Assembly (NCBI GenBank): GCA_024277995.1
Contig: JAJRUD010000139.1
Span: 2,194-66,193, forward strand
Length of the DNA: 64,000 bases
Source: Chloroflexota bacterium
Lineage (GTDB): Bacteria; Chloroflexota; Anaerolineae; Anaerolineales; E44-bin32
Reading direction: 5' to 3'
Part shown: piece by piece, positions 1 through 64,000 of the stretch
How positions within the stretch are numbered: position 1 is the stretch's first letter
Layout of the letters: the number at the start of each line of letters is the position of its first letter
Notes under the pieces: generated by a model
The model's input: only the letters and a program-made list of their open reading frames with translations
What the model was told of the DNA's origin: nothing
Databases searched by the model: none
Position numbers and translations under genes: made by a program

Positions 1-192
1 GAGCCAGTGGCTCGTTTCGTGGATCGCCACGCCTGGCAAGAAGAGCAGCGCATAGCAGGCGAAGGCAAGCCCCTGCTCGCGCAGGAGCAGCAGCAGCACG
101 GCCTGCAGCCTGCGATGGAAGTTGCGCTGGACGATGACCAGGAGCAGGGTGGAGACCAGGAGTGCGAGATAGGGCTGTGCGGCGGCGCCCAT
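1..192 (-). CDS. membrane protein with HExxH motif, putative zinc metalloprotease (N-terminal 64 aa only; gene runs off left edge)
   Basis: Minus-strand ATG at 190-192 opens MGAAAQPYLALLVSTLLLVIVQRNFHRRLQAVLLLLLREQGLAFACYALLFLPGVAIHETSHWL, which is still open at position 1. It is absent from the ORF track because it has no stop in the window. Hydrophobic helices are followed by H-E-T-S-H. The family cannot be assigned from 64 aa. Confidence 0.4.
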   Translation of the reverse strand, partial: MGAAAQPYLALLVSTLLLVIVQRNFHRRLQAVLLLLLREQGLAFACYALLFLPGVAIHETSHWL

Positions 193-304
193 CAGACCTT
201 TCGCTGAGGTGAGGGCTGCTGCGGGCTGATCTCTACGAGAAGAGGCACGTCATCAGCGTAATGTGAGCCTTCCGGCTGCCCGACGGCGGGGTCGGCGCCC
301 CAAA

Positions 305-2023
305 TCAGGGAGCCGCTTCGATCTCGCCCTTCAGATTCCCTAGATGCTCGATCAGCCAGGGGTCGAAATCCGGCTTGGCCAGGAGGGCCTCGACGATCTC
401 CAGGGCTCTCTCTGGCTCGCCATTGTGCAGATGCCACTCGGCGAGCACGGCGCGCGCCATAGGGTCCTCCGGGCGCCGCGTCAGCACGGCATCCAGGTGT
501 TCCATTGAAGCCGCCATATCGCCTTGATACAAATAGGCGCGGGCGCTCACCACGTCCCACATCGGCACGTCGCGGAACTCCACCCGCAATTCATCGATCA
601 ACTCGAGGACGGCCGGGTCGATGGCGCCCAGAAACAGCGCCTGGTTTAGCTGGTTGAAGAGCCTGCGATCGACTTGCTCCCCTTCGCCCAGGTCGCGCAT
701 CGCCCCCACCAGCACATCGGCGGCCTCCAGATAGGCGCCGTCATCGAGCAAGATCTGCACCCCCCGGCTGAAGGCGCCCATCGCCGCTGACCGCTGGCCG
801 TCGTCGTACAGCACGCTGGCCAGCTCGAAATACACCTGCGGGTTTCCCGGATCGGCCGCCACAGCAGCCCGCGCCTCCTCGATGGGCGAGAGCGGTGGTG
901 CATCGCGCACGGCTGTCGGCGCCGGCGGCGGTGCACCCCCAACGGGCTGCTCTTGCGGGAAGAGATCGCCGGCCACGGCGGCGAAAGCGAAGAGACAGAC
1001 GCAGGCGAGCGCGACGCCTGCGATCACCCAGGCCCAGCGGCGCCTGGGACGGCGCTCTGCGCCCCCCTGCGCCTCCACCGCTGTCTGGCCCTGAGGCAGC
1101 GCCGTCCCGGGACTTTCCGTCGCGGGCGGCTCCGTCGCGGGAGCATCTACGGGCAGCGTCTCCGCAGGAACGGGGGCGACCATGACCCCCACGTCGCCAT
1201 CCATCGCCGCCCGACGGAAGGCTTCAACCAGGTCATCGATAGTCTCGAAGCGGTCGCTGCGCTCCTTGGCCAGGGCCTTGAGCAACACCCGCTCGATGGC
1301 CTGCGGGACCCTGGGGTTGACGGCGCGCGGCATGGGCAGCGGCGTGTAGATGTGATCATGGATGATGGAGAAGGGGGTATCGGCCGAAAAGGGCACGCGG
1401 CCCACGACCATCTCGTACAGCACGACGCCGAAGGAGTAGATGTCGGTGCCGGCGTCCAGCTCCTTCGCACCGCGCGCTTGCTCGGGCGAGATGTATTGAG
1501 GTGTACCCAAGAGCATGTCATTCGAGAGCGTGGACTCGCCCGCCTGCGCGATGCGCGCCAGGCCGAAATCCGCCAGGTAGATCATCCCGTCTTCGGCCAG
1601 CAGCACGTTGGATGGCTTGATGTCGCGATGGAGAACGCCGCGCTCATGGGCGTAGGACAGCGCTTGACCCACGGCCTCGACGATCTTCAATCCCTCTCCC
1701 TTGCCCAGCGGCCCGCGCTTCATGCGCGCCTTCAACGTCTCCCCCTCGATGAACTTCATCACCAGGTATGGCTGCCCTGCGTGCTCGGCGTAATCGTAGA
1801 TGGGGACGATGTTCGGATGGTCGAGCCGGGCGACGACGCGCGCCTCGCGCTGGAAGCGTGCCAGGAAGTTGGGATCCTCCATGAAAGCCGGATGGAGTGC
1901 CTTGATGGCCACGTAGCGGTCCAGGGCAGCGTGGTAAGCTTTGAAAACCGTGGCCATTCCGCCCTGGCCGAGCTGGTGGATGATCCGGTAGGGTCCGACG
2001 TTCTCACCAATGACGAAGGGCAT
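305..2023 (-). CDS. Ser/Thr protein kinase (Hanks type) with one TM helix and C-terminal TPR-like repeats
   Basis: ORF 305..2038. Kinase motifs present: GQGGMATVFKA, AIK, HRDIKPSN, DFG, SPE. A Pro/Ala-rich linker and a TM helix (WAWVIAGVALACVCLFAFAAVAG) precede a helical repeat tail. I moved the start to ATG 2023 (MPFVIGE), which has AGGAG 5 nt upstream. Confidence 0.9.
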   Translation of the reverse strand: MPFVIGENVGPYRIIHQLGQGGMATVFKAYHAALDRYVAIKALHPAFMEDPNFLARFQREARVVARLDHPNIVPIYDYAEHAGQPYLVMKFIEGETLKARMKRGPLGKGEGLKIVEAVGQALSYAHERGVLHRDIKPSNVLLAEDGMIYLADFGLARIAQAGESTLSNDMLLGTPQYISPEQARGAKELDAGTDIYSFGVVLYEMVVGRVPFSADTPFSIIHDHIYTPLPMPRAVNPRVPQAIERVLLKALAKERSDRFETIDDLVEAFRRAAMDGDVGVMVAPVPAETLPVDAPATEPPATESPGTALPQGQTAVEAQGGAERRPRRRWAWVIAGVALACVCLFAFAAVAGDLFPQEQPVGGAPPPAPTAVRDAPPLSPIEEARAAVAADPGNPQVYFELASVLYDDGQRSAAMGAFSRGVQILLDDGAYLEAADVLVGAMRDLGEGEQVDRRLFNQLNQALFLGAIDPAVLELIDELRVEFRDVPMWDVVSARAYLYQGDMAASMEHLDAVLTRRPEDPMARAVLAEWHLHNGEPERALEIVEALLAKPDFDPWLIEHLGNLKGEIEAAP

Positions 2024-2127
2024 GTGCGCTCCTGACACTCCAGCGGTGCGCTTCAGTGGACGAGACCGTCCCGCCTTGGATGCCGGCCCCCTTCTCCCCT
2101 CGCTCAGCGCTCGCCGAAGACGGCCAC

Positions 2128-2156
2128 ATTATAGCCAAGGCAAGTCATACGGACAA
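2128..2156 (-). promoter_or_regulatory. candidate sigma70-type promoter for the kinase gene (TTGTCC-17-TATAAT)
   Basis: On the minus strand, TATAAT lies at 2133..2128 and TTGTCC at 2156..2151, with a 17-nt spacer. The site is in the AT-richer 200-nt gap between pgk and the kinase gene. Confidence 0.35.
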
Positions 2157-2188
2157 CAAAGGCCTGTGAATAGACTGTAAAATGAACC

Positions 2189-2219
2189 GCTCGCGGGCTG
2201 GTTCCTCCAGCCCGCGAGC
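2189..2219 (-). terminator. rho-independent terminator after gap-pgk
   Basis: A perfect 13-bp stem (gctcgcgggctgg / ccagcccgcgagc) with the 5-nt loop ttcct lies 22 nt downstream of the pgk stop. On the minus strand it is followed by GGTTCATTTTAC. Confidence 0.6.
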
Positions 2220-2240
2220 CGATCCGCGTGTGGGATTTCC

Positions 2241-3431
2241 TCATTCCAAATCGGCGTCCTTGTCGAGCAAGGCGCGCACCCCCGGCAGTTCCTTCCCTTC
2301 CAGGAACTCCAGCGCCGCCCCACCACCTGTGGACACGTGGTCGATGCGTTCGGCCAGGCCGGCCTGGCGCACCGCGGCCGCCGAATCCCCGCCGCCCACA
2401 ATGCTCGTCGCAGGGGAATCCGCCACCGCCTTGGCCAGTGCTACCGTGCCTTCAGCAAAAGGCGGCATTTCGAAAACGCCCATCGGGCCGTTCCACACGA
2501 TCAGCCGGGCCGCAGCCACCACCTCGCGGAAGGCCTCCAGCGTCCGCGGGCCGATGTCCAGGATCCGCCATCCGACCGGTACGGCTTCCACGGCGACGAC
2601 CTTGCGCTGAGCATCGGCCGAAAAGGCGTCCGCGATCACCGCGTCCTGCGGCAGCACCAGCTTCTTCCCGGCCCGCTGCAGCAAACCTCTGGCCGTATCG
2701 AGCGCTTCGGCCTCAACCAGCGAATCGCCCAGCTCGAGCCCCTGCGCAGCCAGGAAGGTATTGGCCATGCCGCCGCCAACGAGCAGGCGGTCAGCCCTGG
2801 CCAGCAAACTCTCCACCACACCGATCTTATCGGAGATCTTCGCTCCGCCGAGGATGGCGACGAAAGGATGTTCCGGCGCGCTGAGCACCTTGCCCAGATA
2901 GGTCAGCTCACGCTCCATGAGCAAGCCGGCCACCGCGGGTAGATAATGGGCGACGCCCTCCGTGGATGCATGGGCACGATGGGCGGAGCCGAAGGCATCG
3001 TTCACGTAGATGTCACCCAGTTCGGCCAGGGCGCGCGCGAATTCGGGATCATTGGCGCGCTCCTCAGGATGGAAGCGGGTGTTCTCCAGCAGCAGCACTC
3101 CACCCGGCTTCAACGCCTGCGCCGCGCTGCGGGCGGCCTCACCCACACAATCCTCCACAAAGCCTACGGGGCTGCCCAGCAATGCGGCCAGATGCTCGGC
3201 CACGGGGCGCAGCGAGAGCTCCGGAGCCACTTCCCCCTTCGGTCGCCCCAGGTGGGAACACAGCACAACGGAAGCTCCTTGTTCGAGCAGGTAGCGGATG
3301 GTGGGCAACGCAGCTCGAACACGCGTGTCGTCTGCGACACGCCCATCGCGTAAGGGCACGTTGAAGTCAACACGCACCAGCGCCCTGCGCCCCGCGAGGT
3401 CTACGTCACGAACGGTCTTCTTGTTGAACAT
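2241..3431 (-). CDS. pgk: phosphoglycerate kinase
   Basis: 396-aa [30 protein letters not shown]..., GGGMANTFL and STGGGA...LEGKELPG are the classic PGK N-terminal and C-terminal motifs. Confidence 0.97.
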
Positions 3432-3459
3432 GGAGCCCGCCTCTCGGCTGACGCGTGCG

Positions 3460-4503
<1,044 letters not shown>

Positions 4504-4506
4504 CTA

Positions 4507-5943
4507 TTAGCTCAGCCCCCGGATGCGATCCGCCTGGTCCGCGGGCTCAAGACTCAGGGGTCCCGTTCGTTCCTCCAACAGGGCGATCAGCGCGTCAGCC
4601 AGCTTGGCGGAGTCGTGTCGCCAGGGCCGTTCCCGGTCCACCAGATCTGCGCAGTGACACAGCGCCACCGCCTCCTCGCCGGGCGGCTGCACCCACCCGA
4701 TGCCATCGGGCAGGTTGCCCTGCAGACAGTCGTTGGCCAGGACCAGGTCCACCAGATGCCCACCGACGTGCTCCAGCAGGGCAGCCACGTGCTGATCGCA
4801 CGAATAGAAGTCCGTCTCCCCCGGCTGTGTGGCCACGTTGCAGACGTAAACCTTGAAGGCCTTGCTGGCGCGGATGGCTTCCAGCAGATCAGGCACCAGC
4901 AGGTTCGGCAGCACGCTGGTGTACAGGCTGCCCGGGCCGATGACGATCATATCGGCGTTCAACACCGCCCGAATGGCGCCGGGGTATGCAGGCGGGTCAT
5001 TGGGTTCAAGCTGCACGCGGCGGATGCGTCCGGGAACCATGGGGATGCGGCTCTCCCCTTCAACGCGCACGGCCTGGACATCCGCCGTGGGAAGCTTGTC
5101 GGCCACGAGCGCGATGTCCTGCAGCGTGGCGGGCAACACCTTGCCCTGGATGGCCAGGACGCGCCCGGCTTCCAGCACCCCTTGCTCGAAAGACCCCGTC
5201 ACGCCCGTCAGGGCGGCGATGAACAAGTTGCCGAAGGAGTGGCCGCCCAGCTCATCGCCATCGCGAAAGCGGTACTGGAAAAGCTGCGTGAGCAAATCCT
5301 CATCGTTGGAAAGCGCTGCCAGGCAGCTGCGCAGATCACCCGGCGGAGGCAGGCCGAGCGAGCGCCGCAAGCGCCCCGAGGAGCCGCCGTCATCGGCCAC
5401 CGTCACGATGGCCGTCAGATTGTCGCTGTACTTCTTCAGGCCGCGCAGCAGCGTCGAGAGCCCCGTTCCGCCCCCGATGGCCACGATGTGCGGCCCACGC
5501 TTGCGCCGGCGGTGTGCCGCTACGGCCTCCACCAGCGGCTTTCCCGGGCGCAGATAGGGGGCCAGCAACGTACGGTTGAGCTGCCAGATGGAGAGCGCCA
5601 CCAGCCCGAAGCCGATAGAGCCGAAAATCACAGCCCGCAGCCAGCGCGGCAGGGCGGCTAAGCTGACGATGGCCAGCCAGGGTGAACCGGGATGTGCGCG
5701 ATAGATGTCAAGCAGAACCACGGCCACGCCCAACCCGATGGCGGTCGTCCCGATAACCATCAAGACGAACCAGCGTTTGACACCAAGACCGGGCTGAAAC
5801 CACCGCCACAGCAGGCGCAGGCGCCCCGTGGACGAACCGTTCGCAGGGGATACCGAACCGTTGTCCGCCACGTCGCCCACTATACCAGAGGTAGATGGGA
5901 GCGTCAACGCGGCACACCTCTGCCGCGCGCGATCTTGCCTCAC
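4507..5943 (-). CDS. YvcK/CofD-like gluconeogenesis-factor family protein with N-terminal membrane extension
   Basis: 478-aa ORF. IVAIGGGTGLSTLLRGLK, TAIVTVADDGGSSGRLR and IGPGSLYTSVLPNLL are characteristic of the YvcK (UPF0052) family. About 140 extra N-terminal residues contain 3 predicted TM helices. The start (GTG 5943, GGAG 7 nt upstream) is uncertain. Confidence 0.85.
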   Translation of the reverse strand: MRQDRARQRCAALTLPSTSGIVGDVADNGSVSPANGSSTGRLRLLWRWFQPGLGVKRWFVLMVIGTTAIGLGVAVVLLDIYRAHPGSPWLAIVSLAALPRWLRAVIFGSIGFGLVALSIWQLNRTLLAPYLRPGKPLVEAVAAHRRRKRGPHIVAIGGGTGLSTLLRGLKKYSDNLTAIVTVADDGGSSGRLRRSLGLPPPGDLRSCLAALSNDEDLLTQLFQYRFRDGDELGGHSFGNLFIAALTGVTGSFEQGVLEAGRVLAIQGKVLPATLQDIALVADKLPTADVQAVRVEGESRIPMVPGRIRRVQLEPNDPPAYPGAIRAVLNADMIVIGPGSLYTSVLPNLLVPDLLEAIRASKAFKVYVCNVATQPGETDFYSCDQHVAALLEHVGGHLVDLVLANDCLQGNLPDGIGWVQPPGEEAVALCHCADLVDRERPWRHDSAKLADALIALLEERTGPLSLEPADQADRIRGLS

Positions 5944-5962
5944 AGGCGCGCTCCAGTATAAT
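5935..5962 (+). promoter_or_regulatory. candidate promoter TTGCCT-16-TATAAT for the ABC ATPase gene
   Basis: TTGCCT at 5935..5940, TATAAT at 5957..5962, then AAAGGAGG RBS (5983..5990) and ATG at 5999. Confidence 0.5.
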
Positions 5963-5998
5963 CAGGGCACGATACCCGCATGAAAGGAGGACGGCCCC

Positions 5999-7102
5999 AT
6001 GGCCAGCGTGACCTACGAACACGTCACGAAACGATTCGGAAACGTCGTCGCCGTGAACGACCTGAACATACATATTGAGGACAAGGAATTCCTTGTCCTG
6101 GTGGGGCCGTCCGGGTGTGGCAAGACCACCTCCCTGCGCCTCATCGCCGGCCTGGAGGAGATCACCGAGGGACGCATCCTTATCGGCGATCGGGTGGTGA
6201 ACGACATACCCCCTAAAGATCGCGACATCGCCATGGTCTTCCAATCCTACGCCCTCTATCCCCACATGTCGGTCTTCGACAACATGGCCTTCGGTCTCAA
6301 ACTGCGCAAGGTCCCCAAGGCGGAAATCAAACGCCGGGTCCAGGAAGCAGCGGAGATCCTGGGCATCGAGGAGTTGCTGGACCGCAAGCCGCGCCAGCTC
6401 TCCGGCGGGCAGCGGCAGCGCGTGGCCGTCGGTCGCGCCATCGTGCGCGAACCCAAGGTCTTCCTCTTCGATGAGCCGCTGTCTAACCTGGACGCCAAGC
6501 TGCGCGTGCAGACCCGGGCCGAGATCAGCAAGCTGCACCTGCGTCTGCAGACCACTTTCATCTACGTCACACACGACCAGGTGGAAGCCATGACGATGGC
6601 CACCAGGATCGCCGTGATGAAAGACGGCATCCTGCAGCAGTTGGACTCGCCACAAAGTCTCTACGATTATCCGGCGAATGTCTTCGTCGCCGGCTTCATC
6701 GGCTCACCGGCCATGAACTTCTTCAACGCCCGCCTGGTGCGGGGGGACGGTGGCCTGGTGGTCGACGCCGGGACGTTCCAGGTTCCCGTCCCCGCCTCTT
6801 TGCTCGAGAGATACGCCGCTTACGAGGGGAAGAACGTGATCTTCGGCATCCGTCCCGAAGACATACACGACCCGGCCTTCACCCCGCCGGACATCAGCGC
6901 CGCGACGGTGGAGGCCAACGTCGAGGTGCTGGAGCCCATGGGCAACGAGGTCATCCTGTACCTCTCGAGCGACAGCCACTCCTTCGGTGGGCGCGTAGAC
7001 CCTCGCAGCCAGGCGCGGCCCGGCAGCAAGATGCAGGTCATCTTCAACATGGATAACATGCATCTGTTCGAGACGGACGGCGACCAGAAGGCGATCCGCT
7101 GA
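5999..7102 (+). CDS. sugar ABC transporter ATP-binding protein (MalK/UgpC/MsiK type), orphan ATPase
   Basis: 367-aa ORF. Walker [10 protein letters not shown], signature [10 protein letters not shown], Walker [12 protein letters not shown], and a C-terminal TOBE-like regulatory domain. No permease or solute-binding-protein genes are adjacent. Confidence 0.93.
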
Positions 7103-7120
7103 ACCAGCGGCGCGCAATTC

Positions 7121-7148
7121 AAGCCCCTGCCCGGCACGGCGGGGGCTT
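7121..7148 (+). terminator. rho-independent terminator after the ABC ATPase gene
   Basis: An 11-bp stem (7121-7131 pairs with 7138-7148, with one G.U pair) and a 6-nt loop, followed by tttctc. It lies 19 nt after the stop. Confidence 0.65.
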
Positions 7149-7168
7149 TCTCACGTCAGGAGGAGGAT

Positions 7169-8380
7169 ATGCCTGAGTTCGACCTCATGCGCCGCCTGCA
7201 CCGCGCCGGCCGCCAGAAGGTCATCCTGTTGATACTGGACGGCCTTGGCGGCCTGCCCATCGAGCCCGATGGTCCCACCGAGTTGGAAACGGCGCGCACG
7301 CCGAACATGGATCGCCTGGCCGCCGAAGGCATCCTGGGGCAAATCGTCCCCGTGCGGCTCGGCATCACGCCCGGTTCCGGCCCCGCCCATCTGGCTCTCT
7401 TCGGATACGATCCCCTTACCTTCGACGTAGGGCGCGGCGTCCTGGAGGCCACCGGCGTCGGTATGCACGTCGCGGCCGGAGACGTGGCAGCCAGGGGAAA
7501 TTTCTGCACGCTCGATTCAGAGGGCAAGATCGTCGATCGCCGCGCCGGCCGCATCCCCAGCCAGGAAGCCCTCCCGCTGGTGGAACGCCTGGCCGGGATC
7601 AGCATCCCCGACGTGGAGATCGAGGTGCGCCACGTGCGCGAATACCGCTTCGCGGTCGTCCTGCGCGGCCAGGGCCTCGATCCATCCCTGGCCGACACCG
7701 ACCCCCAACAGACCGGGCGCGCGCCGCTCCCCGTCGAGCCCACCGCGCCCGAAGCGACGCGCACGGCGCAGATCTTCAACACGTGGGTCGAGCAGGCTAG
7801 GTCCCTGCTGTCCGACCAGCCGAAGGCAAACGGCCTCACCCTGCGCGGCTTCTCAACCAACCCCTCCCTGCCGCAGTTCGACGAAATCTACGGCCTGAAG
7901 GCCGCCGCCGTAGCGGTCTACCCGATGTATCGCGGCGTGGCCAAACTGGTCGGGATGGAGATCCACCATTTCGAGGGCGAAAGCCCCCAGGATGAGTTCG
8001 CCGCCGTCGCCTCCGCCTGGAACGAGTACGACTTCTTCTTCATCCACATCAAGAAGACCGACAGCAAAGGCGAAGATGGGGACTTCCACGGCAAGGCGGC
8101 CATCATCGAAAGCGTCGACGGAGCCCTGCCCCAACTGCTGGACCTGGGTCCCGCCGCCCTGGCCATCACCGGCGACCACAGCACCCCGGCACGCATGAAG
8201 ACCCATTCCTGGCATCCCGTTCCGCTGCTGCTCTGGGCACCGCAAACGGTGCGACCCGACAACCAACGCTCCTTCGGCGAGCGAGCTTGCGCCACCGGCG
8301 GCCTGGGCACCTTGCCGGCGACGGACCTGCTGCCGCTGCTGCTGGCCCACGCCGGGCGACTGAACAAATACGGAGCCTGA
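7169..8380 (+). CDS. apgM: cofactor-independent phosphoglycerate mutase, archaeal-type (ApgM family)
   Basis: 403-aa ORF. KVILLILDGLGG, TPNMDRLA, HIKKTDSKGEDGD and ITGDHSTP match the metal-dependent phosphopentomutase/ApgM fold. AGGAGGAGGA RBS. Confidence 0.9.
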   Translation: MPEFDLMRRLHRAGRQKVILLILDGLGGLPIEPDGPTELETARTPNMDRLAAEGILGQIVPVRLGITPGSGPAHLALFGYDPLTFDVGRGVLEATGVGMHVAAGDVAARGNFCTLDSEGKIVDRRAGRIPSQEALPLVERLAGISIPDVEIEVRHVREYRFAVVLRGQGLDPSLADTDPQQTGRAPLPVEPTAPEATRTAQIFNTWVEQARSLLSDQPKANGLTLRGFSTNPSLPQFDEIYGLKAAAVAVYPMYRGVAKLVGMEIHHFEGESPQDEFAAVASAWNEYDFFFIHIKKTDSKGEDGDFHGKAAIIESVDGALPQLLDLGPAALAITGDHSTPARMKTHSWHPVPLLLWAPQTVRPDNQRSFGERACATGGLGTLPATDLLPLLLAHAGRLNKYGA

Positions 8381-8412
8381 GCCGCCCGCCGCATGTTCAG
8401 TGCGTCACGAAG

Positions 8413-8448
8413 AGGGCAGCGGGGCTCGATGACGAGCCCCGCTGCCCT
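8413..8448. terminator. bidirectional terminator hairpin between convergent genes
   Basis: A perfect 16-bp stem (agggcagcggggctcg / cgagccccgctgccct) with the loop atga lies between the apgM stop (8380) and the stop of the 8518..9204 gene. There is no clear U-tract. Confidence 0.55.
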
Positions 8449-8517
8449 TCCCTCCTCCGCTCCTTCGCGCCACTGTGAGTGATATCTATGCGCAGCGGCG
8501 GCGCGACAAGGCAGGCC

Positions 8518-9204
8518 TCAACGGCCGCCGCCCCGCAGCCAGCGGACCAGACCGCGCACCAGCAGGGCGCCGAACAACGTACCAAGAGCGACGAATATGA
8601 AGGCGTCGCGCCAGAAACGTTCCGGGAAGAGCCGGATCAGCGTGTCGCTGTAGGCGAAGAGCCAGGTGTTCCCCTGAAAGAACACCCGGTGGAAGCCCAC
8701 AAAGAAGATGGAGAAGCCCAGGAACAAAGCCAGACCCAGGGCCACCATGATGGCCAGCGTCAGTTCTGCACCGCGACGCAGGCCCTCCGCAGCCACAGCG
8801 CGCTCCCCCGATAGGCTCAGGCCTCCCGCCAGCAGCACCAGCGCCCCGAGCGAGAGCGCCCAAACCTTCAACGCCCCCTGCGTCAGCCTCTTCACGTCCA
8901 CCATGTGGCGCAATTCGCGCGCGTTGTACACGGGCTCACCATTGTCGAATTCCAGATCGGCCAGAAACTCGATGCCTTCGTCGTTCATCAAGTAGTCCAG
9001 CGCGATGGGCGCCCATCGCAGGCGGTCCTCCAGGGTGAAACCATAGCCATCCTCAGGGAAACCCGGCATGCGATATTCGAGGCGGATGAAGGCATCCGTC
9101 ATCAGCAGGCGAACCGAAGTGAGCACCAGCACGACGGGCACCATCAGGATCAGGAGCCATCGCGCCAGGCGCAGGACCAGGTCACGTGAACCAACAGCAG
9201 CCAT
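8518..9204 (-). CDS. TIGR01906/DUF1461-family integral membrane protein
   Basis: 228-aa ORF. An N-terminal TM helix is followed by the loop YRMPGFPEDGYGFTLEDRLRWAP...ELRHMVDVK and then 3 C-terminal TM helices. I recall this architecture from that family. It follows the preceding gene after GGAGGTTAGGAATG. Confidence 0.7.
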   Translation of the reverse strand: MAAVGSRDLVLRLARWLLILMVPVVLVLTSVRLLMTDAFIRLEYRMPGFPEDGYGFTLEDRLRWAPIALDYLMNDEGIEFLADLEFDNGEPVYNARELRHMVDVKRLTQGALKVWALSLGALVLLAGGLSLSGERAVAAEGLRRGAELTLAIMVALGLALFLGFSIFFVGFHRVFFQGNTWLFAYSDTLIRLFPERFWRDAFIFVALGTLFGALLVRGLVRWLRGGGR

Positions 9205-9206
9205 TC

Positions 9207-10775
9207 CTAACCTCCAACCGATGGGACCATGTCAAAGCCACCGCCGAGCATGAAGCGCAGGACGATGGAGTTGACCAATTGCTCAACAGGGGCGTGATCG
9301 TCAGTGAAAACGATGTCGACGTCAGGCGTGGGTTGCAGATTGTCCGCCGCGCGGCGCGCGACGCTCAGCAAGAGCGGGTGGACGCCCGGCTCATCCTCCA
9401 GCGCCCGCAGGTTGAGGCGCAGATTGTCAGCGGTCGTCGGCGCCGCCGTGGCGTAGACCAGCGTGTTGAAGGTGTCCGGCACGTCGACCACGTGTACGCT
9501 GGGGAAGACGGCGCTGATCGTCCCGACCAGGGCTTCCACCAGGCGCCGGTCCTGCGGTGTGCGCCCGACGTTGATCACCAACACGCCTGCCTGGTCCAGG
9601 TGATCTTTGACCTCCTGGAAGAACTCTACCGTGGTCAACTGCCAGGGGATGTAGGGCGGGCGATAGGCATCGACGGCGATGACGCTGTAAGTGTAGGGGC
9701 TGTTGCGCAAACCCCACCTGCCGTCCATGACATAGGCCCGCAGGTTGGGCTCCGTCATGTCAAAGAAGCGCCTGCCCACTTCGATGATCCTGGGGTCGAT
9801 CTCCCAGCCATCGATGGGTATGGACCCAAAGACGGCAGTGTATTGCTTGGGGATGGTTCCTGCCGCCAACCCCACGATCCCCACCCGCCGCACATCCTGC
9901 AGGTTGAGGGGGGGATCGCTGAACAACGGCGCCACCAGAAAGTAGTCCCACGTCCCGAAGGTCTCCAGCCTCTCCGGGTTGTAGACGGAGTGCACCGCCT
10001 GGCCCTCGTTGAGCATGAGCATGCGCGTGCCCTCGAGCTCGACCACCTGGATGTAGTTGTAGGCGGATTCGGTCTCGTAGATCTGGCCGCGGCTTTGCTT
10101 CAGCGGACCGGTCAGCGCCAGCCAGCTGAGCAAGATGAGCGCCAGCGGCATCAGGAAATAAGGCGCCGCCCGCCGCAAACCCATTGTGAGCACGACGCCT
10201 GCCAGAGCGACGCTCAGCAGCAAGAGGCTCAGCACGAGAAAGGTGCGGCTGGTCCCCAGGGTCGGGATCAACCAGAGCACCGGCAGGAAAGTCCCCAGGA
10301 TCGATCCCAGGGTTGAGATGGCATAGACACGCCCCGAAATCCGTCCGGCTTGCGAGGCGTCGCGCAGCGCCAGGCGGATGGCGAAGGGCGAGACGCATCC
10401 CATCAGCGTGATCGGCACGCTGAAAAGAATGAGCACGCCCAGGAAGGATCCCACCATCACCGCCGCGTCCAGGTGCTCGACCGCCGCTGCGGCCTGGCGC
10501 AGGACCGGGCGCGCCGCCAGCGGCACCAGACCGGCGAAAAAGGAAGCCCACGCCAGCAGACGATAGAAAGTCCGCCCGTGGGGAGAACGGTCGGCCCAGC
10601 GACCGCCGATGAAGTATCCTGCCGTCAGATAGACCAGGATCAGGCCGATGATGTTGGCCCAGACGATGTTGCTGGTGCCGAAAACGTTCCCCAGCAGGCG
10701 CGAGGCGGAGAGCTCGACGCCCAGGGTCGTCATGCCGGCAAAGAATACTGCTACGTAAAGCCAAAGGCTGTTCAT
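9207..10775 (-). CDS. fused polytopic membrane domain + spermidine synthase-like methyltransferase-fold protein
   Basis: 522-aa ORF. About 7 N-terminal TM helices are followed by a C-terminal SpeE-like domain (VGIVGLAAGT, VIAVDAYRPPYIPWQLTTVEFF). GGAG RBS. The gene ends in TAG. Confidence 0.8.
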   Translation of the reverse strand: MNSLWLYVAVFFAGMTTLGVELSASRLLGNVFGTSNIVWANIIGLILVYLTAGYFIGGRWADRSPHGRTFYRLLAWASFFAGLVPLAARPVLRQAAAAVEHLDAAVMVGSFLGVLILFSVPITLMGCVSPFAIRLALRDASQAGRISGRVYAISTLGSILGTFLPVLWLIPTLGTSRTFLVLSLLLLSVALAGVVLTMGLRRAAPYFLMPLALILLSWLALTGPLKQSRGQIYETESAYNYIQVVELEGTRMLMLNEGQAVHSVYNPERLETFGTWDYFLVAPLFSDPPLNLQDVRRVGIVGLAAGTIPKQYTAVFGSIPIDGWEIDPRIIEVGRRFFDMTEPNLRAYVMDGRWGLRNSPYTYSVIAVDAYRPPYIPWQLTTVEFFQEVKDHLDQAGVLVINVGRTPQDRRLVEALVGTISAVFPSVHVVDVPDTFNTLVYATAAPTTADNLRLNLRALEDEPGVHPLLLSVARRAADNLQPTPDVDIVFTDDHAPVEQLVNSIVLRFMLGGGFDMVPSVGG

Positions 10776-10802
10776 CCCATTCTCCAGGAATTGAAACCCG
10801 AT

Positions 10803-12158
10803 TCATGCTGATCGCAGGATGCGGGGCTCTCGACCGCCTATGGCCGCCTCTTCCAGGCTTGCTCGCAATGAGGCGCCATAGCCGATCGTGCTCGTCGGAT
10901 AACCCTCGCGGCGAGCCGCGGCGGCCAGCCGGGCCGGGTTCCCGCTTCCTCCGAAGGTCGATCGATCGAGCAGGATCAAGACCGGCCAGAGGCCAGCGCG
11001 ATGCATTTCGCGTGCTTCCACCAGCAGCTCATCGTTGACCGCCGGGGTTATCAGATACACCGTCGATCCGCGCGGCAGGCGATCCCCCTCGATCCGCAGC
11101 GCATGGATCAGCGAGACGCTGCCAGCCGCCTGAAAGACGGCCAGCGATTCCAGGATGCGGTTCAACTGCGCTTCACCGCGGTCAGCCTGGAGCACCTGCC
11201 GCACCTGTCCATAGGCCACCAGCCCCACTGCTCGATCCCTCTGGTAGAAGTAGAAGGCCAGCGACGCCGCCAGAGTGACGGCATACTCTTCGGTGCTGGG
11301 GGGCAGCGGGAGCCGCGTCTCCGCCCATCTCTCCGCCAGCCCCAGGCTGAGCGATAGATCGTCAACGGCATGCTCGACGTGCACCGACCGCGCGCCGTCG
11401 AGGACGATCCATACCTCGGTCATCGGATCGCGCTCGAACTCCTTGACGATCAATCTTCCGCGGCGGGCGGTCGAGCGCCAGTGGATGCGGCTCATGCTGT
11501 CTCCCGGTGCGTAGTCGCGCACCCCGGCCGCGTTGGGCGTCACCTGATGCGTGCTTCCCCGTAGCGCCTCCCCCCCAGGAAGCCTTCCACCCGGGAGCGG
11601 CACCCGCGAGAGGGCGACGATGGTGGGCAGCACGACGACGTGATACGACTGCGGAAGGCCCACACAGCGCGTAAACAACCCGAAGGGGTCGCCGGAACAT
11701 GCCTCGGCCGGGCCGATGCGGAAGCGCCCGCGGCGCGTGCACAGCGTACGCACCACCCACGAACGGGTCTCGTGCGCCGCCACGCCGCCGAGCACCGCCG
11801 ATGCCCGGTGACCCGGTTTCGACATCGAGCCTGACGAAAGGATGCCCGCCAGAAAGGTCGGCGCCCAAGATCCTGGGAGCTCGGAGTGATCGCGAACGTC
11901 GAGCCATAATTTGGGCAGCCAACTGTCGTTGCGCAGCGAGAGGCGCTCCACGAAGAGGTGGCCCACCTGTGCCCTGAGCGCGCGCGGTTTCCGGTGCAGA
12001 GAGAGACCGGACACCGAAACGCGTGCCCACACCCAGGAGCCCGCCAGCAGCGCTCCCCAGAGGTAGGCTAGTGAGAAGAGCAGTGTCCGTCCCGAGGCCA
12101 GCGCCGCGAACAGGCTGACGGCGAAGAGGCCGAGCACGACGCGCGCCTGGGCGGACAT
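10803..12158 (-). CDS. DUF58 domain protein (MoxR-associated, vWA-like)
   Basis: Two N-terminal TM helices, then VRDYAPGDSMSRIHWRSTARRGRLIVKEFE, the DUF58 signature. ATG 12158 overlaps the moxR stop by 1 nt (TGATG). Confidence 0.85.
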   Translation of the reverse strand: MSAQARVVLGLFAVSLFAALASGRTLLFSLAYLWGALLAGSWVWARVSVSGLSLHRKPRALRAQVGHLFVERLSLRNDSWLPKLWLDVRDHSELPGSWAPTFLAGILSSGSMSKPGHRASAVLGGVAAHETRSWVVRTLCTRRGRFRIGPAEACSGDPFGLFTRCVGLPQSYHVVVLPTIVALSRVPLPGGRLPGGEALRGSTHQVTPNAAGVRDYAPGDSMSRIHWRSTARRGRLIVKEFERDPMTEVWIVLDGARSVHVEHAVDDLSLSLGLAERWAETRLPLPPSTEEYAVTLAASLAFYFYQRDRAVGLVAYGQVRQVLQADRGEAQLNRILESLAVFQAAGSVSLIHALRIEGDRLPRGSTVYLITPAVNDELLVEAREMHRAGLWPVLILLDRSTFGGSGNPARLAAAARREGYPTSTIGYGASLRASLEEAAIGGREPRILRSA

Positions 12159-13105
12159 CAAACGATCTCACCCCCCGGCGCTGGCACCATGCGCAGGAGA
12201 CGCTTCAGGATTTCGCGCGCATCCACCTCGCGCACGCGCGCCGCAGAGCTCATGATCAGGCGGTGGGCCAAGGCCGCGACGGCCAGCGCCTTCACATCGT
12301 CCGGCAGCACGTACTCCCTGCCGTCCAGCGCCGCTCTCGCCTGAGCCATCCGGAAGAGGGCCAGGCTGCCGCGCGGACTGGCGCCGAGGTACAGGTCCTC
12401 GTGCTCCCGCGTCGCGTTGACCACGTCGACGATGTACTGCTTGATCTCCTGCGAGACCCCCACCCGCCGCACCGCCCGCTGCGCCTCGATCAGCTCCTCC
12501 ACCCCGACGACCTGCTCCAGATTCTCGAGGGGATGCACCAGCTTCTGTTCCTCCAGCATGCGCATCTCATCCTCGGGAGCTGGATATCCAAGGCTGATGC
12601 GCATCAGGAAGCGGTCCATCTGCGCTTCAGGCAGGGGAAAGGTGCCTTCGTATTCGATGGGATTCTGAGTCGCCAGGACCATGAAGGGCTTCGGCAAAGG
12701 ATGTGTGACGCCATCCACCGTGATCTGGCGCTCTTCCATGGCTTCCAGCAGAGCGGCCTGCGTCTTGGGCGTAGCGCGGTTGATCTCATCCGTGAGCACG
12801 ATCTGGGCCATGACGGGCCCCGGCCGGAACTCGAACTCCTGTGTCTTCTGGTTGTAGATCGACACCCCGGTGACGTCGCTCGGCAGCATGTCCGGTGTGA
12901 ACTGAATGCGGTTGAAGGAACACCCTAGAGAGCGCGCCAGGCTCTTGGCGAGCACGGTCTTTCCCGTGCCCGGCACGTCCTCGATCAGGATATGCCCCTG
13001 ACAGAGCAGGCCGATGACCGTGAGGCGCACGGCCTCCGTCTTGCCGACGATCACTCGTCCCACGTTGTCGATAATCGCCTGGGCAAGCTGTCGCGTCTCA
13101 AGCAT
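12158..13105 (-). CDS. MoxR-family AAA+ ATPase
   Basis: 315-aa ORF. Walker A DVPGTGKT, Walker [24 protein letters not shown], and a typical MoxR C-terminal lid. GAGGAG RBS. Confidence 0.93.
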
Positions 13106-13184
13106 GTCCGCTCCTCGATTCCGGGAGCCCCTCGCCTGGGGGAGGCAGTGAGGGCATACGCGAGCTATTCTAACCGCTTTTCCT

Positions 13185-14279
13185 TCAGCCGTTGAGCAGA
13201 AGAGCGGATAGGGCGATCCAGAACCAACTGTAGGCCAGCGGACGTCGTGCGTTCCTGGCTGCGGCGTAGAAAAGCGTCGCCAGCACCAGGCCCGTGGCGA
13301 AGCGAAGCAGCCCCAACGGCTCCCTGAAGGTTGAGAAAGGCAGGAATATCACAGCACCTGCGTTGGCCAGCAGCGCCCACGAGACAGCATCCCCTTTGCC
13401 GCGCCAGAGGTCCCTGATGCCCACCGCTGTTCCCCACAGCGCGGGCAGGACCACCGTCGGCCCGAAGGCGGCCAGGAAGACGGCGAGCACCTTCGTGCTC
13501 ACCTGGCCGATGCGCAGCAGCCCCATCAGCGGGATCCATTCGAAAGGCGTCGACATCGCGCCACCGCTGCCGATCCCCGGCCGGCCGAAGGTGCGCCACA
13601 GCCACAATTGCCAGAGAGCGAAAGCTATCCCGCCCGCCGCCAGCGCCGTTGCCCGACCCGATCGCCGATTGAACAGCGCCTCCAGCAGCAATGCGCCCCA
13701 AAAGAGGATGGTGGTCTCCTTGGCGAACAACGCCAAGCCGGCCAGGAGCGCGGCCGTCGCCGGCTTCTCGCGCACCCAGGCCAGCCAGGCACCCGCCACC
13801 AGCGCGTATGCCAGGGGCTCGTGCAGATCCACCCCCACGGCCGCCACAAGGCCCACCCACAACCCGTACACCAGCGCATGTCCCGGTCGCCGCCCGTAGC
13901 TGACCATGACTTCGCCGACGGCCAGCGTGCCCAGGAACAGCGAAGCCAGATTGAGCGCGATCAGGCTCCATCCGATCCGCTCCACCTGTCCCAGCGCCAG
14001 CGCCCGCGCCAGCATGGGGTAGAGCACGCGCTGGTAGCGATATGCAGGGACGTCCAATCGCGGGGCCACGCTCTCCGGCCTGGGATCGACGGCCATGTAG
14101 TAGGCGAACTGCCCGTCATATCCCTGGCTTCCGGCGATGTTGCCGCCGTCGTAGCGCTCTCCGAGCTCCGCCAGCGCAACCGGGTCCCACCCACCCACCG
14201 CCAGACGCCACAACACGTACGCCAGGGCCACGGCCAGGGAGAGGAAAGCCGGCCAGGTGCGTTTCAACTGCGTCGCCAT
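13185..14279 (-). CDS. polytopic membrane protein, family unassigned (putative surface-glycopolymer assembly/GT-C-like)
   Basis: I trimmed ORF 13185..14459 to ATG 14279 ([24 protein letters not shown]); the upstream part overlaps the YfhO gene and is Arg/Gly-rich. About 9-10 TM helices. The first loop contains [17 protein letters not shown]. Confidence 0.6.
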
Positions 14280-16522
14280 CGCCAGATCAGGAAGACCAAC
14301 ACAGACCAGCCGGCCAGCCCCAGGCCGAGCCCCAGGAAGTATGAGGCCGGCTGATAGCGGAAGACGATCTCGTGCTCGCCAGCCGGCACATGTACGGCGC
14401 GGAACAGGAAATCCGCGGCGTAGATGGTCGCCTCGCGCCCATCTACGGCAGCCCGCCACCCCGGATAGAACGCGTCGGACAACACGACCCAGCCGCCCTG
14501 GGGGCTGCTGGCGTGCAGCACCACGCGCCGCGGCTCGTCCACCGTCAGTTCAACGTCCCCTGGCCGTCCCCCGGCCGGGATCTCCCCCTTTGCCGGCTTG
14601 CCCTCGATCACGGCCTGCCGCTCCGGATCGAACCCCTCATCAAAGACCGCCGCCAGCGCGGCCTCGGGGGTATCAACGTAATCCACCTGCGTCACAATGC
14701 GCACGCGAGCCGCCCCCTCAACGGGCGCGTAATCGACCCAGGGCGGTTCGTCTCCGCGCGCCACGGCGCGCCAGCCCACGTCCATCAGGCGCAGCCACGC
14801 CTCTCGCTTTTCGGTCGGCACTGCTTCAAGACGCGCCATCCATGACGCATAGCGCGACGGCAGGATGGGGTCGAAGTTGTTGGCGGAGGGCAGGCCGTCG
14901 AGCATGGTCGCGTTGGGCAGCCCGGCTGCCCGCACCTGGCGCCAATCGATGTCCGGGCTGAAGGTGTCGAAGCGGTGCGTGCGCTTGAACTTTATCTCCC
15001 TTTCAATGTCTGCCGGCATATAGAGCCGGTGTCCATCGTTCAGGCGGGCCGCCAGCGGGCTCTCGCCGCGGAAGAGATCAAGCGAGGTCGTCGGATTCAG
15101 CCCCCACCCTGCCACGACCAGGTCGGCCAGAACGATCAGCCCCACCACCGCCTGATAGGCGCCTGTGCGACGCTCATCCGGCACCAGATGACAGACGCCC
15201 GCGGCCGCCATCCAGAGCCCGGCCATGACCAGCGCCGCGGGCGCCGTCCGCACGACGCCGGGTACCAGCCGACTCCCGAGGGCGGCGAAGAACACGATCG
15301 ACAGGCTCCCGGCGAAGGCCAGACGCGACCAATATAGCGCCCGACCCTGGGGCGACCGCCACGCCGCCGCCCCCAACCCCGCCAGCATCGAGAGCGCGAA
15401 GACCATCCAGATCGACCAGCGTGTGGGAGCCTGGAAGAGATCGAAGGTCGGGACAGTTCTGTAAAGCAAAGGGAAGAGCGGCGTGTTTCTCCCCAACGCC
15501 AGCAGCAGGGAGACGCCAGCCAGCAGGCTGAGGAAACGCGCCTCACGCCAGGTCGGGATGCTGCGCCGCCAGCCGCGCACCACGGCCGCCATCGCCAACA
15601 GCAGGGGCAGCACCCCCACGTACGCAGCGTCCTCCCAGTAATTCCCGTAGCCCCAGTAGTCGCCCATGGCGGGGTTGCCGAAGAGATTGGGCGCCAGCAG
15701 CCCCAGCAGCCGCCACGGCCAGAAGGAATAGGTCATGACGAACTGAGGGTCCAGCGCGCTGGCGCGCTGTGAGTTGGCCATGTACTCCAGCGTCGGCAGC
15801 AGTTGCGGCGCCGCCAGCAGGAAGGCCAGGCCCCCAGCGGCCGCCATCCACATCCCCACGCGCAGCAGCAGCGGTGCTCCTCCCCTTTGCCACGCTCGCC
15901 AGACCGCCCAGACCAGGGCGAGCAGCAGCGCGTACCAGGCCGTCTGTGCGTGCCCGGCCAGCCACTGCATGCCCAGGATCACGACCAGCCAGGGGAACGC
16001 CCTGGCGATTCGCCGCTCACGGCACTGCGCCACCAGGCGCTCCGCAGCCAGGATCAACCAGGGCAACCAGGCCGCCGTGGCGTTGATGCTCAGGAATCCG
16101 GAACGCGCCACCAGGTAGCCTGACAGACTGAAGGAAACACCCGCCAAGGCCTGACTCACCCTGGGCAGCCCCAGCTCCCTGGTCAATAGCACCATACCCC
16201 AGCCGGCCCAGGCCAAATGAATAAGCACCAGCAGCCCATGCCCCCAGGCCACGTCGACGATGGCCAACAGGAAGTTCGGCGGGTAAAGCAGCGCCGACTG
16301 GTAATTCGCCAGCAGGGGGGCGCCCATCCCCAAGAGCGGATTCCACAGAGGCAGATCCCCCCGGCGGAGCAGGTCCAGCGCGTAATCCCGCCAGGGGACG
16401 AACTGCAGCAGGGGCGTCCCCCAGAAGAGGGCCTCGCCGCGCGCCAGCATCGGGCCGAAGAGAGCCAGCGGTCCCAGCAGCACCAGCAAGGCCGGCCACT
16501 GGCGCCTCACCAGGGATCTCAC
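14264..16522 (-). CDS. YfhO-family polytopic membrane protein (copy A)
   Basis: PLWNPLLGMGAPLLANYQSALLYPPN near the N-terminus, many TM helices, and a C-terminal beta domain FYPGWRAAVDGREA...GEHEIVFRYQP plus a final TM helix, typical of YfhO. I chose the GTG start at 16522 because it forms a GTGA overlap with the upstream stop. Confidence 0.8.
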   Translation of the reverse strand: MRSLVRRQWPALLVLLGPLALFGPMLARGEALFWGTPLLQFVPWRDYALDLLRRGDLPLWNPLLGMGAPLLANYQSALLYPPNFLLAIVDVAWGHGLLVLIHLAWAGWGMVLLTRELGLPRVSQALAGVSFSLSGYLVARSGFLSINATAAWLPWLILAAERLVAQCRERRIARAFPWLVVILGMQWLAGHAQTAWYALLLALVWAVWRAWQRGGAPLLLRVGMWMAAAGGLAFLLAAPQLLPTLEYMANSQRASALDPQFVMTYSFWPWRLLGLLAPNLFGNPAMGDYWGYGNYWEDAAYVGVLPLLLAMAAVVRGWRRSIPTWREARFLSLLAGVSLLLALGRNTPLFPLLYRTVPTFDLFQAPTRWSIWMVFALSMLAGLGAAAWRSPQGRALYWSRLAFAGSLSIVFFAALGSRLVPGVVRTAPAALVMAGLWMAAAGVCHLVPDERRTGAYQAVVGLIVLADLVVAGWGLNPTTSLDLFRGESPLAARLNDGHRLYMPADIEREIKFKRTHRFDTFSPDIDWRQVRAAGLPNATMLDGLPSANNFDPILPSRYASWMARLEAVPTEKREAWLRLMDVGWRAVARGDEPPWVDYAPVEGAARVRIVTQVDYVDTPEAALAAVFDEGFDPERQAVIEGKPAKGEIPAGGRPGDVELTVDEPRRVVLHASSPQGGWVVLSDAFYPGWRAAVDGREATIYAADFLFRAVHVPAGEHEIVFRYQPASYFLGLGLGLAGWSVLVFLIWRWRRS

Positions 16523-18126
16523 CCCCCGCCTCCCAGGCGGGCTTCCTGCGGCACCGCGTACAGCATCACGTCTTCTCCGGCATATACCAGCCGCAGGAAA
16601 CCGGGATCGGCCGGATCCCACGCCCCCATTTCGCGCTCATGCGGCCCCCAGAAGACGTAGGCTACGTCATGTTCGGCCAGGAAGCGTCGCCGCGACCACT
16701 CAGCGCCCTCCCCCGCGAAGAAGGATTCCACGCGCGGCATCAGCTTCGCGAGACCAACGGTTTCCGGTCCATGGCCCACCACCACGCGCACGGCCGCCCA
16801 GGCCGGCAGCGCGTTGCCGACGCCGAAGGATGAAAGCACGACCTGGCCAGGTTCCGCATTCTCGGCCAGCCACTGGAAAGCCTCCACCTCCGGCGCTGCG
16901 CGGTAGGCCGGTTCGCCAGGCCGGAGCGCGATGGTGATCCCGCTGCCCAGCAGGAGCGCCGTTGTGGGCAATGAGAGCGCCAAGATCGCCAACGGCACCC
17001 AGCGCCACTTCGCAGGCCGGGTCCGTACGCCGCTCAGCGCCATCGCCGCCAGAACGAGCAGAGCCACCCATATCCCCTCCGGCAGCCGGCGCTGCAAGTT
17101 GTGAGGAGCATAGGCCAGCAGGGGAAAGGCCAGCAGCCACGCCACGACCAGTAACGGGCGCACATCGCTCTTGCGCAGCGCCCTGAAGGCCCCCGCTACC
17201 GCCAGCGGCAGCACCAGTGCGAAGGCAACCAGGTAATGCCATATCGGCGGTGAGAGGATCCGATTCTGCAGGGTCCATTGCCGCAGAAAAGGGTCGCTGG
17301 AGAAAGCCGCTGCGTAGGCGAGCACCAGGGGCAAGACCGGCAAGGTCGTCCGCAACGCCGCACCCCACCAGGCCTTCAAACGGTCCCAACCGATCCGCCC
17401 CCAGAACCGCCCCAGCAGAGCAATCTGATGGGCGCCGATCACGGCATAGGCCGTGACCACGGAAAGGGGCTGGACCAGCAGGAGCGCCACCAGCGTCAGG
17501 CCCGCCCGCCGCGAGCGGCGCGCTTCATCGGCCGCCTGCAGGTAGTCGGCCAAAGCGAAGAGCAGCATCGCCCGCGCCAGTACCAGGTGCGGCATTCCGT
17601 AGATGGCGAGAAACCCGAAGGTCTCGGGAGAGTACAGCGAGAGGGGCGTGGTGGTCCCCGTACCTCCCAGGGCCAGCAGGAGCATGATCCAATCGACGCC
17701 GGCGCCGAGCGTCGCCATCACCGTCACCCAGCGCCTGGCCTTCGGCTTCTCCAGGAACAGGGCGGCGAAGCGATAGGTGGCGCCGACGACCAGTACGATG
17801 GATGCGACGCGAAACAGATGATAGAGGGCGACCAGCTGTTCATGCAGCCCCACTCCGCCGGCCAGCTTGCCGAGCAACATGAAGGGCAGAAAGGCGATCA
17901 CTCCCGCCTGGGATGCCGTGCTGTAGGGCGTGCGGAAGAGCCAATTGCCATATGTGCCGAGCATCATCTTTGCGATGTACGAATTGCCATCCTCCACGGC
18001 GAAAAGGAAACCTGTGAAACGCCAGGCCTCCCCCGCCGTGCTGTAGGCGAGGACATAAGGCGCCGTCGTCAGGAGGATGAGCACCAGTGCATAGCGCCAC
18101 TGCCACGTGCGCTCGTCTTTACTCAT
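16519..18126 (-). CDS. polytopic membrane protein, GT-C-like, unassigned family (paralog B)
   Basis: Start at ATG 18126 (MSKDERTW), which forms an ATGA overlap with the upstream YfhO stop. About 12 TM helices. It shares the motifs DGNSYIAKM, YAPHNLQRRL and LPAWAAVRVVVGHGPET with the 20279..21862 protein. Confidence 0.6.
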   Translation of the reverse strand: MSKDERTWQWRYALVLILLTTAPYVLAYSTAGEAWRFTGFLFAVEDGNSYIAKMMLGTYGNWLFRTPYSTASQAGVIAFLPFMLLGKLAGGVGLHEQLVALYHLFRVASIVLVVGATYRFAALFLEKPKARRWVTVMATLGAGVDWIMLLLALGGTGTTTPLSLYSPETFGFLAIYGMPHLVLARAMLLFALADYLQAADEARRSRRAGLTLVALLLVQPLSVVTAYAVIGAHQIALLGRFWGRIGWDRLKAWWGAALRTTLPVLPLVLAYAAAFSSDPFLRQWTLQNRILSPPIWHYLVAFALVLPLAVAGAFRALRKSDVRPLLVVAWLLAFPLLAYAPHNLQRRLPEGIWVALLVLAAMALSGVRTRPAKWRWVPLAILALSLPTTALLLGSGITIALRPGEPAYRAAPEVEAFQWLAENAEPGQVVLSSFGVGNALPAWAAVRVVVGHGPETVGLAKLMPRVESFFAGEGAEWSRRRFLAEHDVAYVFWGPHEREMGAWDPADPGFLRLVYAGEDVMLYAVPQEARLGGGG

Positions 18127-20282
18127 AGCCATCGTGAGCCTATCACAGCCAGGGCCAGGGTCATCAAGCTGATCCCCAACCCTACGAAAACGCGCCATGG
18201 ACGGAAGATGAACCTCACCTCGTGCTCGCCCGTGCCCAGCCGCACACCTCGCAGCAATCCATGGACCGGCTCGATGGGGGTGCGCTGCCCGTCGACCTCA
18301 GCCTGCCATCCCGGGTACTCCACTTCGCTGAGCACCAGCAGGCCAGGCCCTTTCGCCCGTACCCGGATCGCGTTGGGCGTCCATTCGAGCAGACTGGCAG
18401 CCTCGGGTGCGTACCCCTGCCCGTCGCCGTGCTCGACCCACACCCTGGGACGCACCTGCGGATTGCGATAGAGGAGCACGCCCTCCGTGGTCCGCTCCAG
18501 TTGAAGGCCCGCCGCATGGAGCGGGAAATCGGAAAGGATCCATCCCACGTTCAATACCCCCAGCGCCTCCAGATCCAGGTGTGTTCTCCAGGGCGCGCGC
18601 GGATCGCCTGTCGGAAAGGGCGGCAGGGTGACGCTGTACTCTTCGCCGTCAAACCCCACCGCCCCGCTCATGTATTCGCGATATGCGCTGAGCTGCAGTG
18701 GGTTCACGCCATCGGCCAGTTCCAGTCCGAACCTGGCGGCGACGTGCTGGGGAACAGCATAGGAAGGCGAGAATATGCGCACCCGCCCCGCCGCCTGCAT
18801 CGCCTCACCCAGCCTGGCGCGCTCTTGCATGGCCGGCCGCACGCCTTTCACAGTCAACAACGTCGCGTCGACGAACGCCAGATCGAACACCACCAGTGCC
18901 AGAATCGTGCCCAACACGAAGGCGGCTGGCCCCTTTCCAGCCAGCCCATAGGCCAACACCACGAAGCCGCCCAGTGCCAGTGCCCCGACCAGCAGGCCCG
19001 CGCGCGCCACTCCGGCATTGGAGGCGCCGGCCACGATGGACAGGCAGAATCCGAGCCCGCTGATCGCCAGGGCGACGCCGAAAAGCACCATCCTGGAGCG
19101 AGCGGCGGTCGTAACCCCGCGCCATATATCGCTCAAGCGTTCCAAGCCCCGCGCGGCGAGCATCGCGACGGCCAGCCCGGCGATGAAGACCATGCGCGCC
19201 GGCACCCTCAGCAATCTCATGCCCGGGATCACGGATGAGACTGCGTCATAGAACCACGCCGGTCTGGCCGTGGCCAGCAGCAGGGCCAGCACACCAGCAG
19301 CCAGCCAGAACCACGAGCGGCGCTTCGCCTGCATCAGCCCCAGGGTCGCCAACATGAGCGGCAGCAGGCCCATGTAGGTCTGCCACTCTCCCCACCCCCC
19401 CAGATCGGGGATCACGATGCCGAGCAGTCTGCCCACGGGCAGGGCCATGGCCGTCCGCTGTGCCGCGCCCAGGTCAGCGCGCGTGCTCAGGCGGGCGAAC
19501 TCTTCCAGCGGCAACCAGAGCGCGGCAGCGGCTCCCGCGGCAATCGCCCCTGCGACCGCTATCACTGCAGCCCATCGTGCGGCGAGGCGAGGGGACATCC
19601 AGGTCCGCATATTGTGGCTATGCGCAGCCTGGCGCAAAGAATAGGCCACCGCCAGGATCCCCGCCGGCACCGCCCAGCGCGGGTCGGCCAGGAATAGCGC
19701 GCCCAGCGTCAGCCCGGCCGCAAAGACCCTGCGTGACAACCAATCCCCCTCCCCGGCCGCCCCCTCACCCAACCGACCCCACGCCGCCACCACCCAGGGC
19801 GTCCAGCTCACGGCGTATACCAGCGTGACGTGGCCCAGCGCCACGTGCGCCACCAGTTTGGGGCTGCCGCTGAAGACCGCTCCGGCCAGGAACGCGGCGG
19901 CCCTTCCCAGCCCTTCGCCCCGCGCCAACCGATAGGCGCCCACCCCGCCCCAGACCAGGTGCAGCCAGAGCAACAGGTTGAAAGTCAGGGGCGAGGGCCA
20001 TATGGCCGTTGGCCAGTTCGGCGGGTACCAGAGACTCGCCAGCGGGTCGGCGGCCAAGGGCTGGCCGCTCAGAATGAGAGGGTTCCACAAAGGGACTTGC
20101 TGCCACAGGGCAAGGCCGCGCTGAATCAAATAGGCGTTCGGCAGGTGGGCGATGAGCAGGTCTGTGAACTGGGCCCCCGGCTGATAAGGCACGCCCGTCG
20201 GATCGCGCGCCAACGGCGAGAGCCACAGCAGGCCGAGCAGTAAGAACCCTGCGCCCACGAGCAGGCGCCGTCGCCCGCTCAT
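18123..20282 (-). CDS. YfhO-family polytopic membrane protein (copy B)
   Basis: Internal ATG 20282 of the 1180-aa ORF (MSGRRRLLVGAGFLLLGLLWL), forming an ATGA overlap with the upstream stop. PLWNPLILSGQPL...WYPPN near the N-terminus and a C-terminal YPGWQAEVDGQ...GEHEVRFIFRP. Confidence 0.8.
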   Translation of the reverse strand: MSGRRRLLVGAGFLLLGLLWLSPLARDPTGVPYQPGAQFTDLLIAHLPNAYLIQRGLALWQQVPLWNPLILSGQPLAADPLASLWYPPNWPTAIWPSPLTFNLLLWLHLVWGGVGAYRLARGEGLGRAAAFLAGAVFSGSPKLVAHVALGHVTLVYAVSWTPWVVAAWGRLGEGAAGEGDWLSRRVFAAGLTLGALFLADPRWAVPAGILAVAYSLRQAAHSHNMRTWMSPRLAARWAAVIAVAGAIAAGAAAALWLPLEEFARLSTRADLGAAQRTAMALPVGRLLGIVIPDLGGWGEWQTYMGLLPLMLATLGLMQAKRRSWFWLAAGVLALLLATARPAWFYDAVSSVIPGMRLLRVPARMVFIAGLAVAMLAARGLERLSDIWRGVTTAARSRMVLFGVALAISGLGFCLSIVAGASNAGVARAGLLVGALALGGFVVLAYGLAGKGPAAFVLGTILALVVFDLAFVDATLLTVKGVRPAMQERARLGEAMQAAGRVRIFSPSYAVPQHVAARFGLELADGVNPLQLSAYREYMSGAVGFDGEEYSVTLPPFPTGDPRAPWRTHLDLEALGVLNVGWILSDFPLHAAGLQLERTTEGVLLYRNPQVRPRVWVEHGDGQGYAPEAASLLEWTPNAIRVRAKGPGLLVLSEVEYPGWQAEVDGQRTPIEPVHGLLRGVRLGTGEHEVRFIFRPWRVFVGLGISLMTLALAVIGSRWL

Positions 20283-21862
20283 AGACCAGGCACCTCGTAC
20301 ACTGCCACCTCGCCGAACCGGGCACGCTCCACTACCAGGGACAACCACGCCGGCTCGCCCGAGGTCAACTCCTCCGGTCCGAGCAGGACCCAACTCACAC
20401 CCAATCCCCGCAATCGCTCCAGGCCCTGGCGGGCATCCCCATTCCAGGTCAGCAGCGACCTCATTAATGCTTCCGCCTCTGCGGCGTTCGGCGTCTCGAA
20501 GGGGTGGCCGTAGACCACGCGCACGTCGGCGAAGGCCGGCAGACGGTTGCCGTTGTCGGTTCCGGTGAGGACCAGCGCGTCCGTCGGCAGATGGCTGTCC
20601 ATCCAGGAATAGGCCGCCCGCTCCTGGGCGGAATAGGTCACCGGCGACCTCCCCTGGCGCACACCCAACAGGCCGAGGCCCACCACCAATGCATTCGACG
20701 GCACCGACAGGAGCAGCACGAAGATCAGCATCCGCCGCACGTCGCGGCCCCGTCGGCGCAGCTCTTCCAGCCCCTCCACTGCCAGCACAGCCAGCGGGAA
20801 ATACAGGCCCAACGCCAAGCGGCGTTGAAGGGGAAAAGGAGCGTAGAGCAGCGCAGCCTGGATCACGATCCAGACCACCATCAAGCGCCCACGTGGGGTC
20901 GGCCACGCCCTGCGCGCTCCCAACGCTGCCAGCGGCAGCAACAACCCGAAGCCCAGCATGTACGCCCACGGGGAGGGCGAAGGGGTCTGGTTCTGCTGGG
21001 CCCAACCAGCGATGGCGGGGTGCACGACCGTCAGCCAGGCGTCGTAGGCCGCCCACGGCATCACGCCCAGGACGAAGGCCCCCAGGGTGAGCAGCGAATG
21101 AAGGACGGAGGGTTCTCGCACCCACGCCGAGAGGCTGAGCGGGCGGCGTTTCAGATACTCGACGCACAGCCACGCCGGCACCACGGCAGCGGGAATGGCA
21201 GCCGCAAAGGGCTGGACGGCGCCGACGACCGTCCCGGCCAGGAGCGCCAACGCAGCTAGCCGCGCCAGGCGGCCCTCCGCCACCACGATGCTCAACAAGC
21301 CCCCCAGCAATGCAGCCGCCGCCACGCCGAAGTGGGCGTTCACGTACACCGTCAGGAAGGGGATCGATTCCGGCACGGTGAGATCCGATCCCAGGAAGCC
21401 AAAGGGCACGCCCAGCCACCCGAGTCCCCCGCCAACCATGATGAGCAAGACGGCACCGGCCCACTGTGCGGGTTCGTCCAACGCCCAGCGACAGAAGCGA
21501 ACAACCAGCAAGAACAGCGCCATACCCCCCAGCAGCCTGGCCCCATGGTAGACGGCGAGCGGAGCAAGACCTGAGGCGCGCGCCACGTGGCCCAGGAAAA
21601 GGTGATAGACGAAGAGGAAGGCCGGCTCGCCCGGCCGGATGGTGTACGGCAGGCGAAATGCCCACGCGCCCTGATAACCCTGTCTCATCTTCGCCAGATA
21701 GGTGAACCCATCAGCCGGGTTGAGCAGGAATCCGCTGAAGACCTTGTCCCGCGGCGTCAGCCCGGGCGCGAGCAGATAAGGCGCGAGGGTCAAGAAGAGC
21801 ACACCGAGGCCGAAAAGCAAGAGAGGGATGGCAACCTGCCCGGATCCGCGCCGCTTATCCAT
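20279..21862 (-). CDS. polytopic membrane protein, GT-C-like, unassigned family (paralog A)
   Basis: ORF 20279..21922. ATG 21862 (MDKRRGSGQVAIPLLLFGL) is preferred over GTG 21922, which would invade the divergent promoter. Motifs DGFTYLAKM, YAPFPLQRRL and LPAFADVRVVYGHPFET. Confidence 0.6.
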   Translation of the reverse strand: MDKRRGSGQVAIPLLLFGLGVLFLTLAPYLLAPGLTPRDKVFSGFLLNPADGFTYLAKMRQGYQGAWAFRLPYTIRPGEPAFLFVYHLFLGHVARASGLAPLAVYHGARLLGGMALFLLVVRFCRWALDEPAQWAGAVLLIMVGGGLGWLGVPFGFLGSDLTVPESIPFLTVYVNAHFGVAAAALLGGLLSIVVAEGRLARLAALALLAGTVVGAVQPFAAAIPAAVVPAWLCVEYLKRRPLSLSAWVREPSVLHSLLTLGAFVLGVMPWAAYDAWLTVVHPAIAGWAQQNQTPSPSPWAYMLGFGLLLPLAALGARRAWPTPRGRLMVVWIVIQAALLYAPFPLQRRLALGLYFPLAVLAVEGLEELRRRGRDVRRMLIFVLLLSVPSNALVVGLGLLGVRQGRSPVTYSAQERAAYSWMDSHLPTDALVLTGTDNGNRLPAFADVRVVYGHPFETPNAAEAEALMRSLLTWNGDARQGLERLRGLGVSWVLLGPEELTSGEPAWLSLVVERARFGEVAVYEVPGL

Positions 21863-21905
21863 AGTTGACCATTTTACGTCGGAGTGGCCGGGGAGGCCAT
21901 CGCGC

Positions 21906-21935
21906 TTGCGCCCTCCAGCCACCCCACTCTATAAT
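21906..21935 (+). promoter_or_regulatory. promoter TTGCGC-18-TATAAT placed 6 nt before the ATG (leaderless transcript predicted)
   Basis: TATAAT at 21930..21935 and ATG at 21942, with no room for an SD. TTGCGC at 21906..21911. Confidence 0.5.
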
Positions 21936-21941
21936 CTCAGC

Positions 21942-22643
21942 ATGAGCCGCGTCTCGAGCCTTCACCGCCTGCAGCAATTCGACCTGAAGATCGACCGGGC
22001 CACCGCGCGTCTGGAAGAGATCAGGGCCATACTGGAGGGATCCGAAGCCCTGGCGCGATCACGCCAGAAACTGGCCGAAGCGGAGAATCACCTGCGCGCG
22101 GCACGATCGGCCCACAAGGACGCCGAACTGGCCGTTGAAGGCCAACGCACGAAGATCGAACAGACGGAGCAAAAGCTCTACGGCGGGACGGTCAAGAACC
22201 CCAAGGAACTCCAGGACCTGCAGCAGGAGGCGGAAGCCCTCATGCGCTATCTGTCCACCCTTGAGGATCGCCTGCTCGAGGCGATGGTGAAGCTGGAAGA
22301 AGCGGAAGAAGAGGAACGCGCGGCGCGTGATGAACTCGAGCGCACCGAACAAGAACTGGCAAGGGAGCACAATGCCTTGAAGGCGGAACAGCAGGAACTC
22401 GAGGCCGAGGTCGCCCGCCTGAGCGAGGAGCGCGCCGTCGCTGCAGCCAGCACGCAGAGCGACGACCTCCAGACCTATGAGGAGCTGCGCCGACGCCTGG
22501 GAGGCCTGGCGGTAGCCATGGTCGAATCCGGAAGTTGCAGCGCCTGCGGCTTGACCATATCGGCCTCCTTGCTTCAAGTCATCCGAAGGGCGGATGACCT
22601 CTCGCGCTGCACGCAGTGCGGCCGGATTCTCTACGCGGGGTGA
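21942..22643 (+). CDS. coiled-coil protein with C-terminal C4 zinc ribbon (COG1579-like)
   Basis: ATG 21942 (MSRVSSLHRLQQFDLKIDRATARLEEI). A long heptad-rich Glu/Leu/Arg region ends in CSACGL...CTQCGRILY. Confidence 0.8.
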   Translation: MSRVSSLHRLQQFDLKIDRATARLEEIRAILEGSEALARSRQKLAEAENHLRAARSAHKDAELAVEGQRTKIEQTEQKLYGGTVKNPKELQDLQQEAEALMRYLSTLEDRLLEAMVKLEEAEEEERAARDELERTEQELAREHNALKAEQQELEAEVARLSEERAVAAASTQSDDLQTYEELRRRLGGLAVAMVESGSCSACGLTISASLLQVIRRADDLSRCTQCGRILYAG

Positions 22644-22649
22644 CAAAGC

Positions 22650-25058
22650 ATGTTGGTAAACCTCTTCGGTTGGCGCTTCGACTGGCCTGAGTTCTTCGTC
22701 GGCCTGATCGTTGGTATCATTGCCACATGGGCTCTGGGACGCATTCGCGTCGCCTTCAAGCTGCCCACCGCGCTTCTGCAACAGCAGCTCCAATCTTTCC
22801 GCCACAGCATCAACGTCACCGCCCGGGACCGCTACCGGACCGAACTCATCAAGCGGGCCGAGACCCTTCACGTGGCGCGCGCCATCTTCGCCCTGGACGA
22901 GATCCTGGTCGAGCCGCGTCTGTTAGTCCACCCCCAACCCGTGGACCCACAGGGCTCAGAAGCGATCCCAGAGCACGCCCTGGCGTTGTTGCCTAACCTG
23001 CCGGATTGGTCAACGCTCTCCGCCGTCTATCGAGCCCCAACCATCAGTCTCGCGGATGCGCTGGCCAAATGCAGCAGCATTCTGATCACCGGTGAGCTGG
23101 GCAGCGGCAAATCCACGGCCCTGGCCTATCTGGCGATCCGCGTGGCGCAGCGCGACCCCAGCATGGGCGAGACGGCCCAGCTGCTGCCCGTGCTCATCCA
23201 CGCCGCCGATCTGGACCTGGACAAGGATCCGGCCCGCGACCCGATCGAGCCCCTCATCCGCGCCGCTCAGCACACGGCCTCCGGCGGCCTGGCCTCCCGC
23301 ATCCCCGCCTATCTGCGCCTGCAATTCCGCCAGCGCAAAGCTCTCCTGCTGCTGGACGGCCTGGACGAACTCAACTTGCAGGAGTTGGAACGGATCACGG
23401 CCTGGCTGCGCGCCCTGTTGGACGCCTATTCCGGCAACCGCATCGTTGCCGCAGGGCCGCCTGACGGATACGACGGCCTGGTCTCCGCCGGCCTCTCCCC
23501 CATGAGCATGGCGCCATGGACCGAGCATGACCAACGCCTCTTCCTCACCCGGTGGGGAGGCGCATGGCAACAACACGTCATCCCCACGCTCCCCAAGAAC
23601 CGCGTCGGTGACCCCGACCCCGCGCTCATCACCGGCTGGCTGACGGGGACCATTCGCGGGCTGAGCCCGCTTGAGCTCACCTTGCGAGCCTGGTCAGCTT
23701 TCGCCGGCGACGTGCGATCCAACAAGCCCATTGATGATCTGCAGGCTCACGTATCGCGTTTCCTGTCCCCCGAGGAGCGCCAACAGGCCGAAGCCGTCGC
23801 CCTTTCGTGGATACGGGCCGGCAGCAGCTCATTGGAAGAACGCAAGCTCACACGCGGCACACCAGTCAGCGACCTCGTCGATGCCGGTTTCATGATACGC
23901 CGCGCCCGCGGCCGCGTTGGCTTCTTCCAGCCCGCCATCGGCGCATACCTGGCAGCCACGGCCGCCGCCTCCATGGAGCTGCCGGAGGGCCTCGACGACA
24001 AGCTCTGGCTTCCTGCCCAGGCCACTTTGCGCTACTTCGCCGCCCTCGGAGATGCGTCGCCGCAGGCGAGTCGCGCCCTGGCCGAGATAGAAGACCCGAT
24101 CCACGCACGGTTGCTGCGCAGCGCACGCTGGCTGCGTGATGCCCCACCCAAAGCAACCTGGCGCGGCGAGCTTCTGCGCGCCGTTGCGACCATCGCCCAG
24201 GACGCCAATAAACCATACGGCCTCCGCCTGCGAGCGATCCACGCGCTGGTCGCGGCCCAGGAACCTTCCATCAGCATCCTGTTCCGGCGCATGCGCCAGG
24301 CCGAGGCCGCCAGCAGCCGCATCCTGGGCTGCCTGGGCCTGGGCGGAATGGCGGATGAAGAGGCCGTGCAGTCATTGATCGATACCGCCAACGGCGATCC
24401 GGAGATCCTGGTGCGACAGGCAGCCTGCCTGGCACTGGCGGCGATCGGCACAGAGGACGCATTGCAGGGCCTGGGACAGGCCCTGCTGGCGGGCGAGGAA
24501 CCTGTACGCATCGCCGCCGCTGAGGCCCTGGCCATCCACCCCGACGAAGGCTACGCCATGCTGCGCGAGGCCGCAGAGATCGACGACCTGCTCACCAGGC
24601 GCGCCGCCATGTTCGGGCTCGCTCGCATACCCGAGGATTGGGCACTGCAGTTGCTCGAGAAAGTCCAGGTTGAGGACGACCAATGGGTCGTGCGCGGCGC
24701 GGCGGCCGAAGCCGCCGATCGGCGCCGCAATCCGCCCTGGCGCATCCCGGCGCCCATTGAAGATCCGTCCCAGCTGGGATGGCTGGTCGCCTTCGCGGCG
24801 CGCGAGGGGCTCGGCGTCGCGCCAGGGCCTGCCGGGTTGGAAATGGTCCGCCGCGCTCTCACCGCCGGCACCGAAGATGAGCAACTTGCGGCCCTCGAGG
24901 CCATCGGCTGGCTGGGAGCGGAGGATCTGGCGATGGAACTCTATCAGGCGCTGCGCAGCCCCCAACCGCACGTTCGCGACACGGCCTTCGAGGCGCTCTG
25001 GCGCCTGCGTGCTTCGGGCGCAAGCATCCCCTCACCCGCCTCATTCGGTCTATCCTGA
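22650..25058 (+). CDS. membrane-anchored NACHT (STAND) NTPase with C-terminal HEAT repeats
   Basis: 802-aa ORF. N-terminal TM helix FFVGLIVGIIATWAL, Walker A GELGSGKST, Walker B LLLLDGLDEL. The C-terminal ~330 aa consist of repeated ...VR.AA..AL. HEAT/PBS-lyase-like units. Confidence 0.8.
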   Translation: MLVNLFGWRFDWPEFFVGLIVGIIATWALGRIRVAFKLPTALLQQQLQSFRHSINVTARDRYRTELIKRAETLHVARAIFALDEILVEPRLLVHPQPVDPQGSEAIPEHALALLPNLPDWSTLSAVYRAPTISLADALAKCSSILITGELGSGKSTALAYLAIRVAQRDPSMGETAQLLPVLIHAADLDLDKDPARDPIEPLIRAAQHTASGGLASRIPAYLRLQFRQRKALLLLDGLDELNLQELERITAWLRALLDAYSGNRIVAAGPPDGYDGLVSAGLSPMSMAPWTEHDQRLFLTRWGGAWQQHVIPTLPKNRVGDPDPALITGWLTGTIRGLSPLELTLRAWSAFAGDVRSNKPIDDLQAHVSRFLSPEERQQAEAVALSWIRAGSSSLEERKLTRGTPVSDLVDAGFMIRRARGRVGFFQPAIGAYLAATAAASMELPEGLDDKLWLPAQATLRYFAALGDASPQASRALAEIEDPIHARLLRSARWLRDAPPKATWRGELLRAVATIAQDANKPYGLRLRAIHALVAAQEPSISILFRRMRQAEAASSRILGCLGLGGMADEEAVQSLIDTANGDPEILVRQAACLALAAIGTEDALQGLGQALLAGEEPVRIAAAEALAIHPDEGYAMLREAAEIDDLLTRRAAMFGLARIPEDWALQLLEKVQVEDDQWVVRGAAAEAADRRRNPPWRIPAPIEDPSQLGWLVAFAAREGLGVAPGPAGLEMVRRALTAGTEDEQLAALEAIGWLGAEDLAMELYQALRSPQPHVRDTAFEALWRLRASGASIPSPASFGLS

Positions 25059-25357
25059 CCTGGGTCACCCCGCAGAGACGAGCAAACCATCTGCCTTGCG
25101 GCACCCTCGCAGAAGACGCGCCGCGTCCTTGCGCGTGCCATCACCTAGAAACAACCGCCTGTCCCCGCCGGTGATAGCCGGGCGCTCACGCCACAGTGGC
25201 CATCCCGAACGCGCGGATGCCGCAATATTGCGTGTAGCAGTCAGCATGCAATTGATATGGATCACCCCGGCCCTGAAGCGAGGAGGGTGACCGCGGCATG
25301 GGAGCCTGGGGGCCGAGGACGGAAACGTCTCTCATCGCGTCCCCCTGGGATGCCGCT

Positions 25358-25702
25358 CTAGTCCGGGGGCTTGTCGCTCTTTTGAGCGTCCATCCATCGC
25401 TCGATGCGGCCCTGTACGTCCTCGGCCGACATGTCCAGGATTGAAACGATCTTGTCCAGGCCGCGCTCACCGGCGACGATCTCCACGCGATTCTTGCGCA
25501 CCCCCAACACCTTGGCCAGGAAGGCCAGCAGCGCCTTGTTCGCCTTGCCCTCCACGGGAGGCTGTGCAACCCGCACGCGCAGTGTCCCATCCTCCAGCAC
25601 GCCGGCCAGCTCCGTCCGCCGCGCCCGGGGCGTAACCCGGATTGTTAGCGCAGCCCCCCGCTTTCCATCGTGCAGCTTGAACTTGCGCATGGGCATCCTC
25701 AT
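25358..25702 (-). CDS. DUF167 (YggU) family protein
   Basis: C-terminal 114 aa of ORF 25358..25969: KFKLHDGKRGAALTIRVTPRARRTELAGVLEDGTLRVRVAQPPVEGKANKALLAFLAKVLGV. Three ATGs (25702, 25696, 25690) are possible starts. Confidence 0.85.
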   Translation of the reverse strand: MRMPMRKFKLHDGKRGAALTIRVTPRARRTELAGVLEDGTLRVRVAQPPVEGKANKALLAFLAKVLGVRKNRVEIVAGERGLDKIVSILDMSAEDVQGRIERWMDAQKSDKPPD

Positions 25703-25962
25703 TAGAACAAGGCCACCAGGACCTGCACCAGGACCTGCTCGGCGACCTGGATCAACACCAGCAGCACTATGGGGCTGAAATCGAATCCACCTAGCGGCGG
25801 CACCAGCCTCCGTATGGGGGCCAGCATGGGCTCGACGATCTGATCCAATGATCGGCGCACCGGGTGATACGGGCTCATGAAGTAGCTCACGATCACCTGC
25901 GCGATCACGATCAGGTTCAGCACGAATGCCAGCGCGCGGATGGCAGCAATCAGACTGTACAC
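25702..25962 (-). CDS. YggT family membrane protein
   Basis: 86-aa ORF with two TM helices. The spacing ...VIVSYFMSPYHPV...LAPIRRLVPPLGGFDFSPIVLLV is typical of YggT/YlmG. Confidence 0.85.
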   Translation of the reverse strand: MYSLIAAIRALAFVLNLIVIAQVIVSYFMSPYHPVRRSLDQIVEPMLAPIRRLVPPLGGFDFSPIVLLVLIQVAEQVLVQVLVALF

Positions 25963-26005
25963 AGTTCAACCTCGATCATCTTCGTGGCAATCGCCCTTCT
26001 GCGGT

Positions 26006-26737
26006 CTACGTCTCAGCGGGTCGCGGCCCGAAAATGGCGCGCCCGATCCGCACCATCGTTGCCCCCTCCTCCACGGCTATCTCAAAATCGTCGGTCATCC
26101 CCATGGATAGCTCGTCCCAATTACCGGGAAGCCTCTCCCGCAGGAAATCGCGCAGCTCCCGCAGGCGCTTGAAGACACCGCGCACCAGCTCCTCGTCATC
26201 CGAAAGCGGCGCGATGGTCATCAGGCCACGCACTTCCAGGTTCGGCAGGCTGACGACCTGGCGGAAGTCATCTAATGTCGCTTCCCACGATTCGCGCTCC
26301 GTCAGGATCCAGCCGGCCTTGGTCGGCTCACCGGAGACGTTGCACTCGAGCAACACCGGCAACCTGCGCCCGGCCTCGCCGGCGAATCGATCCAGCCGAC
26401 GCGCGATTTTCATGCGGTCCACAGAGTGAACCATGTCGAAATCAGGGACCACCCAGCGCGCTTTGCGGCTCTGGATGTGGCCGATCATATGCCACTTCAG
26501 ATCACGCAGATCGCGCAGCGCTTCCAACTTGGGCAGCGCCTCCTCAACCCGGTTCTCACCGATCTCCCTTATGCCGGCCTCGTAGGCAACGCGGATGGCG
26601 GCGACGGGATGCCCCTTCGTAACCGCCACCAGGCGCACCTCCTGCCCGGAACGGCCGGCACGTTCGGCAGCATCGGCGATCCTGCTCCAGACCTTCTCTA
26701 CCTTCTCTGCGACGACCTCGACGCTCAGCATCTGCAC
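26006..26737 (-). CDS. YggS-family pyridoxal-phosphate homeostasis protein
   Basis: 243-aa ORF. LVAVTKGHP carries the PLP-binding Lys; HMIGHIQSRK, LSMGMTDDFEIAVEEGATMVRIG. Confidence 0.92.
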   Translation of the reverse strand: MQMLSVEVVAEKVEKVWSRIADAAERAGRSGQEVRLVAVTKGHPVAAIRVAYEAGIREIGENRVEEALPKLEALRDLRDLKWHMIGHIQSRKARWVVPDFDMVHSVDRMKIARRLDRFAGEAGRRLPVLLECNVSGEPTKAGWILTERESWEATLDDFRQVVSLPNLEVRGLMTIAPLSDDEELVRGVFKRLRELRDFLRERLPGNWDELSMGMTDDFEIAVEEGATMVRIGRAIFGPRPAET

Positions 26738-26746
26738 TTGCGCTAC

Positions 26747-27529
26747 TCACTCCCGCAATCCTATGAGCGCTCCGAAACGGCCGGTCCGCCCTCCCTCTCC
26801 GCGATGCGAGTACCAGTCCTCCAGATGACAGGCCGTGCAAATCCCGGCCAGCTCTATCCGTTTCACCCCGGCCTCTTCCAACAACCACCGATTCGCACCC
26901 CAGAGGTCCAGGTGTTCGCTTCCATTCGTTGATGTCAGGAACTCCGGTGCCGCATCCCCGAATGCGGCCTGAAATCGCTCGACCACTTCCGGCCCGACGG
27001 GGTAGTGATGTGCATCAATGGAAGGCCCGATGCCGGCGTGAAGGTCCTCCGGTCGGCTGCCAAAGGCCTCACCCATGGCGCGTACCGTTTCCAGGACCGT
27101 CTTGCGCACCGTCCCCTTCCAGCCGGCGTGCGCCATGCCCGCGGCACGCCGCACCGGGTCCACCAGCAAGATGGGCACACAATCGGCGAAGCGCATGAAA
27201 AGGGTCACCTGCGGGTTATCCGTGATGATGGCATCCGCTTTGGGAGGAACCTCCGCCGCACGCGGCGCCCGAGCGCGGATGACTTCCGCCGAGTGCACCT
27301 GCCAGACATCGAAGGCCGATTCCGGCCTGCGGCCCAAGGCAGCGAAAGCCCGCCGCCGATTCTCTGCAACCCGCCGCACATCATCGCCCACGGTCCCGCC
27401 GACGTTCAACGACTCCCATGGCGCCGGGCTGACGCCACCCCGGCGGGTGAGGAACCCATGCACGACAGGGAGCTCCGAGAAAGAAGTGAATCTGTAGAGT
27501 CGCGTGGAGGTGACATCCTGGCAGAGCAT
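26747..27529 (-). CDS. pgeF: YfiH/PgeF-family laccase-domain protein (peptidoglycan editing factor)
   Basis: 260-aa ORF. HGFLTRRGGVS, DCVPILL, HAGWKGT, CTACH: the conserved His/Cys set of the family. Confidence 0.9.
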   Translation of the reverse strand: MLCQDVTSTRLYRFTSFSELPVVHGFLTRRGGVSPAPWESLNVGGTVGDDVRRVAENRRRAFAALGRRPESAFDVWQVHSAEVIRARAPRAAEVPPKADAIITDNPQVTLFMRFADCVPILLVDPVRRAAGMAHAGWKGTVRKTVLETVRAMGEAFGSRPEDLHAGIGPSIDAHHYPVGPEVVERFQAAFGDAAPEFLTSTNGSEHLDLWGANRWLLEEAGVKRIELAGICTACHLEDWYSHRGEGGRTGRFGALIGLRE

Positions 27530-27581
27530 AGAGTCAGTTTATCACGGTCGCTGGGATGGGGCCAGGGATGATGCCGCCGTA

Positions 27582-28565
27582 CTAGGGAGCAGATGGCAGC
27601 GCCGGCTCCCGGCGCGCAGCCTCCTCCAACTTGGCCGCCAGCAGCGCCCGGGTCTCGGCCATCGTCTCCTCGACGTAGGGATATGCCAGCCAGACATTCA
27701 TCACGCCGAAGAGCCCGCCGGTGAGCGTGCGCAAGAAGGGTGTGCTCTCACGCGCCGGCAGGAAATCCAGGAAGGGAAGCCGCAGGCTCGAGACCAACTG
27801 CGTTCCGCCATCGAGCGCGATGGGAACGATACCCAGCAAGACCCAAAGTACAATGGGGAGCGGCTTGAGCCGCCTGCGCAGCAGGCCGAAGATCAGCCCG
27901 GCAACCAGCATGCTCCCGTAGATGGCCACATCCCGTTCACAAAGGGCCACCTTGTAGCCGAGCCGCTCGTCACCCACGTACGCGCGCGCCGCCCAGAGAT
28001 CGGATGCGTCGATCCCCGTAGCCTCGCTGAAGCTGGTCAGATCCGTTCCGGCCGTGGCCAGCGGATACGCCGGCTGCTCGCCGAAGAGGAACCAGGATCG
28101 GAAGGCAAGCTGGTGACAGAGCGGCGAGTAGGCCTTGTAGATCCAGCTCGCGGGCCGCGTCGCACCCGCTTTCATCAAGGCCGGTGCAGCGAAAGGCAGC
28201 CCGACGTAGAGCAGCACCATCAGGTTGAAGAGCGCCAGCCAGTGCTTGGCCAGGAAGAGCACCGCCCTGTTGAGCCGCGCCGCCCAGAGGCCGTTCGCCT
28301 GCCTGCCGCCCTGCGCATGGACACGATCGCGCGCGGCGGCCAGCGCGACTGCCAAGTCGCGGCGGTCGAAGGGCGCCTCGAGGATGTAGGGCCCCACTTG
28401 AACCACGGGGATCTTTTCCATGTACTTCGTCAAGAGCGTCGGCTCGCTCTCGATGTCCACCAGGACCAGCCGGTGCGGGATCTCCTCCCTCAGCGATTCC
28501 AGATGGTCCAGGGCTCGCTCGCAAAGCGAGCATCCATCCCTGGTATAGACAGTGACGCGTATCAT
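27582..28565 (-). CDS. glutaredoxin-like domain fused to DUF2085 membrane domain
   Basis: 327-aa ORF. The N-terminal ~80 aa are thioredoxin-fold (VYTRDGCSLCERA...IPVVQV). The C-terminal part is a polytopic domain with SPLCHQLAFRSWF and ALCERDVAIYG, the DUF2085 hallmarks. 4-nt overlap with tlpA. Confidence 0.7.
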   Translation of the reverse strand: MIRVTVYTRDGCSLCERALDHLESLREEIPHRLVLVDIESEPTLLTKYMEKIPVVQVGPYILEAPFDRRDLAVALAAARDRVHAQGGRQANGLWAARLNRAVLFLAKHWLALFNLMVLLYVGLPFAAPALMKAGATRPASWIYKAYSPLCHQLAFRSWFLFGEQPAYPLATAGTDLTSFSEATGIDASDLWAARAYVGDERLGYKVALCERDVAIYGSMLVAGLIFGLLRRRLKPLPIVLWVLLGIVPIALDGGTQLVSSLRLPFLDFLPARESTPFLRTLTGGLFGVMNVWLAYPYVEETMAETRALLAAKLEEAARREPALPSAP

Positions 28566-29152
28566 CCCGCTCCCATTCCCGCCTGTGCCAGATAATCATC
28601 AATCTGCGATTCCGTCATCAGGCCGATGTGAACGACGCGTATCACACCCTCGCGGTCGACGAAGAAACTGGAGGGATAGCCGCGCACGCGATACAGCTCC
28701 TGCACGCGGGCGTCGGGGTCCAGCAACATGGGGAAAGTCAGGCCCAGTTCGTCTCGGAAGGCGCGCACGTCATCCTCGGGCTCGTCAAAATCCACCGCCA
28801 ATATGGAGAACCCCGCATCCTGCAACGCGTCGTAGCGGGCCTGCAGGGCAGGCATCTCGATCCGGCAAGGGCCGCACCACGTGGCCCAGAAATTGATCAG
28901 AACCACCTGCCCCCGCAGATCGCTGAGGCTGACCGTCCGGCCTTCGAGGTCCTTCAGCGTGAAATCCGGAGCCGGCGCACCCTGCACGGGCGCCACAGCG
29001 ATGGCCGGTTGCACCATCGCGTCGCCCACCGACGCAAGGGACACGCCACTGCGCAGGGAGGCCGTGAAATAGACTACGCCCAACCCCAGCCCCAGGAGAA
29101 CACCCCCAAGCACGATCCACCAACCCATTGTCCGACTTGATCCTGCCGCCAT
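28562..29152 (-). CDS. TlpA/ResA-family thiol:disulfide oxidoreductase (membrane-anchored thioredoxin)
   Basis: WATWCGPC active site with an N-terminal anchor WWIVLGGVLLGLGLGVVYF. I placed the start at ATG 29152 because the longer ORF would include the 29188..29214 hairpin. Confidence 0.88.
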   Translation of the reverse strand: MAAGSSRTMGWWIVLGGVLLGLGLGVVYFTASLRSGVSLASVGDAMVQPAIAVAPVQGAPAPDFTLKDLEGRTVSLSDLRGQVVLINFWATWCGPCRIEMPALQARYDALQDAGFSILAVDFDEPEDDVRAFRDELGLTFPMLLDPDARVQELYRVRGYPSSFFVDREGVIRVVHIGLMTESQIDDYLAQAGMGAG

Positions 29153-29187
29153 CGTCCACCGCCAGAAGAGAAACCAGCTACAAACCG

Positions 29188-29214
29188 GGGGAGCGCCCCG
29201 GAGGGGCGCTCCCC
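29188..29214 (-). terminator. intercistronic hairpin / terminator-like element between ccdA and tlpA
   Basis: A perfect 12-bp GC-rich stem (ggggagcgcccc / ggggcgctcccc) with a 3-nt loop lies 14 nt after the ccdA stop. On the minus strand it is followed by GGTTTGTAGCTGGTTTCTCTTC. Confidence 0.5.
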
Positions 29215-29227
29215 ACACCCTGCAGGG

Positions 29228-29953
29228 CTAGAGTCCCAGATCTATAAAGAAGCCGAAGCGGGCCAACTGCTGCATGGTGCCGGTCAGGAGCATCACTCCC
29301 ACGATGACGAGCACCACACCCGTCGCCACCGACAGCCCTTTCACGAGCCGCCCATGGCGACGCATCAACTCCGCCGCACGGCCGATGCCCAGGGCCGCCA
29401 GCAAGAAGGGCACCGCCAGACCGACCGAGTAGGCGCTGAGCAGCACCACACCGCGATTGATGTCCGCTGAGCTGAGCGCCAGGGTGAGAACGGCCCCCAG
29501 GACCGGGCCAACGCAGGGTGCCCACCCCGCCGAAAAGAAAACTCCCATGAGCGCCGACGAAAGGTAGCCGGCATCCGGCTTCGCCTGCGCCTGTCGCCGC
29601 GTATCGTAATCCAGGAATGGGATGTTGATGACGCCCATCGTGTGAAGCCCGAAGATGATCACCACCACTCCGCCAATGCGAGCGAGCCACGTCCGCAGAT
29701 CGTAGAGCACCGCGCCCAGTGCCGAAGCCGCTGCGCCCAGGATCACGAAAACCACACTGAACCCCAAGACGAAAGCGACCCCATGGCTGAAGGTCACCCA
29801 GCGGTTCTCCACCACGTGCCCGGAGGGGGTCACCGACCGGCCTCCCAGATAACCGACGTACGCCGGTACCAGTGCCAGCACACACGGCGAAAGGAAGGAG
29901 GCCAATCCGGCCAGAACGGCCAATCCAACGGTCACGTTGTTCGGATCCATCAT
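29228..29953 (-). CDS. ccdA: cytochrome c biogenesis protein CcdA (DsbD-family thiol-disulfide transporter)
   Basis: 241-aa ORF with 6 TM helices. LSPCVLALVP and WAPCVGPVLG carry the two conserved Cys. Confidence 0.9.
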   Translation of the reverse strand: MMDPNNVTVGLAVLAGLASFLSPCVLALVPAYVGYLGGRSVTPSGHVVENRWVTFSHGVAFVLGFSVVFVILGAAASALGAVLYDLRTWLARIGGVVVIIFGLHTMGVINIPFLDYDTRRQAQAKPDAGYLSSALMGVFFSAGWAPCVGPVLGAVLTLALSSADINRGVVLLSAYSVGLAVPFLLAALGIGRAAELMRRHGRLVKGLSVATGVVLVIVGVMLLTGTMQQLARFGFFIDLGL

Positions 29954-30096
29954 TCCTCCCGGGAACTTCCCTTCCTACCAGCCTTCTGATTGCCGCGCGG
30001 CATATACCAGCTTGGTCTCCCACTAATGGACAGTGCCTCGGCAAATCGTCATCGAGAAGGATAACGGATGCTCAAGGCCGCGACAAGTGCAGCAGC

Positions 30097-30321
30097 TTAC
30101 GGTGGGAGAAAGTCGTTCATCTGAGGGGCGTAGCCGATTTCATTGAGCAGGGCGATGATCTTCTCTTCGCTGGCCGGAGCCCCGAATTCTATGGTGACCC
30201 GCTTGCCGGCCGCCTCAGCCTTCACGGCCACGACGCCCTCCAACGCTGCCAGCGCCTTCTCGATGCTCTGGACGCAGTGCCCACAGGAGATATTGGGCAC
30301 GCCGTAGGTCACGATCTTCAT
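30097..30321 (-). CDS. heavy-metal-associated (HMA) domain protein, CopZ-like (CGHC variant)
   Basis: Last 74 aa of ORF 30097..30663: MKIVTYGVPNISCGHCVQSIEKALAALEGVVAVKAEAAGKRVTIEF. GGGAGG RBS 7 nt upstream of ATG 30321. The longer ORF N-terminus is non-protein-like. Confidence 0.8.
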   Translation of the reverse strand: MKIVTYGVPNISCGHCVQSIEKALAALEGVVAVKAEAAGKRVTIEFGAPASEEKIIALLNEIGYAPQMNDFLPP

Positions 30322-30742
30322 CGCAGCCTCCCGGTGGCATGGCTCCCAATCCTTAGATGCTGCCGCCGTCCTGAAGTTACCCCATCCGCCGATAGCCCCT
30401 ACATGCCTGCATGCCGATGCTCTCCATACCCCCTCCCCGAGGGGGCTCAGGCCATCGGCAGGATAAAGCGCCGCGCTGATGCTGTCAAGGTCCGGCTCCA
30501 CTGCATCAAAGGCCTTCCGGCTCGAATCCACCGCATTGCCGCCTTTCATGGAGCTGACAGACCTTTTCTTGCTGAATTCTCCGATATTTGCGATACTGGC
30601 ATAACATCCTTGCAATCCTCGGGGGGCTTCGCTCTTATCGCGCCAGGCCCTCCTGCGCTCCACAACCGCGCAGCATAGGCCGATGGCGGCCTGTCACATC
30701 ACGCGCTGGAAGTTCGTTACAGGATCAGCACGGCCTCGAAGG

Positions 30743-30800
30743 TGATCCCATCGTCAGGCCGCTTCTCGCATCCATCGCGCGGATGCTGGTCATGGGATCA
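30743..30800 (+). other. nested stem-loop in the 5' region of the 30832 gene (possible cis-regulatory RNA structure)
   Basis: The outer 9-bp stem tgatcccat (30743-30751) pairs with atgggatca (30792-30800). It encloses the 6-bp hairpin gcatcc-atcgcgc-ggatgc (30768-30786). The structure ends 31 nt before the ATG. Confidence 0.25.
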
Positions 30801-30831
30801 TCGCGATCAAGCCGACCGGCCCAGGCCATGA

Positions 30832-31746
30832 ATGGCCCGATGGAGTATCGCCGTGAGACCTCCCTTCGCTCGCCTGATGTTAGGCGTTTTCGGCCTCCTG
30901 CTCGTCGCCTGGAACAAGGACGCTCCTCCACCCCTACGTCCGACTCCCCCACCCATCCAGACCTGGTGGGACGCACCGCTCGATGGCTCACAGCTCCCGC
31001 TCGGGCCGGTGGATCTGACCTTCCACGGCGCCAGCCCGGCCGGTATCCAATCCTTCGACCTGCGCATCAACAGCACGACCTTCAAGACGGTCCCCCCCTC
31101 CGGCACCGGTTCGGGCGGATCGCAATACGGCACGCTCTTCTGGGGCGAAACCAGTTGGGAGCCCACCGCGCCAGGCTCCTACCTGCTCGAGGTGCGCTCA
31201 AAGGAGAGCGGCGGCCAGTTCGGACCCTTCGTTCAGGTGCAGGTGGTCATCGGCGAGGGCCTGCATGCTCAGATGAGCACGCCGCCTTCCCTGCAGCCCT
31301 CTCCTACCAGCACGCTGCCATCAGTCGAACTGACCCCCATCCCCTCCGCGACCGCCACTCCCGAAGCGCCGCAGGCGGGATTCTCCCCTCCATCCTTCTC
31401 CGCTGACACGATCTACTATCGCCTCGCCAGCTGCGGGCCGAAGGAGATCACGATCGAGATCACAGCCAACGACCCCCGGTCCTACAGCGTGGTGCTCTTC
31501 TACCGCCTGAAGGCGAAGGACGGCAGCGACCAGACGGCATGGTCCTCCGTGGCGATGAACCCGCAGGGCGGGGCTGCCTTCAGCCGGGCGCTGAACTCCG
31601 AAGCCGATTTTCCCGGCTTCGCCGCCTTCCCGGACGCTCTGCTTCAGGTGCAGTTCGTGGCCACCGACACACATGGCAACGAGGTGGCCCGCACGCCGGT
31701 TTTCTCCGAGGTGGAGTTCAAGGTCTGTTCTGCAGCTTCAGGATGA
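30832..31746 (+). CDS. secreted/membrane-anchored protein with Ig-like beta-rich domains, function unknown
   Basis: 304-aa ORF. Signal/anchor LMLGVFGLLLVAW, a Pro-rich linker, then two beta-rich regions separated by the PSLQPSPTSTLPSVELTPIPSATATPEAP linker. No obvious SD; the start could also be the internal ATG (MLGVF). Confidence 0.6.
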   Translation: MARWSIAVRPPFARLMLGVFGLLLVAWNKDAPPPLRPTPPPIQTWWDAPLDGSQLPLGPVDLTFHGASPAGIQSFDLRINSTTFKTVPPSGTGSGGSQYGTLFWGETSWEPTAPGSYLLEVRSKESGGQFGPFVQVQVVIGEGLHAQMSTPPSLQPSPTSTLPSVELTPIPSATATPEAPQAGFSPPSFSADTIYYRLASCGPKEITIEITANDPRSYSVVLFYRLKAKDGSDQTAWSSVAMNPQGGAAFSRALNSEADFPGFAAFPDALLQVQFVATDTHGNEVARTPVFSEVEFKVCSAASG

Positions 31747-32000
31747 GGCTTTGAGGGACGATCGAATAGAGGTTCACTGACAAGAGAAGATCCCTATCGA
31801 TCTCGGGCTGCGCAGAGAGAACCGCGAGGCCGGGATCGCCGCGTGATGACATCCTGTTGGGTGGATATAACCCCGAATGCCCTGTTTCTCTTGCCGCCCC
31901 CAGCAATCCAATTGGCACCTCCCCGCCGCGGCGCCCGGCAGGTACGCGCATCAAGCCCATGCGTCAGTGCCTTGGCTCTCTCTACATGCCTGGGGATGGA

Positions 32001-33380
32001 TCAGCTATCCGCGCGCAGCTCGCCGGCCAGCCGCTGCAGGTCGTCGACCTCCAGGCGCGGGACGGTCTCCCCCTCGTCGAGAGGCCCCATCGCCCGCCGC
32101 AGCCACTCCTGCCAGCGCCACAGGGCGACCAGGTCGGCTGGATAGCGGTTCGCTCGCGCGCCGACGTTCACCCAGGGGAGCCCCTCCAGCGCGGCCTGCC
32201 AACGCTCCCAGGGCACCATGTCCGGCGGTCTGGAAAAAGTGACCAGCGGGCAGAAGAACACCGGGCGGCCATCCGGGAAATGCGGGCGCATCGCCTGCAG
32301 AAAGGCCAGGCTGTCCAGCGTGTTGAAGACCAGCCACAGGGGCAGCAGCCGTCCTCGCTCCACCAGATAGGGATCGTACTGGCTGAAAGTCTCCACCAGG
32401 ACGCCGCGCGGCGCCCTTCCGGCTCGCTCCCAGAGCCTCTGGTAGGCCCGAAAGGCCAGACGCGAGAAATCGTGCGGCTCGGGAAAACTCAGCCGCACGA
32501 AGCGAAAGCCAGTCTCTCTAGTAAAGCCCTCCAGGGCGTCGGCGAAGGCCGGCTCGCTCCCCCACTCCGACTCGGGGAAGATCTGCGGCCGTATCCCCTT
32601 AACATGCCATCCGCCGCGATGAGGCGACTTGCGGGCCGCCAGCGCGGCGTCGATGCGTTCGCTGCCGCGCAGAAACTCTTCGGCAGGGATGCCTCCCCAC
32701 CCGCCGATCTGATAGCGATGTAGGGGATTCAAGGCGTACTGCAGCCAGCGCGCGCCGCAATCCAGGTAGAGGATGGTCCCGCCGGGAGCCAGGCGCTGGA
32801 GCAAGAAGGACCGATAGAAGCGCGGCAGCTCCAGCAGTTTGAGGCGAAGATGGTTGATGTGCGGGGTCAGCCAGCCGTCGTGCAGCGGGTCGAAGTGGCT
32901 GATGGCTAGCACCCCCGGGTTGCGCTCCAGGATCGGGGTCGCCAACCGCTGCGCGTTGACCAGGTGGCTTTCGAGGCTGTCATACGGCGAGCCGCCCCTG
33001 AAGGACAGCACGAAAGCCTGGGGCAAGAAGGGCGCTCCCAGGGCCACCGACAGGTGCGCCGCGGCGCCGCCCAGGGCTGCCCCGACGACCACGGCGGAGA
33101 ACGGGCCGGGCAGCGCGCGGTAATCTGCGAGCCGCTCATGGATCAGGTCCGCCAGGCGCAATCCATCGGCGAGCGAGGGCGGAAGGCCGGCACGCGTCGT
33201 GTCCCAGGCGATGGCACGTGCCGCGAGCCCCGGCGGCATGCCGCTCATCAGGGTCAGCAGGGCCTTTTGCCACCATGTGAGGCGGTAGGTTTCGAAGGGC
33301 CGCCCGGCCAGGGCGGCGGCCACGGCGCGCGTCAGGAGCGGTGATGCGCTGTCGCGGCTCTCAAGGCGCCCGCGCTTCAT
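32001..33380 (-). CDS. hypothetical protein (459 aa), no family recognised
   Basis: The longest ORF in this interval, with protein-like composition (Trp/Phe/Tyr-rich, balanced charge), unlike the Arg/Gly/Pro-rich overlapping frames. No motif that I can assign. Confidence 0.6.
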   Translation of the reverse strand: MKRGRLESRDSASPLLTRAVAAALAGRPFETYRLTWWQKALLTLMSGMPPGLAARAIAWDTTRAGLPPSLADGLRLADLIHERLADYRALPGPFSAVVVGAALGGAAAHLSVALGAPFLPQAFVLSFRGGSPYDSLESHLVNAQRLATPILERNPGVLAISHFDPLHDGWLTPHINHLRLKLLELPRFYRSFLLQRLAPGGTILYLDCGARWLQYALNPLHRYQIGGWGGIPAEEFLRGSERIDAALAARKSPHRGGWHVKGIRPQIFPESEWGSEPAFADALEGFTRETGFRFVRLSFPEPHDFSRLAFRAYQRLWERAGRAPRGVLVETFSQYDPYLVERGRLLPLWLVFNTLDSLAFLQAMRPHFPDGRPVFFCPLVTFSRPPDMVPWERWQAALEGLPWVNVGARANRYPADLVALWRWQEWLRRAMGPLDEGETVPRLEVDDLQRLAGELRADS

Positions 33381-33519
33381 CCAGGAGCTCTCCCGGCGAT
33401 TGCCATGAAGTGTGCGTATGCCACACCGGCCTCTGAGCCTGATAGGCGTGTATCACATCCCCGGCCATCCTTCGACAGGCTCAGGATGGCGGCGTATGGC
33501 CGGCGGCTGCAAAGGCTCC

Positions 33520-34821
33520 CTAGTCGGAGATGGCCTGCGCCAGGCGCTCATGCTCGGCACGCTGACGCATCTGCTCTCGCAGGGTCTGAATGTCGCGCGG
33601 TACCAGATAAGCCGCGAAGCCCAATATCACCGACCCCAGCAGCCACGCCACGACGCAGATGACCAGGATCGCCACGTGCAGCGAAGAGCGCACGGCGATG
33701 ATGCCCGCCAGCAGTGGTGCCAGCGCCGCGCCGCCGTTCTCGATGAAGTACTGGATCGACAGCGCCGTGCTGCGCACCTCTGGCAGCGTGATGTCGTAAA
33801 CCGTCGAGACCACGTTGGGAGAAGCGAAGGGAATGAAGAGCGCCGTCGCGCTCAACAGCACCAGGAAAAGCGTCTGATTGCCCTTGGGCACCGCCATGGT
33901 GGCGCTGAGCAATACCGCCCCCAGCAGCACAGCCGCCATGGATACCAGCAGCCTGCCGCGCGGCGTGCGCTTGAAAAAGAAATCCCCCGCCAGCCCGCCG
34001 ATGAAATAGCCGGAGGCCAGCACCATCACCGCCACGCCCATGGTCAGCAGCACGGAGCCCTCGTCGTAGCCCCGTTCGGTCTCGAGGTAGCGGAAGAACC
34101 AGTACGTGATCACATTCCAGGGAAAGACCCCCACGAAGCCCTGGGCGAAGAGCAGCAGGAGTGAGCGCTTGCGAAAGAGTCCCATCGCCACCTTGCGGTC
34201 GAAGCGATAGACGCCGATCTGTTCCAGGTCCGCCAGCTCCGGTTCGCTGCGCCCGCGCGGCGCCTCGCGCACGCCGAAGAAGATCACCACCGCTAGCACC
34301 AGGCCCAGCGATCCGGTGACGTAGAACACACCCCGCCACCCCAGGACTCCGCTCAGCACGGTGGCTGCGATCAGGCCCAACATGTATCCCAGCGGCTGTG
34401 TGAGCTGCAGCAGGCCGTAGATCTTGCCCCGCACGCCCGGCTCGAAGTAATCGGCGATCAGGCTGTACAGGCCAGGGTAGCTGGAATCGTCGACGCCCGT
34501 CGAGGCGCGCGTCCCCAGGAAGGCAGGATACGTGGGGGCGATCGCCGAGAGCCAGGTCGTCGACCCCCATATGAAGGAGGCCAGCGCCAGCAGCTTGGCG
34601 CGCGCGTATCGATCGTAGAGATATCCCCACAGGGGATACATGACCGCCCCAACCAACAGCGCGCCCGTGAAGACCGCACCCATCTGGACCTCATTGATGC
34701 CGAAGGTCTCCATAATGGATGTGGTCAGGGGGCCTATGAGCAACTTGTCGGCCTGGTGGAGCAGCATGAAAGCGAAGAAGACTCCCACGACGAACCAGCG
34801 GTATCTCGGGCCAGTTCTCAC
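33520..34821 (-). CDS. MFS transporter
   Basis: About 12 TM helices, with the MFS loop motif GYLYDRYARAKLL between TM2 and TM3. I set the start at GTG 34821 (AGGAGG 5 nt upstream) rather than 34914, which would overlap mogA by 77 nt. Confidence 0.85.
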   Translation of the reverse strand: MRTGPRYRWFVVGVFFAFMLLHQADKLLIGPLTTSIMETFGINEVQMGAVFTGALLVGAVMYPLWGYLYDRYARAKLLALASFIWGSTTWLSAIAPTYPAFLGTRASTGVDDSSYPGLYSLIADYFEPGVRGKIYGLLQLTQPLGYMLGLIAATVLSGVLGWRGVFYVTGSLGLVLAVVIFFGVREAPRGRSEPELADLEQIGVYRFDRKVAMGLFRKRSLLLLFAQGFVGVFPWNVITYWFFRYLETERGYDEGSVLLTMGVAVMVLASGYFIGGLAGDFFFKRTPRGRLLVSMAAVLLGAVLLSATMAVPKGNQTLFLVLLSATALFIPFASPNVVSTVYDITLPEVRSTALSIQYFIENGGAALAPLLAGIIAVRSSLHVAILVICVVAWLLGSVILGFAAYLVPRDIQTLREQMRQRAEHERLAQAISD

Positions 34822-34837
34822 AGGTCCCTCCTGTTCT

Positions 34838-35353
34838 TCACGCGTGCGAATGAGGTGGCTGCCAGCGGTGGCCGGCTTCTGAATCGGGGGCTTCCTTGAG
34901 CAATGCGACGGCATGGGGCAGCGCCGGGAGGATCACCTCGAGGTTCTCCGTCGCGGCGCGTGGGCTTCCGGGCAGGTTCACGATCAGGGTGCGGCCGCGG
35001 ATACCGGCCACGGCCCGACTGAGCATGGCGTGCGGGGTCACGCGCAGGCTGGCGGAGCGCATGGCCTCGGCCAAGCCCGGCGCCAGGCGATCCACCACGG
35101 CCAGCGTGGCCTCCGGGGTGCGATCGCGCGCCGCGAACCCCGTGCCGCCGGTGGTCAGGATCAGGTCCATCTCCGCCGAATCGGCCCACGCCATGAGCGT
35201 CGCCTCGACTCGCTCCTGGTCGTCGGAGACCACCGCCCGGCGCACCACCTGCCAGCCCTGGGCGATGAGCATAGCCTCCAGCGCCGGCCCCGAGCGATCC
35301 TCGCGTTCCCCGCGCGCGCTGCGGTCGGAAACCGTCAGGATCCCCACTCTCAC
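34838..35353 (-). CDS. mogA: molybdenum cofactor biosynthesis protein MogA/MoaB (MPT adenylyltransferase family)
   Basis: 171-aa ORF. GILTVSDR, LILTTGGTGFAARDRTPEA, NLPGSP. Confidence 0.9.
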   Translation of the reverse strand: MRVGILTVSDRSARGEREDRSGPALEAMLIAQGWQVVRRAVVSDDQERVEATLMAWADSAEMDLILTTGGTGFAARDRTPEATLAVVDRLAPGLAEAMRSASLRVTPHAMLSRAVAGIRGRTLIVNLPGSPRAATENLEVILPALPHAVALLKEAPDSEAGHRWQPPHSHA

Positions 35354-35775
35354 CGCAGCCGCTTCCCCAACACGTACAGGTCCATCATTTCGACACCCAT
35401 ATGTTCATAGAACTGAATGGCCTGCTGGTTGTCCCTGGTGACCAGCAGGTAGTACTTGTAGCAGCCCTTGCTCAGCAGGCAGCGCTCCAGTTCCTCCATC
35501 AGGCGGCGGGCGATGCCCTGCCCCCGGCGCGCCGGCGTCACAGCCAGGTGATAGACCATGCCGCGCCGGCCGTCATAGCCCCCCATCACCGCTCCGATGA
35601 CGGTCCCATCACTTTCGGCCACCAGAAAGAGATCGGGGTCACGCTCCAGCTTGCGCCGGATCTCCTCCGGGCGATCCGAGAAGGAGAGCTGGATGCCCGG
35701 GCCGGCGTTCGACCAGAGGTCGAGCACACCCTGCAGGTCGCGGTCGAAGTCGAAGGTCCTTATGGTGATGCTCAG
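35350..35775 (-). CDS. GNAT family N-acetyltransferase (probable non-canonical CTG start)
   Basis: Acetyl-CoA motif LAVTPARRGQGIARRLM. The reading frame stays open upstream of the tracked GTG (35727) as LSITIRTFDFDRDLQG, which supplies the expected GNAT beta1-alpha1. GGAGG lies 6 nt before CTG 35775. 4-nt overlap with mogA. Confidence 0.75.
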   Translation of the reverse strand: MSITIRTFDFDRDLQGVLDLWSNAGPGIQLSFSDRPEEIRRKLERDPDLFLVAESDGTVIGAVMGGYDGRRGMVYHLAVTPARRGQGIARRLMEELERCLLSKGCYKYYLLVTRDNQQAIQFYEHMGVEMMDLYVLGKRLR

Positions 35776-35862
35776 CGTCGGCCTCCAAAGGACGGCGCGG
35801 CCGATGCAACAGCCGCGTCGCGTACTGTGTATGCCGCTGTGGCTGCCTCGCGCCAGACGGGC

Positions 35863-37620
35863 TCATTCCCCGTCGGCGCCGACCACCAGCTTCCAATCCC
35901 CGTGCACGCCGTCTTCGGTGACGCCGAAGTACAGCCGAATCCCCTCCGGGCTGCGCTGCGCCAGATCGAAGCGCTTGCGCTTGCCGTGGCGGCGGGCCTT
36001 GAGCAGGCCCAGGTCCCCATGCCAGGTGATCGGGGCGAGCTTCAAATCCGCGGGGAGGTTCTTGTATTCCGAGATGGCGTAGTGCCACAGACGCCGGGCC
36101 GAGGATTCGGTCACGTTCTTGACCACGTTGCCGTTGCGCAGATCGCGCATGGTGTAGTAGCGGACGCCGTCCCGCTCATCGACCCGAACGATTTCAACGC
36201 CCGTGCGCGGCGGCGGCGTGCCGGCTTCGGCCGTCTCGACAGGTTCAGGCGCAGCCTCCGCCACGGGGGGAGCTTCGGCCAGCGCGGCGGCGACGGCCTC
36301 TTTGCGCCCGCGCAGGACAAGCTGTACGATCTCGTCCCGCACCGCCAGACCCGTCTCGGCCTCGTCGCGAACGTAGATCTTGTTGTCGTCGACGGCGTAG
36401 GGAGGGTCCTCGCCCCTGGGGACGAGTACGCGTATGATGGTCTTCCCCTGCGTCTCCTGTGTGTCCACCTGGCACTGCAGGGGCGGGCTGATGCGGTTGC
36501 TGATCTCGCGCTGCAGGCGCTTGACCGCCTCCTTGGGGTTGGGAACTCCGGCGGGCGGCTTCTTGGGGTCGGCGCTCGCCCCGACGTACAGCGTCCCGCC
36601 ATTGGTGTTGGCGAAGGCGCACACATCGGCGATGATGGCGTACAGCCGTCCGCCGCGCACCGTCATGCTCTCGTGAAAATCCTGGACGATGCTGGGGCCT
36701 TCCTCGCGCGCCTGGCGGATGAAATCGTACTCCTGCTCTGGCGCCTGATCCTTCGTCGGCCGCTGCGGCCGCGTGCGGGCGAAGTCGTTGCTCAAGAAGA
36801 GCGCCTTGAGAGCCTCAAAGCTCACCTCAGGCAACAACACCTCCGTCGCCCGATCCCCCACACCCAGGTTCTTCTTGTTCTTCGGATCCGTCCGCAGTCG
36901 ATGGGCGTCCGATCCCTGGATGCAGTGCATGCGCCGCGGGTACTCGGGCTTGGTGCCATTGAAGAAAGCCGCCGTCGAGCGACGCCCCTTCTGGCCCAGG
37001 TCCGTGACCTCCAGGGCGTGCAGGTGAGGATCCTGGGTGTAGGCGATCTTCGTCTGCCCGCCGAAGGGGAAACCACGCATGGCCACCCCATTGGTCGAAT
37101 TGGCATGAGCCGCGATGGCGAGCCCTCCAGCCTCGTCGATCAGCCGGTAGGCCGTCAAGACGTCGCTCGTCGCCCCTACCGTCGAGGAGCCGTCGTCCAA
37201 CTGATCGGGCGGGATGTTCAGGCTCAGCAGCAGGTGCTCGATCTCGCGCACCGTCTTCTCCGGCGAGAATATGCCCAGGATGTGGAAACCGAAGGTGGCG
37301 GTGAATTCGAAACCGGGCAGCACCAGGATCTTCTTCAACAGGCGTCGGTATTCTTTGAGACGGCCTTTCTCCTCCTCCGTCAGGCGGCCAAGGCCCTCCA
37401 ACAGCTCGAGCTGCTGGATCTCCTCCTGCATGCGGCGGTAGCCGGCTACGGTATTGTGGTCGGCGATGGCGATGATCTCCAGGCCGCGGGCTTCTGCCCG
37501 ATGTAAGACGTCCAGGCATGAAACGTTCGCTTCCTGGTAATCACTGGATGCTGGCGTGTGGATATGAAGATCCATCAAGTGCCAGTGTCTCGATGCGTTG
37601 CGTCCTTTGCGTCTTGCCAC
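35863..37620 (-). CDS. PHP-domain phosphoesterase/nuclease fused to AlbA_2 (Schlafen-type) DNA-binding domain and an uncharacterised C-terminal domain
   Basis: 585-aa ORF. The N-terminus W.LMDLHIHTPASSDY...IAIADHN...GFEF...HANS...GSDAH is the PHP His/Asp set. The middle region LYAIIADVCAFANTNGGTLYVGA...GKTIIRVLVPRGEDPPY resembles AlbA_2. The last ~150 aa are unassigned. Confidence 0.75.
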   Translation of the reverse strand: MARRKGRNASRHWHLMDLHIHTPASSDYQEANVSCLDVLHRAEARGLEIIAIADHNTVAGYRRMQEEIQQLELLEGLGRLTEEEKGRLKEYRRLLKKILVLPGFEFTATFGFHILGIFSPEKTVREIEHLLLSLNIPPDQLDDGSSTVGATSDVLTAYRLIDEAGGLAIAAHANSTNGVAMRGFPFGGQTKIAYTQDPHLHALEVTDLGQKGRRSTAAFFNGTKPEYPRRMHCIQGSDAHRLRTDPKNKKNLGVGDRATEVLLPEVSFEALKALFLSNDFARTRPQRPTKDQAPEQEYDFIRQAREEGPSIVQDFHESMTVRGGRLYAIIADVCAFANTNGGTLYVGASADPKKPPAGVPNPKEAVKRLQREISNRISPPLQCQVDTQETQGKTIIRVLVPRGEDPPYAVDDNKIYVRDEAETGLAVRDEIVQLVLRGRKEAVAAALAEAPPVAEAAPEPVETAEAGTPPPRTGVEIVRVDERDGVRYYTMRDLRNGNVVKNVTESSARRLWHYAISEYKNLPADLKLAPITWHGDLGLLKARRHGKRKRFDLAQRSPEGIRLYFGVTEDGVHGDWKLVVGADGE

Positions 37621-37650
37621 GAAGTCCTTGCTCCCTTGGGAAAGCGACCT

Positions 37651-38019
37651 TTATCTCGGGCCGCCTTCGCCGAGGTTCTCTTGGATGAGCGATACCAATT
37701 GATCGGGCGTATAGGGTTTCAGCAGGAAGCCATCCGCGCCGGCTTCCTTGCATCGGTCTTCCAGATCCATGCCGGAGGTCATGATCACACGCACGTGCTT
37801 CAGCTCTGGGCTGGATCGCAATCGGCGCAGCAGATCGACGCCGTCGACGTCCGCCAGGAAAATGTCCATCAGGACCACCTCGGGGCGCTCGCGTTCGATG
37901 GCGGGCAGGATGGCGTCCTTGTGTGCGACGTGAGACACCTGGTATCCATCCATCTCGAGCAGCGTCTTCAACAGGGACACCATGTTGCCGTCGTCGTCGA
38001 CGATCATGACTCTGGCCAT
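37651..38019 (-). CDS. single-domain response regulator (CheY-like receiver)
   Basis: 122-aa ORF. DDD acidic pocket, phospho-acceptor in VVLMDIFL, T in IMTSG, K in LLKPY. GGAGG RBS. Confidence 0.92.
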   Translation of the reverse strand: MARVMIVDDDGNMVSLLKTLLEMDGYQVSHVAHKDAILPAIERERPEVVLMDIFLADVDGVDLLRRLRSSPELKHVRVIMTSGMDLEDRCKEAGADGFLLKPYTPDQLVSLIQENLGEGGPR

Positions 38020-38046
38020 CAGGCGCCCTCCCCCGTCAGGCGGCTC

Positions 38047-39942
38047 TCACGCATCGGCAGCCCTCTTCTTGTTCCCAGCCCCGCGGGCTACCTTTGGCAT
38101 CGCGTCCTGCTCACCCTTGGCGGGGCCGGACCGCTCGCCTTTCGCCCTGCGGGTCGTCTTCTTGGCCGGCCGCTTCCTCTTTTTCGGTTCCAGGGCGGCG
38201 TTCAGGACGTCGAACACTGTGTCCGCAAAGATGAATTTCATCTCGCTGCGGACCTCCTCCGGCACGTCCTCCAGGTCGACCTCGTTGCGCCGGGGCAGGA
38301 TGATGGCCTTCAAACCTGCCCGATGGGCGGCGAGCACCTTTTCCTTGATCCCGCCCACAGGCAGCACCTTGCCGCGCAGCGTGATCTCACCCGTCATGCC
38401 CACGTCGTGACGCACCGGACGCCCGGTGGCCAACGAGGCCAGGGTCACGGCCATGGTCACGCCTGCCGAGGGACCGTCCTTGGGCACCGCTCCGGCGGGG
38501 ATGTGCAGGTGAATGTCGTGCTTCTTCCAGTATTCATCGGACACCCCCAGCTCCTTCGATATGGAGCGCACGTAGGAGAGGGCGGCGCGTGCAGATTCCT
38601 GCATCACCTGACCCAGCGACCCCGTGAGCTGGAAGTCGTGGCCGCCGGGCATGGCGGTGGCCTCGATGTAAAGGATCTCGCCCCCGGTGGGCGTCCACGC
38701 CAACCCCGCCGCCACGCCGGGCAGCGAAACGCGTTCGGCGACATCCTCCATGCGCCGGAAGCGCTGCTTCCCCAGATGCTCCGTCACCAGGTCGGGGGTC
38801 ACCGTGACGCGCTCGACCTTCCCGCTGGCGATCTGGACGGCTACCTTGCGGCAGACGCGGCCGATCTCGCGCTCCAGGTTGCGCACGCCAGCCTCGCGCG
38901 TGTAGCCGCGGATGATGTGCATGAGCGCTTCGTCGCTGAATTCGATCTCCTCTTGCCGCAGGCCGTTCTCGCGTATCTGCCGCGGGATCAGATACCCCTT
39001 GGCGATGGCCACCTTTTCGCGGTCGGTGTATCCCGAGAGCTGGATGACCTCCATCCGGTCCAGCAGCGGCGGCGGGATGGTTTCCAGCCAGTTGGCGGTG
39101 GCGATGAACATCACCTGCGAGAGGTCGAAGGCCACCTCCAGGTAATGATCGCGGAACTCCCGGTTCTGCTCCGGGTCCAGCACCTCCAACAGGGCCGAGG
39201 CCGGATCGCCGCGGAAATCGCGCCCCAGTTTGTCCACCTCGTCCAACATGAAGACCGGGTTACGGGTCTCCACGCGACGCAGAGCCTGCAGCACACGCCC
39301 GGGCATGGCGCCGATGTAGGTGCGCCGATGGCCGCGGATCTCGGCTTCATCGTGCACGCCGCCCAGGGAAATGCGCACGAACTTGCGCCCGGTGGCGCGG
39401 GCGATGGAGCGACCGAGGGAGGTCTTGCCGACGCCGGGCGGGCCGACGAAGCACAGGATCACGCCCTCACGCTCGCGCCGGATTTCGTCCACCGGCTGCT
39501 GCTCCATCTCCACCCCGCGCTCCAACCGCAGCTTGCGCACGGCCAGGAATTCCAGGATGCGCTCCTTCACGTCCTCCAGACCGTAATGGTCCTCATCCAG
39601 CACGCGACGCGCGTTCTCCAGGTCCAGGTTGTCCTCGGTGATGCTGGACCATGGCAGCGAGACCAGCCAATCGAGGTAGGTGCGGATGACGCCGTACTCC
39701 GCCGCCGCGGTCGGCAGGGTGGCCAGTCGATCCAGCTCGCGGCGGGCCTGCTTCTCGGCCTCTTCCGGCATGTGGGCGGCCTCGATCCGCTTGCGGAACT
39801 CATCCACCTCGGCCGCCTGCTCGTCCGTCTCCCCCAGTTCGCGCTTGATGGCCTTCAGCTGCTCACGCAGGAAGTACTCGCGCTGCACCTTCTCGATCTC
39901 GGTGCGGGCCTCCTGCTGGATCTGCTGCCCCAGCGTGAGCAC
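38047..39942 (-). CDS. lon: Lon protease, AAA+ and protease domains. This is the C-terminal 631 codons of a lon gene split by an in-frame TAG (alternatively one pseudogene or recoded gene, 38047..40671).
   Basis: Walker [10 protein letters not shown], Walker B FMLDEVDK, and the protease motif [18 protein letters not shown] with the catalytic Ser. The ORF begins at GTG 39942, the codon directly after the TAG at 39943-39945. Confidence 0.85.
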
Positions 39943-40671
39943 CTACACCTCGCGGCTCAATATGGTGTTCAGGCGCTTGAGCTTGGCCAGCGTGGAGTCT
40001 TCCTCCAGGATCGCCTCGGCCTCCTCCAGATCCATGCGCTGGTAGTTGGCGATGGTATAGGCGACTTCCAGAGGGTCATCCAGGACCAACACGCTGCCCA
40101 GGATCTCGCGCGGGATGGAGGGGGCCATCTCCACAATGCGCTGGAACTGGTCCTTGGCGGCGCGCATCTGCGCCTCGATCTCCACCCCCTGCTCGACGCT
40201 CTCCGGCCGCAGCTCGATGCGCGCCTTGAGGTAGGGCTCCAGGGCGACGAAGTCCTTGAGTTCAAAGCGCGCCAGCCCCTGGACGATCAGGCGTATGGTG
40301 CCGTCGGGGGCTCGGAAGAGACGATGGATGGCCGCCACGGTCCCGTAGCGGTAGACGTCCTGCGGCCCGGGCACTTCCAGTTCCGGGTCCTTCGAGGCCA
40401 CCAGGCCGATGAGCCGATCCTGGGCCACCACGTCGTCCACCAGCTTGATGGAGCGCGGCTGGCCGATGGTCAGGGGAAGCGGGGTGTGCGGATAGACCAC
40501 GACGCCGCGCAGCGGCAGGATGGGCAGGACCTCAGGGATGTGTTGCGGCTCACTCCGTCCGTCCGAGCCCACCTGCTCGCTCGTGCTCTTGACGTCAACT
40601 TGTGCCGGCCCCGAAGAGGGATCCTCTTCCACCGCCTGCTTGTCGCTGTGTCGTTTCTCTTCTTCCGTCAT
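39943..40671 (-). CDS. lon: Lon protease N-terminal substrate-binding (LON) domain, 242 codons ending at an in-frame TAG
   Basis: LPILPLRGVVVYPHTPLPLTIGQPRSIKLV is the LON-domain start. This ORF is in the same frame as 38047..39942 and contiguous with it. ATGA overlap with hsp20. Confidence 0.85.
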   Translation of the reverse strand: MTEEEKRHSDKQAVEEDPSSGPAQVDVKSTSEQVGSDGRSEPQHIPEVLPILPLRGVVVYPHTPLPLTIGQPRSIKLVDDVVAQDRLIGLVASKDPELEVPGPQDVYRYGTVAAIHRLFRAPDGTIRLIVQGLARFELKDFVALEPYLKARIELRPESVEQGVEIEAQMRAAKDQFQRIVEMAPSIPREILGSVLVLDDPLEVAYTIANYQRMDLEEAEAILEEDSTLAKLKRLNTILSREV

Positions 40672-41072
40672 CGCTCGGATATATCTGTTTCTATGGATTC
40701 AATCGCCTTTTTCGGCATGATCACCCGCAGGAAGCCGTCCTGATACAGCGCCTCGATGCCATCCGGATCTATCGCACCGGGCAAGGCTACCTCCGAGAGG
40801 AACTCACCGTAAGCGATTTCCATCTGGTGATATGCCCCCAAATCCCGGCGCTCACGCCGGTTGCCGCGGATGGTGAGCTTGCCTCGCTCAAAGGTGACGT
40901 CGAACTCATCCGCTTGCATGCCCGGGATCTCAACCAACACGACATAAGCGTGCTCGGTCTCGAACAGATCCGTGGGCGGATGCCAGCCATGAGCGTAGCG
41001 CCTGATGCGCCACGCGTACTCCACTGAAACCCAGCCTCTCGGCATGTCAGCAGGATCCTGTTGGTCGCTCAT
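40668..41072 (-). CDS. Hsp20/alpha-crystallin family small heat-shock protein
   Basis: 134-aa ORF. WHPPTDLFETEHAYVVLVEIPGM...AYGEF...LPGAIDPDGIEALYQDGFLRVIMPK is the alpha-crystallin domain. Confidence 0.92.
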   Translation of the reverse strand: MSDQQDPADMPRGWVSVEYAWRIRRYAHGWHPPTDLFETEHAYVVLVEIPGMQADEFDVTFERGKLTIRGNRRERRDLGAYHQMEIAYGEFLSEVALPGAIDPDGIEALYQDGFLRVIMPKKAIESIETDISER

Positions 41073-41113
41073 CGCAATCGCCCATGGGGTACGCGATTCC
41101 TAAGGCACAGGCC

Positions 41114-41119
41114 ATTCTA
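41114..41119 (-). promoter_or_regulatory. candidate -10 box (TAGAAT) for hsp20-lon
   Basis: Minus-strand ...GCGCTATGGTAGAATGGCC lies about 42 nt upstream of the hsp20 ATG in an AT-richer patch. No convincing -35, and no CIRCE-like inverted repeat. Confidence 0.3.
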
Positions 41120-41206
41120 CCATAGCGCAACGCTACATAAGTGCCGTCGCAGACCCCTCAACCGACCCGTCCAGGGCCCCCAATCCCACCCGCCGAACCG
41201 GCGAAA

Positions 41207-41962
41207 TCAGAATTCAATCTCCATCAGATCCGTCGCCAATGCCACTTCCCCCGCATAGGTCTGAGAGGCCTCCTCGACGAGGCTTTCTGCCGGAAAGGAA
41301 CCCGTCGGATAGTGGATCAGGAGCAGCCGCTCCACCTGGGCCTGCCGGGCGATGCCACCCGCTTGCGAGGCCGAGGAATGGCCCACTCCACGCCCCGTGG
41401 CCTCATGGATCAGCACCTGCCCGCCGGCAGCCAGATTGACAACCGTAGGACACGGCTCAGTGTCGCACGAATAGGCCACGGCTTGGCCGGAACGCGGAGA
41501 CTCGAAGCGCAGCCCGATGGTGGGGATCAAGTGACGCACGGGCGAAGCCAGGATGCGCAGGTCCGGCTTTTCCAGCACCAGCACATTCTCCTGCTCCGGC
41601 AGGCGATGGAAGGCGACCTGGAAGAAACTCGGCCAATTCTCCCAGTGGTAGAAGGCCATCATGTCTTCCAGACGCTCGAGGCAGTGGTGCAGGCCATAGA
41701 TGCGCAGGGGCTTTCGACGCCCCAGCAGCCACATGTTCATCAAGAGCAGCGGCACGCCGGAGACGTGATCGGGGTGGAAATGCGTGATGATGAGGTCGCT
41801 GATGTCCTCCAGCGACAGCCCGGCCTTGGCCAGGCGGACGATGGGCGTGCCCACGCAGTCGACGAGCACCGCCCCCTCCTGCCCGACCACAGCCAGATGG
41901 CTGTTCTCGTGATTCTCATCCGGTATCGCGCTCGCTGACCCCAGGATGATGACTTTCGGCAT
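41207..41962 (-). CDS. MBL-fold metallo-hydrolase (RNase Z/beta-lactamase-like)
   Basis: 251-aa ORF. ITHFHPDHVSG is the HxHxDH motif; downstream His/Asp residues are conserved. Confidence 0.85.
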   Translation of the reverse strand: MPKVIILGSASAIPDENHENSHLAVVGQEGAVLVDCVGTPIVRLAKAGLSLEDISDLIITHFHPDHVSGVPLLLMNMWLLGRRKPLRIYGLHHCLERLEDMMAFYHWENWPSFFQVAFHRLPEQENVLVLEKPDLRILASPVRHLIPTIGLRFESPRSGQAVAYSCDTEPCPTVVNLAAGGQVLIHEATGRGVGHSSASQAGGIARQAQVERLLLIHYPTGSFPAESLVEEASQTYAGEVALATDLMEIEF

Positions 41963-41963
41963 A

Positions 41964-43403
41964 TCATGACCCCGTCAGCAACGCCAAGGCGACGCGCGGT
42001 GTGACGAAAACTTCCAGCAGGGCCGCGAGGACCAGCAGGGGCAGAACCAGTCCCACGGACAGCCGGGCCCATTCGCCCAGCGCCGCCAGCCAATTCTGGC
42101 TCAACGTCTTGCCGTGCGACAGACCCAGCACCGCCAACCCCAGTTGCAGTATAGCAGCCCCCGCGATAAGCATGGCGGGGACCTCGGCCACGGCGTGTGG
42201 GATGACCAGGGCCAACAGGAAACGAATTGTATCGTGACCGGCGAGCGCCATGTTTCCGCTGAAGTAGCCGATGATCGCCATGGGCGTCATAAGCAGGATG
42301 AGGGAGACTACGCCGAAGGAAAACACGCCGAGCAGCGTGGCCAACAGCAAGGCCCGTATGTTGTTGACGAGAATGAAGGCCCACCCTCGGCCGCTCATCA
42401 GGCCGAAGCGCAGCATCTCCTTCAGCAGGCCCGAGCCGAGTCGATCCAGATCGAGCAGGTCGGCCGGCAACGTGAAGCGCTGCGCCATGAACCAGCCGAT
42501 GGCAAAGCCCGCCGCCAGAGTCCCTGCGACAATGGCGACAGGAACCCACGCCCGGGGCAGCGATCGGGTGATAACAGCCCTAAACCATGCCGCAGGGCTG
42601 CGCGCCTCGCCCCGGAAGGCGGTCCAGAATTCCCCCCAAACCCAACGCGGATTGAGCGCGTCGATCTCTCGCCCCAGCAGCTCTTCACGATTGAAGAGCC
42701 GAATCCCCATGCGGCCCAACACACCGGCGATGAGGAACAATCCAAAGACGATCCACCAAAGGACGCTGTATCGCCCCCAGAACATGATCACGCTCTCGCC
42801 GATGATCAGTTGGGAGATGGGGATGATGAGGAAGGATGCCAGCAGATTGGCGGCACGCACCGAGGTCGTCTGGGACGAGATCACCACCGCCCCCGTCACC
42901 ATCACCACCGCCTGGGCAGTGGTCAGCAACAACACCTGCATGAGCAATTGGAAAGAGGGGTACCATTGCATGCGCAGGGCCAGCCCCAGCAGGTAGACGA
43001 AGATGCCCAGATAGGCTGCGAAAAGGGGCATCGCGAGGGAGGCGATCAACTTGCCCGCATAGAGCTGCAGATCGCTGAGCGGTGTGGCCAGCAAGGGCTC
43101 GATGGACAGCCGCTCTCTCTCACCAGCGAAGCTCTCGAGCGCGATGACGAGCGAGATGGAGATGGGGAAGAACCCCACAACCATGAGCAGGAAAGGGACC
43201 AGCCGCTCGCCGATCAGCGCCGCCCCATAGCGGCTCACGAAATCCACCGCCTGCTGGGCGGTGAAATTCATCAAGACGGGAAAGAAGAGCGTCAGCAGGA
43301 TGATCGGCGTGAGAATGCGCCAATCACGCAGTTGATCGCGGATCTCTCGCCGGGCGACGATCCAGGTCCCCTGGAAGCCGCCCAAGGCACTCTCACGCAT
43401 CAA
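41964..43403 (-). CDS. ABC-2 type permease fused to a SpoIIM/DUF95-like C-terminal membrane domain
   Basis: 479-aa ORF. The N-terminal ~230 aa have 6 TM helices of ABC-2/NatB style. The C-terminal half carries ...GYFSGNMALAG...PHAVAEVPAMLIAGAAILQLG, which resembles stage II sporulation protein M-type domains. 11-nt overlap with the ATPase gene. Confidence 0.7.
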   Translation of the reverse strand: MMRESALGGFQGTWIVARREIRDQLRDWRILTPIILLTLFFPVLMNFTAQQAVDFVSRYGAALIGERLVPFLLMVVGFFPISISLVIALESFAGERERLSIEPLLATPLSDLQLYAGKLIASLAMPLFAAYLGIFVYLLGLALRMQWYPSFQLLMQVLLLTTAQAVVMVTGAVVISSQTTSVRAANLLASFLIIPISQLIIGESVIMFWGRYSVLWWIVFGLFLIAGVLGRMGIRLFNREELLGREIDALNPRWVWGEFWTAFRGEARSPAAWFRAVITRSLPRAWVPVAIVAGTLAAGFAIGWFMAQRFTLPADLLDLDRLGSGLLKEMLRFGLMSGRGWAFILVNNIRALLLATLLGVFSFGVVSLILLMTPMAIIGYFSGNMALAGHDTIRFLLALVIPHAVAEVPAMLIAGAAILQLGLAVLGLSHGKTLSQNWLAALGEWARLSVGLVLPLLVLAALLEVFVTPRVALALLTGS

Positions 43404-44334
43404 CGGCCCCCTCGTCCCCCTCGACGACCTGCAGGTAGACCTCCTCCAAAGTGCGATCGACCTCGGAGAGCGTCACGACCGGCAGCCGGGCACGTGCCAT
43501 GGCGGCCAGCACTCGCGGATTGTCCTCTTCAGGGGCATCCGTTCGATAGCGCAGCCAGTCATTGCCCGTCTCGACAAGCTCGATCCCGGGGGGCATGTGT
43601 TGCAGCACGCCGTTCAATGGGCAGGCCAGGCGCAGCTCCATGATCGGCTCTCCCAGCATGGCCCGCTTCAGCGCGTTCGGCGACCCTTCGGCCACCAGCC
43701 GCCCGCGCCGGATGATGGCGATCCGATCCGCGATGGCCTCGGCTTCGGTCAGGTTGTGGGTGCAGACGATGATGGCACGCTTCGCCGAACGCAGGGATCG
43801 AATGCTCTCGCGCACGACCTTGGCGCTGGCCGGGTCCATGGCCGAGGTGGGCTCGTCCAGCAGCAGGACGGGCGGGTCATGCAGGAGCGCCCGCGCCAGG
43901 GCCAGTTTCTGGCGCATTCCACGCGAAAACTCGCCCAACCTGCGGCGTTCCTCCCCCTGCAGGCCATAGCGCAACATGAGCATTCGCGCTCGCCGGCGCG
44001 TCTCCGCCTCAGTCAGGCCATAGGCTCTGCCGAAGAAGAGCAGGTATTCCTCCGCCTGCATACGCGTGTATAGGCCATGATGCTCGGTGAGCAGGCCGAT
44101 GGAGCGGCGCACCTCACGCGGCTGGCGCACCACGTCATAGCCAGCCACGCGCGCCTCGCCGCGCGTCGGCTGCAGTATCGACGCCAACATGCGGATGGTC
44201 GTGGTCTTCCCCGCACCGTTGGGCCCCAGCAGGGCCAGCACTTCACCCGGCTGAACGGCAAAGGTCAACCCCTCGACAGCCTGCAGCTGGTCGAAGTGCT
44301 TGCTCAGATCGCGGGTTTCTATCAGAGGCTTCAT
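43393..44334 (-). CDS. ABC transporter ATP-binding protein (ABC-2/NatA type)
   Basis: Walker A GPNGAGKTT, signature FSRGMRQKLALA, Walker B LLLDEPTSAMD. ATG 44334 is preferred over TTG 44340. Confidence 0.92.
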   Translation of the reverse strand: MKPLIETRDLSKHFDQLQAVEGLTFAVQPGEVLALLGPNGAGKTTTIRMLASILQPTRGEARVAGYDVVRQPREVRRSIGLLTEHHGLYTRMQAEEYLLFFGRAYGLTEAETRRRARMLMLRYGLQGEERRRLGEFSRGMRQKLALARALLHDPPVLLLDEPTSAMDPASAKVVRESIRSLRSAKRAIIVCTHNLTEAEAIADRIAIIRRGRLVAEGSPNALKRAMLGEPIMELRLACPLNGVLQHMPPGIELVETGNDWLRYRTDAPEEDNPRVLAAMARARLPVVTLSEVDRTLEEVYLQVVEGDEGAVDA

Positions 44335-44348
44335 GCTCAATGGCAGGC

Positions 44349-44377
44349 ATTATAGCAGCAGGGGAGGAGGCCCACAA
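44349..44377 (-). promoter_or_regulatory. promoter TTGTGG-17-TATAAT for the ABC-2 operon (very short leader)
   Basis: On the minus strand, TATAAT lies at 44354..44349 and TTGTGG at 44377..44372. ATG 44334 is only 14 nt from the -10 box. Confidence 0.5.
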
Positions 44378-44535
44378 CAAGCCTGGCTTCCTCCGACAGA
44401 AGGGCCAACGCGCCCAGCATCCGCATATGGACAACACCGGCAGGGGTGGCGCGGCATGGTGGCTGCAGAGGGAGAATGGGACCCGCGGGCCACCCGGTGT
44501 CTCGCGTCCCGGCAGGCGCACCCTTGGTGGAACGA

Positions 44536-44562
44536 AAGAGGCCGGCGGGTCGCCGGCCTCTT
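44536..44562 (-). terminator. rho-independent terminator after lgt
   Basis: A 12-bp stem (aagaggccggcg / cgccggcctctt) with a 3-nt loop lies 30 nt after the lgt stop. On the minus strand it is followed by TCGTTCC. Confidence 0.6.
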
Positions 44563-44591
44563 CGCGATCGCGTTCGGTGATCTTGCCCGAC

Positions 44592-45395
44592 TCAGGCCGT
44601 ACGGCGATGCCGCAAGAACAGCGCCAGGCCGCTCAATGCCGCAACCACAAGCATGGCGTACTGGTTGAAGTTGATCCCCAGCATGGGGACGTAATCCAGC
44701 CGCAGGAACTCCAGCAGGAAGCGCCCCAAGGGATACACGACCAGGTACACGAGAAACAGATCGCTCTTGTGCAGGCGCTTTCCAACGCGCCGCCACAGCC
44801 ACCACAAGAGAATGAAATTGGCCAGGTTCCAGAGCGATTCGTACAGGAACAGCGGGTGGAAGCGCTCGAAGGCTTCATAACCCGGCAGCCGGTTCTGCGG
44901 GCTGATGTAGATCCCCCAGGGCAGGTTCGTCGGAGGGCCGTACAGCTCCTGGTTGACGAAGTTGCCCCAGCGCCCGATGGCCTGAGCCAGCGCCAGGCCG
45001 GGTGCCGCCATGTCCAGCAGCTCGCTGAAGTCCAACTTGCGCCGTTTGGCGAAGATGTACAAGCCCAGCGCGCCGCCGGCCACGGCCCCCGGAATGCCCA
45101 GCCCACCCTGCCAGACCGCAATCAGGTCCAAGGGATGGGTAAGGTAGTAGCGGGTGTCGATTCCCTGTGCCAGCAGGCTCTGGCTCGGTGTGAACACGTG
45201 ATAGAGCCGCGCGCCGATCACGCCGAAGATCAACGCCCAGATCAAGGCATCCCAGACGATGTCGGGGTCGCGGCCCATGCGACGGGCCATGCGCTGCGCG
45301 AAGAAGGCGGCAGCCACAGCGCCCGCCATCAAGATAAGGCCGTAGAAACGGAAATACAGGAAACCGATATGGATACCGTAACCATCTACACTCAT
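44592..45395 (-). CDS. lgt: prolipoprotein diacylglyceryl transferase
   Basis: I trimmed ORF 44592..45632 to ATG 45395 (MSVDGYGIHIGFLYFRFYGLILM). GARLYHV, GGLGIPGAVAGG, AIGRWGNFVNQELYG and HPLFLYESLWN are Lgt signatures. Confidence 0.92.
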   Translation of the reverse strand: MSVDGYGIHIGFLYFRFYGLILMAGAVAAAFFAQRMARRMGRDPDIVWDALIWALIFGVIGARLYHVFTPSQSLLAQGIDTRYYLTHPLDLIAVWQGGLGIPGAVAGGALGLYIFAKRRKLDFSELLDMAAPGLALAQAIGRWGNFVNQELYGPPTNLPWGIYISPQNRLPGYEAFERFHPLFLYESLWNLANFILLWWLWRRVGKRLHKSDLFLVYLVVYPLGRFLLEFLRLDYVPMLGINFNQYAMLVVAALSGLALFLRHRRTA

Positions 45396-45402
45396 GCTGC
45401 TC

Positions 45403-46020
45403 CTACCCTCGACGCGCCTGGCGTCGAACCTGAATGATCCGTTGCAGAGCCGTAATGTTGGCCAGGACGGCCACGATGACCACGCCCACTGCCGGAATGC
45501 CAAAAACCAGGGCCGGCGCCAGCACCAAGTAACGCTCGAGGCGAGTGAGGATGCCGCGCTTGGCATCGAAGCCCAGGGCTTCGGCGCGCGCCCGGACATA
45601 AGAGACCAGCACCGAGCCCGCCGAGGCGGCAAAGGTCAGCCCGGCCATCGTCGCGTTGGAGGTGAGCAAGTAATGGGTCAGCAGACCGCCGAAGATGATC
45701 AACTCCGAATAGCGGTCGGTCACCGAATCTACGAAAGCACCGAAATCCGACCGTTCACCCCGCAGGCGGGCCATGGTGCCATCCAGAGCGTCGATGGGCC
45801 CCATCGCCAAAACAAGGATGCCTCCGACGAGAAAGTTGCCCTCGGCGATGAAAAGCGCCCCGACGGTATTGCCCGCCAGCCCCATCAGGGTGACGGTATT
45901 GGGAGCCAGTCCCAGCCTGTTGAGGAAAGCTCCTATTGGGTCAAGCACCCCCTTGAAGCGCAGACGCAGAAGGTCGGTGAGGGTGGGACGCGTCTCGTGA
46001 ACGGTTTCTTTTGCCGGCAT
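45403..46020 (-). CDS. CDP-alcohol phosphatidyltransferase family protein
   Basis: DALDGTMARLRGERSDFGAFVDSVTDRYSE matches the D-G-x2-A-R-x8-G-x3-D-x3-D motif. ATG 46020 has AGGAG 6 nt upstream. Confidence 0.85.
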   Translation of the reverse strand: MPAKETVHETRPTLTDLLRLRFKGVLDPIGAFLNRLGLAPNTVTLMGLAGNTVGALFIAEGNFLVGGILVLAMGPIDALDGTMARLRGERSDFGAFVDSVTDRYSELIIFGGLLTHYLLTSNATMAGLTFAASAGSVLVSYVRARAEALGFDAKRGILTRLERYLVLAPALVFGIPAVGVVIVAVLANITALQRIIQVRRQARRG

Positions 46021-46093
46021 CTTGTGCTCCTGGTTGGAATCAGGCAATGCTATCGCGCCCTTCTGGGGCCGTCAAGGCGCATTCTGGCGTGTA

Positions 46094-48280
46094 TCACCCG
46101 TCCTCAAAGGGATCATCGTCGCGCCCGATGAGCACCTCGCGGGTGCGCCCGCCCGACTGGGCCCGGCCGATGATCCCCAATTCCTCCAGCTCGTCCATCA
46201 GGCGCGCCGCGCGCGGGTAGCCGATGCGCAGGCGTCGCTGCAGCATGGAGGCGCTGGCGTGGCGCGTGCGCTTGACCAGTTCGATGGCCTGCTCCAGGAT
46301 CTCATCGTGCTCCTCCAGAGCCTCCTGCCGCACGAGCATGGTTTCCCACGGGGACTCGCCGGATCCTTCCGGCGTTCCCATTGTCTGCCGCCAATAGTGA
46401 ATCAGGCGCTCGATCTCGGCATCGTCCACAAAGACACCCTGCAGGCGCTGCGGAGCGCCGGCTTCCGGAGCCAGATAGAGCATGTCGCCCTTGCCCACCA
46501 ACGTCTCCGCGCCCGGCGCATCCAGGATCACCCGTGAATCCACGCCGGAGGCCACCGCGAAGGATATGCGCGCCGGAAAGTTGGCCTTGATCAGGCCGGT
46601 CACCACGTCCGTGCTGGGGCGTTGCGTGGCGACGACCAGGTGGATCCCTGTGGCGCGCGCCATCTGGGCCAGCCGCACCAGGGTCTGCTCCGTCTGATCG
46701 GGGGCCATCATCATCAGGTCGGCCAGTTCGTCGATGAAGATCACGATGCGCGGCAGCGGCTCGGCACCTTTTCGCCGTCTCGCTTTGCGGTTATACACCT
46801 CCACGTCGCGCGCCTTGGCCTCTTCGAGCAGCTTGTAGCGGCGGTCCATCTCGGCCGTGCACCAGCGCAGCACACCCACGATGCGCTTCAGGTCCGTCTC
46901 GACCTTTCCCAGCAGATGGGGCAGCCCATTGAATCGCAGCAGCTCCACCATTTTAGGGTCGATCATCACCAGCCGCAGGTCATCGGGCGTGTTGTTGAAT
47001 GCCAGACACGTCGCCAGCGCGGCGATGCACACCGATTTCCCCGATCCCGTCGTTCCGGCCATCAACAGGTGGGGCATGGCCACCAGATCGGCCGTCACCG
47101 GTTCGCCGGCCACATCCCTGCCCAACGCGATGGCCAGCTGCGAACCCACCCGCTGAAAGGCCTCGCTCTCCAGGATCGTGCGCAAGCGGACGATGGAGGA
47201 GCGCTGGTTGGGCACCTCGATCCCAACGTAGGAGTGGCCAGGCACCGGCGCTTCAATCCGCAGGCGAGGCGCCGAGAGCGCCAGGGCGAGATCGTTGGCC
47301 AGGGCCGATATCTGCGCCACGCGCACTTTATGGCGCCTGACCTCTCCCTCCAGCCCCTGCTGCTCGATGTAGCCAGGCTCCACCTGATATTGGGTGACGG
47401 TCGGGCCGGTGCGGAAGCCCACCACATGCGCCGGAATGCCGAAATCGGCCAGCGTCTTCTCGATGATGCCCGCCGTCTGGTTGATCTCGCGCGCCGTGAC
47501 GCGAACGCCCTTATCACGCGCCAGCAAATCAAAGGGGGGCAGGCGCTCATCGCGCGTCAGCGGTCGATCGATCTTCTCTGTCGGCTGATCGGGCAGGCGA
47601 AAGTTCTTGCGAAACTCGCGCGGCAGGCGCCTGGAGGGCGACCTGCGATCCGCAGGCGGCGCCGGTCCTGCTGGGGGTGCCTGCGGCGCCTCTGAGCCGG
47701 CCGCCAGGGGCGGCGTCGACAGGTGCGCCAGGCCGGAGGGCGCACGGCGCCAGGGCACCAAGCGCAGGTTGCGCAGCGCCAGGTAGCCGAACAGCGCCAG
47801 CGTCGCCAACAGCAGCGGCACGCGACCGAAATTGCCGGCCCGTCCCAGAAAGGTTGCGATACCCCACCCGATGAGACCGCCCCCATGACCGGCCTCCGCC
47901 CTGGACAAAGACATGCCGTCGAGGATTGACAGCAGCGCCAGCATGGCCACAATAGCCAGCTCGGCGAAGACCACCCGGTGCCACGGCACGTCGCCGGGAC
48001 CTCCCTGGGCCCGTTTCCAGAAAATATAGGCCGCCGCGGCCAGCGAGACCGGCATCACGGGCGCGCCCCACCCCATCCAGCGCCAGAGCAGGGAGGACCA
48101 GGCATCGACCCATCGTCCCTGGGTGAAGCCGAAGAGGCCCAGCATCGTGAGCAGCGCAGCTGCGCCGAACACGATGACGCCCATATCGTCGGCGTATTCG
48201 AGGCCGCGCAGGAAGGCCCCGGCCGCGCGATCGATTATGGCCTGTTCCCAGGGATCTTTTCCCTCGCTTCGTCCAGCCAT
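46094..48280 (-). CDS. ftsK: DNA translocase FtsK/SpoIIIE
   Basis: 4 N-terminal TM helices, a Pro-rich linker, a motor domain with Walker A GTTGSGKS and Walker B IVIFIDELADL, and a C-terminal winged-helix gamma domain (ASMLQRRLRIGYPRAARLMDELE). The first ATG is at 48280; the tracked start 48331 is TTG. Confidence 0.93.
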   Translation of the reverse strand: MAGRSEGKDPWEQAIIDRAAGAFLRGLEYADDMGVIVFGAAALLTMLGLFGFTQGRWVDAWSSLLWRWMGWGAPVMPVSLAAAAYIFWKRAQGGPGDVPWHRVVFAELAIVAMLALLSILDGMSLSRAEAGHGGGLIGWGIATFLGRAGNFGRVPLLLATLALFGYLALRNLRLVPWRRAPSGLAHLSTPPLAAGSEAPQAPPAGPAPPADRRSPSRRLPREFRKNFRLPDQPTEKIDRPLTRDERLPPFDLLARDKGVRVTAREINQTAGIIEKTLADFGIPAHVVGFRTGPTVTQYQVEPGYIEQQGLEGEVRRHKVRVAQISALANDLALALSAPRLRIEAPVPGHSYVGIEVPNQRSSIVRLRTILESEAFQRVGSQLAIALGRDVAGEPVTADLVAMPHLLMAGTTGSGKSVCIAALATCLAFNNTPDDLRLVMIDPKMVELLRFNGLPHLLGKVETDLKRIVGVLRWCTAEMDRRYKLLEEAKARDVEVYNRKARRRKGAEPLPRIVIFIDELADLMMMAPDQTEQTLVRLAQMARATGIHLVVATQRPSTDVVTGLIKANFPARISFAVASGVDSRVILDAPGAETLVGKGDMLYLAPEAGAPQRLQGVFVDDAEIERLIHYWRQTMGTPEGSGESPWETMLVRQEALEEHDEILEQAIELVKRTRHASASMLQRRLRIGYPRAARLMDELEELGIIGRAQSGGRTREVLIGRDDDPFEDG

Positions 48281-48372
48281 CAGGTACTTACTCTCGCGCG
48301 CTTCACCCCAAAAAGGCAAGGCCGGGCGCAAGTCGCGACGGCGCCCGGCACATCGAATCCACGATGAACAAT

Positions 48373-49392
48373 CTAGAATGACGAGACGCGCTCACGCTCG
48401 TCCGAGGAAGGCTCGGCATCGCCTTCCAGGTCGCTCTGGGGCACATCACGCAACGTCAGACCCAACCGGCGGGCGGCCGCATCCAGATGCAGGATGCGCA
48501 CACGCACACGATCCCCCTCCCGCACTGCGGAGCGCGGGTGCAGCAGATGGCCGTCGCCGAGCTCGGAGACATGCACCAGTCCTTCCAGGCCCTCCTCCAA
48601 CCCCACGAAGGCCCCGAATTTGACCACGTTGGTGACTACGCCCTCGACGATGTCGCCGACATTGTAGCGTTCTTCCACGTCTCGCCATGGGTCGGGCATC
48701 AGTTCCTTGAGGCTGAGCGCCACGCGACACTGCTCGCTGTCGATGGAGAGCACGTGCACCTCGATTTCCTCGCCCCAGGTGACCACGTCCGACGGATGGC
48801 GCACGCGGCCCCACGAGAGCTCGGAGACATGGATCAGGCCCTCGACCCCTCCCAGGTCAACGAAAACCCCGAAACGTGTGATGTTGGTCACGCGACCGCG
48901 CACACGATCGCCCGGCTGCAGGCTGCTGAGTAGTTCCAGCCGTCGACCGGGCCCCGCCTGGGCGGCGCGCTCGGAAAGCACCAACCGTCCGCGCTCGGGA
49001 TCGTACTCTATGACCTTAAGGCAGATCGTGCGCCCGACGTGTTCCGCCAGCGCCGATTCGCGCGTGCTCTCGTCCAGCGTCGGATCCACGTCAACCAGGT
49101 GTGAGACCGGTACGAATCCGCGCAGGGTGCGGGCTTCGACCAGCAAGCCCCCGCGGTTATAGCCGACGACGGGCAATTCTACGGTTTCATCGTCCCTGTA
49201 GAGCTGTCGCGCCCAGATCCAATCCCGCGGCGATCCCGAACTGTTCTCGCGCCCCCCGCCAGAACCACGGCCTGGGCGGCGGACCGGCGGAGCACAACGC
49301 TCCTCATCCCGCAACACCGCCTCCCACCAGGCCTCATCGATCGGCGGCGGCCCCCCGCGCGTCCATTGCTCCGATCCATCTTCGTACATCAT
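48373..49392 (-). CDS. S1 RNA-binding domain protein (three to four S1 repeats)
   Basis: Repeated G..V.G.V..I..FG.FV.L.G..GL.H.SE units. Start at ATGATG 49392 with a GAGGTGG RBS. Confidence 0.85.
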   Translation of the reverse strand: MMYEDGSEQWTRGGPPPIDEAWWEAVLRDEERCAPPVRRPGRGSGGGRENSSGSPRDWIWARQLYRDDETVELPVVGYNRGGLLVEARTLRGFVPVSHLVDVDPTLDESTRESALAEHVGRTICLKVIEYDPERGRLVLSERAAQAGPGRRLELLSSLQPGDRVRGRVTNITRFGVFVDLGGVEGLIHVSELSWGRVRHPSDVVTWGEEIEVHVLSIDSEQCRVALSLKELMPDPWRDVEERYNVGDIVEGVVTNVVKFGAFVGLEEGLEGLVHVSELGDGHLLHPRSAVREGDRVRVRILHLDAAARRLGLTLRDVPQSDLEGDAEPSSDERERVSSF

Positions 49393-49479
49393 CGACCACC
49401 TCAGAAAATGACCCTTTTTGCGTCGACGCCCATGGCTAGGATACCCTAATCCCCGGAAAGTGCAAGCGGTCACATACGC

Positions 49480-50121
49480 TCAGCTCTCCTGCGTCGCGGC
49501 CCGTTCCGCGGCCTCACGCTCCATCTCGGCGATGGCGTTGGCCACAGCCTCGATGGCTACACGCTGCTTGCGGTACAGATCGGCCTCGGACATGGCCAGG
49601 CGCATGGCCACGTCCCGCACCTTGCGACCCTCGAGGAATTTCAGCTCGAGGATGTTGTACAGCATCCATTCGGCCGTAAAGCGCCTTTCCCCCTCCGGTC
49701 GCATGCGATCGATCCCCCTGCGCAGGATGGCGCGCAGCGCGTTCACCGGATTGCCGTCGTGCTCCTGCATGGCCTCCCGCACCACGCGCAAGCGCAACAG
49801 CGGGCTTTGCGTCAGGCGCGGCCCGCCCCAGTAATGCCCCAGCGCCTCACGCACCATCTGCGCCAGATCGGCATCGCCGGGCAATTCATCCAGCGAGCCA
49901 GTGAGCGCCGGAGACCCCACATAGCGCGCCATGGCTCGCATGCGCTGGATGGCTTCCACCTTCGGCACCAGGCGGTCCACCACTGCAAAAACATCGCGCT
50001 GCAGCAGCCGATCGGCCAGGGCCACCGCCGCGCGATCGGCCAGGGCGCTCACACCCTCTGCCTGCTCATCTCCGAGAGCAGGTCGGCTGTCGGTGCGGCG
50101 CAGCCCAAGCAGCCCGATCAC
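49480..50121 (-). CDS. C-terminal part (end of GAF domain + HTH, sigma-70 region-4-like) of a membrane sensor-regulator split by an in-frame TAG
   Basis: The ORF begins at GTG 50121, directly after the TAG at 50122-50124. IGLLGLRR...AEGVSALADRAAVALADRLL is the last strand and helix of a GAF fold. The C-terminal YNILELKFLEGRKVRDVAMRLAMSEADLYRKQRVAIEAVA is HTH-like. Confidence 0.6.
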   Translation of the reverse strand: MIGLLGLRRTDSRPALGDEQAEGVSALADRAAVALADRLLQRDVFAVVDRLVPKVEAIQRMRAMARYVGSPALTGSLDELPGDADLAQMVREALGHYWGGPRLTQSPLLRLRVVREAMQEHDGNPVNALRAILRRGIDRMRPEGERRFTAEWMLYNILELKFLEGRKVRDVAMRLAMSEADLYRKQRVAIEAVANAIAEMEREAAERAATQES

Positions 50122-51405
50122 CTAGTCCGAATCCGGCGAACGCAGCGGCAGCAGCCAGTAGGCATCCCACGCGAAGAGCGTGCCGAGCGCATCCACGTTG
50201 AGTTTCTCATCGGTCACGAGCAAGGGAGGCAACTCCTCCCCGCCGCGCAAGGGGTCGTCCGGGCCTACGCTGACCTCGAGCTCGAGGCCCTGGTCTCCCA
50301 ACGCCGCCACGAAGGCCGACGGCGCTTCTGTGATGTCGCAGACGGCGTTCAGCACCGCCTCCAGGAACTGTTTCAGGTCGCCGGTGGTGAGCAGGCGCTC
50401 CTCCAGGAGGTGCAGGCGGGCCATGTCTTCCCGGTCTTCTCCGTAGAAAAGCCAGCGCTCGATGGGCGGGCGGATTAGCGTGATCACGTATTGCAGCAGG
50501 AGGATGGTCGTCACCATGGCGAAGGGAACGGCCCGGCTGCGTTCCAACCCCAGCAGCAGGCCGACGCGGTTGACAACCACCGTGACGGCCAAGGTAGAGG
50601 AGGCCACGACCGGCCCGCGCAACAACCACTGGAAGAGCCTGCTCTTGATCACGCGATCCGGGATGCCGACGCCGAAGTAGGCCACGGCATAGGCCATCAT
50701 CACCAACAGGATGGCCACCAGCGTGTTCACAGCCGTCAGTGTGAACCAGAAGAGCAGCGAGGCTCTCGCGAGCGGGGTGTTGCCCAGGGCCATGAGAAAG
50801 GGGAAGGTACCCAGGACGGGGCCGAGCGATCCCAGCATCAGGTAGGCCATACGACGACGGCTGGTTCGGGTCAGGCAGCGGCGGTAGGCGCGCCCGTAAT
50901 TGAGCGCTGCGAAGCCCAGGGTGAAGGTGAAATAAAGCAGGAAAAGCGGGAAGAGGCGCCCCGGCTGCAGGTAGGCCGCCGCATCGGCCTGGGCCAGCGG
51001 GCCAGCCAGTTCGTCGCTCAGCGCCGCGACGAGCGCGCCGGCCCCGGCCACGACGTAGGCTATCCGCACCGCCAGGCGCCGCCGACCGCGCGATGGCCGC
51101 CCGGTGGCCGCCATCAAGGCATCGGAAAGCTGCAGGTATGCCGCGGGGAGAAAACTGATCCCCAGCCATTGCAGCCGCAGCCAGAGTTCAACCTCGTGTG
51201 GGTCATCCGTGGTCCCGCCCAACACGTCAAAGAAATAGGTGGCGGCGACGCACAGCAATACCAGGGCCAGCGCGCGCGCCACCCGTTCGCGCAGGTTGAA
51301 GGTCAACGCATAGAGCAGCAGCGAGAAGGCCGTGATGGCATTGCCCGCATTGAGGATCTGATTCAGCACCAGCAGGGTGCTCATCATTGCCTGAGAGAAG
51401 TCCAT
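50122..51405 (-). CDS. N-terminal part (about 8 TM helices + first two-thirds of a GAF domain) of the same split sensor-regulator
   Basis: 427 codons ending ...AYWLLPLRSPDSD-TAG. The ORF is in frame with 49480..50121 and contiguous with it (1926 nt total). Confidence 0.6.
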   Translation of the reverse strand: MDFSQAMMSTLLVLNQILNAGNAITAFSLLLYALTFNLRERVARALALVLLCVAATYFFDVLGGTTDDPHEVELWLRLQWLGISFLPAAYLQLSDALMAATGRPSRGRRRLAVRIAYVVAGAGALVAALSDELAGPLAQADAAAYLQPGRLFPLFLLYFTFTLGFAALNYGRAYRRCLTRTSRRRMAYLMLGSLGPVLGTFPFLMALGNTPLARASLLFWFTLTAVNTLVAILLVMMAYAVAYFGVGIPDRVIKSRLFQWLLRGPVVASSTLAVTVVVNRVGLLLGLERSRAVPFAMVTTILLLQYVITLIRPPIERWLFYGEDREDMARLHLLEERLLTTGDLKQFLEAVLNAVCDITEAPSAFVAALGDQGLELEVSVGPDDPLRGGEELPPLLVTDEKLNVDALGTLFAWDAYWLLPLRSPDSD

Positions 51406-51414
51406 GGCTGTCAG

Positions 51415-51963
51415 TCAGGTCAGGCTCAACGCGAAGAACAGCGCGATGTCCTGGTCGAGATAGTACTCGTCACTGAAGCCCACAAAGCGAAAGCCCAGCT
51501 TGCGGGCCAATGCGATGGCCGGGTAATTCTTGTGCTGCATTTCCATGAACACCCGCCCGTAGCCGCGCTCGCTGGCCCAGCCGCAGGCGGCGTGGATCAG
51601 GCGGCTGGCGATGCCCTGCCTTCTGAATCTGAGGGCCACCACCACGTCCGTGACCCAGGCGCTGCCTGGCGCAAGTCCGGCGCTCAGGCGCAGGTAACCG
51701 AGAGGGTCCTCGCCCCGCTCGGCGATCAGCAGCGCCTGCGCCTGCGTCCATTCGTCCGCCAGCCGCTCGGGGTCGCGCGGGTACGCGACGCGCATCGGTC
51801 GCGGCAGACGCACCTCGCGGAAAGTCACTGCCTTCTGGCGCCGCTCTTCCTGGAAGGCCATCTGCCACACGTGGTCCGTGCTGTAGCCGTGGTCGAGGGC
51901 GATGAGCCCAGGAACGTCACTGGAGATGGCCTGTCGAACGACGATCTCTTCCAGTTGCGACAA
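51415..51963 (-). CDS. GNAT family N-acetyltransferase
   Basis: 182-aa ORF. VVVALRFRRQGIASRLI is the acetyl-CoA binding motif; C-terminal ALARKLGFRF. TTG start with a GAGAGG RBS. Confidence 0.85.
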   Translation of the reverse strand: MSQLEEIVVRQAISSDVPGLIALDHGYSTDHVWQMAFQEERRQKAVTFREVRLPRPMRVAYPRDPERLADEWTQAQALLIAERGEDPLGYLRLSAGLAPGSAWVTDVVVALRFRRQGIASRLIHAACGWASERGYGRVFMEMQHKNYPAIALARKLGFRFVGFSDEYYLDQDIALFFALSLT

Positions 51964-52017
51964 TTCACGCCTCTCAATCGGATAGGGGACCCGCCGGGCG
52001 CTTCAGGCGCCCCCCTC

Positions 52018-52698
52018 TCATGGAGTTGGAAGGACGCGCACGCTGATCATGCACGGTTGCGGTGCATTGCCCACGGTATCGGTTACGACGAGACGGACAT
52101 CGTACTCACCGGGATTGACGAGCGTCGTATCCCATGAGCCAAGCTCATCATCGATCTTGGGCTCTATGTCGGCGAAAACTGCCCTCCAGGGCGCGTCCGG
52201 GCTGCGGTCCCGGTACTCGAACTTGTAGAAGGCGAAGCTCTCGATGTTCGCCGTGCCGCGCACCGTCACGACGCCCTCCAGGGTATCACCATCCGCGGGT
52301 TCGATGAGGGTAGCCAGCGGGTTGAGACAGCCATCAAGCCCCCCCTCGGAGAGCGGCATGGGCGTCGCCAGGGTCGACTCCCCCACCGGCGTGGACTGCG
52401 AGGGTGTGGTCAGCAGCGAGGCCGTCGGCACCGGCGTCGGTCGGCTGGAGGTCGGCAGTGCGGGACTGACGAAGGTTGTGAGCACGAACAATGTCACGAT
52501 GCCGCTCAGGACGAGCACCAACATCGCCCCTGAGCGAGTCAGGCGCGCCATGGCCCGCTCGCGCTCCAGGCCGAAGAGCGCGGCGCGATATTCCCCCAGC
52601 CACCTGACGCTCGTGCGGAGGTAAACCAGCCCTAAGAGAAACAGCCCCCCATAAATCCAACTCTGGTTTTCCTCGAGGAATAGCAGAATCTCTTCCAT
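52018..52698 (-). CDS. membrane-anchored protein with extracellular Ig-like/beta-sandwich domain, function unknown
   Basis: 226-aa ORF with two TM helices, a Pro/Thr/Ser linker, and a C-terminal beta-rich domain (GVVTVRGTANIESFAFYKFEYR...GEYDVRLVVTDTVGN). Confidence 0.6.
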   Translation of the reverse strand: MEEILLFLEENQSWIYGGLFLLGLVYLRTSVRWLGEYRAALFGLERERAMARLTRSGAMLVLVLSGIVTLFVLTTFVSPALPTSSRPTPVPTASLLTTPSQSTPVGESTLATPMPLSEGGLDGCLNPLATLIEPADGDTLEGVVTVRGTANIESFAFYKFEYRDRSPDAPWRAVFADIEPKIDDELGSWDTTLVNPGEYDVRLVVTDTVGNAPQPCMISVRVLPTP

Positions 52699-52710
52699 GT
52701 GCCCACCAGC

Positions 52711-53559
52711 TTACAGCCGGCGCAGCACCCCCTTGATCAATGCCGACAGCTTTGGAACGATCACTTTGCCCGCTTCCAGGACTTCCTCATGCGTGGTGAC
52801 GGTATCTCCATCCAGATTGGCCTTGTTGCTGATGCCGGACAATCCCAGGACGCGCATCCCGCCGTGGCGGGCGACGATCACCTCCGGCACCGTGGACATC
52901 CCGACGGCGTCCACGCCGATGGCTCGCAGGAAGCGCAGGTCGGCCGGGGATTCGAAATTGGGGCCTCCCAGACAGATGTATACGCCTTCGCGCAGCGTAA
53001 TCCCTTCTTCGCGGGCGACCTGCCGCACCAGCCTGAGCAACTCGCGATCGTAGGCCTGGCTCATATCCGGAAAACGTGGACCGAAGGCGTCAAGGTTCGG
53101 CCCGCGCAGTGGACTGTGCCCGGCCATGCCCATCAGGTTGACGTGGTCGGTGATGAGCATGACATCGCCAGGTACGAACTCGGGGTTCACGCCGCCTGCG
53201 GCGTTCGTGACGATCAAAGTTTCCACGCCCAGGCGCTGCATCACCCGCACGGGCAAGCCGACGCGCGGCATGGAATAGCCTTCATAATAGTGCACCCGGC
53301 CCTGCACGACGAAGACCGGTTGCCCTTCCAGCCGACCGAAAACCAGCACGCCGGCGTGGCCCTCCACCGTCGATGTGGGCCATCCCTCGACCTCCGAAGC
53401 CTGAATGCGCGTCGCCTCTGCAACGGCCTCCGCCAGCGGCCCAAGCCCGGATCCCAGGATGAGCCCAACGCGCGGCTGGACGGTTATTCGCCGCCGCAGG
53501 TCGCTGGCGACACGCTCGATTTCCTCCAGCGTCAAGAAAGCTTCGTTTCCGTTTGGCAT
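52711..53559 (-). CDS. purine nucleoside phosphorylase (trimeric PNP/PunA family)
   Basis: GLILGSGLG, GRVHYYEGY, VTNAAGG and GMSTVPEV are PNP family-2 motifs. I chose ATG 53559 because GTG 53580 would overlap the xer gene. Confidence 0.92.
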   Translation of the reverse strand: MPNGNEAFLTLEEIERVASDLRRRITVQPRVGLILGSGLGPLAEAVAEATRIQASEVEGWPTSTVEGHAGVLVFGRLEGQPVFVVQGRVHYYEGYSMPRVGLPVRVMQRLGVETLIVTNAAGGVNPEFVPGDVMLITDHVNLMGMAGHSPLRGPNLDAFGPRFPDMSQAYDRELLRLVRQVAREEGITLREGVYICLGGPNFESPADLRFLRAIGVDAVGMSTVPEVIVARHGGMRVLGLSGISNKANLDGDTVTTHEEVLEAGKVIVPKLSALIKGVLRRL

Positions 53560-53569
53560 GTAGGCGACC

Positions 53570-54433
53570 TCACCTCCCACTGCGATGACTGCGGATGGAG
53601 TTTGGGCTCGACAGCCCCAGCAGCCTCTGCACTTCGCGACGGCTGCGGCCTTCTTCCAGCAAATGGTGTGCCAGACTATGGCGCAACGTATGGGGTGACA
53701 CCTCTGACCCCAGGCCAGCGGCCTCGGACCAGCGTTTGACGACCAGCCACAGGCCCTGTCGGCTGAGCGCCCCGCCGCGCGGGTTCAGGAAGAGCGCCGT
53801 CGCGCGCGGCTGTTTGACGAGCTGCGGCCGCCCCTCGTCGAGATACCTCTTGAGCGGGCCCGCCGCCAGCCCCAGCGGAAGCGATCGCGGCTCCGTGCCG
53901 CTCACGTGCACCATCGCGTGCTGCAGGTCCACGTCGGCGACGGTCAGCCCGACGACTTCCGTTGCCCGCACCCCCGTGGCATAGAGCATCGCCAACAAGG
54001 CCGCATCGCGCAGCCCTCTGGCATTGGCCCGCACCATGGGAGCCGCCAGCAGCCGGGCCACCTCGGTCTGGCTCAAGATGAGCGGCGCGGCTTTGGGCGC
54101 CCGGGGGGGCCGCAGCGCCTCACCGACCTCCGGAATCGCTCGCCCTTCCACCTCTCTCAGATAGCCCAGAAATGCCCTCACAGCGGCGACCTTGCGTGAG
54201 ACGGTCGAGGGGCGGAACTCCTGATCCCCGAGCCAATCGCGAAAGTCCTGCAGCACCTGCTCCGTCAGTTCGCCAGGACCATCGACCCCCAGAACGCGCG
54301 CCCTGGCGGCGAATTGCTTCAGGTCGGTGCGATATGCCGAGACGGTGTTCTCCGCACCGTCGCGCGCGAAACGCAGGTGCGCGAGAAATCGCCTCATGGC
54401 TGCTTGCATGGAGGTCATCGCTCCTGGATCCAC
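53570..54433 (-). CDS. tyrosine site-specific recombinase, XerC/XerD-like
   Basis: 287-aa ORF with an N-terminal SAM-like domain (TVSAYRTDLKQF). The catalytic region has ATGVRATEV (Arg), HTLRHSLAHHLL (H-x-x-R) and the C-terminal LLGLSSPNSIRSHRSGR, where I do not see the usual terminal Tyr motif clearly. The start is ambiguous (GTG 54433 or ATG 54418). Confidence 0.85.
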   Translation of the reverse strand: MDPGAMTSMQAAMRRFLAHLRFARDGAENTVSAYRTDLKQFAARARVLGVDGPGELTEQVLQDFRDWLGDQEFRPSTVSRKVAAVRAFLGYLREVEGRAIPEVGEALRPPRAPKAAPLILSQTEVARLLAAPMVRANARGLRDAALLAMLYATGVRATEVVGLTVADVDLQHAMVHVSGTEPRSLPLGLAAGPLKRYLDEGRPQLVKQPRATALFLNPRGGALSRQGLWLVVKRWSEAAGLGSEVSPHTLRHSLAHHLLEEGRSRREVQRLLGLSSPNSIRSHRSGR

Positions 54434-54520
54434 GAAACGGGGGCATTATACCATCGGCGCCCATTAACTTACCATAACTGCCATTGGCACCGGCGGGCCG
54501 CAGGGCGATCGATGGGCTCA

Positions 54521-55501
54521 TCAGGCCTCCCGCCAGGCCCCGGCCTCGGAAAGCCTTTCCCGCTCCGCGGCACTCAACGCGAGGTCAACGGCGCCCAGGT
54601 TGTCCCGCAGCTGCTCCAGATTGCGCGGGCCGATGATGGGACTGGTGATGGACTCCCGCTGCAAGAGCCACGCCAAAGCGATCTGAGAGGTCGTCGCGCC
54701 GCGTGACCGAGCGACCTCCTGCAGGACGTCCAGGACCTGCCAGCTGCGCGAGGCCTGCATGTACGCTTTCAGGCGGCCGCTGCTCTCGCCGCGGCTCCCC
54801 GCGGGAGGGGCCTCGCCCCGTCTGTACTTCCCGCTCAGGAAGCCTCCCGCAAGCGGGCTGTAGGGGATGACCCCCAGGCCATATTCCAGGCAAACCGCTT
54901 CCAATTCGCGCTCGTATTCCGCTCGATGGATCAGGTTGTAATGAGGCTGCAGGCTCACAAATGCGGTAAGGCCCCGGCGGTCTGCCGTCCACAACGCCTG
55001 CATCAGGCGCCATGCCGGGAAGTTCGAACAGCCCACGTAGCGCACTTTCCCCTGGTGGACCAGGTCGTCCAGAGCCCGCAGGGTCTCCTCGATGGGCGTC
55101 TCGTCGTCCGGCCAGTGCAGTTGGTACAGGTCGATGTAATCCGTGCCCAACCTGCGCAGCGAGGCTTCCACAGCCAGGAGGATGCGGCGCCGCGAGAGAC
55201 CCTGATCGTTGACCGCCTCCCCCATGGGGCCGCGCACCTTGGTGGCGATCACCACCTGTTCCCTCCTGGCCACCCCTTTCTTGAGCCAGTTGCCGATGAT
55301 GCGCTCCGCCACTCCGCCGGCGTTCCCCTCCACCCAACGCGAGTAGATGTCGGCGGTGTCGATGAACTGAATTCCGGCTTCGAAGGCTGCCGTGAGCACA
55401 TCGTGCGAGGTCGCCTCATCCGCGGTCCAACCGAACTGCATGCTGCCCAAGCACAGCGCGGACACTTTGAGGCCGCAGCTTCCCAGATTGCGGTATTCCA
55501 T
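54521..55501 (-). CDS. aldo/keto reductase
   Basis: 326-aa [40 protein letters not shown], and the C-terminal [10 protein letters not shown]. Confidence 0.93.
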
Positions 55502-55721
55502 GAATGACCCTCCACGTCGTCCACCCGGACTTTACCACGCGACCCAAAGGACGGTGCAGATCGTATCGCCATACTGCAATTCAGGAGCGGTGCTCACACG
55601 CGCCGCCCTCCCGGAGAGCGACATGGTGCATGAGGGGTTTCGTGATCGCCCCCGACATGCGCTATCGGTGATACCATTGGTATCTGCCTGCAGGTTGTCC
55701 AGGCGCGGGAGGTAGCCCGAC

Positions 55722-56132
55722 ATGTTCCGACCCAGAACCCTCGGCATGCTGATCCTGACAGCGCTGATCGCCGTCGCGAGCGGCTGCTCCCGGGGCCCGG
55801 CCGCGAAGGATGAGGCGCCGGAGATCACGCTGGACCTGCGCGTGAGTTCCACCGAGGTTGGCGGCAAGGCAATGCTCGCGTTTTCGCTCGCAGATGCCCA
55901 GGGTGAACCTGTCGAAGGCGCCAAACTGACGGTCACTGGACAGGCGGAAACCGAAGGGACTGAACCCGTCATCCGTCAGGGATACGCACAAGGGGCGGGC
56001 GTCTACCTCGTCCCTTTCACCTGGACCGAGGGGGGCAATTGGGCCCTGGACATCACGGCCGAACTCCCCGACGGCAGAACCCTCCGGCGGACCATCAAGG
56101 TACGCGTACTTAGCCTGGAAAAGGTGCCGTAG
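55722..56132 (+). CDS. lipoprotein with FixH/YtkA-like beta-sandwich domain
   Basis: 136-aa ORF. Signal peptide plus lipobox LIAVASGC. The single beta domain (GEPVEGAKLTVTG...GNWALDITAELPDGRTL) resembles YtkA/FixH-type domains. GGGAGG RBS. Confidence 0.7.
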   Translation: MFRPRTLGMLILTALIAVASGCSRGPAAKDEAPEITLDLRVSSTEVGGKAMLAFSLADAQGEPVEGAKLTVTGQAETEGTEPVIRQGYAQGAGVYLVPFTWTEGGNWALDITAELPDGRTLRRTIKVRVLSLEKVP

Positions 56133-56147
56133 GGGGACATGAAAGCA

Positions 56148-56170
56148 GGGGGTGCCCGGCGGGCGCCCCC
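56148..56170. terminator. bidirectional terminator hairpin between convergent genes
   Basis: A 10-bp GC-rich stem (56148-56157 pairs with 56161-56170, with one G.U pair) and a 3-nt loop lie between stops at 56132 (+) and 56196 (-). Confidence 0.5.
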
Positions 56171-56195
56171 CATCGGAGACAGAGCAGCCGCAGAG

Positions 56196-57110
56196 CTACG
56201 CCTTCCTCTCCCTCGGATCGAGCAGCACCAGTAGCCCCAGGGTCCCCATATCCGCGAAGAGCAGCGGAGCCAGCACCGGAGCACCGCGCAAGAACCGCTC
56301 GCCGACCAGCGTGCCACGGGAGGTGAGGTTGACGTCGATGTGCAATACCGCGCCCACCACACCCACAAACACCAGCAAGACCATGCTCAGGGCATAGAGC
56401 GTCAGGTCGCTGCGCGTCGGCCGATCGAGCGCGCCCAGAGCCACCGCCGCCACGGTTCCGATCACCCCCGCCAGCGTGGGTATCCAGAGCCAGGGGTTCT
56501 GGAACTGGACTCGCGCGTGATCCAGTACGCTGCTGATGAGCGTGGCGAGCGTGCCCATGCCCACCATGAAGAAGTAAGCGCGCGTCTTGCTGTAGGGCAG
56601 CTGCAGGCGACGGTCCCCGAAGAGGATCAGCGTGCCGCTGTCAGGCGGATCTTCGACCCAGGCTGCGCTGATCCCCAACAGGCCGATCAGCGAAAAGGTG
56701 AGCGGCCCCAGGATGGGCGGTGCCCAGACCAGCAGGTCGATGGAGACACGCTGGCCCGGCAGCGCATAGGGAAGGATGGCGCGCAGCAAATGAAAATAGG
56801 CACCCAACAGTCCTACGGCGATGCTGGCCAGGAAGGCCGTCGTGGCCAGGACCGTGGCCAGCGGCCGATTGCGCAGCGCGATCAGCCCGGCGATCAGCAG
56901 AACGGCTCCCGCGAGCGGGCCGAAGATGATCGGGATCCACTCGTTGGGGACGATGGTGCCGCTGATGCTGTGGGCCAGGTAGATGTCCAGCCCCAGAAAG
57001 ATCTCGTTGACGGCGGCCATGAGCAGCATCCACTGATCCCGGCTGAGCGGCAGGCGGCCCTCCAGTCGGCCCGCCGCGGGCCAGACGGCGGAGAGATACG
57101 AGGTGCTCAC
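56196..57110 (-). CDS. polytopic membrane protein translationally coupled to the octaheme cytochrome (possible heme-b/quinone-interacting subunit)
   Basis: 304-aa ORF with about 8 TM helices and no CxxCH. Four His in or near predicted helices (YLAHS, AYFHLL, VLDHAR, AVLHID) occur as two similar halves. 4-nt overlap with the cytochrome gene. Confidence 0.65.
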   Translation of the reverse strand: MSTSYLSAVWPAAGRLEGRLPLSRDQWMLLMAAVNEIFLGLDIYLAHSISGTIVPNEWIPIIFGPLAGAVLLIAGLIALRNRPLATVLATTAFLASIAVGLLGAYFHLLRAILPYALPGQRVSIDLLVWAPPILGPLTFSLIGLLGISAAWVEDPPDSGTLILFGDRRLQLPYSKTRAYFFMVGMGTLATLISSVLDHARVQFQNPWLWIPTLAGVIGTVAAVALGALDRPTRSDLTLYALSMVLLVFVGVVGAVLHIDVNLTSRGTLVGERFLRGAPVLAPLLFADMGTLGLLVLLDPRERKA

Positions 57111-58390
57111 TTACCCACCCCCGCTGCTTCCAGTTTCTCCTGCACGACCTCACGCAGTTCGGCCAGGTCGGCGAGGATCTCATAGGCGCCGTGCCACTGG
57201 ACGTAATCCGCGCCCTGCATCCAGACGCCGAATTTGGCCGTCCGCCCCCAGTGATGCCAGAGCTCGAAGTACAGGAAGTCGATGGGTTCATCGAAGGGCT
57301 CGGAAGTTAGCAGGCCGCGCTCCTTGAGCGGTGCCACGATCTCGTCGCTTTCCTTCACCCAGGCGTTCACCTTCTCCGTGGCCTTGTCGGCTGCGGTGTA
57401 GAAGTCCTCGATGAAATCCTTGTTGTGGCACTCCATGCACACGCTCTGCATGCGCGTGCGGTTGTCCTGCCAACCCGGCCGGCGCGTGCTGATGGGGGGG
57501 AAGAGGAACCAGGTCAGCCGTTCACCCACGTCGTGCGTGGTCGAGGCGCCCCCAAAGCCGCTCATATGGCAGATGGCGCAGGTCGCGGCCGGGAAGTCCT
57601 GCACGTCGAGCGTACCCGCCTCCGCCTCCCAATTCCAGCGCTGTCCGCCCGTCGCATAGGCAATGCCATGGGACGACTCCTGGTAGATCTCCCACTGCGG
57701 GTGATCCGGGCCGATGTGACACGCGTTGCACGTTTCGGGCTTGCGGACCTGCTCCAGGCTGAACTCATGGCGCAGGTGGCATTTGGTGCAATCCCCCACC
57801 GATCCGTCCTGTGCTGGTTTGCCGATGTTGTGGCAGCTTTCGCAGGCGAAGCGCGTGATCTCCGGACCTTCGATGGCGTACAGCGCGTTGCGCATGCGGT
57901 CGGGGTTGTAACCGCCCTCCGGGATGACCTCATACGTGGCGAGCAGGTCATCGCGCAGCCCTTCGGCGCCGGCATAGGCCACATAGGCCGGAAGGGCGTG
58001 CCGGCTCTGATTGAATTGAGCCACCTCGGTGGCATGACACCGCTCGCACATGGCCGCCGTCGGTTGCCCCAGGACGAAAGTCCCCTCATGCTCCACGGCG
58101 CCCGGGTAGTTGCGGGCCACTTCGTGGCAGTCGCGACAGGCGACCTCGGCCGCGGCCATGCTGCTGTAGGCAAACTGCTCGACGATGCCCGGGGTATTGC
58201 GCCGGTGGCAGACCACACATTCATCGCTGCTGCCGGCCAGCGCGTCGACGCGCGCTTCAGGGGTCTCGGTGGCGGAGCGACCGATGACCACCCCCACCAA
58301 CGCAATCCCCAACACTACGATCACGGCCACCAGGGCGATGACCAGGATGCGACCGGCCTCCAGAGGCGATGTACTTCCTTCTTCCGCCAT
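57107..58390 (-). CDS. membrane-anchored octaheme c-type cytochrome, hydroxylamine-oxidoreductase (HAO)-like family
   Basis: 427-aa ORF with an N-terminal TM anchor and eight CxxCH sites: CVVCH, CRDCH, CERCH, CESCH, CTKCH, CNACH, CAICH, CMECH. CNACHIGPDHPQWEIYQESSHG resembles the HAO-family core. GAGGAGGA RBS. Confidence 0.88.
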   Translation of the reverse strand: MAEEGSTSPLEAGRILVIALVAVIVVLGIALVGVVIGRSATETPEARVDALAGSSDECVVCHRRNTPGIVEQFAYSSMAAAEVACRDCHEVARNYPGAVEHEGTFVLGQPTAAMCERCHATEVAQFNQSRHALPAYVAYAGAEGLRDDLLATYEVIPEGGYNPDRMRNALYAIEGPEITRFACESCHNIGKPAQDGSVGDCTKCHLRHEFSLEQVRKPETCNACHIGPDHPQWEIYQESSHGIAYATGGQRWNWEAEAGTLDVQDFPAATCAICHMSGFGGASTTHDVGERLTWFLFPPISTRRPGWQDNRTRMQSVCMECHNKDFIEDFYTAADKATEKVNAWVKESDEIVAPLKERGLLTSEPFDEPIDFLYFELWHHWGRTAKFGVWMQGADYVQWHGAYEILADLAELREVVQEKLEAAGVGK

Positions 58391-58449
58391 GACGTATCCT
58401 CCTCATAAGGTACGCAAGACGCTGGGGGTTGTGCCTCCGCACACTCTCA

Positions 58450-58465
58450 ATTCTACATCACTATA
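58450..58465 (-). promoter_or_regulatory. AT-rich candidate promoter region for the cytochrome operon (TATAGT / TAGAAT boxes)
   Basis: Minus-strand ...GTAATCTATAGTGATGTAGAATTGAGAG lies 60-75 nt upstream of ATG 58390. Two alternative -10 hexamers are present; the -35 is weak. Confidence 0.3.
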
Positions 58466-58685
58466 GATTACGCCGTTATTTGGGCCGGCGCAAGCGCCCA
58501 AAGACCCAGGGTCGGCCGTTGGCATGCACGCCTCCCGCAGAAGCGCCAGGCGACGCGCGGCATCGCCCGCAGATCAAAGCTCCGGGCGACTCCGACGACC
58601 TTCAATACCACCTGCAGAGGGTTGCCCAGTGCTGCTTAGGGAAACCGCGGCGCGTGCGGCGCTTCCGGCCTTCCGCCTTTTGGGT

Positions 58686-59534
58686 CTAGAGACCGGCGCA
58701 GTAGGCGATGCCGACGGTGCCTGGCCCAACATGCACACCGACGACAGGGCTGACCGTGGTGATGTACGTCTCCTGCGGATCGCAGCGTCCAACGGCCTCG
58801 CTGAGCAGCTCGCGCGCCTCTTCCTCCGCAGCGATATGCAGGGCGGCAAGCCGCACGGGGCTGCGGCCCTCCACACGCTCCTCGACCAACTGCAGCAAGC
58901 GCTTCTTGGCTTTGGCCTTGGTGCGCACGCGCTCGATGGGCTCCACGCGTCCGCCGGTCACCTCCAGCAGCGGTTTGATGTTGAGCGCAGACCCCAACAG
59001 GCGCGAAGCACCCCCAATACGACCGCCGCGATGCAGGTAATCAAGGGTGTCGACGACGAAGATCACCCCCGTGTGATCTCGCGCCTGCCTAGCCAGCGCC
59101 ACGACTTCCTCGAAGGGCTTCCCCTCCGCAGCGGCGCGCGCCGCGAGCAGAACCTGAAAACCGAGCGACATGGCAATGGTGTTGGAGTTGACGATTTCGA
59201 TCGTCGCTTGCGGAAACATCGCCTTGGCCTGCTCCGCAGACTGGATGGTCCCCGACAGCTTGTCGGAGAGCAGGATGGCCAGCACATGGTCGCCAGCCCG
59301 CACATGGGGCTCGAACAATTCCTTGAAAGCTCCGACTGTCGCCTGCGATGTGGTGGGGATGACATCCGAGCGGACCAGGCGGTCGTAGAACTCCGCCGGC
59401 GTGATGTCGACCCCGTCCCTCAGGCTCTCTTCTCCCCAAATGAGCACCTGCGGTGCCACTTCGATGCCGTACTGTGCAACCAGCTCGTCAGGTATGGTTG
59501 CCGTGCTATCTGTGATGATGGCGATCTTTGGCAT
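58686..59534 (-). CDS. DegV family fatty-acid-binding protein
   Basis: I trimmed ORF 58686..59660 to ATG 59534 (MPKIAIITDSTATIPDELV). SGTIQSA and HVGPGTVGIAY are DegV hallmarks. Confidence 0.9.
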   Translation of the reverse strand: MPKIAIITDSTATIPDELVAQYGIEVAPQVLIWGEESLRDGVDITPAEFYDRLVRSDVIPTTSQATVGAFKELFEPHVRAGDHVLAILLSDKLSGTIQSAEQAKAMFPQATIEIVNSNTIAMSLGFQVLLAARAAAEGKPFEEVVALARQARDHTGVIFVVDTLDYLHRGGRIGGASRLLGSALNIKPLLEVTGGRVEPIERVRTKAKAKKRLLQLVEERVEGRSPVRLAALHIAAEEEARELLSEAVGRCDPQETYITTVSPVVGVHVGPGTVGIAYCAGL

Positions 59535-59656
59535 GAGGCCTCTCCCGATAACAGAAAGAATGCGAGGTTCCCCCGTTAGGGAAACCCCGCTAGAGGCCCT
59601 GCGTTGCGCCCGCGCGCCGGGGCCCCAGGTCCAAGGCCAGCAGGCCGGACACCCTT

Positions 59657-61381
59657 TCACCCCCGGCTCTGCAGCCAGTCCATCACACGATCGAAGTCCC
59701 AGGTGTTGATCACACGCTCCGCAGGGGCCCAGGCACGGCGAGCCACCCCCACCCCATACCGCCGATAGGCGAGGTGCTCCGGCCGGTGAGCGTCGCTGTT
59801 GATCGCCAACAGACAGCCCAACGCGATCGCCCGCCGTGCATGCACGTCGCTCAGGTCCAGCCGCTCCGGATGGGCGTTGATCTCGAGCACTACACCCGCC
59901 TCGGCGGCCGCCTTCAGCACAACCTCCATGTCCAGATTCGCCCCTTCGCGTGAACTGATCATGCGACCCGTCGGATGCGCGATCATGTCCACGTGTGGGT
60001 TGTGGATGGCGGCCAACAACCGCTCGGTCACCCTGGCCTGCGTCTGGCGCAGCGAGCTGTGCAGCGCCGCGATGACCAGGTCCAACTCGGCCAGGATCTC
60101 GTCCGGGTAGTCCAGGCTCCCGTCAGCCAGGATCTCCACTTCGGCGCCGTGCAGCAGGCGCAGGCGCGTGCCCAATTCCTCCTGAAGCGCCTCGACGGCT
60201 CGGCGCTGCTCCTGCAGGCGCTCGATCGTCAGCCCGTTGGCCACACCCAGGCTCCGCGAGTGGTCCGTGATCGCCAGGTACTGCAGGCCGGCTCGGCATG
60301 CGCCTTCGGCCATTTCGCGCAGCGAGCACGCTCCATCCGTCCAATCAGAATGGGCATGGAACTCGCCTTTGAGATCCCCCATCCTTACGAGCCGCGGCAG
60401 CCTTCCCGCCAGCGCCGTCCGGATCTCGCCCTGGTCCTCGCGCAGCTCGGGTGGGATCCAGGGCAGCCCCAGCTCGGCATACACGGCTTCTTCCTCCTTG
60501 CAGAGGATCTCGCTGCCATCCTCGCGCCTGAACCCATGCTCCGAGAGTGAGAGACCCCTATCGAGCGCCAATTCGCGCAGACGCACGTTGTGCGCCTTGG
60601 ACCCTGTGGCGTATTGCAGCGCCGACCCGAAGCGTTCCGGAGGATGGATCCACAGCTGCACCCGCAGGCCATCTTCCATCTCCACGCTGACCTTGGTCTC
60701 ACCTCGACTGCGAACCCTGCGAATACCGGGCGTCGCCAGGAAGGCCTCGATGGCCGGCGGCGGATCGTTCGAGCCGGCGATGAGATCCAGGTCCCCCACC
60801 GTCTCGCGCCAGCGTCGCAGGCTGCCGGCGGCCTCCGCCGCCGTCACGCCAGGAACCGCGCGCAGCCGCTCCAGGAAGCTCTCTGCCACGGGCCAGGCAC
60901 GTCCAATAGGCACGCGCTCCGTCTGCCGCCGCCGGAGCGCCGCGATGCTCTCCAGGATGCGAGCTTCGGATCGCTCGCCCATGCCGGGGAGTTCGCGCAG
61001 CTTTCCAGCTCGCGCCGCAGCCTCGAGCTCGTCCACCGTGGTGATGCCGAGCTCCTTCCAGAAATGAGCCGCCCTCTTCGGCCCCACGTCCTCCACCCGC
61101 AGCACCTCGAGCAGGGTCTCGGGGACCTGGCGCGTGAGCTTCTCGTAGAATTCCAGCTTCCCGGTGCGCAGCAACTCGTCGATCTTGCCCGCGATCGCTT
61201 CACCGACCCCGGGAATCTGGCGCAGCTTCCCCTCGCGCCACAGATCTTCCACGTCCTGCCCCAATTCGTTCAAGGCACCCGCGGCGCGACGATAGGCATT
61301 GATGCGGTACACGGATTCGCCCTTGATAGCCAGCAAGTCCGCAATCTTCTCGAATACCTGTGCCATTTCGCGATTATCCAT
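59657..61381 (-). CDS. polX: DNA polymerase X family protein with C-terminal PHP domain (PolX)
   Basis: ATG 61381 (MDNREMAQVFEKIADLLAIKGESVYRINAYRRAA, an HhH 8-kDa domain), GSLRRWRETVGDLDL in the palm, and a C-terminal PHP domain (GEFHAHSDWTDG...ITDHS...INSDAH). Confidence 0.92.
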   Translation of the reverse strand: MDNREMAQVFEKIADLLAIKGESVYRINAYRRAAGALNELGQDVEDLWREGKLRQIPGVGEAIAGKIDELLRTGKLEFYEKLTRQVPETLLEVLRVEDVGPKRAAHFWKELGITTVDELEAAARAGKLRELPGMGERSEARILESIAALRRRQTERVPIGRAWPVAESFLERLRAVPGVTAAEAAGSLRRWRETVGDLDLIAGSNDPPPAIEAFLATPGIRRVRSRGETKVSVEMEDGLRVQLWIHPPERFGSALQYATGSKAHNVRLRELALDRGLSLSEHGFRREDGSEILCKEEEAVYAELGLPWIPPELREDQGEIRTALAGRLPRLVRMGDLKGEFHAHSDWTDGACSLREMAEGACRAGLQYLAITDHSRSLGVANGLTIERLQEQRRAVEALQEELGTRLRLLHGAEVEILADGSLDYPDEILAELDLVIAALHSSLRQTQARVTERLLAAIHNPHVDMIAHPTGRMISSREGANLDMEVVLKAAAEAGVVLEINAHPERLDLSDVHARRAIALGCLLAINSDAHRPEHLAYRRYGVGVARRAWAPAERVINTWDFDRVMDWLQSRG

Positions 61382-61547
61382 GGACACACTCCAGCGCGAC
61401 GCCCGGCCGATGGCGATTATACTCCCGCGGTGTCGGTCGGGATCGGCTGCGCACCGCGTCCGCCAATCAATCTGAGGCGCCGGATTGCCCAGCGGCATCG
61501 CTTTATGCTATCCTTGTGCCATCGATCCGCGGCAGATGAGAGGCAGG

Positions 61548-61934
61548 ATGGAGCACCCAGCGGATTTGCAGCCCATCGTGGTCTACATGATCGAACGCCA
61601 CCCGCTCGACATCCCGCACCTGGGCCCGGTGTTCCGCTGGCTACACGCCGACAACGACTTCTACCGCGAACTTGAAGCGCTCATCGGCCCATTCGACCCA
61701 GAAGACCTCACGCTGCTGATCGACAAGCATCCGGCCGGCCCTGCCTGGCGCCAGTTGCTCCAGGCACTGATGGAGGAGCGGGTCAGGATGGTCATCACGC
61801 ACCTCGCCCCGCTTTCCGCCGCACAACGCCAACAGCTCATCGGCGTCTGTGCGCAGACGGGCGCCCAGCTCATCACCCCGGGCGACGCCGGGCGCAGTTC
61901 CCAGCAGGAATTGCCGCCCGCTCCCGACTCCTGA
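61548..61934 (+). CDS. hypothetical protein with faint resolvase-N-terminal-like layout lacking the catalytic Ser
   Basis: 128 aa counted from ATG 61548; ATG 61536 is also possible. IVVYMIERHP aligns with the resolvase YxRxS strand but lacks both R and S. ...RVRMVITHLAPLSAAQRQQLIGVCAQTGAQLIT resembles the d.vvv..ldRl.R...l....gv.l segment. Weak call. Confidence 0.4.
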   Translation: MEHPADLQPIVVYMIERHPLDIPHLGPVFRWLHADNDFYRELEALIGPFDPEDLTLLIDKHPAGPAWRQLLQALMEERVRMVITHLAPLSAAQRQQLIGVCAQTGAQLITPGDAGRSSQQELPPAPDS

Positions 61935-61961
61935 AAGCACGCACACCATCGGAGGCATCGA

Positions 61962-63050
61962 TTGTTCTACGAATACGCAGGCAACCTGCATGCGCATACG
62001 ATCTATTCCGATGGACACGGCCTGCACGCGGATCTGGCGCGCGCCGCGATCCACGCCGGTCTGGATTTCCTGGTGGTCACGGACCATAACGTGTACGTCT
62101 CAGGCGTTGACGGCTACTACACCCTGGGGGAACGCAAGGTACTGCTCCTGGCGGGCGAGGAGGTACACGACCAGATCCGCGAGCCGCAGAAGAATCACCT
62201 GCTGGTCTTCGAGGCCGGACGCGAGCTCGCCCCGCTGGCGCCCGAGCCGCAGCGCCTGCTGGACGCCGTGCGCGAGGCCGAGGGGCTGTCTTTCATCGCG
62301 CATCCGGTCGACCCCGCCGCGCCCACTTTCAACGAGGACGACCTTTCCTGGGTCGACTGGGAGGTGGACGGCTACGTCGGGCTGGAGATCTGGAACTTCA
62401 TGTCGGAATTCAAGGGGTTGTTTGCGCGATTCCGATCCCTGCTGCGCGCACTGCCAGTCGTGCTCTTCTACGCCTACAACCCCTCCTTCATCGCCCGCGG
62501 CCCCTTCCCCGAAGCCCTGCAGCGCTGGGACGCCCTGCTGGCATCGGGCAAGCGCGTCGTGGCCATCGGGGGCGCCGATGCCCACGCCACGCCGGCCAGC
62601 CTGGGACCGCTGCGCCGGGTCATCTTCCCTTACGACTTTCTATTCCGCGCCGTCAACACGCACGTGCTCACCTCCGAGCCCCTCACCGGCGAGGCGGCAA
62701 CCGACCGCAAGCGCATCTTCCACAGCCTGCGCTGCGGGCACTGCTTCGTGGGCTACGACCTGCCCGCCTCGACGCGCGGTTTCCGCTTCAGCGCCCAAGG
62801 CGATCACGGCCAGGCTATCATGGGCGACAGCATCCAGTCCCGCTTCGGTGTGACCCTGCAAATGCACCTGCCCCGCCGGGCGGAACTGCGTCTGCTGCGG
62901 GACGGCGAGGTGATCGCCTCTTGGGCCAGCAGCGAGGCCGCCGTCTACGTGGCCGATGCGCCGGGCGCATACCGCGTCGAGGCCTATCTGGACTATCGCG
63001 GTCGGCGCCGGGCCTGGATCTTCAGCAACCCCATCTACGTGCACGGATGA
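61962..63050 (+). CDS. PHP-domain metallohydrolase (CehA/McbA-like)
   Basis: 362-aa ORF. TTG start with GGAGG 6 nt upstream. NLHAHTIYSDGHG, LVVTDHN, IAHP and GGADAH form the PHP metal-ligand set. The C-terminal beta-rich domain ends ...WIFSNPIYV. Confidence 0.85.
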   Translation: MFYEYAGNLHAHTIYSDGHGLHADLARAAIHAGLDFLVVTDHNVYVSGVDGYYTLGERKVLLLAGEEVHDQIREPQKNHLLVFEAGRELAPLAPEPQRLLDAVREAEGLSFIAHPVDPAAPTFNEDDLSWVDWEVDGYVGLEIWNFMSEFKGLFARFRSLLRALPVVLFYAYNPSFIARGPFPEALQRWDALLASGKRVVAIGGADAHATPASLGPLRRVIFPYDFLFRAVNTHVLTSEPLTGEAATDRKRIFHSLRCGHCFVGYDLPASTRGFRFSAQGDHGQAIMGDSIQSRFGVTLQMHLPRRAELRLLRDGEVIASWASSEAAVYVADAPGAYRVEAYLDYRGRRRAWIFSNPIYVHG

Positions 63051-63072
63051 TCCCCCGCAGGGGGCATCATCC
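63045..63072 (+). terminator. hairpin overlapping the stop of the PHP gene (possible terminator)
   Basis: ggatgatccccc-gca-ggggg(c)atcatcc forms a 12-bp stem with one bulge. No U-tract follows. Confidence 0.4.
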
Positions 63073-63168
63073 CCTCTGCGGCCCCTGGCGCACCATTCCC
63101 CCCACTGCTTTAGGATCCCGACCCCCGTCCGCTGCGCAGGCCGAACGATCAGCCCGAGCCCCCTTTTC

Positions 63169-63197
63169 TTGACTTCCAAAACGTTTTGGTCTATAGT
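63169..63197 (+). promoter_or_regulatory. promoter TTGACT-17-TATAGT for the LacI-family gene
   Basis: TTGACT at 63169..63174 and TATAGT at 63192..63197, with a 17-nt spacer. This is the best sigma70-like match in the window. The GTG start is 60 nt downstream. Confidence 0.6.
63176..63189. promoter_or_regulatory. perfect 14-bp palindrome CCAAAACGTTTTGG: LacI-type operator O1 inside the promoter spacer
   Basis: Exact dyad symmetry with a central CG, as in LacI/GalR-family operators. It sits between the -35 and -10 boxes. Confidence 0.55.
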
Positions 63198-63206
63198 GGC
63201 TGCGGG

Positions 63207-63221
63207 CCCAAAACGTTTGGG
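63207..63221. promoter_or_regulatory. second, imperfect operator-like repeat CCCAAAACGTTTGGG (O2)
   Basis: It shares the AAACGTTT core with O1. The centres are about 31 nt apart (about three helical turns), downstream of the -10 box. Confidence 0.4.
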
Positions 63222-63256
63222 CAAAGCGATTAAGAAGGCTATTGCAGCGATCTCCC

Positions 63257-64000
63257 GTGGCTGTCACACTTAAGGACATAGCATCCAGGGTGGGAAAATC
63301 CGTCACCACGGTATCACGCGCCTTGAACGACTACGACGATGTAAGCGCGGATACCAAGGCGTTGATCCGGCACGTGGCCGAGGAGATGGGTTACACACCC
63401 AACATCCTGGCCCAACGACTGCGCAAGCGCCGCGCCGACACCATCGGCCTCATCCTGCCCACCTTCGGCCCCCGCTTCTCCGATCCATTCTTCAGTGAAT
63501 TCATCGCCGGCATCGGCAATCAGGCCGCTGAATTGGGCTTCGACCTGCTGGTTTCCACCCGTCCACCCGGTGACAAGGAAATGCTGGCCTATCAGGCCAA
63601 CATCCGCGGTCAGCGGGTAGATGGTTTCATCCTGGTTCGCACGCGCAGACGCGACGCCCGCATCGCATACATGCTGGAAGCAGGATTCCCCTTCGTCGCC
63701 TTCGGCCGGACGGAGAACCATCAGGCTTTCCCCTTCGTCGATGAGGACGGCGAATACGGCATGCGCATGATCGTGCGCCACCTGACCCAGGAGGGCCACG
63801 GCCGGCTGGCTTTCATCGCCGCGCCGGACGACCTCATGTTCGCCCACCATCGCCTGCAAGGATTCCGCGCCGGCCTGCGGGAAGCCGGGATCCCCATCGA
63901 GGAAGCCCTCGTCGTCCAGGGAGACCTGAGCGAAAAGGGGGGATACGAGCAGGCCCGCCGCCTGCTGGACCGCCCCTCGCCGCCGACGGCTATCGCCGCC
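63257..64000 (+). CDS. LacI family transcriptional regulator (N-terminal 248 codons; runs off right edge)
   Basis: GTG 63257 opens VAVTLKDIASRVGKSVTTVSRALNDYDDVSADTKALIRHVAEEMGYTPNILAQRLRK (the LacI HTH), followed by a periplasmic-binding-fold core (IGLILPT..., DGFIL...). It is open to position 64000 and absent from the ORF track because it has no stop there. Confidence 0.9.
   Translation, partial: MAVTLKDIASRVGKSVTTVSRALNDYDDVSADTKALIRHVAEEMGYTPNILAQRLRKRRADTIGLILPTFGPRFSDPFFSEFIAGIGNQAAELGFDLLVSTRPPGDKEMLAYQANIRGQRVDGFILVRTRRRDARIAYMLEAGFPFVAFGRTENHQAFPFVDEDGEYGMRMIVRHLTQEGHGRLAFIAAPDDLMFAHHRLQGFRAGLREAGIPIEEALVVQGDLSEKGGYEQARRLLDRPSPPTAIAA

Follow-up and report, generated by a model that had tools for sequence, protein, structure and literature searches.

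The window analysed here, a stretch of 64,000 nucleotides from a Chloroflexota bacterium, carries on its minus strand (13185-21862, ~8.7 kb) five overlapping ORFs that all encode polytopic membrane proteins, which raises the question of what these proteins are and what they might make together. To our knowledge the envelope of the filamentous Chloroflexota is poorly understood, being without LPS and having surface polymers that are unclear, and an operon of the kind set out below would give genetics a concrete point of entry to a major surface glycan of this very abundant environmental lineage.

Organization of the five-gene unit

The original prediction had described five coupled minus-strand membrane-protein genes, and its coordinates, the ATGA, ATGA, GTGA and 16-nt junctions and the polytopic character of the products were all reproduced in our analysis (Table 1). 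GC3 is of the coding type in all five ORFs (0.81-0.85). An 1180-aa ORF that a mechanical ORF list places at 18123-21665 is not a gene, the frame of YfhO-B simply staying open through partner A.

Table 1. Features of the five-gene unit and its flanks (positions within the window)
Feature	Position	Strand	Remarks
Divergent intergenic region, partner A versus CT398-like zinc-ribbon gene	21863..21941	.	Presumed operon promoter region
Partner A (527 aa)	20279..21862	-	First gene of operon; GC3 0.82; unnamed family with predicted GT-C_A fold
Partner A/YfhO-B junction	20279..20282	-	ATGA stop/start overlap
YfhO-B (719 aa)	18123..20282	-	YfhO-family GT-C; Pfam YfhO match
YfhO-B/partner B junction	18123..18126	-	ATGA stop/start overlap; best-conserved junction
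Partner B (535 aa)	16519..18126	-	Same unnamed family with predicted GT-C_A fold as partner A; AF2 model
Partner B/YfhO-A junction	16519..16522	-	GTGA stop/start overlap; least-conserved junction
YfhO-A (752 aa)	14264..16522	-	YfhO-family GT-C; Pfam YfhO match
YfhO-A/364-aa gene junction	14264..14279	-	16-nt overlap
364-aa polytopic protein	13185..14279	-	Modelled as small PimE/ALG-like GT-C type; last gene of coupled unit
Downstream neighbours	8518..13105	-	MoxR, DUF58, MFS/spermidine synthase, Lit; conserved, outside the translationally coupled unit
MoxR AAA+	12158-13105	-	Downstream neighbour
DUF58	10803-12161	-	Downstream neighbour
Fused MFS/spermidine synthase	9207-10775	-	Downstream neighbour
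Lit	8518-9204	-	Downstream neighbour

Among related loci, partner A and YfhO-B share a 4-nt overlap in 33 of 54, and YfhO-B and partner B overlap in 56 of 65, with a spacing of at most 37 nt. Partner B and YfhO-A overlap in just 29 of 58 loci; they are more than 30 nt apart in 14 (more than 150 nt in four of these), and in three of the gapped loci (L015, L020 and L032) unrelated genes separate the two. At the last junction, the identical 16-nt overlap was found in 16 of 43 loci and a 4-nt overlap in a further 13. The distance from the 364-aa gene to the next gene downstream is 79 nt in the window, with a median of 119 nt in relatives. On the upstream side, homologs of the CT398-like protein are 233 aa long, which places the real start of that gene near 21942. 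No sigma-70 consensus was found in the divergent intergenic region, and a promoter and terminator scan around the operon yielded nothing usable.

Family and fold of the encoded proteins

Both YfhO copies score above the gathering threshold of the Pfam YfhO family (PF09586; 28.5 bits, applied to the whole-protein score), with YfhO-A reaching 72.9 bits (residues 69-415 match the N-terminal TM region of the profile) and YfhO-B 39.2 bits (the best stretch being its C-terminal domain, 644-705). They are 28% identical to one another (E 7e-28), in keeping with their original description as paralogs. NCBIfam matches both of them weakly to PgfM1 and PgfM2, far under the equivalog cut-offs (17 versus 1400 bits). 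In YfhO-B, whose C-terminal extracytoplasmic domain is followed by a final TM helix, the first-loop residue D41 (motif SDLLISHxPN) is invariant in 65 of 65 orthologs. The YfhO-A orthologs, compared within their own group, have no invariant first-loop D/E, the best column containing 76% D/E, and at least one of the five proteins may therefore be no conventional catalyst.

Partners A and B had been proposed to be GT-C-like and to belong to no named family, and both parts of this proposal held. An alignment of the two spans their full length at 31% identity (E 1e-45), and neither has a single match in Pfam or NCBIfam. An AF2 model of partner B (pLDDT 94.5, pTM 0.93) was matched by Foldseek to STT3, AglB, DPY19, ArnT, PglB, AftA and AftD, each with a probability of 1.00; all 28 matches with E ≤ 1e-3 are GT-C enzymes (TM 0.47-0.60), as is every match at E ≤ 1e-5. 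The best E-values are those of STT3/AglB/PglB (5e-10 to 1e-5), and among the top matches the query-normalised TM is highest for AftD (6w98, 0.60), AftA (8if8, 0.57) and STT3 (6ezn, 0.57). The WWDxG motif of OSTs is missing from both partners in the window and from 141 of 142 family members, so that by this defining feature the family is not an OST. When the partner family and both YfhO copies were searched against the PDB by sequence or profile, nothing meaningful came back. The sole Pfam family with any signal is DUF6541 (PF20176), itself uncharacterised and without a mention that we could find in the searchable literature. Four of 60 partner-family members match it at E ≤ 1 and one, the relative P0432 (29.3 bits, E 3.6e-7), reaches its gathering threshold of 29 bits, while the partners in the window give no match to it at all. 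A reading of the partners as truncated YfhO proteins was rejected, since profile-profile comparison gave no more than a marginal local signal (probability 14-17%, E ~1e-3).

Conserved residues give the partner family a signature of its own. In the first outer loop of partner B, D46 lies within the motif (E)DG(N/F)(S/T)Y(I/L)AKM and is shared by 141 of the 142 family members, both paralog groups included. With E168, H180 and Q345-R346-R347 (partner B numbering) it belongs to a set of residues each present in at least 141 of the 142 sequences, again in both groups, and the wider set of D46/G47/Y50/K53/M54 plus the QRR motif is retained in at least 137, which bears out the motifs originally noted as common to the two partners. 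From this pattern D46 is a candidate catalytic Asp. A C-terminal alpha/beta extracytoplasmic domain extends from ~405 to 535. In metagenomes the family numbers more than 6000 cluster representatives, with no database model. Judged by sequence comparison and predicted fold, partners A and B belong to a new, Chloroflexota-restricted GT-C_A family, which enlarges the GT-C fold by one more sequence family.

The fifth protein had been introduced as a membrane protein and nothing further; it is one, and according to its model it is GT-C-like as well. NCBIfam NF046093 (the AZOBR_p60025 family ‘cell surface glycopolymer formation protein’) aligns to it over profile positions 9-230 of 232 with 145 bits (E 2e-42), just under the curated cut-off of 150 bits, which marks it as a close relative and not as a called member. 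Foldseek matched its AF2 model (pLDDT 92) to PimE (9dm5), ALG12, ALG9 and GPI-mannosyltransferase I with probabilities of 0.96-1.0 and TM of 0.41-0.50. The best of these, PimE, has a probability of 1.0 yet is weak (E 7e-3, TM ~0.48), and no match to PimE/ALG-type mannosyltransferases was found at the sequence level. A GYDGQF motif containing D55, located after TM1, is invariant (47 of 47). The protein models as a small PimE/ALG-like GT-C. Its inclusion makes the unit one of five putative GT-C enzymes, all five genes being GT-C-type by Pfam match or by predicted fold.

Conservation across the Anaerolineae and surrounding genes

The block is kept in nearly all of the ~80 species-level Anaerolineae genomes examined, and nearly all related Anaerolineae loci with sufficient flanking sequence show the same succession of partner A, YfhO-B, partner B and YfhO-A. 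YfhO-B adjoins partner B in 66 of 67 loci, and of the 56 loci evaluable for partner A, 55 have its ortholog upstream of YfhO-B. The linkage of partner and YfhO, for which a neighbourhood survey had been suggested as a check, thus extends beyond this genome and is class-wide. The original prediction had further pictured a tandemly duplicated module made up of a partner and the YfhO following it. The paralogy behind this picture is real, but the duplication is old: paralogs that are ~30% identical, together with the presence of all four genes in every sampled order of the class, indicate that the event is ancient and that the four genes form a fixed block, not a tandem duplication of recent date. 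Nor is the module composed as proposed, for the best-supported pair is YfhO-B with partner B, whereas partner B and YfhO-A form the loosest association, which is sometimes interrupted.

The junction from YfhO-B to partner B is the tightest, and rare fused proteins (P0353 and P0295) join at this point too. We rejected these fusions as proof of interaction and regard them as weak support. The two loci that carry P0353 (L085 and L086) are 100% identical in DNA and hence represent one population, and the linker of this protein is repeat-rich; P0295 comes from one short contig; a third candidate, P0273, is an artefact of a frameshift-ridden MAG; and none of the 65 species-representative loci showed a fusion.

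Synteny across the class also extends to CT398-like, NACHT-HEAT, MoxR, DUF58, Lit, peroxiredoxin- and glutaredoxin-like genes, MoxR being found downstream of the block in 40 of 54 loci, and synteny alone is therefore no proof of a functional link. The neighbours MoxR, DUF58, Lit, CT398-like and NACHT-HEAT offer no glycan-specific hint. Within the 64-kb window we found neither a GT2 nor a flippase gene (GtrA-type included), and a search there for linked GT2, methyltransferase and PMT_2 genes was likewise negative. In the three Thermoflexales-type loci that were read (L089-L091), the block is followed by genes for a 243-aa GT2, a methyltransferase and two PMT_2 GT-Cs. The best solved relative of this GT2 is the dolichol-phosphate mannose synthase of Pyrococcus (5mlz, E 4.6e-32); polyprenyl-phosphate glycosyltransferases (ArnC, GtrB, PpgS, AglJ and PgfS) make up the majority of its remaining matches, including the strongest. 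A DPM1-like GT2 accompanied by a methyltransferase and two further GT-Cs directly behind the block points to polyprenyl-phosphate-sugar donors, and the methyltransferase would predict methylated sugars.

Proposed function and relation to known systems

Most likely the block builds or decorates a cell-surface glycan. The explanation that we favour, and hold to be probable, is that the 8.7-kb block is a single operon of five GT-C-type integral-membrane glycosyltransferases (two YfhO, two of the new family and one PimE/ALG-like) that draw on lipid-linked donors and serve one surface acceptor. If all characterised GT-C enzymes are a guide, the sugar for each of the five would come from a polyprenyl-phosphate-linked donor at the outer face of the cytoplasmic membrane, with the first-loop Asp (D46 in the partners, D41 in YfhO-B and D55 in the 364-aa protein) as the putative catalytic residue. 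YfhO enzymes have been tied experimentally to extracytoplasmic glycosylation that depends on polyprenyl-phosphate sugars (PMC5836110, PMC8035078, PMC12041528). The donor would probably be a polyprenyl-phosphate hexose supplied by the DPM1-like GT2, which in this genome would have to lie elsewhere. We infer that the enzymes cooperate on one cell-surface acceptor, to which they would add linkages in succession or of different kinds; this acceptor is most likely an envelope glycopolymer or glycolipid characteristic of the Anaerolineae. Going further, and tentatively, YfhO-B and partner B (perhaps joined by partner A) could form an obligate heteromeric complex of two GT-C families, a composite enzyme whose two active sites would make, outside the cytoplasm, a class-specific and chemically undescribed Anaerolineae envelope glycan; YfhO-A would have lost the canonical catalytic Asp and serve as a specialised or non-catalytic subunit.

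The acceptor could instead be protein, with sugars passing from polyprenyl-phosphate donors to Ser/Thr-rich stretches of membrane proteins or secreted ones, as by PgtC2 and PgfM1/PgfM2 of the YfhO family and by PMT enzymes, and not onto a glycopolymer. PgtC2 and PgfM1 glycosylate membrane-associated proteins and the S. mutans pgf operon likewise has two YfhO-type GT-Cs (PMC12041528); PgfM1 and PgfM2 are also the weak NCBIfam matches of both YfhO copies, and by fold the partner comes closest to the protein glycosyltransferases STT3, AglB, PglB and DPY19. We nevertheless think such O-glycosylation unlikely, given the absence of the OST motif from nearly the whole partner family, the match of the fifth gene to a ‘glycopolymer formation’ family and to lipid-glycan mannosyltransferases (PimE, ALG), and the five to seven GT-Cs per locus, a number that suggests a multi-linkage glycan; moreover, no candidate acceptor protein is conserved beside the block.

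A review has speculated that acceptor recognition in some GT-C systems depends on a second protein (PMC8035078), and it is conceivable, if improbable, that only some of the five are enzymes. The partners and/or YfhO-A would then be GT-C-fold subunits without catalytic activity, which would bind the acceptor or provide a scaffold for a catalytic YfhO. The lack of a conserved acidic first-loop residue in the YfhO-A orthologs, the tight gene coupling and the rare YfhO-B-partner B fusions would suit such a role. However, many GT-C enzymes work alone, and the near-invariant first-loop Asp together with E168, H180 and QRR has persisted in both partner groups after a very old duplication, as would be expected of active enzymes. 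The wider neighbourhood, being syntenic too, would also accommodate five independent enzymes of unrelated pathways, co-located in a conserved housekeeping region without shared product or interaction, but this we judge very improbable, as it is inside the five-gene unit specifically that overlaps of 4 nt and 16 nt are conserved (the next gene being ~120 nt off), one enzyme class is common to all five genes, and in the Thermoflexales-type loci the same row of genes is extended by a donor synthase and additional GT-Cs.

The favoured reading, an operon of five GT-Cs acting on one surface acceptor, belongs to a known kind of system, as clusters of several GT-Cs that use lipid-linked sugars occur in mycobacteria (Emb/Aft/PimE) and streptococci (PgfM1/PgfM2). 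What is new is the GT-C family and the multi-GT-C arrangement in which it is found. Consistent with the original impression that the arrangement was undescribed, no prior account appeared in the searchable literature on AZOBR_p60025, YfhO in Chloroflexi, DUF6541, Anaerolineae envelope glycosyltransferases or new GT-C families.

The multi-component CsbB/GtcA/YfhO-type transmembrane systems for teichoic-acid glycosylation in Firmicutes (PMC5836110, PMC8035078) share with this block a YfhO-family GT-C with a C-terminal YPGW...GxH domain and a GT2-made polyprenyl-phosphate-sugar donor, the latter implied here by the GT2 linked in relatives. These systems have one GT-C each, whereas two YfhO paralogs and three other GT-Cs are combined here in one coupled operon, in a Chloroflexota host and with no GT2 or GtrA-type flippase within the window. 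Another related system is that of PgtC2 and the Pgf operon of S. mutans (PgfS-PgfM1-PgfE-PgfM2; PMC12041528), an operon that encodes two YfhO-type GT-Cs along with the donor-forming GT2. Neither the partner family nor a PimE-like enzyme is represented in Pgf, and its acceptors are Ser/Thr-rich proteins. STT3/AglB/PglB resemble the partner in the first-loop Asp and the C-terminal extracytoplasmic domain, and differ from it in sequence (10-15% identity), in the WWDxG motif that the partner lacks and in the size of the extracytoplasmic domain, which is much smaller in the partner. The mycobacterial set of EmbA/B/C, AftA, AftD, PimE and Ppm1, which depends on polyprenyl-phosphate sugars, likewise assigns several GT-Cs, partly in tandem paralog arrays, to one envelope glycan outside the membrane. 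AftD and AftA, the latter level with STT3, give the highest query-normalised TM among the top matches of the partner, the 364-aa protein finds its best match in PimE (9dm5) and a DPM1/Ppm1-like GT2 is linked in relatives, although the phylum is different and there is no detectable sequence similarity to this block. EmbA and EmbB form a GT-C heterodimer of paralogs from one family, whereas the paired proteins here come from two different GT-C families. The block is a candidate case of two such families working as a fixed pair, which, if true, would extend the paralog heterodimers Pmt1-Pmt2 and EmbA-EmbB.

Structure, distribution and pairing of the five-gene block

The original prediction described five polytopic, translationally coupled membrane proteins in a minus-strand block, and our ORFs, GC3 values, junction sequences and paralog alignments all confirm this: within a window of ~66% GC the five ORFs have coding-type GC3 values of 0.81-0.85, all five products are polytopic, and each of the four junctions is exact when re-read in the sequence. 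The partners A and B, paralogs of an unnamed family, align end-to-end at 31% identity (E 1e-45), and YfhO-A and YfhO-B share 28% identity (E 7e-28), both YfhO copies ending in a soluble stretch of ~230-250 residues and a single final TM helix. A MoxR AAA+ ATPase gene begins 79 nt downstream of the fifth gene, which encodes a 364-aa protein, and a divergent CT398-like zinc-ribbon gene lies upstream of the block across a short intergenic region.

Coordinates of the block, its surroundings and related features in other genomes (L, related loci; P, homologous cluster-representative proteins)
Feature	Position	Strand	Remark
Five-gene block	13185-21862	minus	
Partner A / YfhO-B junction	20279-20282	minus	ATGA overlap
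YfhO-B / partner B junction	18123-18126	minus	ATGA overlap
Partner B / YfhO-A junction	16519-16522	minus	GTGA overlap
YfhO-A / 364-aa gene junction	14264-14279	minus	16-nt overlap
MoxR AAA+, DUF58, fused MFS/spermidine synthase, lipoprotein transacylase Lit	8518-13105		one side of block
CT398-like coiled-coil zinc-ribbon protein, 802-aa NACHT-HEAT protein	21828-25058		other side, divergently transcribed
Protein with PHP and Schlafen/AlbA_2 domains	35863-37650		595 aa
Lon protease gene	38047-40698	minus	in-frame TAG at 39943-39945
Multihaem cytochrome	57107-58402		431 aa
GT2/methyltransferase extension	L089 13200-14836		
GT2/methyltransferase/PMT_2 extension	L090 13113-17638; L091 13202-17665		
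P0353 fusion ORF	L085 8001-12176 (= L086 1435-5610)		
P0295 fusion ORF	L088 827-4477		
Partner A, partner B, 518-aa ORF	L054 8467-13301		

Elsewhere in the window, the Lon gene is interrupted between its N-terminal substrate-binding domain and its AAA+/protease part, and could be a pseudogene, a MAG sequencing error or a split gene. The multihaem cytochrome is weakly similar to hydrazine dehydrogenase and decahaem cytochromes.

Close homologs of the partners number more than 1100; every one comes from Anaerolineae or Chloroflexota and is annotated as a hypothetical protein. In a set of 1.84 billion cluster representatives (50% identity) the family has 6110 matches at E <= 1e-3, of which 2478 reach E <= 1e-30. 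When one genome was scanned for each GTDB species, 355 loci emerged, of which 80 were retrieved; 79 of these are labelled Chloroflexota, including MAGs of Anaerolinea, Longilinea and Ornatilinea. The exception (L067, JAIWHF010000089.1), labelled a Methanosarcinales archaeon, has the complete Anaerolineae-type block together with its neighbours, the proteins being 46-72% identical to those of the window, and this Chloroflexota contig was almost certainly mis-binned into an archaeal MAG.

Gene order, read by tblastn of the window proteins onto these loci, is fixed: NACHT-HEAT and the CT398-like gene on one strand, and on the other partner A, YfhO-B, partner B, YfhO-A, the 364-aa gene, MoxR, DUF58, the MFS/spermidine-synthase fusion and Lit. 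Synteny across Anaerolineae is as strong for the flanking genes as for the block. Counting only loci with sufficient flank, YfhO-B adjoins partner B in 66/67, so that the partner and YfhO co-occur outside the source genome; partner A is upstream in 55/56, and YfhO-A downstream in 60/63 (56 of these directly adjacent). The 364-aa gene is present in 42 of 58 loci and missing from those of the Anaerolinea/Longilinea/Ornatilinea type. Since the paralogs are ~30% identical and all four genes occur throughout the class, the duplication is older than the class radiation. Among the variants, L054 has partner A followed directly by partner B, without YfhO-B, and then an ORF lacking a Pfam match; L070 and L078 have a Cys/Met-metabolism gene after partner B and no YfhO-A.

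Both gene types in the duplication originally proposed are paralogous, but the pairing of each partner with the YfhO that follows it is not the best supported. Across 83 loci the junction from YfhO-B to partner B overlaps in 56/65 (49 of the 4-nt ATGA type) and its gap never exceeds 37 nt, compared with overlaps in 39/54 for partner A to YfhO-B and 37/43 for YfhO-A to the 364-aa gene. The junction from partner B to YfhO-A is the loosest within the block, with overlaps in 29/58, gaps of more than 30 nt in 14 loci, and in L015, L020 and L032 an unrelated gene (histidine kinase, acyltransferase or LysE-type translocator) in between; the 364-aa gene and MoxR never overlap (median gap 119 nt). Three representative proteins of more than 1000 aa contain a partner domain. 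P0353 (1391 aa) and P0295 (1216 aa) are fusions of a YfhO-B-type with a following partner-B-type protein, the former standing alone outside any cluster with a TMEM260_N-type GT-C gene 4 kb away, an 80-aa repeat-rich linker and two records of identical DNA, the latter seamless and part of a canonical cluster, on a single short contig. P0273 was rejected as a genuine fusion, being an artefact of a frameshifted MAG. The fusions are only suggestive of pairing; taken together with the junctions, they make YfhO-B and partner B the best-supported candidate pair.

Predicted folds and conserved residues

Searches of partners A and B against Pfam, NCBIfam and PDB sequences returned no match, and a Pfam scan of 60 family members gave DUF6541 in four, marginally. 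AlphaFold2, given 57 homologs, models partner B with very high confidence (pLDDT 94.5, pTM 0.93), and the 28 Foldseek matches of this model in the PDB at E <= 1e-3 are GT-C glycosyltransferases without exception, including STT3 (6ezn, 5e-10), AglB, DPY19, ArnT (5f15), PglB, AftA (8if8) and AftD (6w98, TMq 0.60). Both earlier descriptions of the partners, as GT-C-like and as belonging to no named family, are therefore borne out. In 142 sequences from both paralog groups, at least 140 keep D46, K53, R106, E168, H180, W284, Q287, N288, Q345-R346-R347 and E455. D46 and K53 fall in the motif (E)DG(N/F)(S/T)Y(I/L)AKM directly after TM1, and an Asp in the first loop is the hallmark GT-C catalytic position (ArnT, PglB, PMT). 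We rejected the partners as OSTs, since the motif WWDxG is absent, and as truncated YfhO proteins, since profile-profile comparison of the two families gives only a marginal signal; the partners are thus a separate unnamed family, of predicted GT-C_A type. BLASTP gives no alignment of a partner with a YfhO.

The YfhO family is itself GT-C (PMC8035078). YfhO-A (72.9 bits) and YfhO-B (39.2) exceed the Pfam YfhO gathering score of 28.5, and their NCBIfam matches are weak, to the streptococcal YfhO-type PgfM1 and PgfM2. The first-loop motif SDLLISHxPN is invariant in YfhO-B orthologs (D41 in 65/65); in YfhO-A orthologs the aligned positions hold T/P, nor is an acidic residue invariant anywhere in their first loop (best column 76% D/E). 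E297/E299, D467 and D694/D664 are common to both groups. YfhO-A may have a different catalytic arrangement, or be catalytically unconventional or non-catalytic.

The 364-aa protein scores 145 bits against the cut-off of 150 for NF046093 (‘AZOBR_p60025 family cell surface glycopolymer formation protein’) and has an invariant GYDGQF (D55) in its first loop. Its model (pLDDT 92) weakly resembles the small GT-Cs PimE, ALG12, ALG9 and GPI-mannosyltransferase I (probability 0.96-1.0, E >= 7e-3, TM 0.41-0.50). The whole block is thus of GT-C type, on a Pfam match for two genes and on predicted fold for the other three.

Putative donor, acceptor and relation to known systems

The Thermoflexales and their relatives, a more distant clade (L089-L091), have this five-gene set with genes for a 243-aa GT2 and a 300-aa SAM-dependent methyltransferase immediately behind it, and in L090 and L091 two further PMT_2-type GT-C genes come next, giving strings of up to seven GT-Cs and a donor synthase. 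The nearest solved relative of the GT2 is the Pyrococcus dolichol-phosphate mannose synthase (5mlz, E 4.6e-32), and its other matches, including all the strongest, are mostly polyprenyl-phosphate glycosyltransferases (ArnC, GtrB/sll0501, PpgS, AglJ, PgfS). This linkage is the strongest evidence here on donor type. The 64-kb window holds no such GT2, so the putative donor GT2 of the source genome would have to be encoded elsewhere.

The evidence best supports an extracytoplasmic line of five enzymes that would assemble or decorate a glycan: a DPM1-like GT2 would make a polyprenyl-phosphate hexose, which would be flipped across the membrane and used in turn by the five GT-Cs on one surface acceptor. 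Of this, the operon structure, the enzyme class, the conserved residues of catalytic type, the conservation across the class and, in relatives, the link to a donor synthase come directly from the present data, whereas the identity of the donor, the side of the membrane, the acceptor and any physical complex are inferred. Characterised YfhO enzymes glycosylate either teichoic acids (PMC5836110, PMC8035078) or Ser/Thr-rich protein regions (PMC12041528), which makes protein glycosylation the main rival. Given a predicted PimE/ALG-like fifth enzyme that comes just short of a ‘glycopolymer formation’ family, the number of GT-Cs in the block, and no OST motif or conserved acceptor gene, we tilt towards a glycopolymer or glycolipid as the acceptor. 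A YfhO-partner complex would be compatible with, though not proven by, the speculation that some GT-C systems perhaps require a second protein for acceptor recognition (PMC8035078).

A literature search found no description of the family, its YfhO linkage or an Anaerolineae-wide block, which offers a handle on Chloroflexota envelope glycans and a candidate heterotypic GT-C pair. No mechanism beyond the GT-C paradigm is indicated. Clustered or tandem GT-Cs using lipid-linked sugars are already known, among them the mycobacterial Emb/Aft/PimE set with Ppm1, the S. mutans PgfM1/PgfM2 pair and the Firmicute CsbB/GtcA/YfhO systems. What is new is a GT-C sequence family of thousands of members without a Pfam or NCBIfam model, its near-obligate linkage by translational coupling to YfhO paralogs in a fixed alternating block of four genes, joined by a predicted PimE-like gene, and its standing as a signature of the whole class Anaerolineae.

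Follow-up and report, generated by a model that had tools for sequence, protein, structure and literature searches.

The lonA gene of an uncultured Anaerolineales bacterium is interrupted at codon 243 by a TAG derived from GAG (Glu) through a single G>T change in the gene strand, and an unrelated gene in the same window (the whole 64,000-nucleotide stretch of DNA that was analyzed) carries the same lesion in front of a GTG codon. We tentatively favor the reading that the stop in lon is a non-programmed lesion, a very young nonsense allele that is possibly tolerated through restart of translation at the adjacent GTG.

Results

One TAG divides lon inside the connecting helix

Translation of lonA (38047..40671, minus strand) gives 875 codons with one internal stop, a TAG at 39945..39943 (minus strand, codon 243) that is followed directly by GTG (39942..39940, minus strand), which is the ancestral codon for Val244 and could serve for restart. 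This agrees with a first-pass annotation of this DNA, which had described two contiguous minus-strand open reading frames in one frame, separated by one TAG and then GTG. The DNA around the stop reads cgc-GAG-GTG-TAG-GTG-ctc, and a GAGG sits 5 nt upstream of the second GTG. A chance open reading frame was ruled out as the origin of this arrangement, since both flanks are strongly coding in the same frame and the two pieces tile the TIGR00763 lon model.

The N-terminal piece (39946..40671, minus strand, 242 codons) contains the whole LON substrate-binding domain (Pfam LON_substr_bdg, PF02190, positions 1 to 200 of 200, E = 9e-47) and the first ~11 residues of the connecting helix. The C-terminal piece (38047..39942, minus strand, 631 codons plus TGA) contains the rest of this helix, the AAA+ module, the lid, and the S16 protease, with matches to Pfam AAA (PF00004), Lon_lid (PF22667), and Lon_C (PF05362; positions 2 to 204 of 205, E = 4e-84). 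The Walker A (GPPGVGKT) and Walker B (FMLDEVDK) motifs, the catalytic serine (PKDGPSAG), and the catalytic lysine (GGIKEK) are all readable, which bears out the earlier statement that both halves are otherwise intact. On TIGR00763, the N piece covers positions 1 to 206 and the C piece 211 to 795, and the C piece on its own reaches 870.9 bits, the cutoff being 608 bits; Lon of the sister genome (see below) scores 941.7 bits over positions 1 to 795, which is the whole model. Thus, the LON domain, the AAA+ module and lid, the S16 Ser-Lys dyad, and the equivalog-level score expected of a LonA are all found, and what departs from LonA is the reading frame, which is uninterrupted in the orthologs and the sister and is broken here at codon 243.

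The order of LON N domain, connecting helix, AAA+, lid, and S16 protease is that of LonA (TIGR00763; closest solved structure, Meiothermus taiwanensis Lon, PDB 7FID and 7FD4), and the PDB match to M. taiwanensis Lon has an E value of 2e-229. Unlike that protein, the window copy is cut by a TAG, which aligns with Glu201 of M. taiwanensis Lon (7FID) and lies ~11 residues past the start of the collar-forming connecting helix and coiled-coil (50 residues). The first-pass annotation had aligned the stop with the LonA linker, and this position and the Glu found there in 120 of 120 orthologs bear it out. The window lon also carries low-complexity tails of ~45 residues at the N terminus and ~45 residues at the C terminus that are absent from the structural homologs.

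Upstream of lon lies hsp20 (40668..41072, minus strand; Pfam HSP20), whose TGA overlaps the lon ATG (ATGA, 40671..40668); this overlap had been noted before and is seen in the same layout in the sister contig, where the called hsp20 start corresponds to an alternative ATG at 41045. A gene for a single-domain response regulator (37651..38019, minus strand; Pfam Response_reg) follows 27 nt downstream of lon, in the same order as in the sister, and would be exposed to polarity if lon translation ended at the TAG. A promoter and terminator scan around the hsp20-lon operon gave nothing useful.

The stop in lon is derived from a conserved glutamate codon

The only close relative is GCA_024275265.1 (the sister), whose lon is 92.8% identical to the window lon at the nucleotide level, with no indels and with 150 synonymous and 31 nonsynonymous codon differences. 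Codon 243 of the sister lon is GAG, and in a MAFFT alignment the stop column holds Glu in 120 of 120 orthologs, so the sense codon that the earlier annotation proposed to look for in related lon genes is there and its suggestion that one substitution turned GAG into TAG fits the nearest genome. The ortholog codons listed for this site are GAA, GAG, or GAC, and those at the position of Val244 are GTG, GTC, GTA, ATG, or GTT. The lon TAG is therefore a derived state, reached from GAG by one G>T change. The same annotation took a sense codon in a related genome as a sign of an assembly error, which goes too far, since such a codon shows only that the TAG is derived and is silent on whether the mutation is real.

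Among 382 alignment columns with at least 95% conservation, the TAG is the sole deviation specific to the window lon; ten further columns depart from the consensus in both the window lon and the sister, and at nine of these the two have an identical residue. The dN/dS ratio relative to the sister is 0.055 before the stop and 0.064 after it (dS, 0.28), values that average over the whole divergence and are uninformative on the time since the stop arose. By our estimate from these sequence comparisons, a dead lon would have to be younger than roughly 2 to 3% of the lineage's branch. The 90% protein cluster of this Lon consists of the two window pieces and the sister protein only; the GTDB representative genomes include neither the window genome nor the sister, and the best relative among them is 79% identical in amino acid sequence. 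A split lon was absent from the sister, the 120 orthologs, and 80 genome loci. A search for the exact junction, its variable base set to N, had 0 matches in JGI metagenome contigs, as did one for a degenerate junction pattern with TAG, the latter run without a positive control.

A second gene carries the same lesion

The window contains a second in-frame TAG-GTG, ~10 kb from lon, that is absent from the earlier annotation. It lies in a gene for a 7TM-GAF protein (49480..51405, minus strand), in which the TAG at 50124..50122 is followed by GTG. The N-terminal piece (50122..51405, minus strand) has 427 codons plus the TAG and matches HisKA_7TM, and the C-terminal piece (49480..50121, minus strand) has 213 codons and begins with the GTG right behind the TAG. 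The homologs are single proteins of 634 to 672 amino acids that cover 95 to 100% of the read-through sequence, and the column of the stop holds Glu in 103, Asp in 12, and Gln in 4 of 119 homologs. When the stop is read as Glu, GAF_3 matches residues 343 to 464 above the gathering score, and so the stop, at residue 428, falls inside the GAF domain; no GAF match was found in either piece taken alone. We found no clear Shine-Dalgarno (SD)-like sequence upstream of the GTG in this gene.

Since the same GAG>TAG-GTG lesion is present in the 7TM-GAF gene, its cause is not specific to lon. Together with the GAG in the sister, this points to a mutation of very recent origin or to an error in sequencing rather than to a designed two-piece protease. 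Of the 5,045 possible nonsense changes, 841 start from GAG and 37 are GAG>TAG followed by GTG, and therefore a second random nonsense change would share this class with a chance of ~0.007. GAG is, by the same count, the likeliest chance origin of a TAG. For a free-living bacterium, two nonsense changes among 58 genes that show no frameshift is also a high number.

The window assembly looks clean otherwise

The window contains no Ns, and 8,898 bp aligned to the sister show no gaps. Some 55 other genes appear intact, with full-length domain matches; no frameshifts were seen when Pfam domain completeness was assessed for about 50 genes, and a codon-model scan of the window returned only the two TAGs and normal gene boundaries. 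The lack of Ns, gaps, and frameshifts argues against a generally error-prone consensus. The substitutions between the window and the sister (436 transitions and 263 transversions) form an ordinary spectrum, on which ground a mutator or 8-oxoG signature was rejected. Wholesale conversion of GAGGTG was also rejected, as the window has 57 intact GAGGTG hexamers versus 9 TAGGTG, most of the latter being natural ACC-TAY codons on the opposite strand.

TAG terminates ordinary genes in the window

TAG ends 12 of the 56 called genes of the window, including those for GAPDH, DegV, an S1 protein, and DsbD_TM, in which domain matches reach the normal C terminus; genome-wide reassignment of TAG, which would make it rare as a terminator, was rejected on this count. 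The window contains no tRNA and no match to an Rfam element. Compared to shuffled sequences, RNA folding downstream of the stops gave z scores of -0.33 for lon, which is no better than shuffled, and -2.4 for the 7TM-GAF gene, and the two sites have no RNA structure in common. No TAG-GTG case was found in 80 related loci (1.28 Mb of related genomes), in a scan made noisy by antisense frames.

Discussion

The first-pass annotation had offered a very recent nonsense mutation or a base-call error as one possible explanation of the broken lon, and this option fits the GAG in the sister, the invariant Glu of the orthologs, the equal purifying selection on both sides of the stop, and the lack of other damage. 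Its two halves have to be weighed against each other. If the change is a consensus or base-call artifact, which we regard as a real possibility, both sites are GAG in the organism and a T was miscalled in the G-AGGTG context (C>A on the plus strand), perhaps through a sequence-specific sequencing, polishing, or low-coverage error. This would account for an identical base change in an identical hexamer (GAGGTG to TAGGTG) in both genes, which a random nonsense mutation would match with the low chance given above, and for strongly conserved Glu codons being struck in both without other damage there; the unmatched TAG junctions in JGI metagenome contigs and proteins without submitter annotation, as in an unannotated MAG, are also consistent with it. 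The 57 unchanged GAGGTG hexamers, one of them directly upstream of the lon TAG, argue against such an error, as do the ordinary substitution spectrum and an assembly that does not look noisy (no frameshifts, Ns, or indels relative to the sister). We know of no sequencing error mode with a GAGGTG context, and a literature search for the sequencing platform of GCA_024275265.1 found nothing. Decoding of the TAG at both sites, by an amber suppressor tRNA (the simplest being tRNA-Glu(CUC) with its anticodon changed to CUA) or by context-dependent readthrough, so that full-length Lon and 7TM-GAF proteins are made, is improbable in our view. Both TAGs replace Glu codons in genes that are otherwise perfect, G follows both stops, and neutral GAG>TAG drift would yield, by a rough estimate from branch length and the G>T share, a few sites per 840 GAG codons, which is the right order of magnitude. 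Against this stand the GAG in the sister lon, a share of TAG terminators that is typical and not depleted as expected with efficient suppression, the lack of a tRNA, Rfam element, or shared downstream RNA structure in the window, the lack of a comparable case in the 1.28 Mb of related genomes, and the rank of GAG as the likeliest chance source of a TAG. Programmed recoding would come with a stop conserved in relatives and a stimulatory RNA signal; neither was found, and the context-dependent readthrough proposed earlier thus finds no support, all the more as TAG ends about 12 ordinary genes. A broader proposal, to which we give little credence and slightly less than to decoding itself, is that the lineage tolerates GAG-to-TAG changes at Glu codons before GTG, either by TAG decoding (for example, by a Glu-inserting suppressor from tRNA-Glu(CUC)) or by instant restart, with Lon and the 7TM-GAF protein staying functional; if so, the two TAGGTG sites would not be accidents but the part that we can see of a pattern running through the genome.

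That lon has evolved into a two-piece protease, with an N domain and an AAA+ protease made by termination-reinitiation at TAG-GTG and assembled non-covalently, had also been suggested and is very unlikely. The stop lies just past the end of the Pfam LON domain, the GTG that abuts it has GAGG 5 nt upstream, a gene caller accepted the 631-amino-acid open reading frame from this GTG, and dN/dS is low in both halves. But the SD-like and GTG signals are unchanged ancestral Glu-Val-Glu-Val codons, in a GAGGTG...GTG context that is the same in the sister but for one base and varies synonymously in other orthologs, whereas a naturally split protein would have its own evolved start signals and a split common to relatives, and none of the relatives examined (the sister, the orthologs, and the genome loci) has one. 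The cut also falls inside the connecting helix and coiled-coil, not at a flexible linker; the low dN/dS spans the whole divergence and is silent on the period after the stop; and the same lesion splits the GAF domain of an unrelated gene, which no design explains. Still more improbable is that lon is an old pseudogene and the genome is shedding genes. The internal stop, in a gene that normally runs uninterrupted, and another broken gene close by would suit this, but a decaying pseudogene should show relaxed selection or extra lesions, and we found low dN/dS on both sides (0.03 to 0.06), no indels relative to the sister, no deviation other than the TAG that sets the window apart at the 382 conserved columns, and intact catalytic motifs and neighboring genes.

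In the very young nonsense allele that we tentatively favor, an ordinary LonA (endopeptidase La) in an hsp20-lon operon would have undergone a recent G>T transversion that turned the GAG of the invariant Glu243 into TAG. The allele would be real, either polymorphic in the population or recently fixed, and not an evolved feature. Ribosomes would terminate after a 242-residue N-domain fragment, and some would probably restart, because an in-frame GTG abuts the stop with GAGG upstream. Translational restart at start codons adjacent to amber mutations is a classical phenomenon, as in the lacI and T4 rIIB restart proteins. The lon site resembles that setting in its premature stop, the in-frame GTG close behind, and the purine-rich stretch upstream, with restart here being a prediction; the 7TM-GAF gene differs in having no obvious SD-like sequence. 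The lon context was not selected for this purpose, being the ancestral Glu-Val-Glu-Val coding sequence itself. Restart would give a 631-residue Lon without the globular N domain and would protect the response-regulator gene downstream from polarity.

This predicted product resembles engineered truncated Lon constructs (E. coli Lon 253-784 and M. taiwanensis Lon 242-793, PDB 4YPL) in being an AAA+ protease without the globular N domain, and such constructs are hexameric; unlike them, the natural fragment would retain some 40 additional connecting-helix residues. E. coli Lon without the N region (253-784) still forms hexamers and degrades HspQ and casein poorly (PMC8835725), and so full function is not expected of the 631-residue product. 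An N-less Lon would probably still be hexameric but poor with substrates, and lon function is therefore likely reduced rather than preserved. The matching lesion in the 7TM-GAF gene suggests either that this lineage retains nonsense changes chiefly at sites where a restart codon right behind them may soften their effect, or that a sequence-context-specific process may create them. A restart filter accounts for the GTG and not for the shared GAG. The tolerance argument is also weak for the 7TM-GAF gene, because a protein whose GAF domain is split is unlikely to function.

The lon stop is like the short-lived in-frame stops described in bacterial genes (Belinky et al. 2021, PMC7918605) in being one nonsense substitution in a conserved gene under purifying selection. 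That study used stops shared by at least two genomes to rule out artifacts (PMC7918605); unlike those stops, the one in lon is known from one assembly alone. We found no description of a repeated TAGGTG context in Belinky et al. 2021 (PMC7918605).

For now, the lon and 7TM-GAF case is mainly a quality flag. Automatic annotation would list two fragments of Lon and two of a signaling protein, although the organism almost certainly carries, or carried until very recently, a single gene for each. One close relative and a conservation profile suffice to show that such a stop is derived and very young, and the scan of the whole window shifted the question from an odd lon gene to a repeated GAGGTG-to-TAGGTG lesion. 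If both stops are real and more such sites exist in the genome, they could reflect natural amber suppression or restart-buffered nonsense mutations in a free-living bacterium.

Results

The lonA reading frame (38047..40671, minus strand) translates as 875 codons with a single internal stop, a TAG at codon 243 (39945..39943, minus strand) that is followed directly by a GTG (39942..39940, minus strand) in the context cgc-GAG-GTG-TAG-GTG-ctc. The upstream piece, of 242 residues, contains the whole LON substrate-binding domain (PF02190, positions 1 to 200 of 200), and the downstream piece, of 631 residues, has the Pfam AAA, Lon_lid, and Lon_C domains. These pieces cover positions 1 to 206 and 211 to 795, respectively, of TIGR00763 (the NCBIfam lon equivalog), and the C-terminal piece on its own scores above the family cutoff. 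Walker A, Walker B, the PKDGPSAG serine, and the GGIKEK lysine are unbroken, and an ATGA overlap joins hsp20 to the lon start; both the split and the coupled hsp20-lon arrangement are as the first-pass annotation, a reading of the sequence alone, had described them. The hsp20 gene (40668..41072, minus strand) has two candidate starts, an ATG at 41072 that yields 134 amino acids and an in-frame ATG at 41045 that corresponds to the 125-amino-acid call in the closest relative genome (GCA_024275265.1, here the sister). No sigma-70-like promoter was found upstream of hsp20 in a simple scan.

The lon-bearing contig of the sister (L001, 8,898 bp) matches window positions 34711..43608 along its entire length, with identical gene order, 92.1% identity, 699 mismatches, and 0 gaps. 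This absence of gaps extends to intergenic stretches and to the fast-evolving Lon tails, and a total lack of indels at such identity is somewhat unusual. Within lon, 188 of 2,625 bases differ, with no indel, giving 150 synonymous and 31 non-synonymous codon differences, the majority of the latter in the low-complexity tails at the two ends of the protein. The protein database places the 874-residue full-length Lon of the sister (P0122) in one 90% cluster with the two window pieces (P0059 and P0121). Codon 243 of the sister is GAG, and Glu occupies the stop column in all 120 sequences of an alignment of the sister and 119 more Lon proteins (72 to 80% identical, from Anaerolineales and Chloroflexota MAGs), which shows that the TAG is derived, via one G>T transversion. 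The first-pass annotation had proposed this GAG-to-TAG substitution and had suggested looking for a sense codon in related genomes, which is what the sister and the orthologs have. In Meiothermus taiwanensis Lon, the residue aligned with the stop is Glu201. Numbered as in the closely related Thermus enzyme, whose 50-residue connecting helix (190 to 240) includes the coiled-coil segment CC2, the site falls about 11 residues into the helix, inside CC2 (PMC8835725).

The age of the stop was assessed from divergence between the window and the sister (dS = 0.28). In lon, the segment upstream of the stop has a dN/dS of 0.055 and the downstream segment one of 0.064; restricted to the folded core, the corresponding values are 0.035 and 0.032. 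Of the 382 lon alignment columns with conservation of 95% or more, 11 deviate in the window; 9 of these deviations are common to the sister and 1 column differs in both genomes, leaving the TAG as the sole window-specific deviation. An old lon pseudogene is contradicted by the low dN/dS on both sides and by the lack of any other window-specific change in these columns. With about 860 non-synonymous sites in the conserved columns, zero hits among them, a branch dS of about 0.14, and neutral evolution assumed since the stop, we estimate that lon may have been dead for at most roughly 2 to 3% of the window lineage's branch, which would make the stop very young, spurious, or not disabling.

Besides the TAG in lon, a scan of the window for stops flanked on both sides by coding sequence in the same frame found an ordinary gene boundary and a second TAG (50124..50122, minus strand), again with GTG directly after. 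This TAG lies in a gene (49480..51405, minus strand) for a 7TM (HisKA_7TM)-GAF protein of about 640 amino acids and separates a 427-codon ORF with the HisKA_7TM match from a 213-codon ORF that has no Pfam match. Homologs are single proteins of 634 to 672 residues that cover 95 to 100% of the read-through sequence, and the TAG column in 119 of them holds Glu (103), Asp (12), or Gln (4), usually followed by Val. Placing Glu at the TAG gives a GAF_3 match above the gathering score at residues 343 to 464, which places the stop (residue 428) inside a globular GAF domain. Both lesions would most simply be GAG-GTG to TAG-GTG changes, and the stop-forming lesion is not specific to lon. Single-base changes could create a stop in the window's genes in 5,045 ways, and 37 of them (0.73%) belong to this class; a coincidental repeat is unlikely (p ~0.007, computed post hoc). 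The 120 nt from the second TAG (50005..50124, minus strand) fold at -64.2 kcal/mol (z = -2.4, matched by 2 of 200 shuffles); the equivalent lon stretch folds no better than shuffled sequence (z = -0.33).

TAG terminates 12 of the 56 called genes in the window, with domains running to a normal C terminus, which rules out TAG reassignment. The hexamer GAGGTG is kept in 57 copies, one of them immediately upstream of the lon TAG, and this rules out its wholesale conversion; the remaining TAGGTG copies examined in coding sequence are natural codons, and one copy is intergenic. We found no tRNA and no Rfam family within the window, and the sequences following the two stops share no RNA structure. 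The substitution spectrum between the window and the sister is ordinary. Overall, the assembly is not noisy: domain matches in about 50 other window genes are full-length with no sign of frameshifts, and the contig contains no Ns and shows no indels relative to the sister contig. No comparable TAG-GTG case was present in 1.28 Mb of related genomes, and a search of JGI metagenome contigs, run without a positive control, gave no recurrence of TAG at lon codon 243.

The first-pass annotation had also pointed to a Shine-Dalgarno-like element and a start codon at the break. Both are present, as a GAGG 5 nt upstream of the GTG that the lon stop abuts, but they are ancestral coding sequence and did not evolve for reinitiation. 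The sister's GAGGTG-GAG-GTG encodes Glu-Val-Glu-Val, part of an SREVEVL stretch common to close orthologs, and other orthologs have GAA, GAG, or GAC followed by GTG, GTC, GTA, or ATG, with ordinary synonymous variation.

Several other features of the window were recorded. Downstream of the response regulator gene, 35863..37620 (minus strand) encodes a 571- to 585-amino-acid protein with an N-terminal PHP-domain match and a Schlafen/AlbA_2 domain; this unusual architecture adjoins the hsp20-lon-response regulator group and is kept in the sister (570 amino acids). At 22650..25058 (plus strand) lies an 802-amino-acid NACHT NTPase with C-terminal HEAT repeats, a STAND-type architecture frequently tied to defence or signalling. 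Five large genes in series, overlapping or abutting (13185..21862, minus strand; 364 to 752 amino acids), look like one membrane-protein operon, with weak YfhO membrane-protein matches in two and no Pfam match in three. No convincing gene and no Rfam family could be assigned to a 687-bp stretch (30322..31008), and the calls on either side of it (30097..30321 and 31009..31746) lack known domains. The region 56196..58390 (minus strand) encodes a 427-amino-acid multi-haem cytochrome c with about seven CxxCH-type matches, translationally coupled by a 4-nt overlap to a 304-amino-acid protein with no Pfam match.

Discussion

Our analysis supports the lon TAG being a non-programmed single-base lesion: lonA is otherwise ordinary, and the TAG is derived and very recent or spurious. 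The pair of options raised in the first-pass annotation, a very recent nonsense mutation or a base-call error, fits the derived TAG and the strong purifying selection. Its other options, a two-piece Lon and context-dependent readthrough, fared poorly. An evolved two-piece Lon made by termination-reinitiation is very improbable, with the signals at the break being ancestral codons, and amber suppression or readthrough is scarcely less so, given the absence of an Rfam element or shared RNA structure and the use of TAG as an ordinary terminator; each fails every defining test that we ran.

Between the members of that pair, we lean slightly and tentatively toward a real, very young nonsense allele over a consensus error, because the assembly is otherwise clean, because in-frame stops are a known, common and short-lived feature of bacterial genes (PMC7918605), and because a stop is most apt to persist for a while where a start codon directly adjoins it. 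We infer that ribosomes could plausibly restart at the GTG after the lon stop, as a by-product and not an adaptation, and such a restart would limit polarity and might yield a protein with partial activity; E. coli Lon lacking the N region still forms hexamers and degrades substrates poorly (PMC8835725). A consensus error is quite possible, since a context-specific error would yield the same hexamer at two conserved Glu codons, an observation that, together with a split GAF domain that is hard to tolerate, counts against a real allele. The repeat of the TAGGTG lesion in lon and the 7TM-GAF gene is the remaining curiosity.

Follow-up and report, generated by a model that had tools for sequence, protein, structure and literature searches.

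A candidate quinol-linked module of an HAO-family octaheme cytochrome and an eight-helix membrane protein in a Chloroflexota bacterium

The locus described here raises the question of how an octaheme cytochrome of the hydroxylamine oxidoreductase (HAO) family might be linked to the quinone pool by a membrane protein that carries no heme c. In NrfHA and the NapC/CymA systems, the multiheme N-oxide reductase receives its electrons from a small quinol dehydrogenase of the membrane, whose cofactors lie on the outer side, and no charge is translocated in this step. The window, by which the whole analyzed stretch of 64,000 nucleotides of contig JAJRUD010000139.1 is meant, contains two genes that may follow the same logic, with no relationship to these systems in sequence or cofactor (Table 1). 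The earlier note on this DNA had read them as a compact quinol:HAO-like module, and the positions and lengths that it gave for both reading frames were confirmed. The balance of the evidence moderately favors the view that the pair encodes a quinol-linked N-oxide reductase module in which a new membrane electron-transfer subunit replaces NapC/NrfH.

Table 1. Features of the two-gene locus and its surroundings (positions in the window).
Feature	Position	Strand	Basis or remark
Convergent lipoprotein	55722-56132	+	YtkA 24.6 bits (cut-off 25.9), FixH 21.3 (cut-off 23), both sub-threshold
304-aa, 8-TM protein of an unannotated family, duplicated four-helix unit	56196..57110	-	AF2 model, internal repeat
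His257, outer end of TM7, after Gly250 and Gly253	56340..56342	-	Invariant
His198, outer end of TM5, LDHA motif	56517..56519	-	Invariant
His107, outer end of TM3, after invariant Gly100 and Gly103	56790..56792	-	Present in 97%
His47, outer end of TM1	56970..56972	-	Invariant down to 23% identity
4-nt overlap of cytochrome stop and membrane gene GTG start	57107..57110	-	ORF ends at 57107, GTG at 57110
HAO-family octaheme cytochrome c, epsilon-Hao/IhOCC type, 427 aa	57107..58390	-	PF13447, PDB sequence matches, 8 CxxCH
Met391...Trp399, site of the cross-linking Tyr in oxidizing HAOs	57194..57220	-	8-residue spacing
Asp229-His230, putative distal catalytic pair	57701..57706	-	Aligned to NeHAO Asp267-His268
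Fourth CxxCH (C183ESCH187), predicted catalytic heme	57830..57844	-	Aligned to NeHAO C229TMCH233, heme P460 motif
N-terminal membrane anchor of cytochrome, ~residues 14-37	58280..58351	-	Hydropathy 3.34, residues 18-36
Shine-Dalgarno-like GAGGAGG	58398..58404	-	7 nt upstream of cytochrome ATG, read from sequence

The octaheme cytochrome and its probable type

The cytochrome contains exactly eight CxxCH motifs (C58, 85, 115, 183, 201, 221, 271, and 318), 16 Cys in total, and one hydrophobic N-terminal segment of 19–22 residues. A motif scan found neither CxxCK nor Cx3-4CH. Together with hydropathy, it bore out the first description of the protein, in which an anchor preceded eight ordinary heme sites, with no CxxCK and no long-spacer site. 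The sole pattern match to a “long spacer” heme site was formed by two ordinary adjoining CxxCH motifs and was rejected.

The PF13447 profile (HAO family) covers the protein from profile positions 2 to 264 of 269 with a score of 111.9 bits (cut-off 21.9). In a PDB sequence search, the top solved relative was IhOCC (4QO5, 2.5e-32), and further matches included NeHAO (1FGJ, 5e-27), 6HIF (1e-19), 4N4J (2.5e-18), and 6H5L (1.4e-15); every solved HAO-family structure was matched, with HDH, KsHOX, and Kustc0458 among them. The same search gave an E of only 0.72 for NrfA (1OAH) and no match for ONR, OTR, or MccA. By its sequence, the cytochrome is thus an HAO-family member rather than an NrfA, ONR, OTR, or MccA, as had been favored at the outset. 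The alignment also places the HAO core GPDHPQWEIYQESSHG opposite its NeHAO counterpart SGVDHNNWEAYTMSKHG.

In HAO, the catalytic heme is heme 4. The Asp229-His230 pair predicted to lie on its distal side is invariant in 28 orthologues. All nine non-motif His of the cytochrome are invariant as well, and their number suffices for seven distal ligands and the catalytic His. The anchor helix is conserved among orthologues with helical periodicity, and the linkers flanking it are variable. The most common residue reaches at least 85% of orthologues at R14, L16, G19, L20, V23, V26, G28, and L31; at position 19, where G is the commonest residue, the window protein has Ala. The helix has a single conserved face, and heme 1 starts about 20 residues past it. 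A poor AF2 model of the cytochrome built with 28 close homologues (overall pLDDT 48.6) contains three long C-terminal helices (324–357, 369–392, and 394–422).

The direction of catalysis can be approached through the site of the C-terminal cross-linking Tyr, which the earlier note had proposed to inspect. Trp399 occupies this site, which points to the non-cross-linked type. In NeHAO (His459...Tyr467) and KsHOX (His...Tyr), the spacing of eight residues is identical to that between M391 and W399 in an ungapped register. This register was anchored on the −8 residue; hhalign alone is ambiguous in the loop before the last helix. According to a passage of PMC8940962 that cites Haase 2017, epsilon-Hao has a Trp at the Tyr position and a Met eight residues earlier. 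Among the orthologues, M391 is kept in 79 of 80 and W399 in all 80. The cytochrome is therefore classed, by its Trp399/Met391 signature, with the reductive, non-cross-linked epsilon-Hao type. Since the Tyr cross-link that tunes HAO to oxidation is missing, the protein should reduce nitrite, hydroxylamine, and/or NO, and electrons would flow toward it.

The opposite direction (forward HURM), in which hydroxylamine or NO would be the electron donor to the cytochrome and quinone the acceptor reduced by the 8-TM protein, appears quite improbable. It can draw on database labels, which conflict among homologues and run from hydroxylamine dehydrogenase or oxidoreductase, carried by many, through “nitrate reductase”. 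The Asp-His pair is common to the oxidizing HAOs, and the nearly invariant Tyr396 (QGADY) lies three residues ahead of W399 in the same loop. Nevertheless, Tyr396 was rejected as the cross-linking residue because it is Phe in the paired orthologues L007 and L008 and because both the −8 register and the epsilon-Hao criterion point to Trp399. The active-site Tyr334 of NeHAO is also replaced, by Phe297 in the alignment.

Two described systems are close to the reductive reading. Epsilon-Hao of Nautilia and Campylobacter has been proposed to be a quinol-fed nitrite/hydroxylamine reductase at the outer face of the membrane (PMC3701875; PMC8940962). The cytochrome resembles the epsilon-Hao/reverse-HURM enzymes as an HAO-family octaheme with Trp in place of the cross-linking Tyr and Met eight residues before. 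Unlike the epsilon-Hao module, it bears a conserved membrane anchor, and its translationally coupled partner is a heme-c-free 8-TM protein instead of a tetraheme CycB/cM552 of the NapC/NrfH type. IhOCC (Igni_0955) of Ignicoccus hospitalis is described as an octaheme nitrite reductase (PMC9250108). Its likeness to the cytochrome (E 2.5e-32) includes C-terminal helices that align without gaps and the lack of Tyr at the cross-link position. However, IhOCC is archaeal and, in the Met/+8 register, has Phe at window Trp399 and Trp at window Tyr396; no membrane partner is described for it in the literature covered.

Gene pairing and genomic surroundings

The overlap of the two reading frames by 4 nt, first reported in the earlier note, was found again, and in related loci the HAO-like and membrane genes are likewise directly contiguous, at spacings from about −4 to +3 nt. 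In 77 of 80 related species genomes, the immediate upstream neighbor, on the same strand, is an HAO-like gene with eight CxxCH motifs; this sample was drawn with a narrower alignment of the membrane family and is made up mostly of close relatives. The three remaining loci are interrupted by contig ends, so the pair is kept in all 77 assessable Anaerolineae-class genomes. Among 13 distant members, the HAO-like gene is directly upstream in 10 (myxobacteria, spore-formers), and the other three have a membrane-anchored monoheme cytochrome c at the HAO position. The upstream gene is thus a c-type cytochrome in 13/13 distant members, which fits an electron-transfer partner. The pair is retained at 24–33% identity in Cystobacter fuscus DSM 2262, a spore-former, a sponge metagenome, and others, and its reading frames usually overlap or abut across phyla.

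A chance adjacency, with a membrane protein that has no functional tie to the cytochrome, has next to no probability; it is effectively refuted by this synteny, which holds in 77/77 assessable loci and extends across phyla. Co-occurrence of the two genes, for which the earlier note had proposed a test, was thus upheld. The module had been expected to fail if the membrane protein came from a family unrelated to redox chemistry and without co-conservation or if the cytochrome fell among non-HAO families, and neither was found.

The membrane family occurs in at least 269 species genomes, and its more than 2,500 proteins fall into 409 clusters at 50% identity. Many of its hosts are uncultured Chloroflexi; some myxobacteria and Firmicutes also have it, and among cultured myxobacteria it is present in Cystobacter fuscus DSM 2262, Minicystis rosea, and Aggregicoccus sp. 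17bor-14.

The cytochrome is the sole ORF with more than one CxxCH in the 64-kb window; therefore, NapC/NrfH, c554, and cM552 genes are absent from it, in agreement with the initial report of no such tetraheme gene nearby. Neither NapC/NrfH-type nor amo/pmo genes occur among the Pfam-annotated called genes of the loci that were looked up. In relatives, the pair has Crp/Fnr regulators (in 16 loci), a NirK-like gene, DUF1858, CcmE/F, and hcp for neighbors, a context in favor of the proposed module. The lack of amo/pmo and the presence of Crp/Fnr, NirK-like, and hcp neighbors further argue against the oxidative direction. In the window, no N-cycle genes adjoin the pair and no Crp/Fnr regulator lies beside it. 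No FNR box was found upstream of the cytochrome gene in the window, and the 73 loci scanned had 4 against ~2 expected. Promoter and terminator scans at the locus gave nothing, including no sigma-70-like promoter in a consensus scan.

A YtkA/FixH-like lipoprotein was originally said to converge on the operon. The convergent ORF exists, but both of its Pfam matches stay below threshold. A role for it was not borne out: of 80 related loci, only 1 has a homologue, which matches weakly, and the YtkA-like lipoprotein is left out of the module.

The membrane protein and its four histidines

The AF2 model of the 304-aa protein (pLDDT 92.2, pTM 0.90) contains eight TM helices, and hhalign aligned residues 18–152 with residues 170–304 over 129 columns (probability 99.8%, E 5e-29). 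The first reading of the protein as having about eight TM helices, four His in particular sequence contexts, and a two-fold internal repeat was in this way substantiated. Cytoplasmic segments hold 8.3 K+R and outer loops 3.6, a bias that indicates an N-in topology. Positions conserved in at least 80% of members, the four His included, are nearly all in the outer helix halves, and the cytoplasmic segments have none. Three of the His are invariant and H107 is present in 97% across a diverse alignment reaching 23% identity. Gly residues at i-4 and i-7 of His107 and His257 create a flat face, as in heme-packing helices, and Trp/Pro-rich segments (EWIP, PWLW, APPxxAPL) lie on the outer face. In the model, each four-helix bundle places its His pair diagonally on the first and third helices, at equal depth near the outer surface, which is a geometry compatible with a bis-His heme b.

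All four His are on the outer side, so the protein, unlike cytochrome b or NarI, does not wire two hemes across the membrane. In cytochrome b of bc1, NarI, FdnI, and CbcL, some of which pair with multiheme c proteins, the His are likewise on diagonal helices with small residues nearby. However, these subunits have two His per helix and hemes on both sides, whereas the 304-aa protein has one His per helix, and homology is not detectable. At E up to 1, none of 35 members matched a profile of the membrane b-type cytochromes (cytochrome b, Ni_hydr_CYTB, NarI, Sdh_cyt, FRD). NrfH combines a single TM helix with four c hemes; the 304-aa protein has eight helices and no CxxCH. NrfD/PsrC/ActC proteins (eight or more TM helices, a quinol site near the outer face, no cofactor) share the arrangement of two tandem four-helix bundles and the placement of the functional site, a putative one in the 304-aa protein, near the outer face. 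Nevertheless, NrfD proteins partner an Fe-S subunit and not cytochrome c directly, and the NrfD family gave no Pfam match in the 35 members and no Foldseek match to its solved members.

The description of the membrane partner as new was sustained by HMM and Foldseek searches. The protein and 35 relatives have no Pfam, NCBIfam, or PDB-sequence match; the family profile found 0 matches among PDB sequences at E up to 10, NCBIfam models gave none for the protein at E up to 1, and Foldseek returned nothing with E below 0.08. A kinship of the repeat unit to COX1-like/DUF2871-like 4-TM proteins near some loci was rejected (hhalign probability below 1%). The literature searches brought up no description of this 8-TM membrane partner, although one may still exist. 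Membrane proteins of unknown function also adjoin a periplasmic N-cycle enzyme in two other cases, NosB beside nosZ in clade II nos clusters and HaoB beside haoA in ammonia oxidizers. NosB is distinct in its LNHYIGM and YGHN stretches, which are missing from the 304-aa protein; as for HaoB, no NCBIfam model matched the 304-aa protein at E up to 1. At one locus, a separate 202-aa gene with the NosB motifs LNHYIGM and YGH adjoins the 8-TM gene.

The outer-face His may be read in other ways. The 8-TM protein could be a dedicated maturation, assembly, or stabilizing factor for the anchored cytochrome c, for instance a heme-handling protein that offers heme at the outer face, or a scaffold around the anchor helices, which is considered unlikely. 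Heme-handling proteins such as CcsA, CcmC, and CcmF carry outer-face His ligands, and the His pairs and Trp/Pro-rich segments recall them; moreover, the upstream gene is always a c-type cytochrome, and CcmE/CcmF genes adjoin the pair in 4–5 loci. Nevertheless, none of the 35 members matches the cytochrome c assembly family (Cytochrom_C_asm) or has a WWD motif. All eight heme sites are ordinary CxxCH motifs for which a special lyase is unneeded, and both partners, the octaheme HAO and the small monoheme cytochrome, are served by general maturation systems.

The four His could equally form a metal site. The further reading that they hold Fe, Cu, or Zn in a membrane enzyme or channel for the substrate or product of the cytochrome (e.g., NO, hydroxylamine, or ammonium), the protein not being a quinol dehydrogenase, has a low probability. 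It would suit a pseudo-symmetric bundle in which four helices each bear one His at the same depth, as well as sub-threshold matches to His-metal 7-TM hydrolases (Ceramidase in three members, best E 0.0066; HlyIII in one). These matches are, however, at odds with the 4+4 duplication, conserved Met or Cys for Cu(I) are absent, and the cytochrome would be left without an electron donor. One family member lies in a nos (copper enzyme) cluster, which would also suit a metal site, but the adjacency to nosZ is lost in a 92%-identical homologue. The latter is a separate gene with no nosZ nearby, and the contig of the member concerned (P0211) has a frameshift within nosZ. Its apparent NosZ “fusion” is probably an assembly frameshift or a one-off.

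A proposed route from the quinone pool

We infer from topology, conservation pattern, and context that the 8-TM protein may bind heme b and oxidize quinol. Complex formation, the cofactor, the direction of electron flow, and the substrate of the module are proposed on similar grounds. The two translationally coupled genes would form a membrane-bound respiratory or detoxifying module through which an N-oxide-reducing octaheme cytochrome is supplied from the quinone pool. The conserved N-terminal helix would keep the cytochrome, with seven bis-His hemes and a catalytic heme 4 with its Asp-His distal pair, on the outer face of the cytoplasmic membrane. The 8-TM protein would stand in place of the NapC/NrfH/cM552 tetraheme cytochromes of NrfHA and (reverse) HURM modules. 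Each His pair might ligate one b-type heme or else form a quinol-oxidizing site in the outer leaflet. Menaquinol would give up its electrons there, and these would travel laterally to heme 1 of the cytochrome, with protons released outside, so that the step would be non-electrogenic, as in NrfH. Counting against the quinol-linked reading are the lack of matches between the family and known heme b or quinone-binding families in HMM and Foldseek searches, the location of the four His on one membrane side, unlike in classical di-heme b subunits, and the window context, in which the pair has no N-cycle gene or Crp/Fnr regulator beside it and no FNR box upstream.

A broader proposal can be put forward tentatively, at somewhat less than even confidence. 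The 8-TM four-His family may represent an unrecognized class and fold of quinol:cytochrome c oxidoreductase, in which each of two tandem bundles contains a b heme at the level of the outer leaflet. It might be a general coupler between the quinone pool and membrane-anchored c cytochromes (HAO-like octahemes and sometimes monoheme c) in Chloroflexota, Myxococcota, and Firmicutes and might define a nitrite/hydroxylamine-reducing pathway behind many Anaerolineae “hao” genes.

The “hao” genes of Chloroflexi (K10535, PF13447) are counted in many metagenome surveys. The homologues considered here are of the non-cross-linked, reductive type and come with a conserved membrane protein of an unannotated family (77/77 assessable Anaerolineae-class genomes). 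This family has a confident structural model and no solved relative, and its presence in cultured myxobacteria makes the hypothesis directly testable. If the 8-TM protein is a quinol dehydrogenase, it would provide a new link, independent of NapC/NrfH, between the quinone pool and an extracytoplasmic multiheme enzyme. It would then be an electron input route for the reduction of nitrite, hydroxylamine, or NO in bacteria that are very abundant in wastewater, sediment, and soil.

The gene pair and the type of its cytochrome

The earlier note described two overlapping minus-strand genes, one for an octaheme cytochrome of the hydroxylamine oxidoreductase (HAO) family and one for a membrane protein with about eight transmembrane helices (the 8-TM protein). 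Both genes are present as claimed, and the GTG start of the second overlaps the stop of the cytochrome gene by 4 nt. The codon pattern of both is GC3-rich, as in real genes (the window sequence is 65% GC), GAGGAGG sits 7 nt 5' of the cytochrome ATG, and both proteins are 72–78% identical to MAG proteins, an identity that points to an Anaerolineae-class Chloroflexota host. The eight CxxCH motifs attributed to the cytochrome use up all 16 of its cysteines and are accompanied by a single strongly hydrophobic N-terminal segment. A motif scan of the 427 aa confirmed that CxxCK and other variant heme sites are absent. The cytochrome is the sole ORF with more than one CxxCH in the 64 kb, and the window therefore contains no NapC/NrfH, c554 or cM552 gene, as had been stated.

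The preference for the HAO family over NrfA was also borne out. The cytochrome scored 111.9 bits against Pfam PF13447 (threshold 21.9). Its best match among PDB sequences was IhOCC, the octaheme cytochrome of Ignicoccus (4QO5, 2.5e-32), followed by Nitrosomonas HAO (NeHAO), HDH, KsHOX and Kustc0458, and NrfA gave no significant match in this search. The sole substantial NCBIfam match, hydrazine dehydrogenase at 89.6 bits, is far under the model cut-off of 900. Homologues bear contradictory database names ('nitrate reductase', 'hydroxylamine dehydrogenase', 'multiheme c-type cytochrome'). In a study of hypersaline mats, GenBank sequences labelled 'nitrate reductase' cluster with HAO-family proteins (PMC8940962). 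One of them, RMG99710.1, may, from its accession prefix, be a Chloroflexi MAG protein of the same clade as the cytochrome.

In the alignment with NeHAO, the fourth CxxCH matches the heme P460 motif, D229-H230 matches the catalytic D267-H268, and Phe297 takes the place of Tyr334. All nine non-motif histidines are invariant in 28 orthologues, which is enough for seven distal ligands and the catalytic histidine. Automatic alignments were ambiguous for the loop ahead of the last helix, and NeHAO residues 360–504 were checked against 4FAS for the register of the cross-link. The spacing of His459 and Tyr467 in NeHAO, eight residues, is identical to that of the His and Tyr in KsHOX. In epsilon-Hao, the reductive HAO type, Trp replaces the cross-link Tyr and a conserved Met stands eight residues earlier, as stated in a passage of PMC8940962 that cites Haase 2017. 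The cytochrome has Met391 and Trp399, with precisely this eight-residue spacing, and across 80 orthologues the two hardly vary. Because this pair matches the epsilon-Hao pattern in the 8-residue register, the cytochrome is, judged by its sequence, a reductive member of the HAO family that lacks the cross-link. It is predicted to be of an already known kind, an epsilon-Hao/IhOCC-like reductive HAO, and operation of the module in the oxidative direction is considered improbable beside this assignment. Tyr396, three residues N-terminal to Trp399, is near-invariant in Anaerolineae and is Phe in distant paired orthologues.

The membrane protein and its outer-face site

No Pfam or NCBIfam model matched the 304-aa protein at the curated cut-off, and the same was true of 35 relatives scanned singly. 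Against PDB sequences, phmmer gave a best E of 1.5 and the family profile gave no match. The family comprises more than 2,500 proteins in a set of 5.8 billion sequences, falling into 409 clusters at 50% identity; where names are given in the sources, they are usually hypothetical, and two JGI entries carry unrelated names. AlphaFold, given an alignment of 35 diverse sequences, produced a high-confidence model (pLDDT 92.2, pTM 0.90) of eight transmembrane helices, whose central loop contains a short beta hairpin. A Foldseek search of the PDB with this model returned nothing with E below 0.08 or a TM-score above 0.3. By the tests run, the protein is not NapC/NrfH, NrfD, a member of a Pfam b-cytochrome family, NosB or a heme-handling protein.

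The internal two-fold repeat proposed earlier is real, the two halves being homologous (hhalign 99.8%, E 5e-29). In each half a helix ends in (A/D)H, (E/P)W(I/L)P opens the next, a GxxGxx(F/L)H helix follows, and APxxAPL opens the fourth. In family sequences as distant as 23% identity, His47, His198 and His257 never change, and 97% of the sequences keep His107. Family-wide, the two termini and the even loops contain 8.3 Lys plus Arg, against 3.6 in the odd loops; this positive-inside count gives an N-in, C-in topology, which puts the four histidines at the outer tips of TM1, 3, 5 and 7. The remaining positions with at least 80% conservation are, with few exceptions, also in the outer half. This distribution places the functional site at the outer face, on the same side as the c-type hemes, and speaks against a transmembrane two-heme wire: the protein is not one. 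A maturation or scaffold role for the protein appears unlikely.

One histidine pair per four-helix bundle, from the first and third helices, placed diagonally and at equal depth, would bind a bis-His heme in the outer leaflet. In the third helix of each bundle, glycines stand four and seven residues before the His (i-4 and i-7), and together with the placement of the pairs they make an arrangement that suits such a heme. The same four histidines might instead form a metal site, a reading to which we give little credence.

Conservation of the pair and its surroundings

When one genome was scanned for each GTDB species, 269 had a relative of the 8-TM protein, and the best 80 were analysed. These are Chloroflexota MAGs of the broad-sense Anaerolineae class (Anaerolineales, Caldilineales, Ardenticatenales, Promineifilaceae, Aggregatilineaceae, Thermoflexus) and one Gemmatimonadales bin. 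The co-occurrence check proposed in the earlier note gave a HAO-like ORF directly upstream on the same strand in 77 of these 80 loci; the remaining three are cut off there by the end of the contig. Eight CxxCH motifs are found in 75 of the 77 ORFs; the two others, truncated on the 5' side, have seven and four. Recurrent neighbours in the Anaerolineae-class set (L012-L091) include the Cupin_2 protein (about 22 loci), Crp/Fnr regulators (16), DUF166 (10), ferritin (7), tandem 135–140-aa 4-TM proteins matching the first COX1 helices (5) and CcmE/CcmF (4–5). The stretch downstream of the pair in L002 and L003 looks like an N-oxide gene island.

Among members with 24–33% identity, an HAO-like gene, often overlapping, is upstream in L005/L006, the P0199 locus and L007, L008 (Cystobacter fuscus DSM 2262), L010/L011 (spore-former context), L094/L095, L096 (sponge metagenome), L099 and L100, and only its 3' part, at a contig end, in L009 and L097. 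The 8-TM protein of C. fuscus DSM 2262 is D187_001531. The exceptions, L004, L092/L093 and L098, fall in one sub-branch in which the upstream gene encodes a membrane-anchored monoheme class I cytochrome c of 82–129 aa. A c-type cytochrome gene precedes the 8-TM gene in 13/13 distant members looked up. The anchor helix of the cytochrome has one conserved face, and the monoheme-variant anchor (KVWRNL...) is similar to the anchor of the HAO-like proteins in the related loci L099 and L100. Both points suggest that the interface includes the anchor.

The 8-TM/NosZ fusion called in L004 may be an assembly artefact, because the 92%-identical homologue in L098 is a separate 291-aa gene with nosZ not nearby; the nosZ of the L004 contig is frameshifted. 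The 72-aa ORF in L099 resembles the last quarter of the 8-TM family and is possibly a remnant of a second copy.

The role in the module suggested for the YtkA/FixH-like lipoprotein did not hold. Its YtkA and FixH matches are below the Pfam thresholds, a homologue, itself weak, occurs in one of 80 related loci, and it is a neighbour, not a module component. Shuffled versions of the 63-nt intergenic RNA between the convergent stops fold just as well as the RNA itself (z -0.11).

Coordinates of features in the window and in homologous loci from other genomes or metagenomes (L handles)
Location	Strand	Feature
Window 57107-58390	-	Cytochrome, 427 aa
Window 56196-57110	-	8-TM protein, 304 aa
Window 56148-56170		GC-rich 10-bp stem with 3-nt loop between both convergent stop codons, without T run
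Window 55722-56132	+	Lipoprotein, 136 aa, lipobox LIAVASGC, converging on the operon
Window 50122-51405	-	Putative polytopic membrane protein, 427 aa
Window 49480-50121	-	Next gene, 213 aa; C-terminus looks like sigma-70 region 4/HTH domain
Window 27582-29953	-	Three consecutive genes resembling thiol-disulfide/cytochrome c biogenesis components (N-terminal sequences only)
Window 29228-29953	-	CcdA/DsbD-like membrane protein, judged by N-terminal sequence
Window 27582-28565	-	Glutaredoxin-like CxxC protein, judged by N-terminal sequence
L039:6900-7244		Example of 114-aa Cupin_2 protein just upstream of cytochrome
L064:1694-2398; L055:6247-7014; L058:1838-2672		Examples of recurrent neighbours
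L002:9070-13666; L003:2933-7529		Straight downstream of pair: Crp/Fnr regulator, DUF1858 protein, 487-aa NirK-like multicopper/cupredoxin protein; also cupin, 366-aa protein of no named family, small COX1-like protein
L005:2627-6219 (likewise L006)		Two tandem HAO-family genes (425 and 463 aa) ahead of 8-TM gene
L092:4608-5867; L098:506-1829; L004:5691-7470		Monoheme-variant loci
L004:5691-12299		30%-identical 8-TM member inside clade-II-type nos cluster: monoheme cytochrome c, 8-TM gene called fused to NosZ N-terminus, rest of NosZ, 202-aa NosB-like gene (LNHYIGM, YGH), NosD, NosF, NosY
L099:5478-5696 and 6952-7662		hcp-like gene (N-terminus CYQCQET...GVCGK) about 4 kb downstream of pair; also 72-aa ORF

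A probable quinol-linked module

In NrfHA and the (reverse) HURM, a multiheme enzyme is fed by a small quinol dehydrogenase in the membrane, whose hemes are on the outer side (PMC3701875). The best-supported reading of the gene pair, and in our view a probable one, is a quinol-linked N-oxide reductase module with the 8-TM protein in place of NapC/NrfH/cM552. We infer heme binding and quinol oxidation by this protein, the formation of a complex and the direction of electron flow. From two outer-leaflet hemes, or from a quinol site without cofactor next to heme 1, electrons would move laterally into the cytochrome, whose first heme motif starts about 20 residues past the anchor, and the module would be non-electrogenic. 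By analogy with IhOCC and Kustc0458, the substrate may be nitrite, hydroxylamine or NO. IhOCC is a nitrite reductase (PMC9250108), Kustc0458 reduces nitrite to NO (PMC8042395), and PMC10949509 lists epsilon-Hao among the dissimilatory nitrite reductases. A limited search of the searchable literature found no description of the membrane partner. On this reading the whole system is a variant of a known module type, built on a protein family new to annotation.
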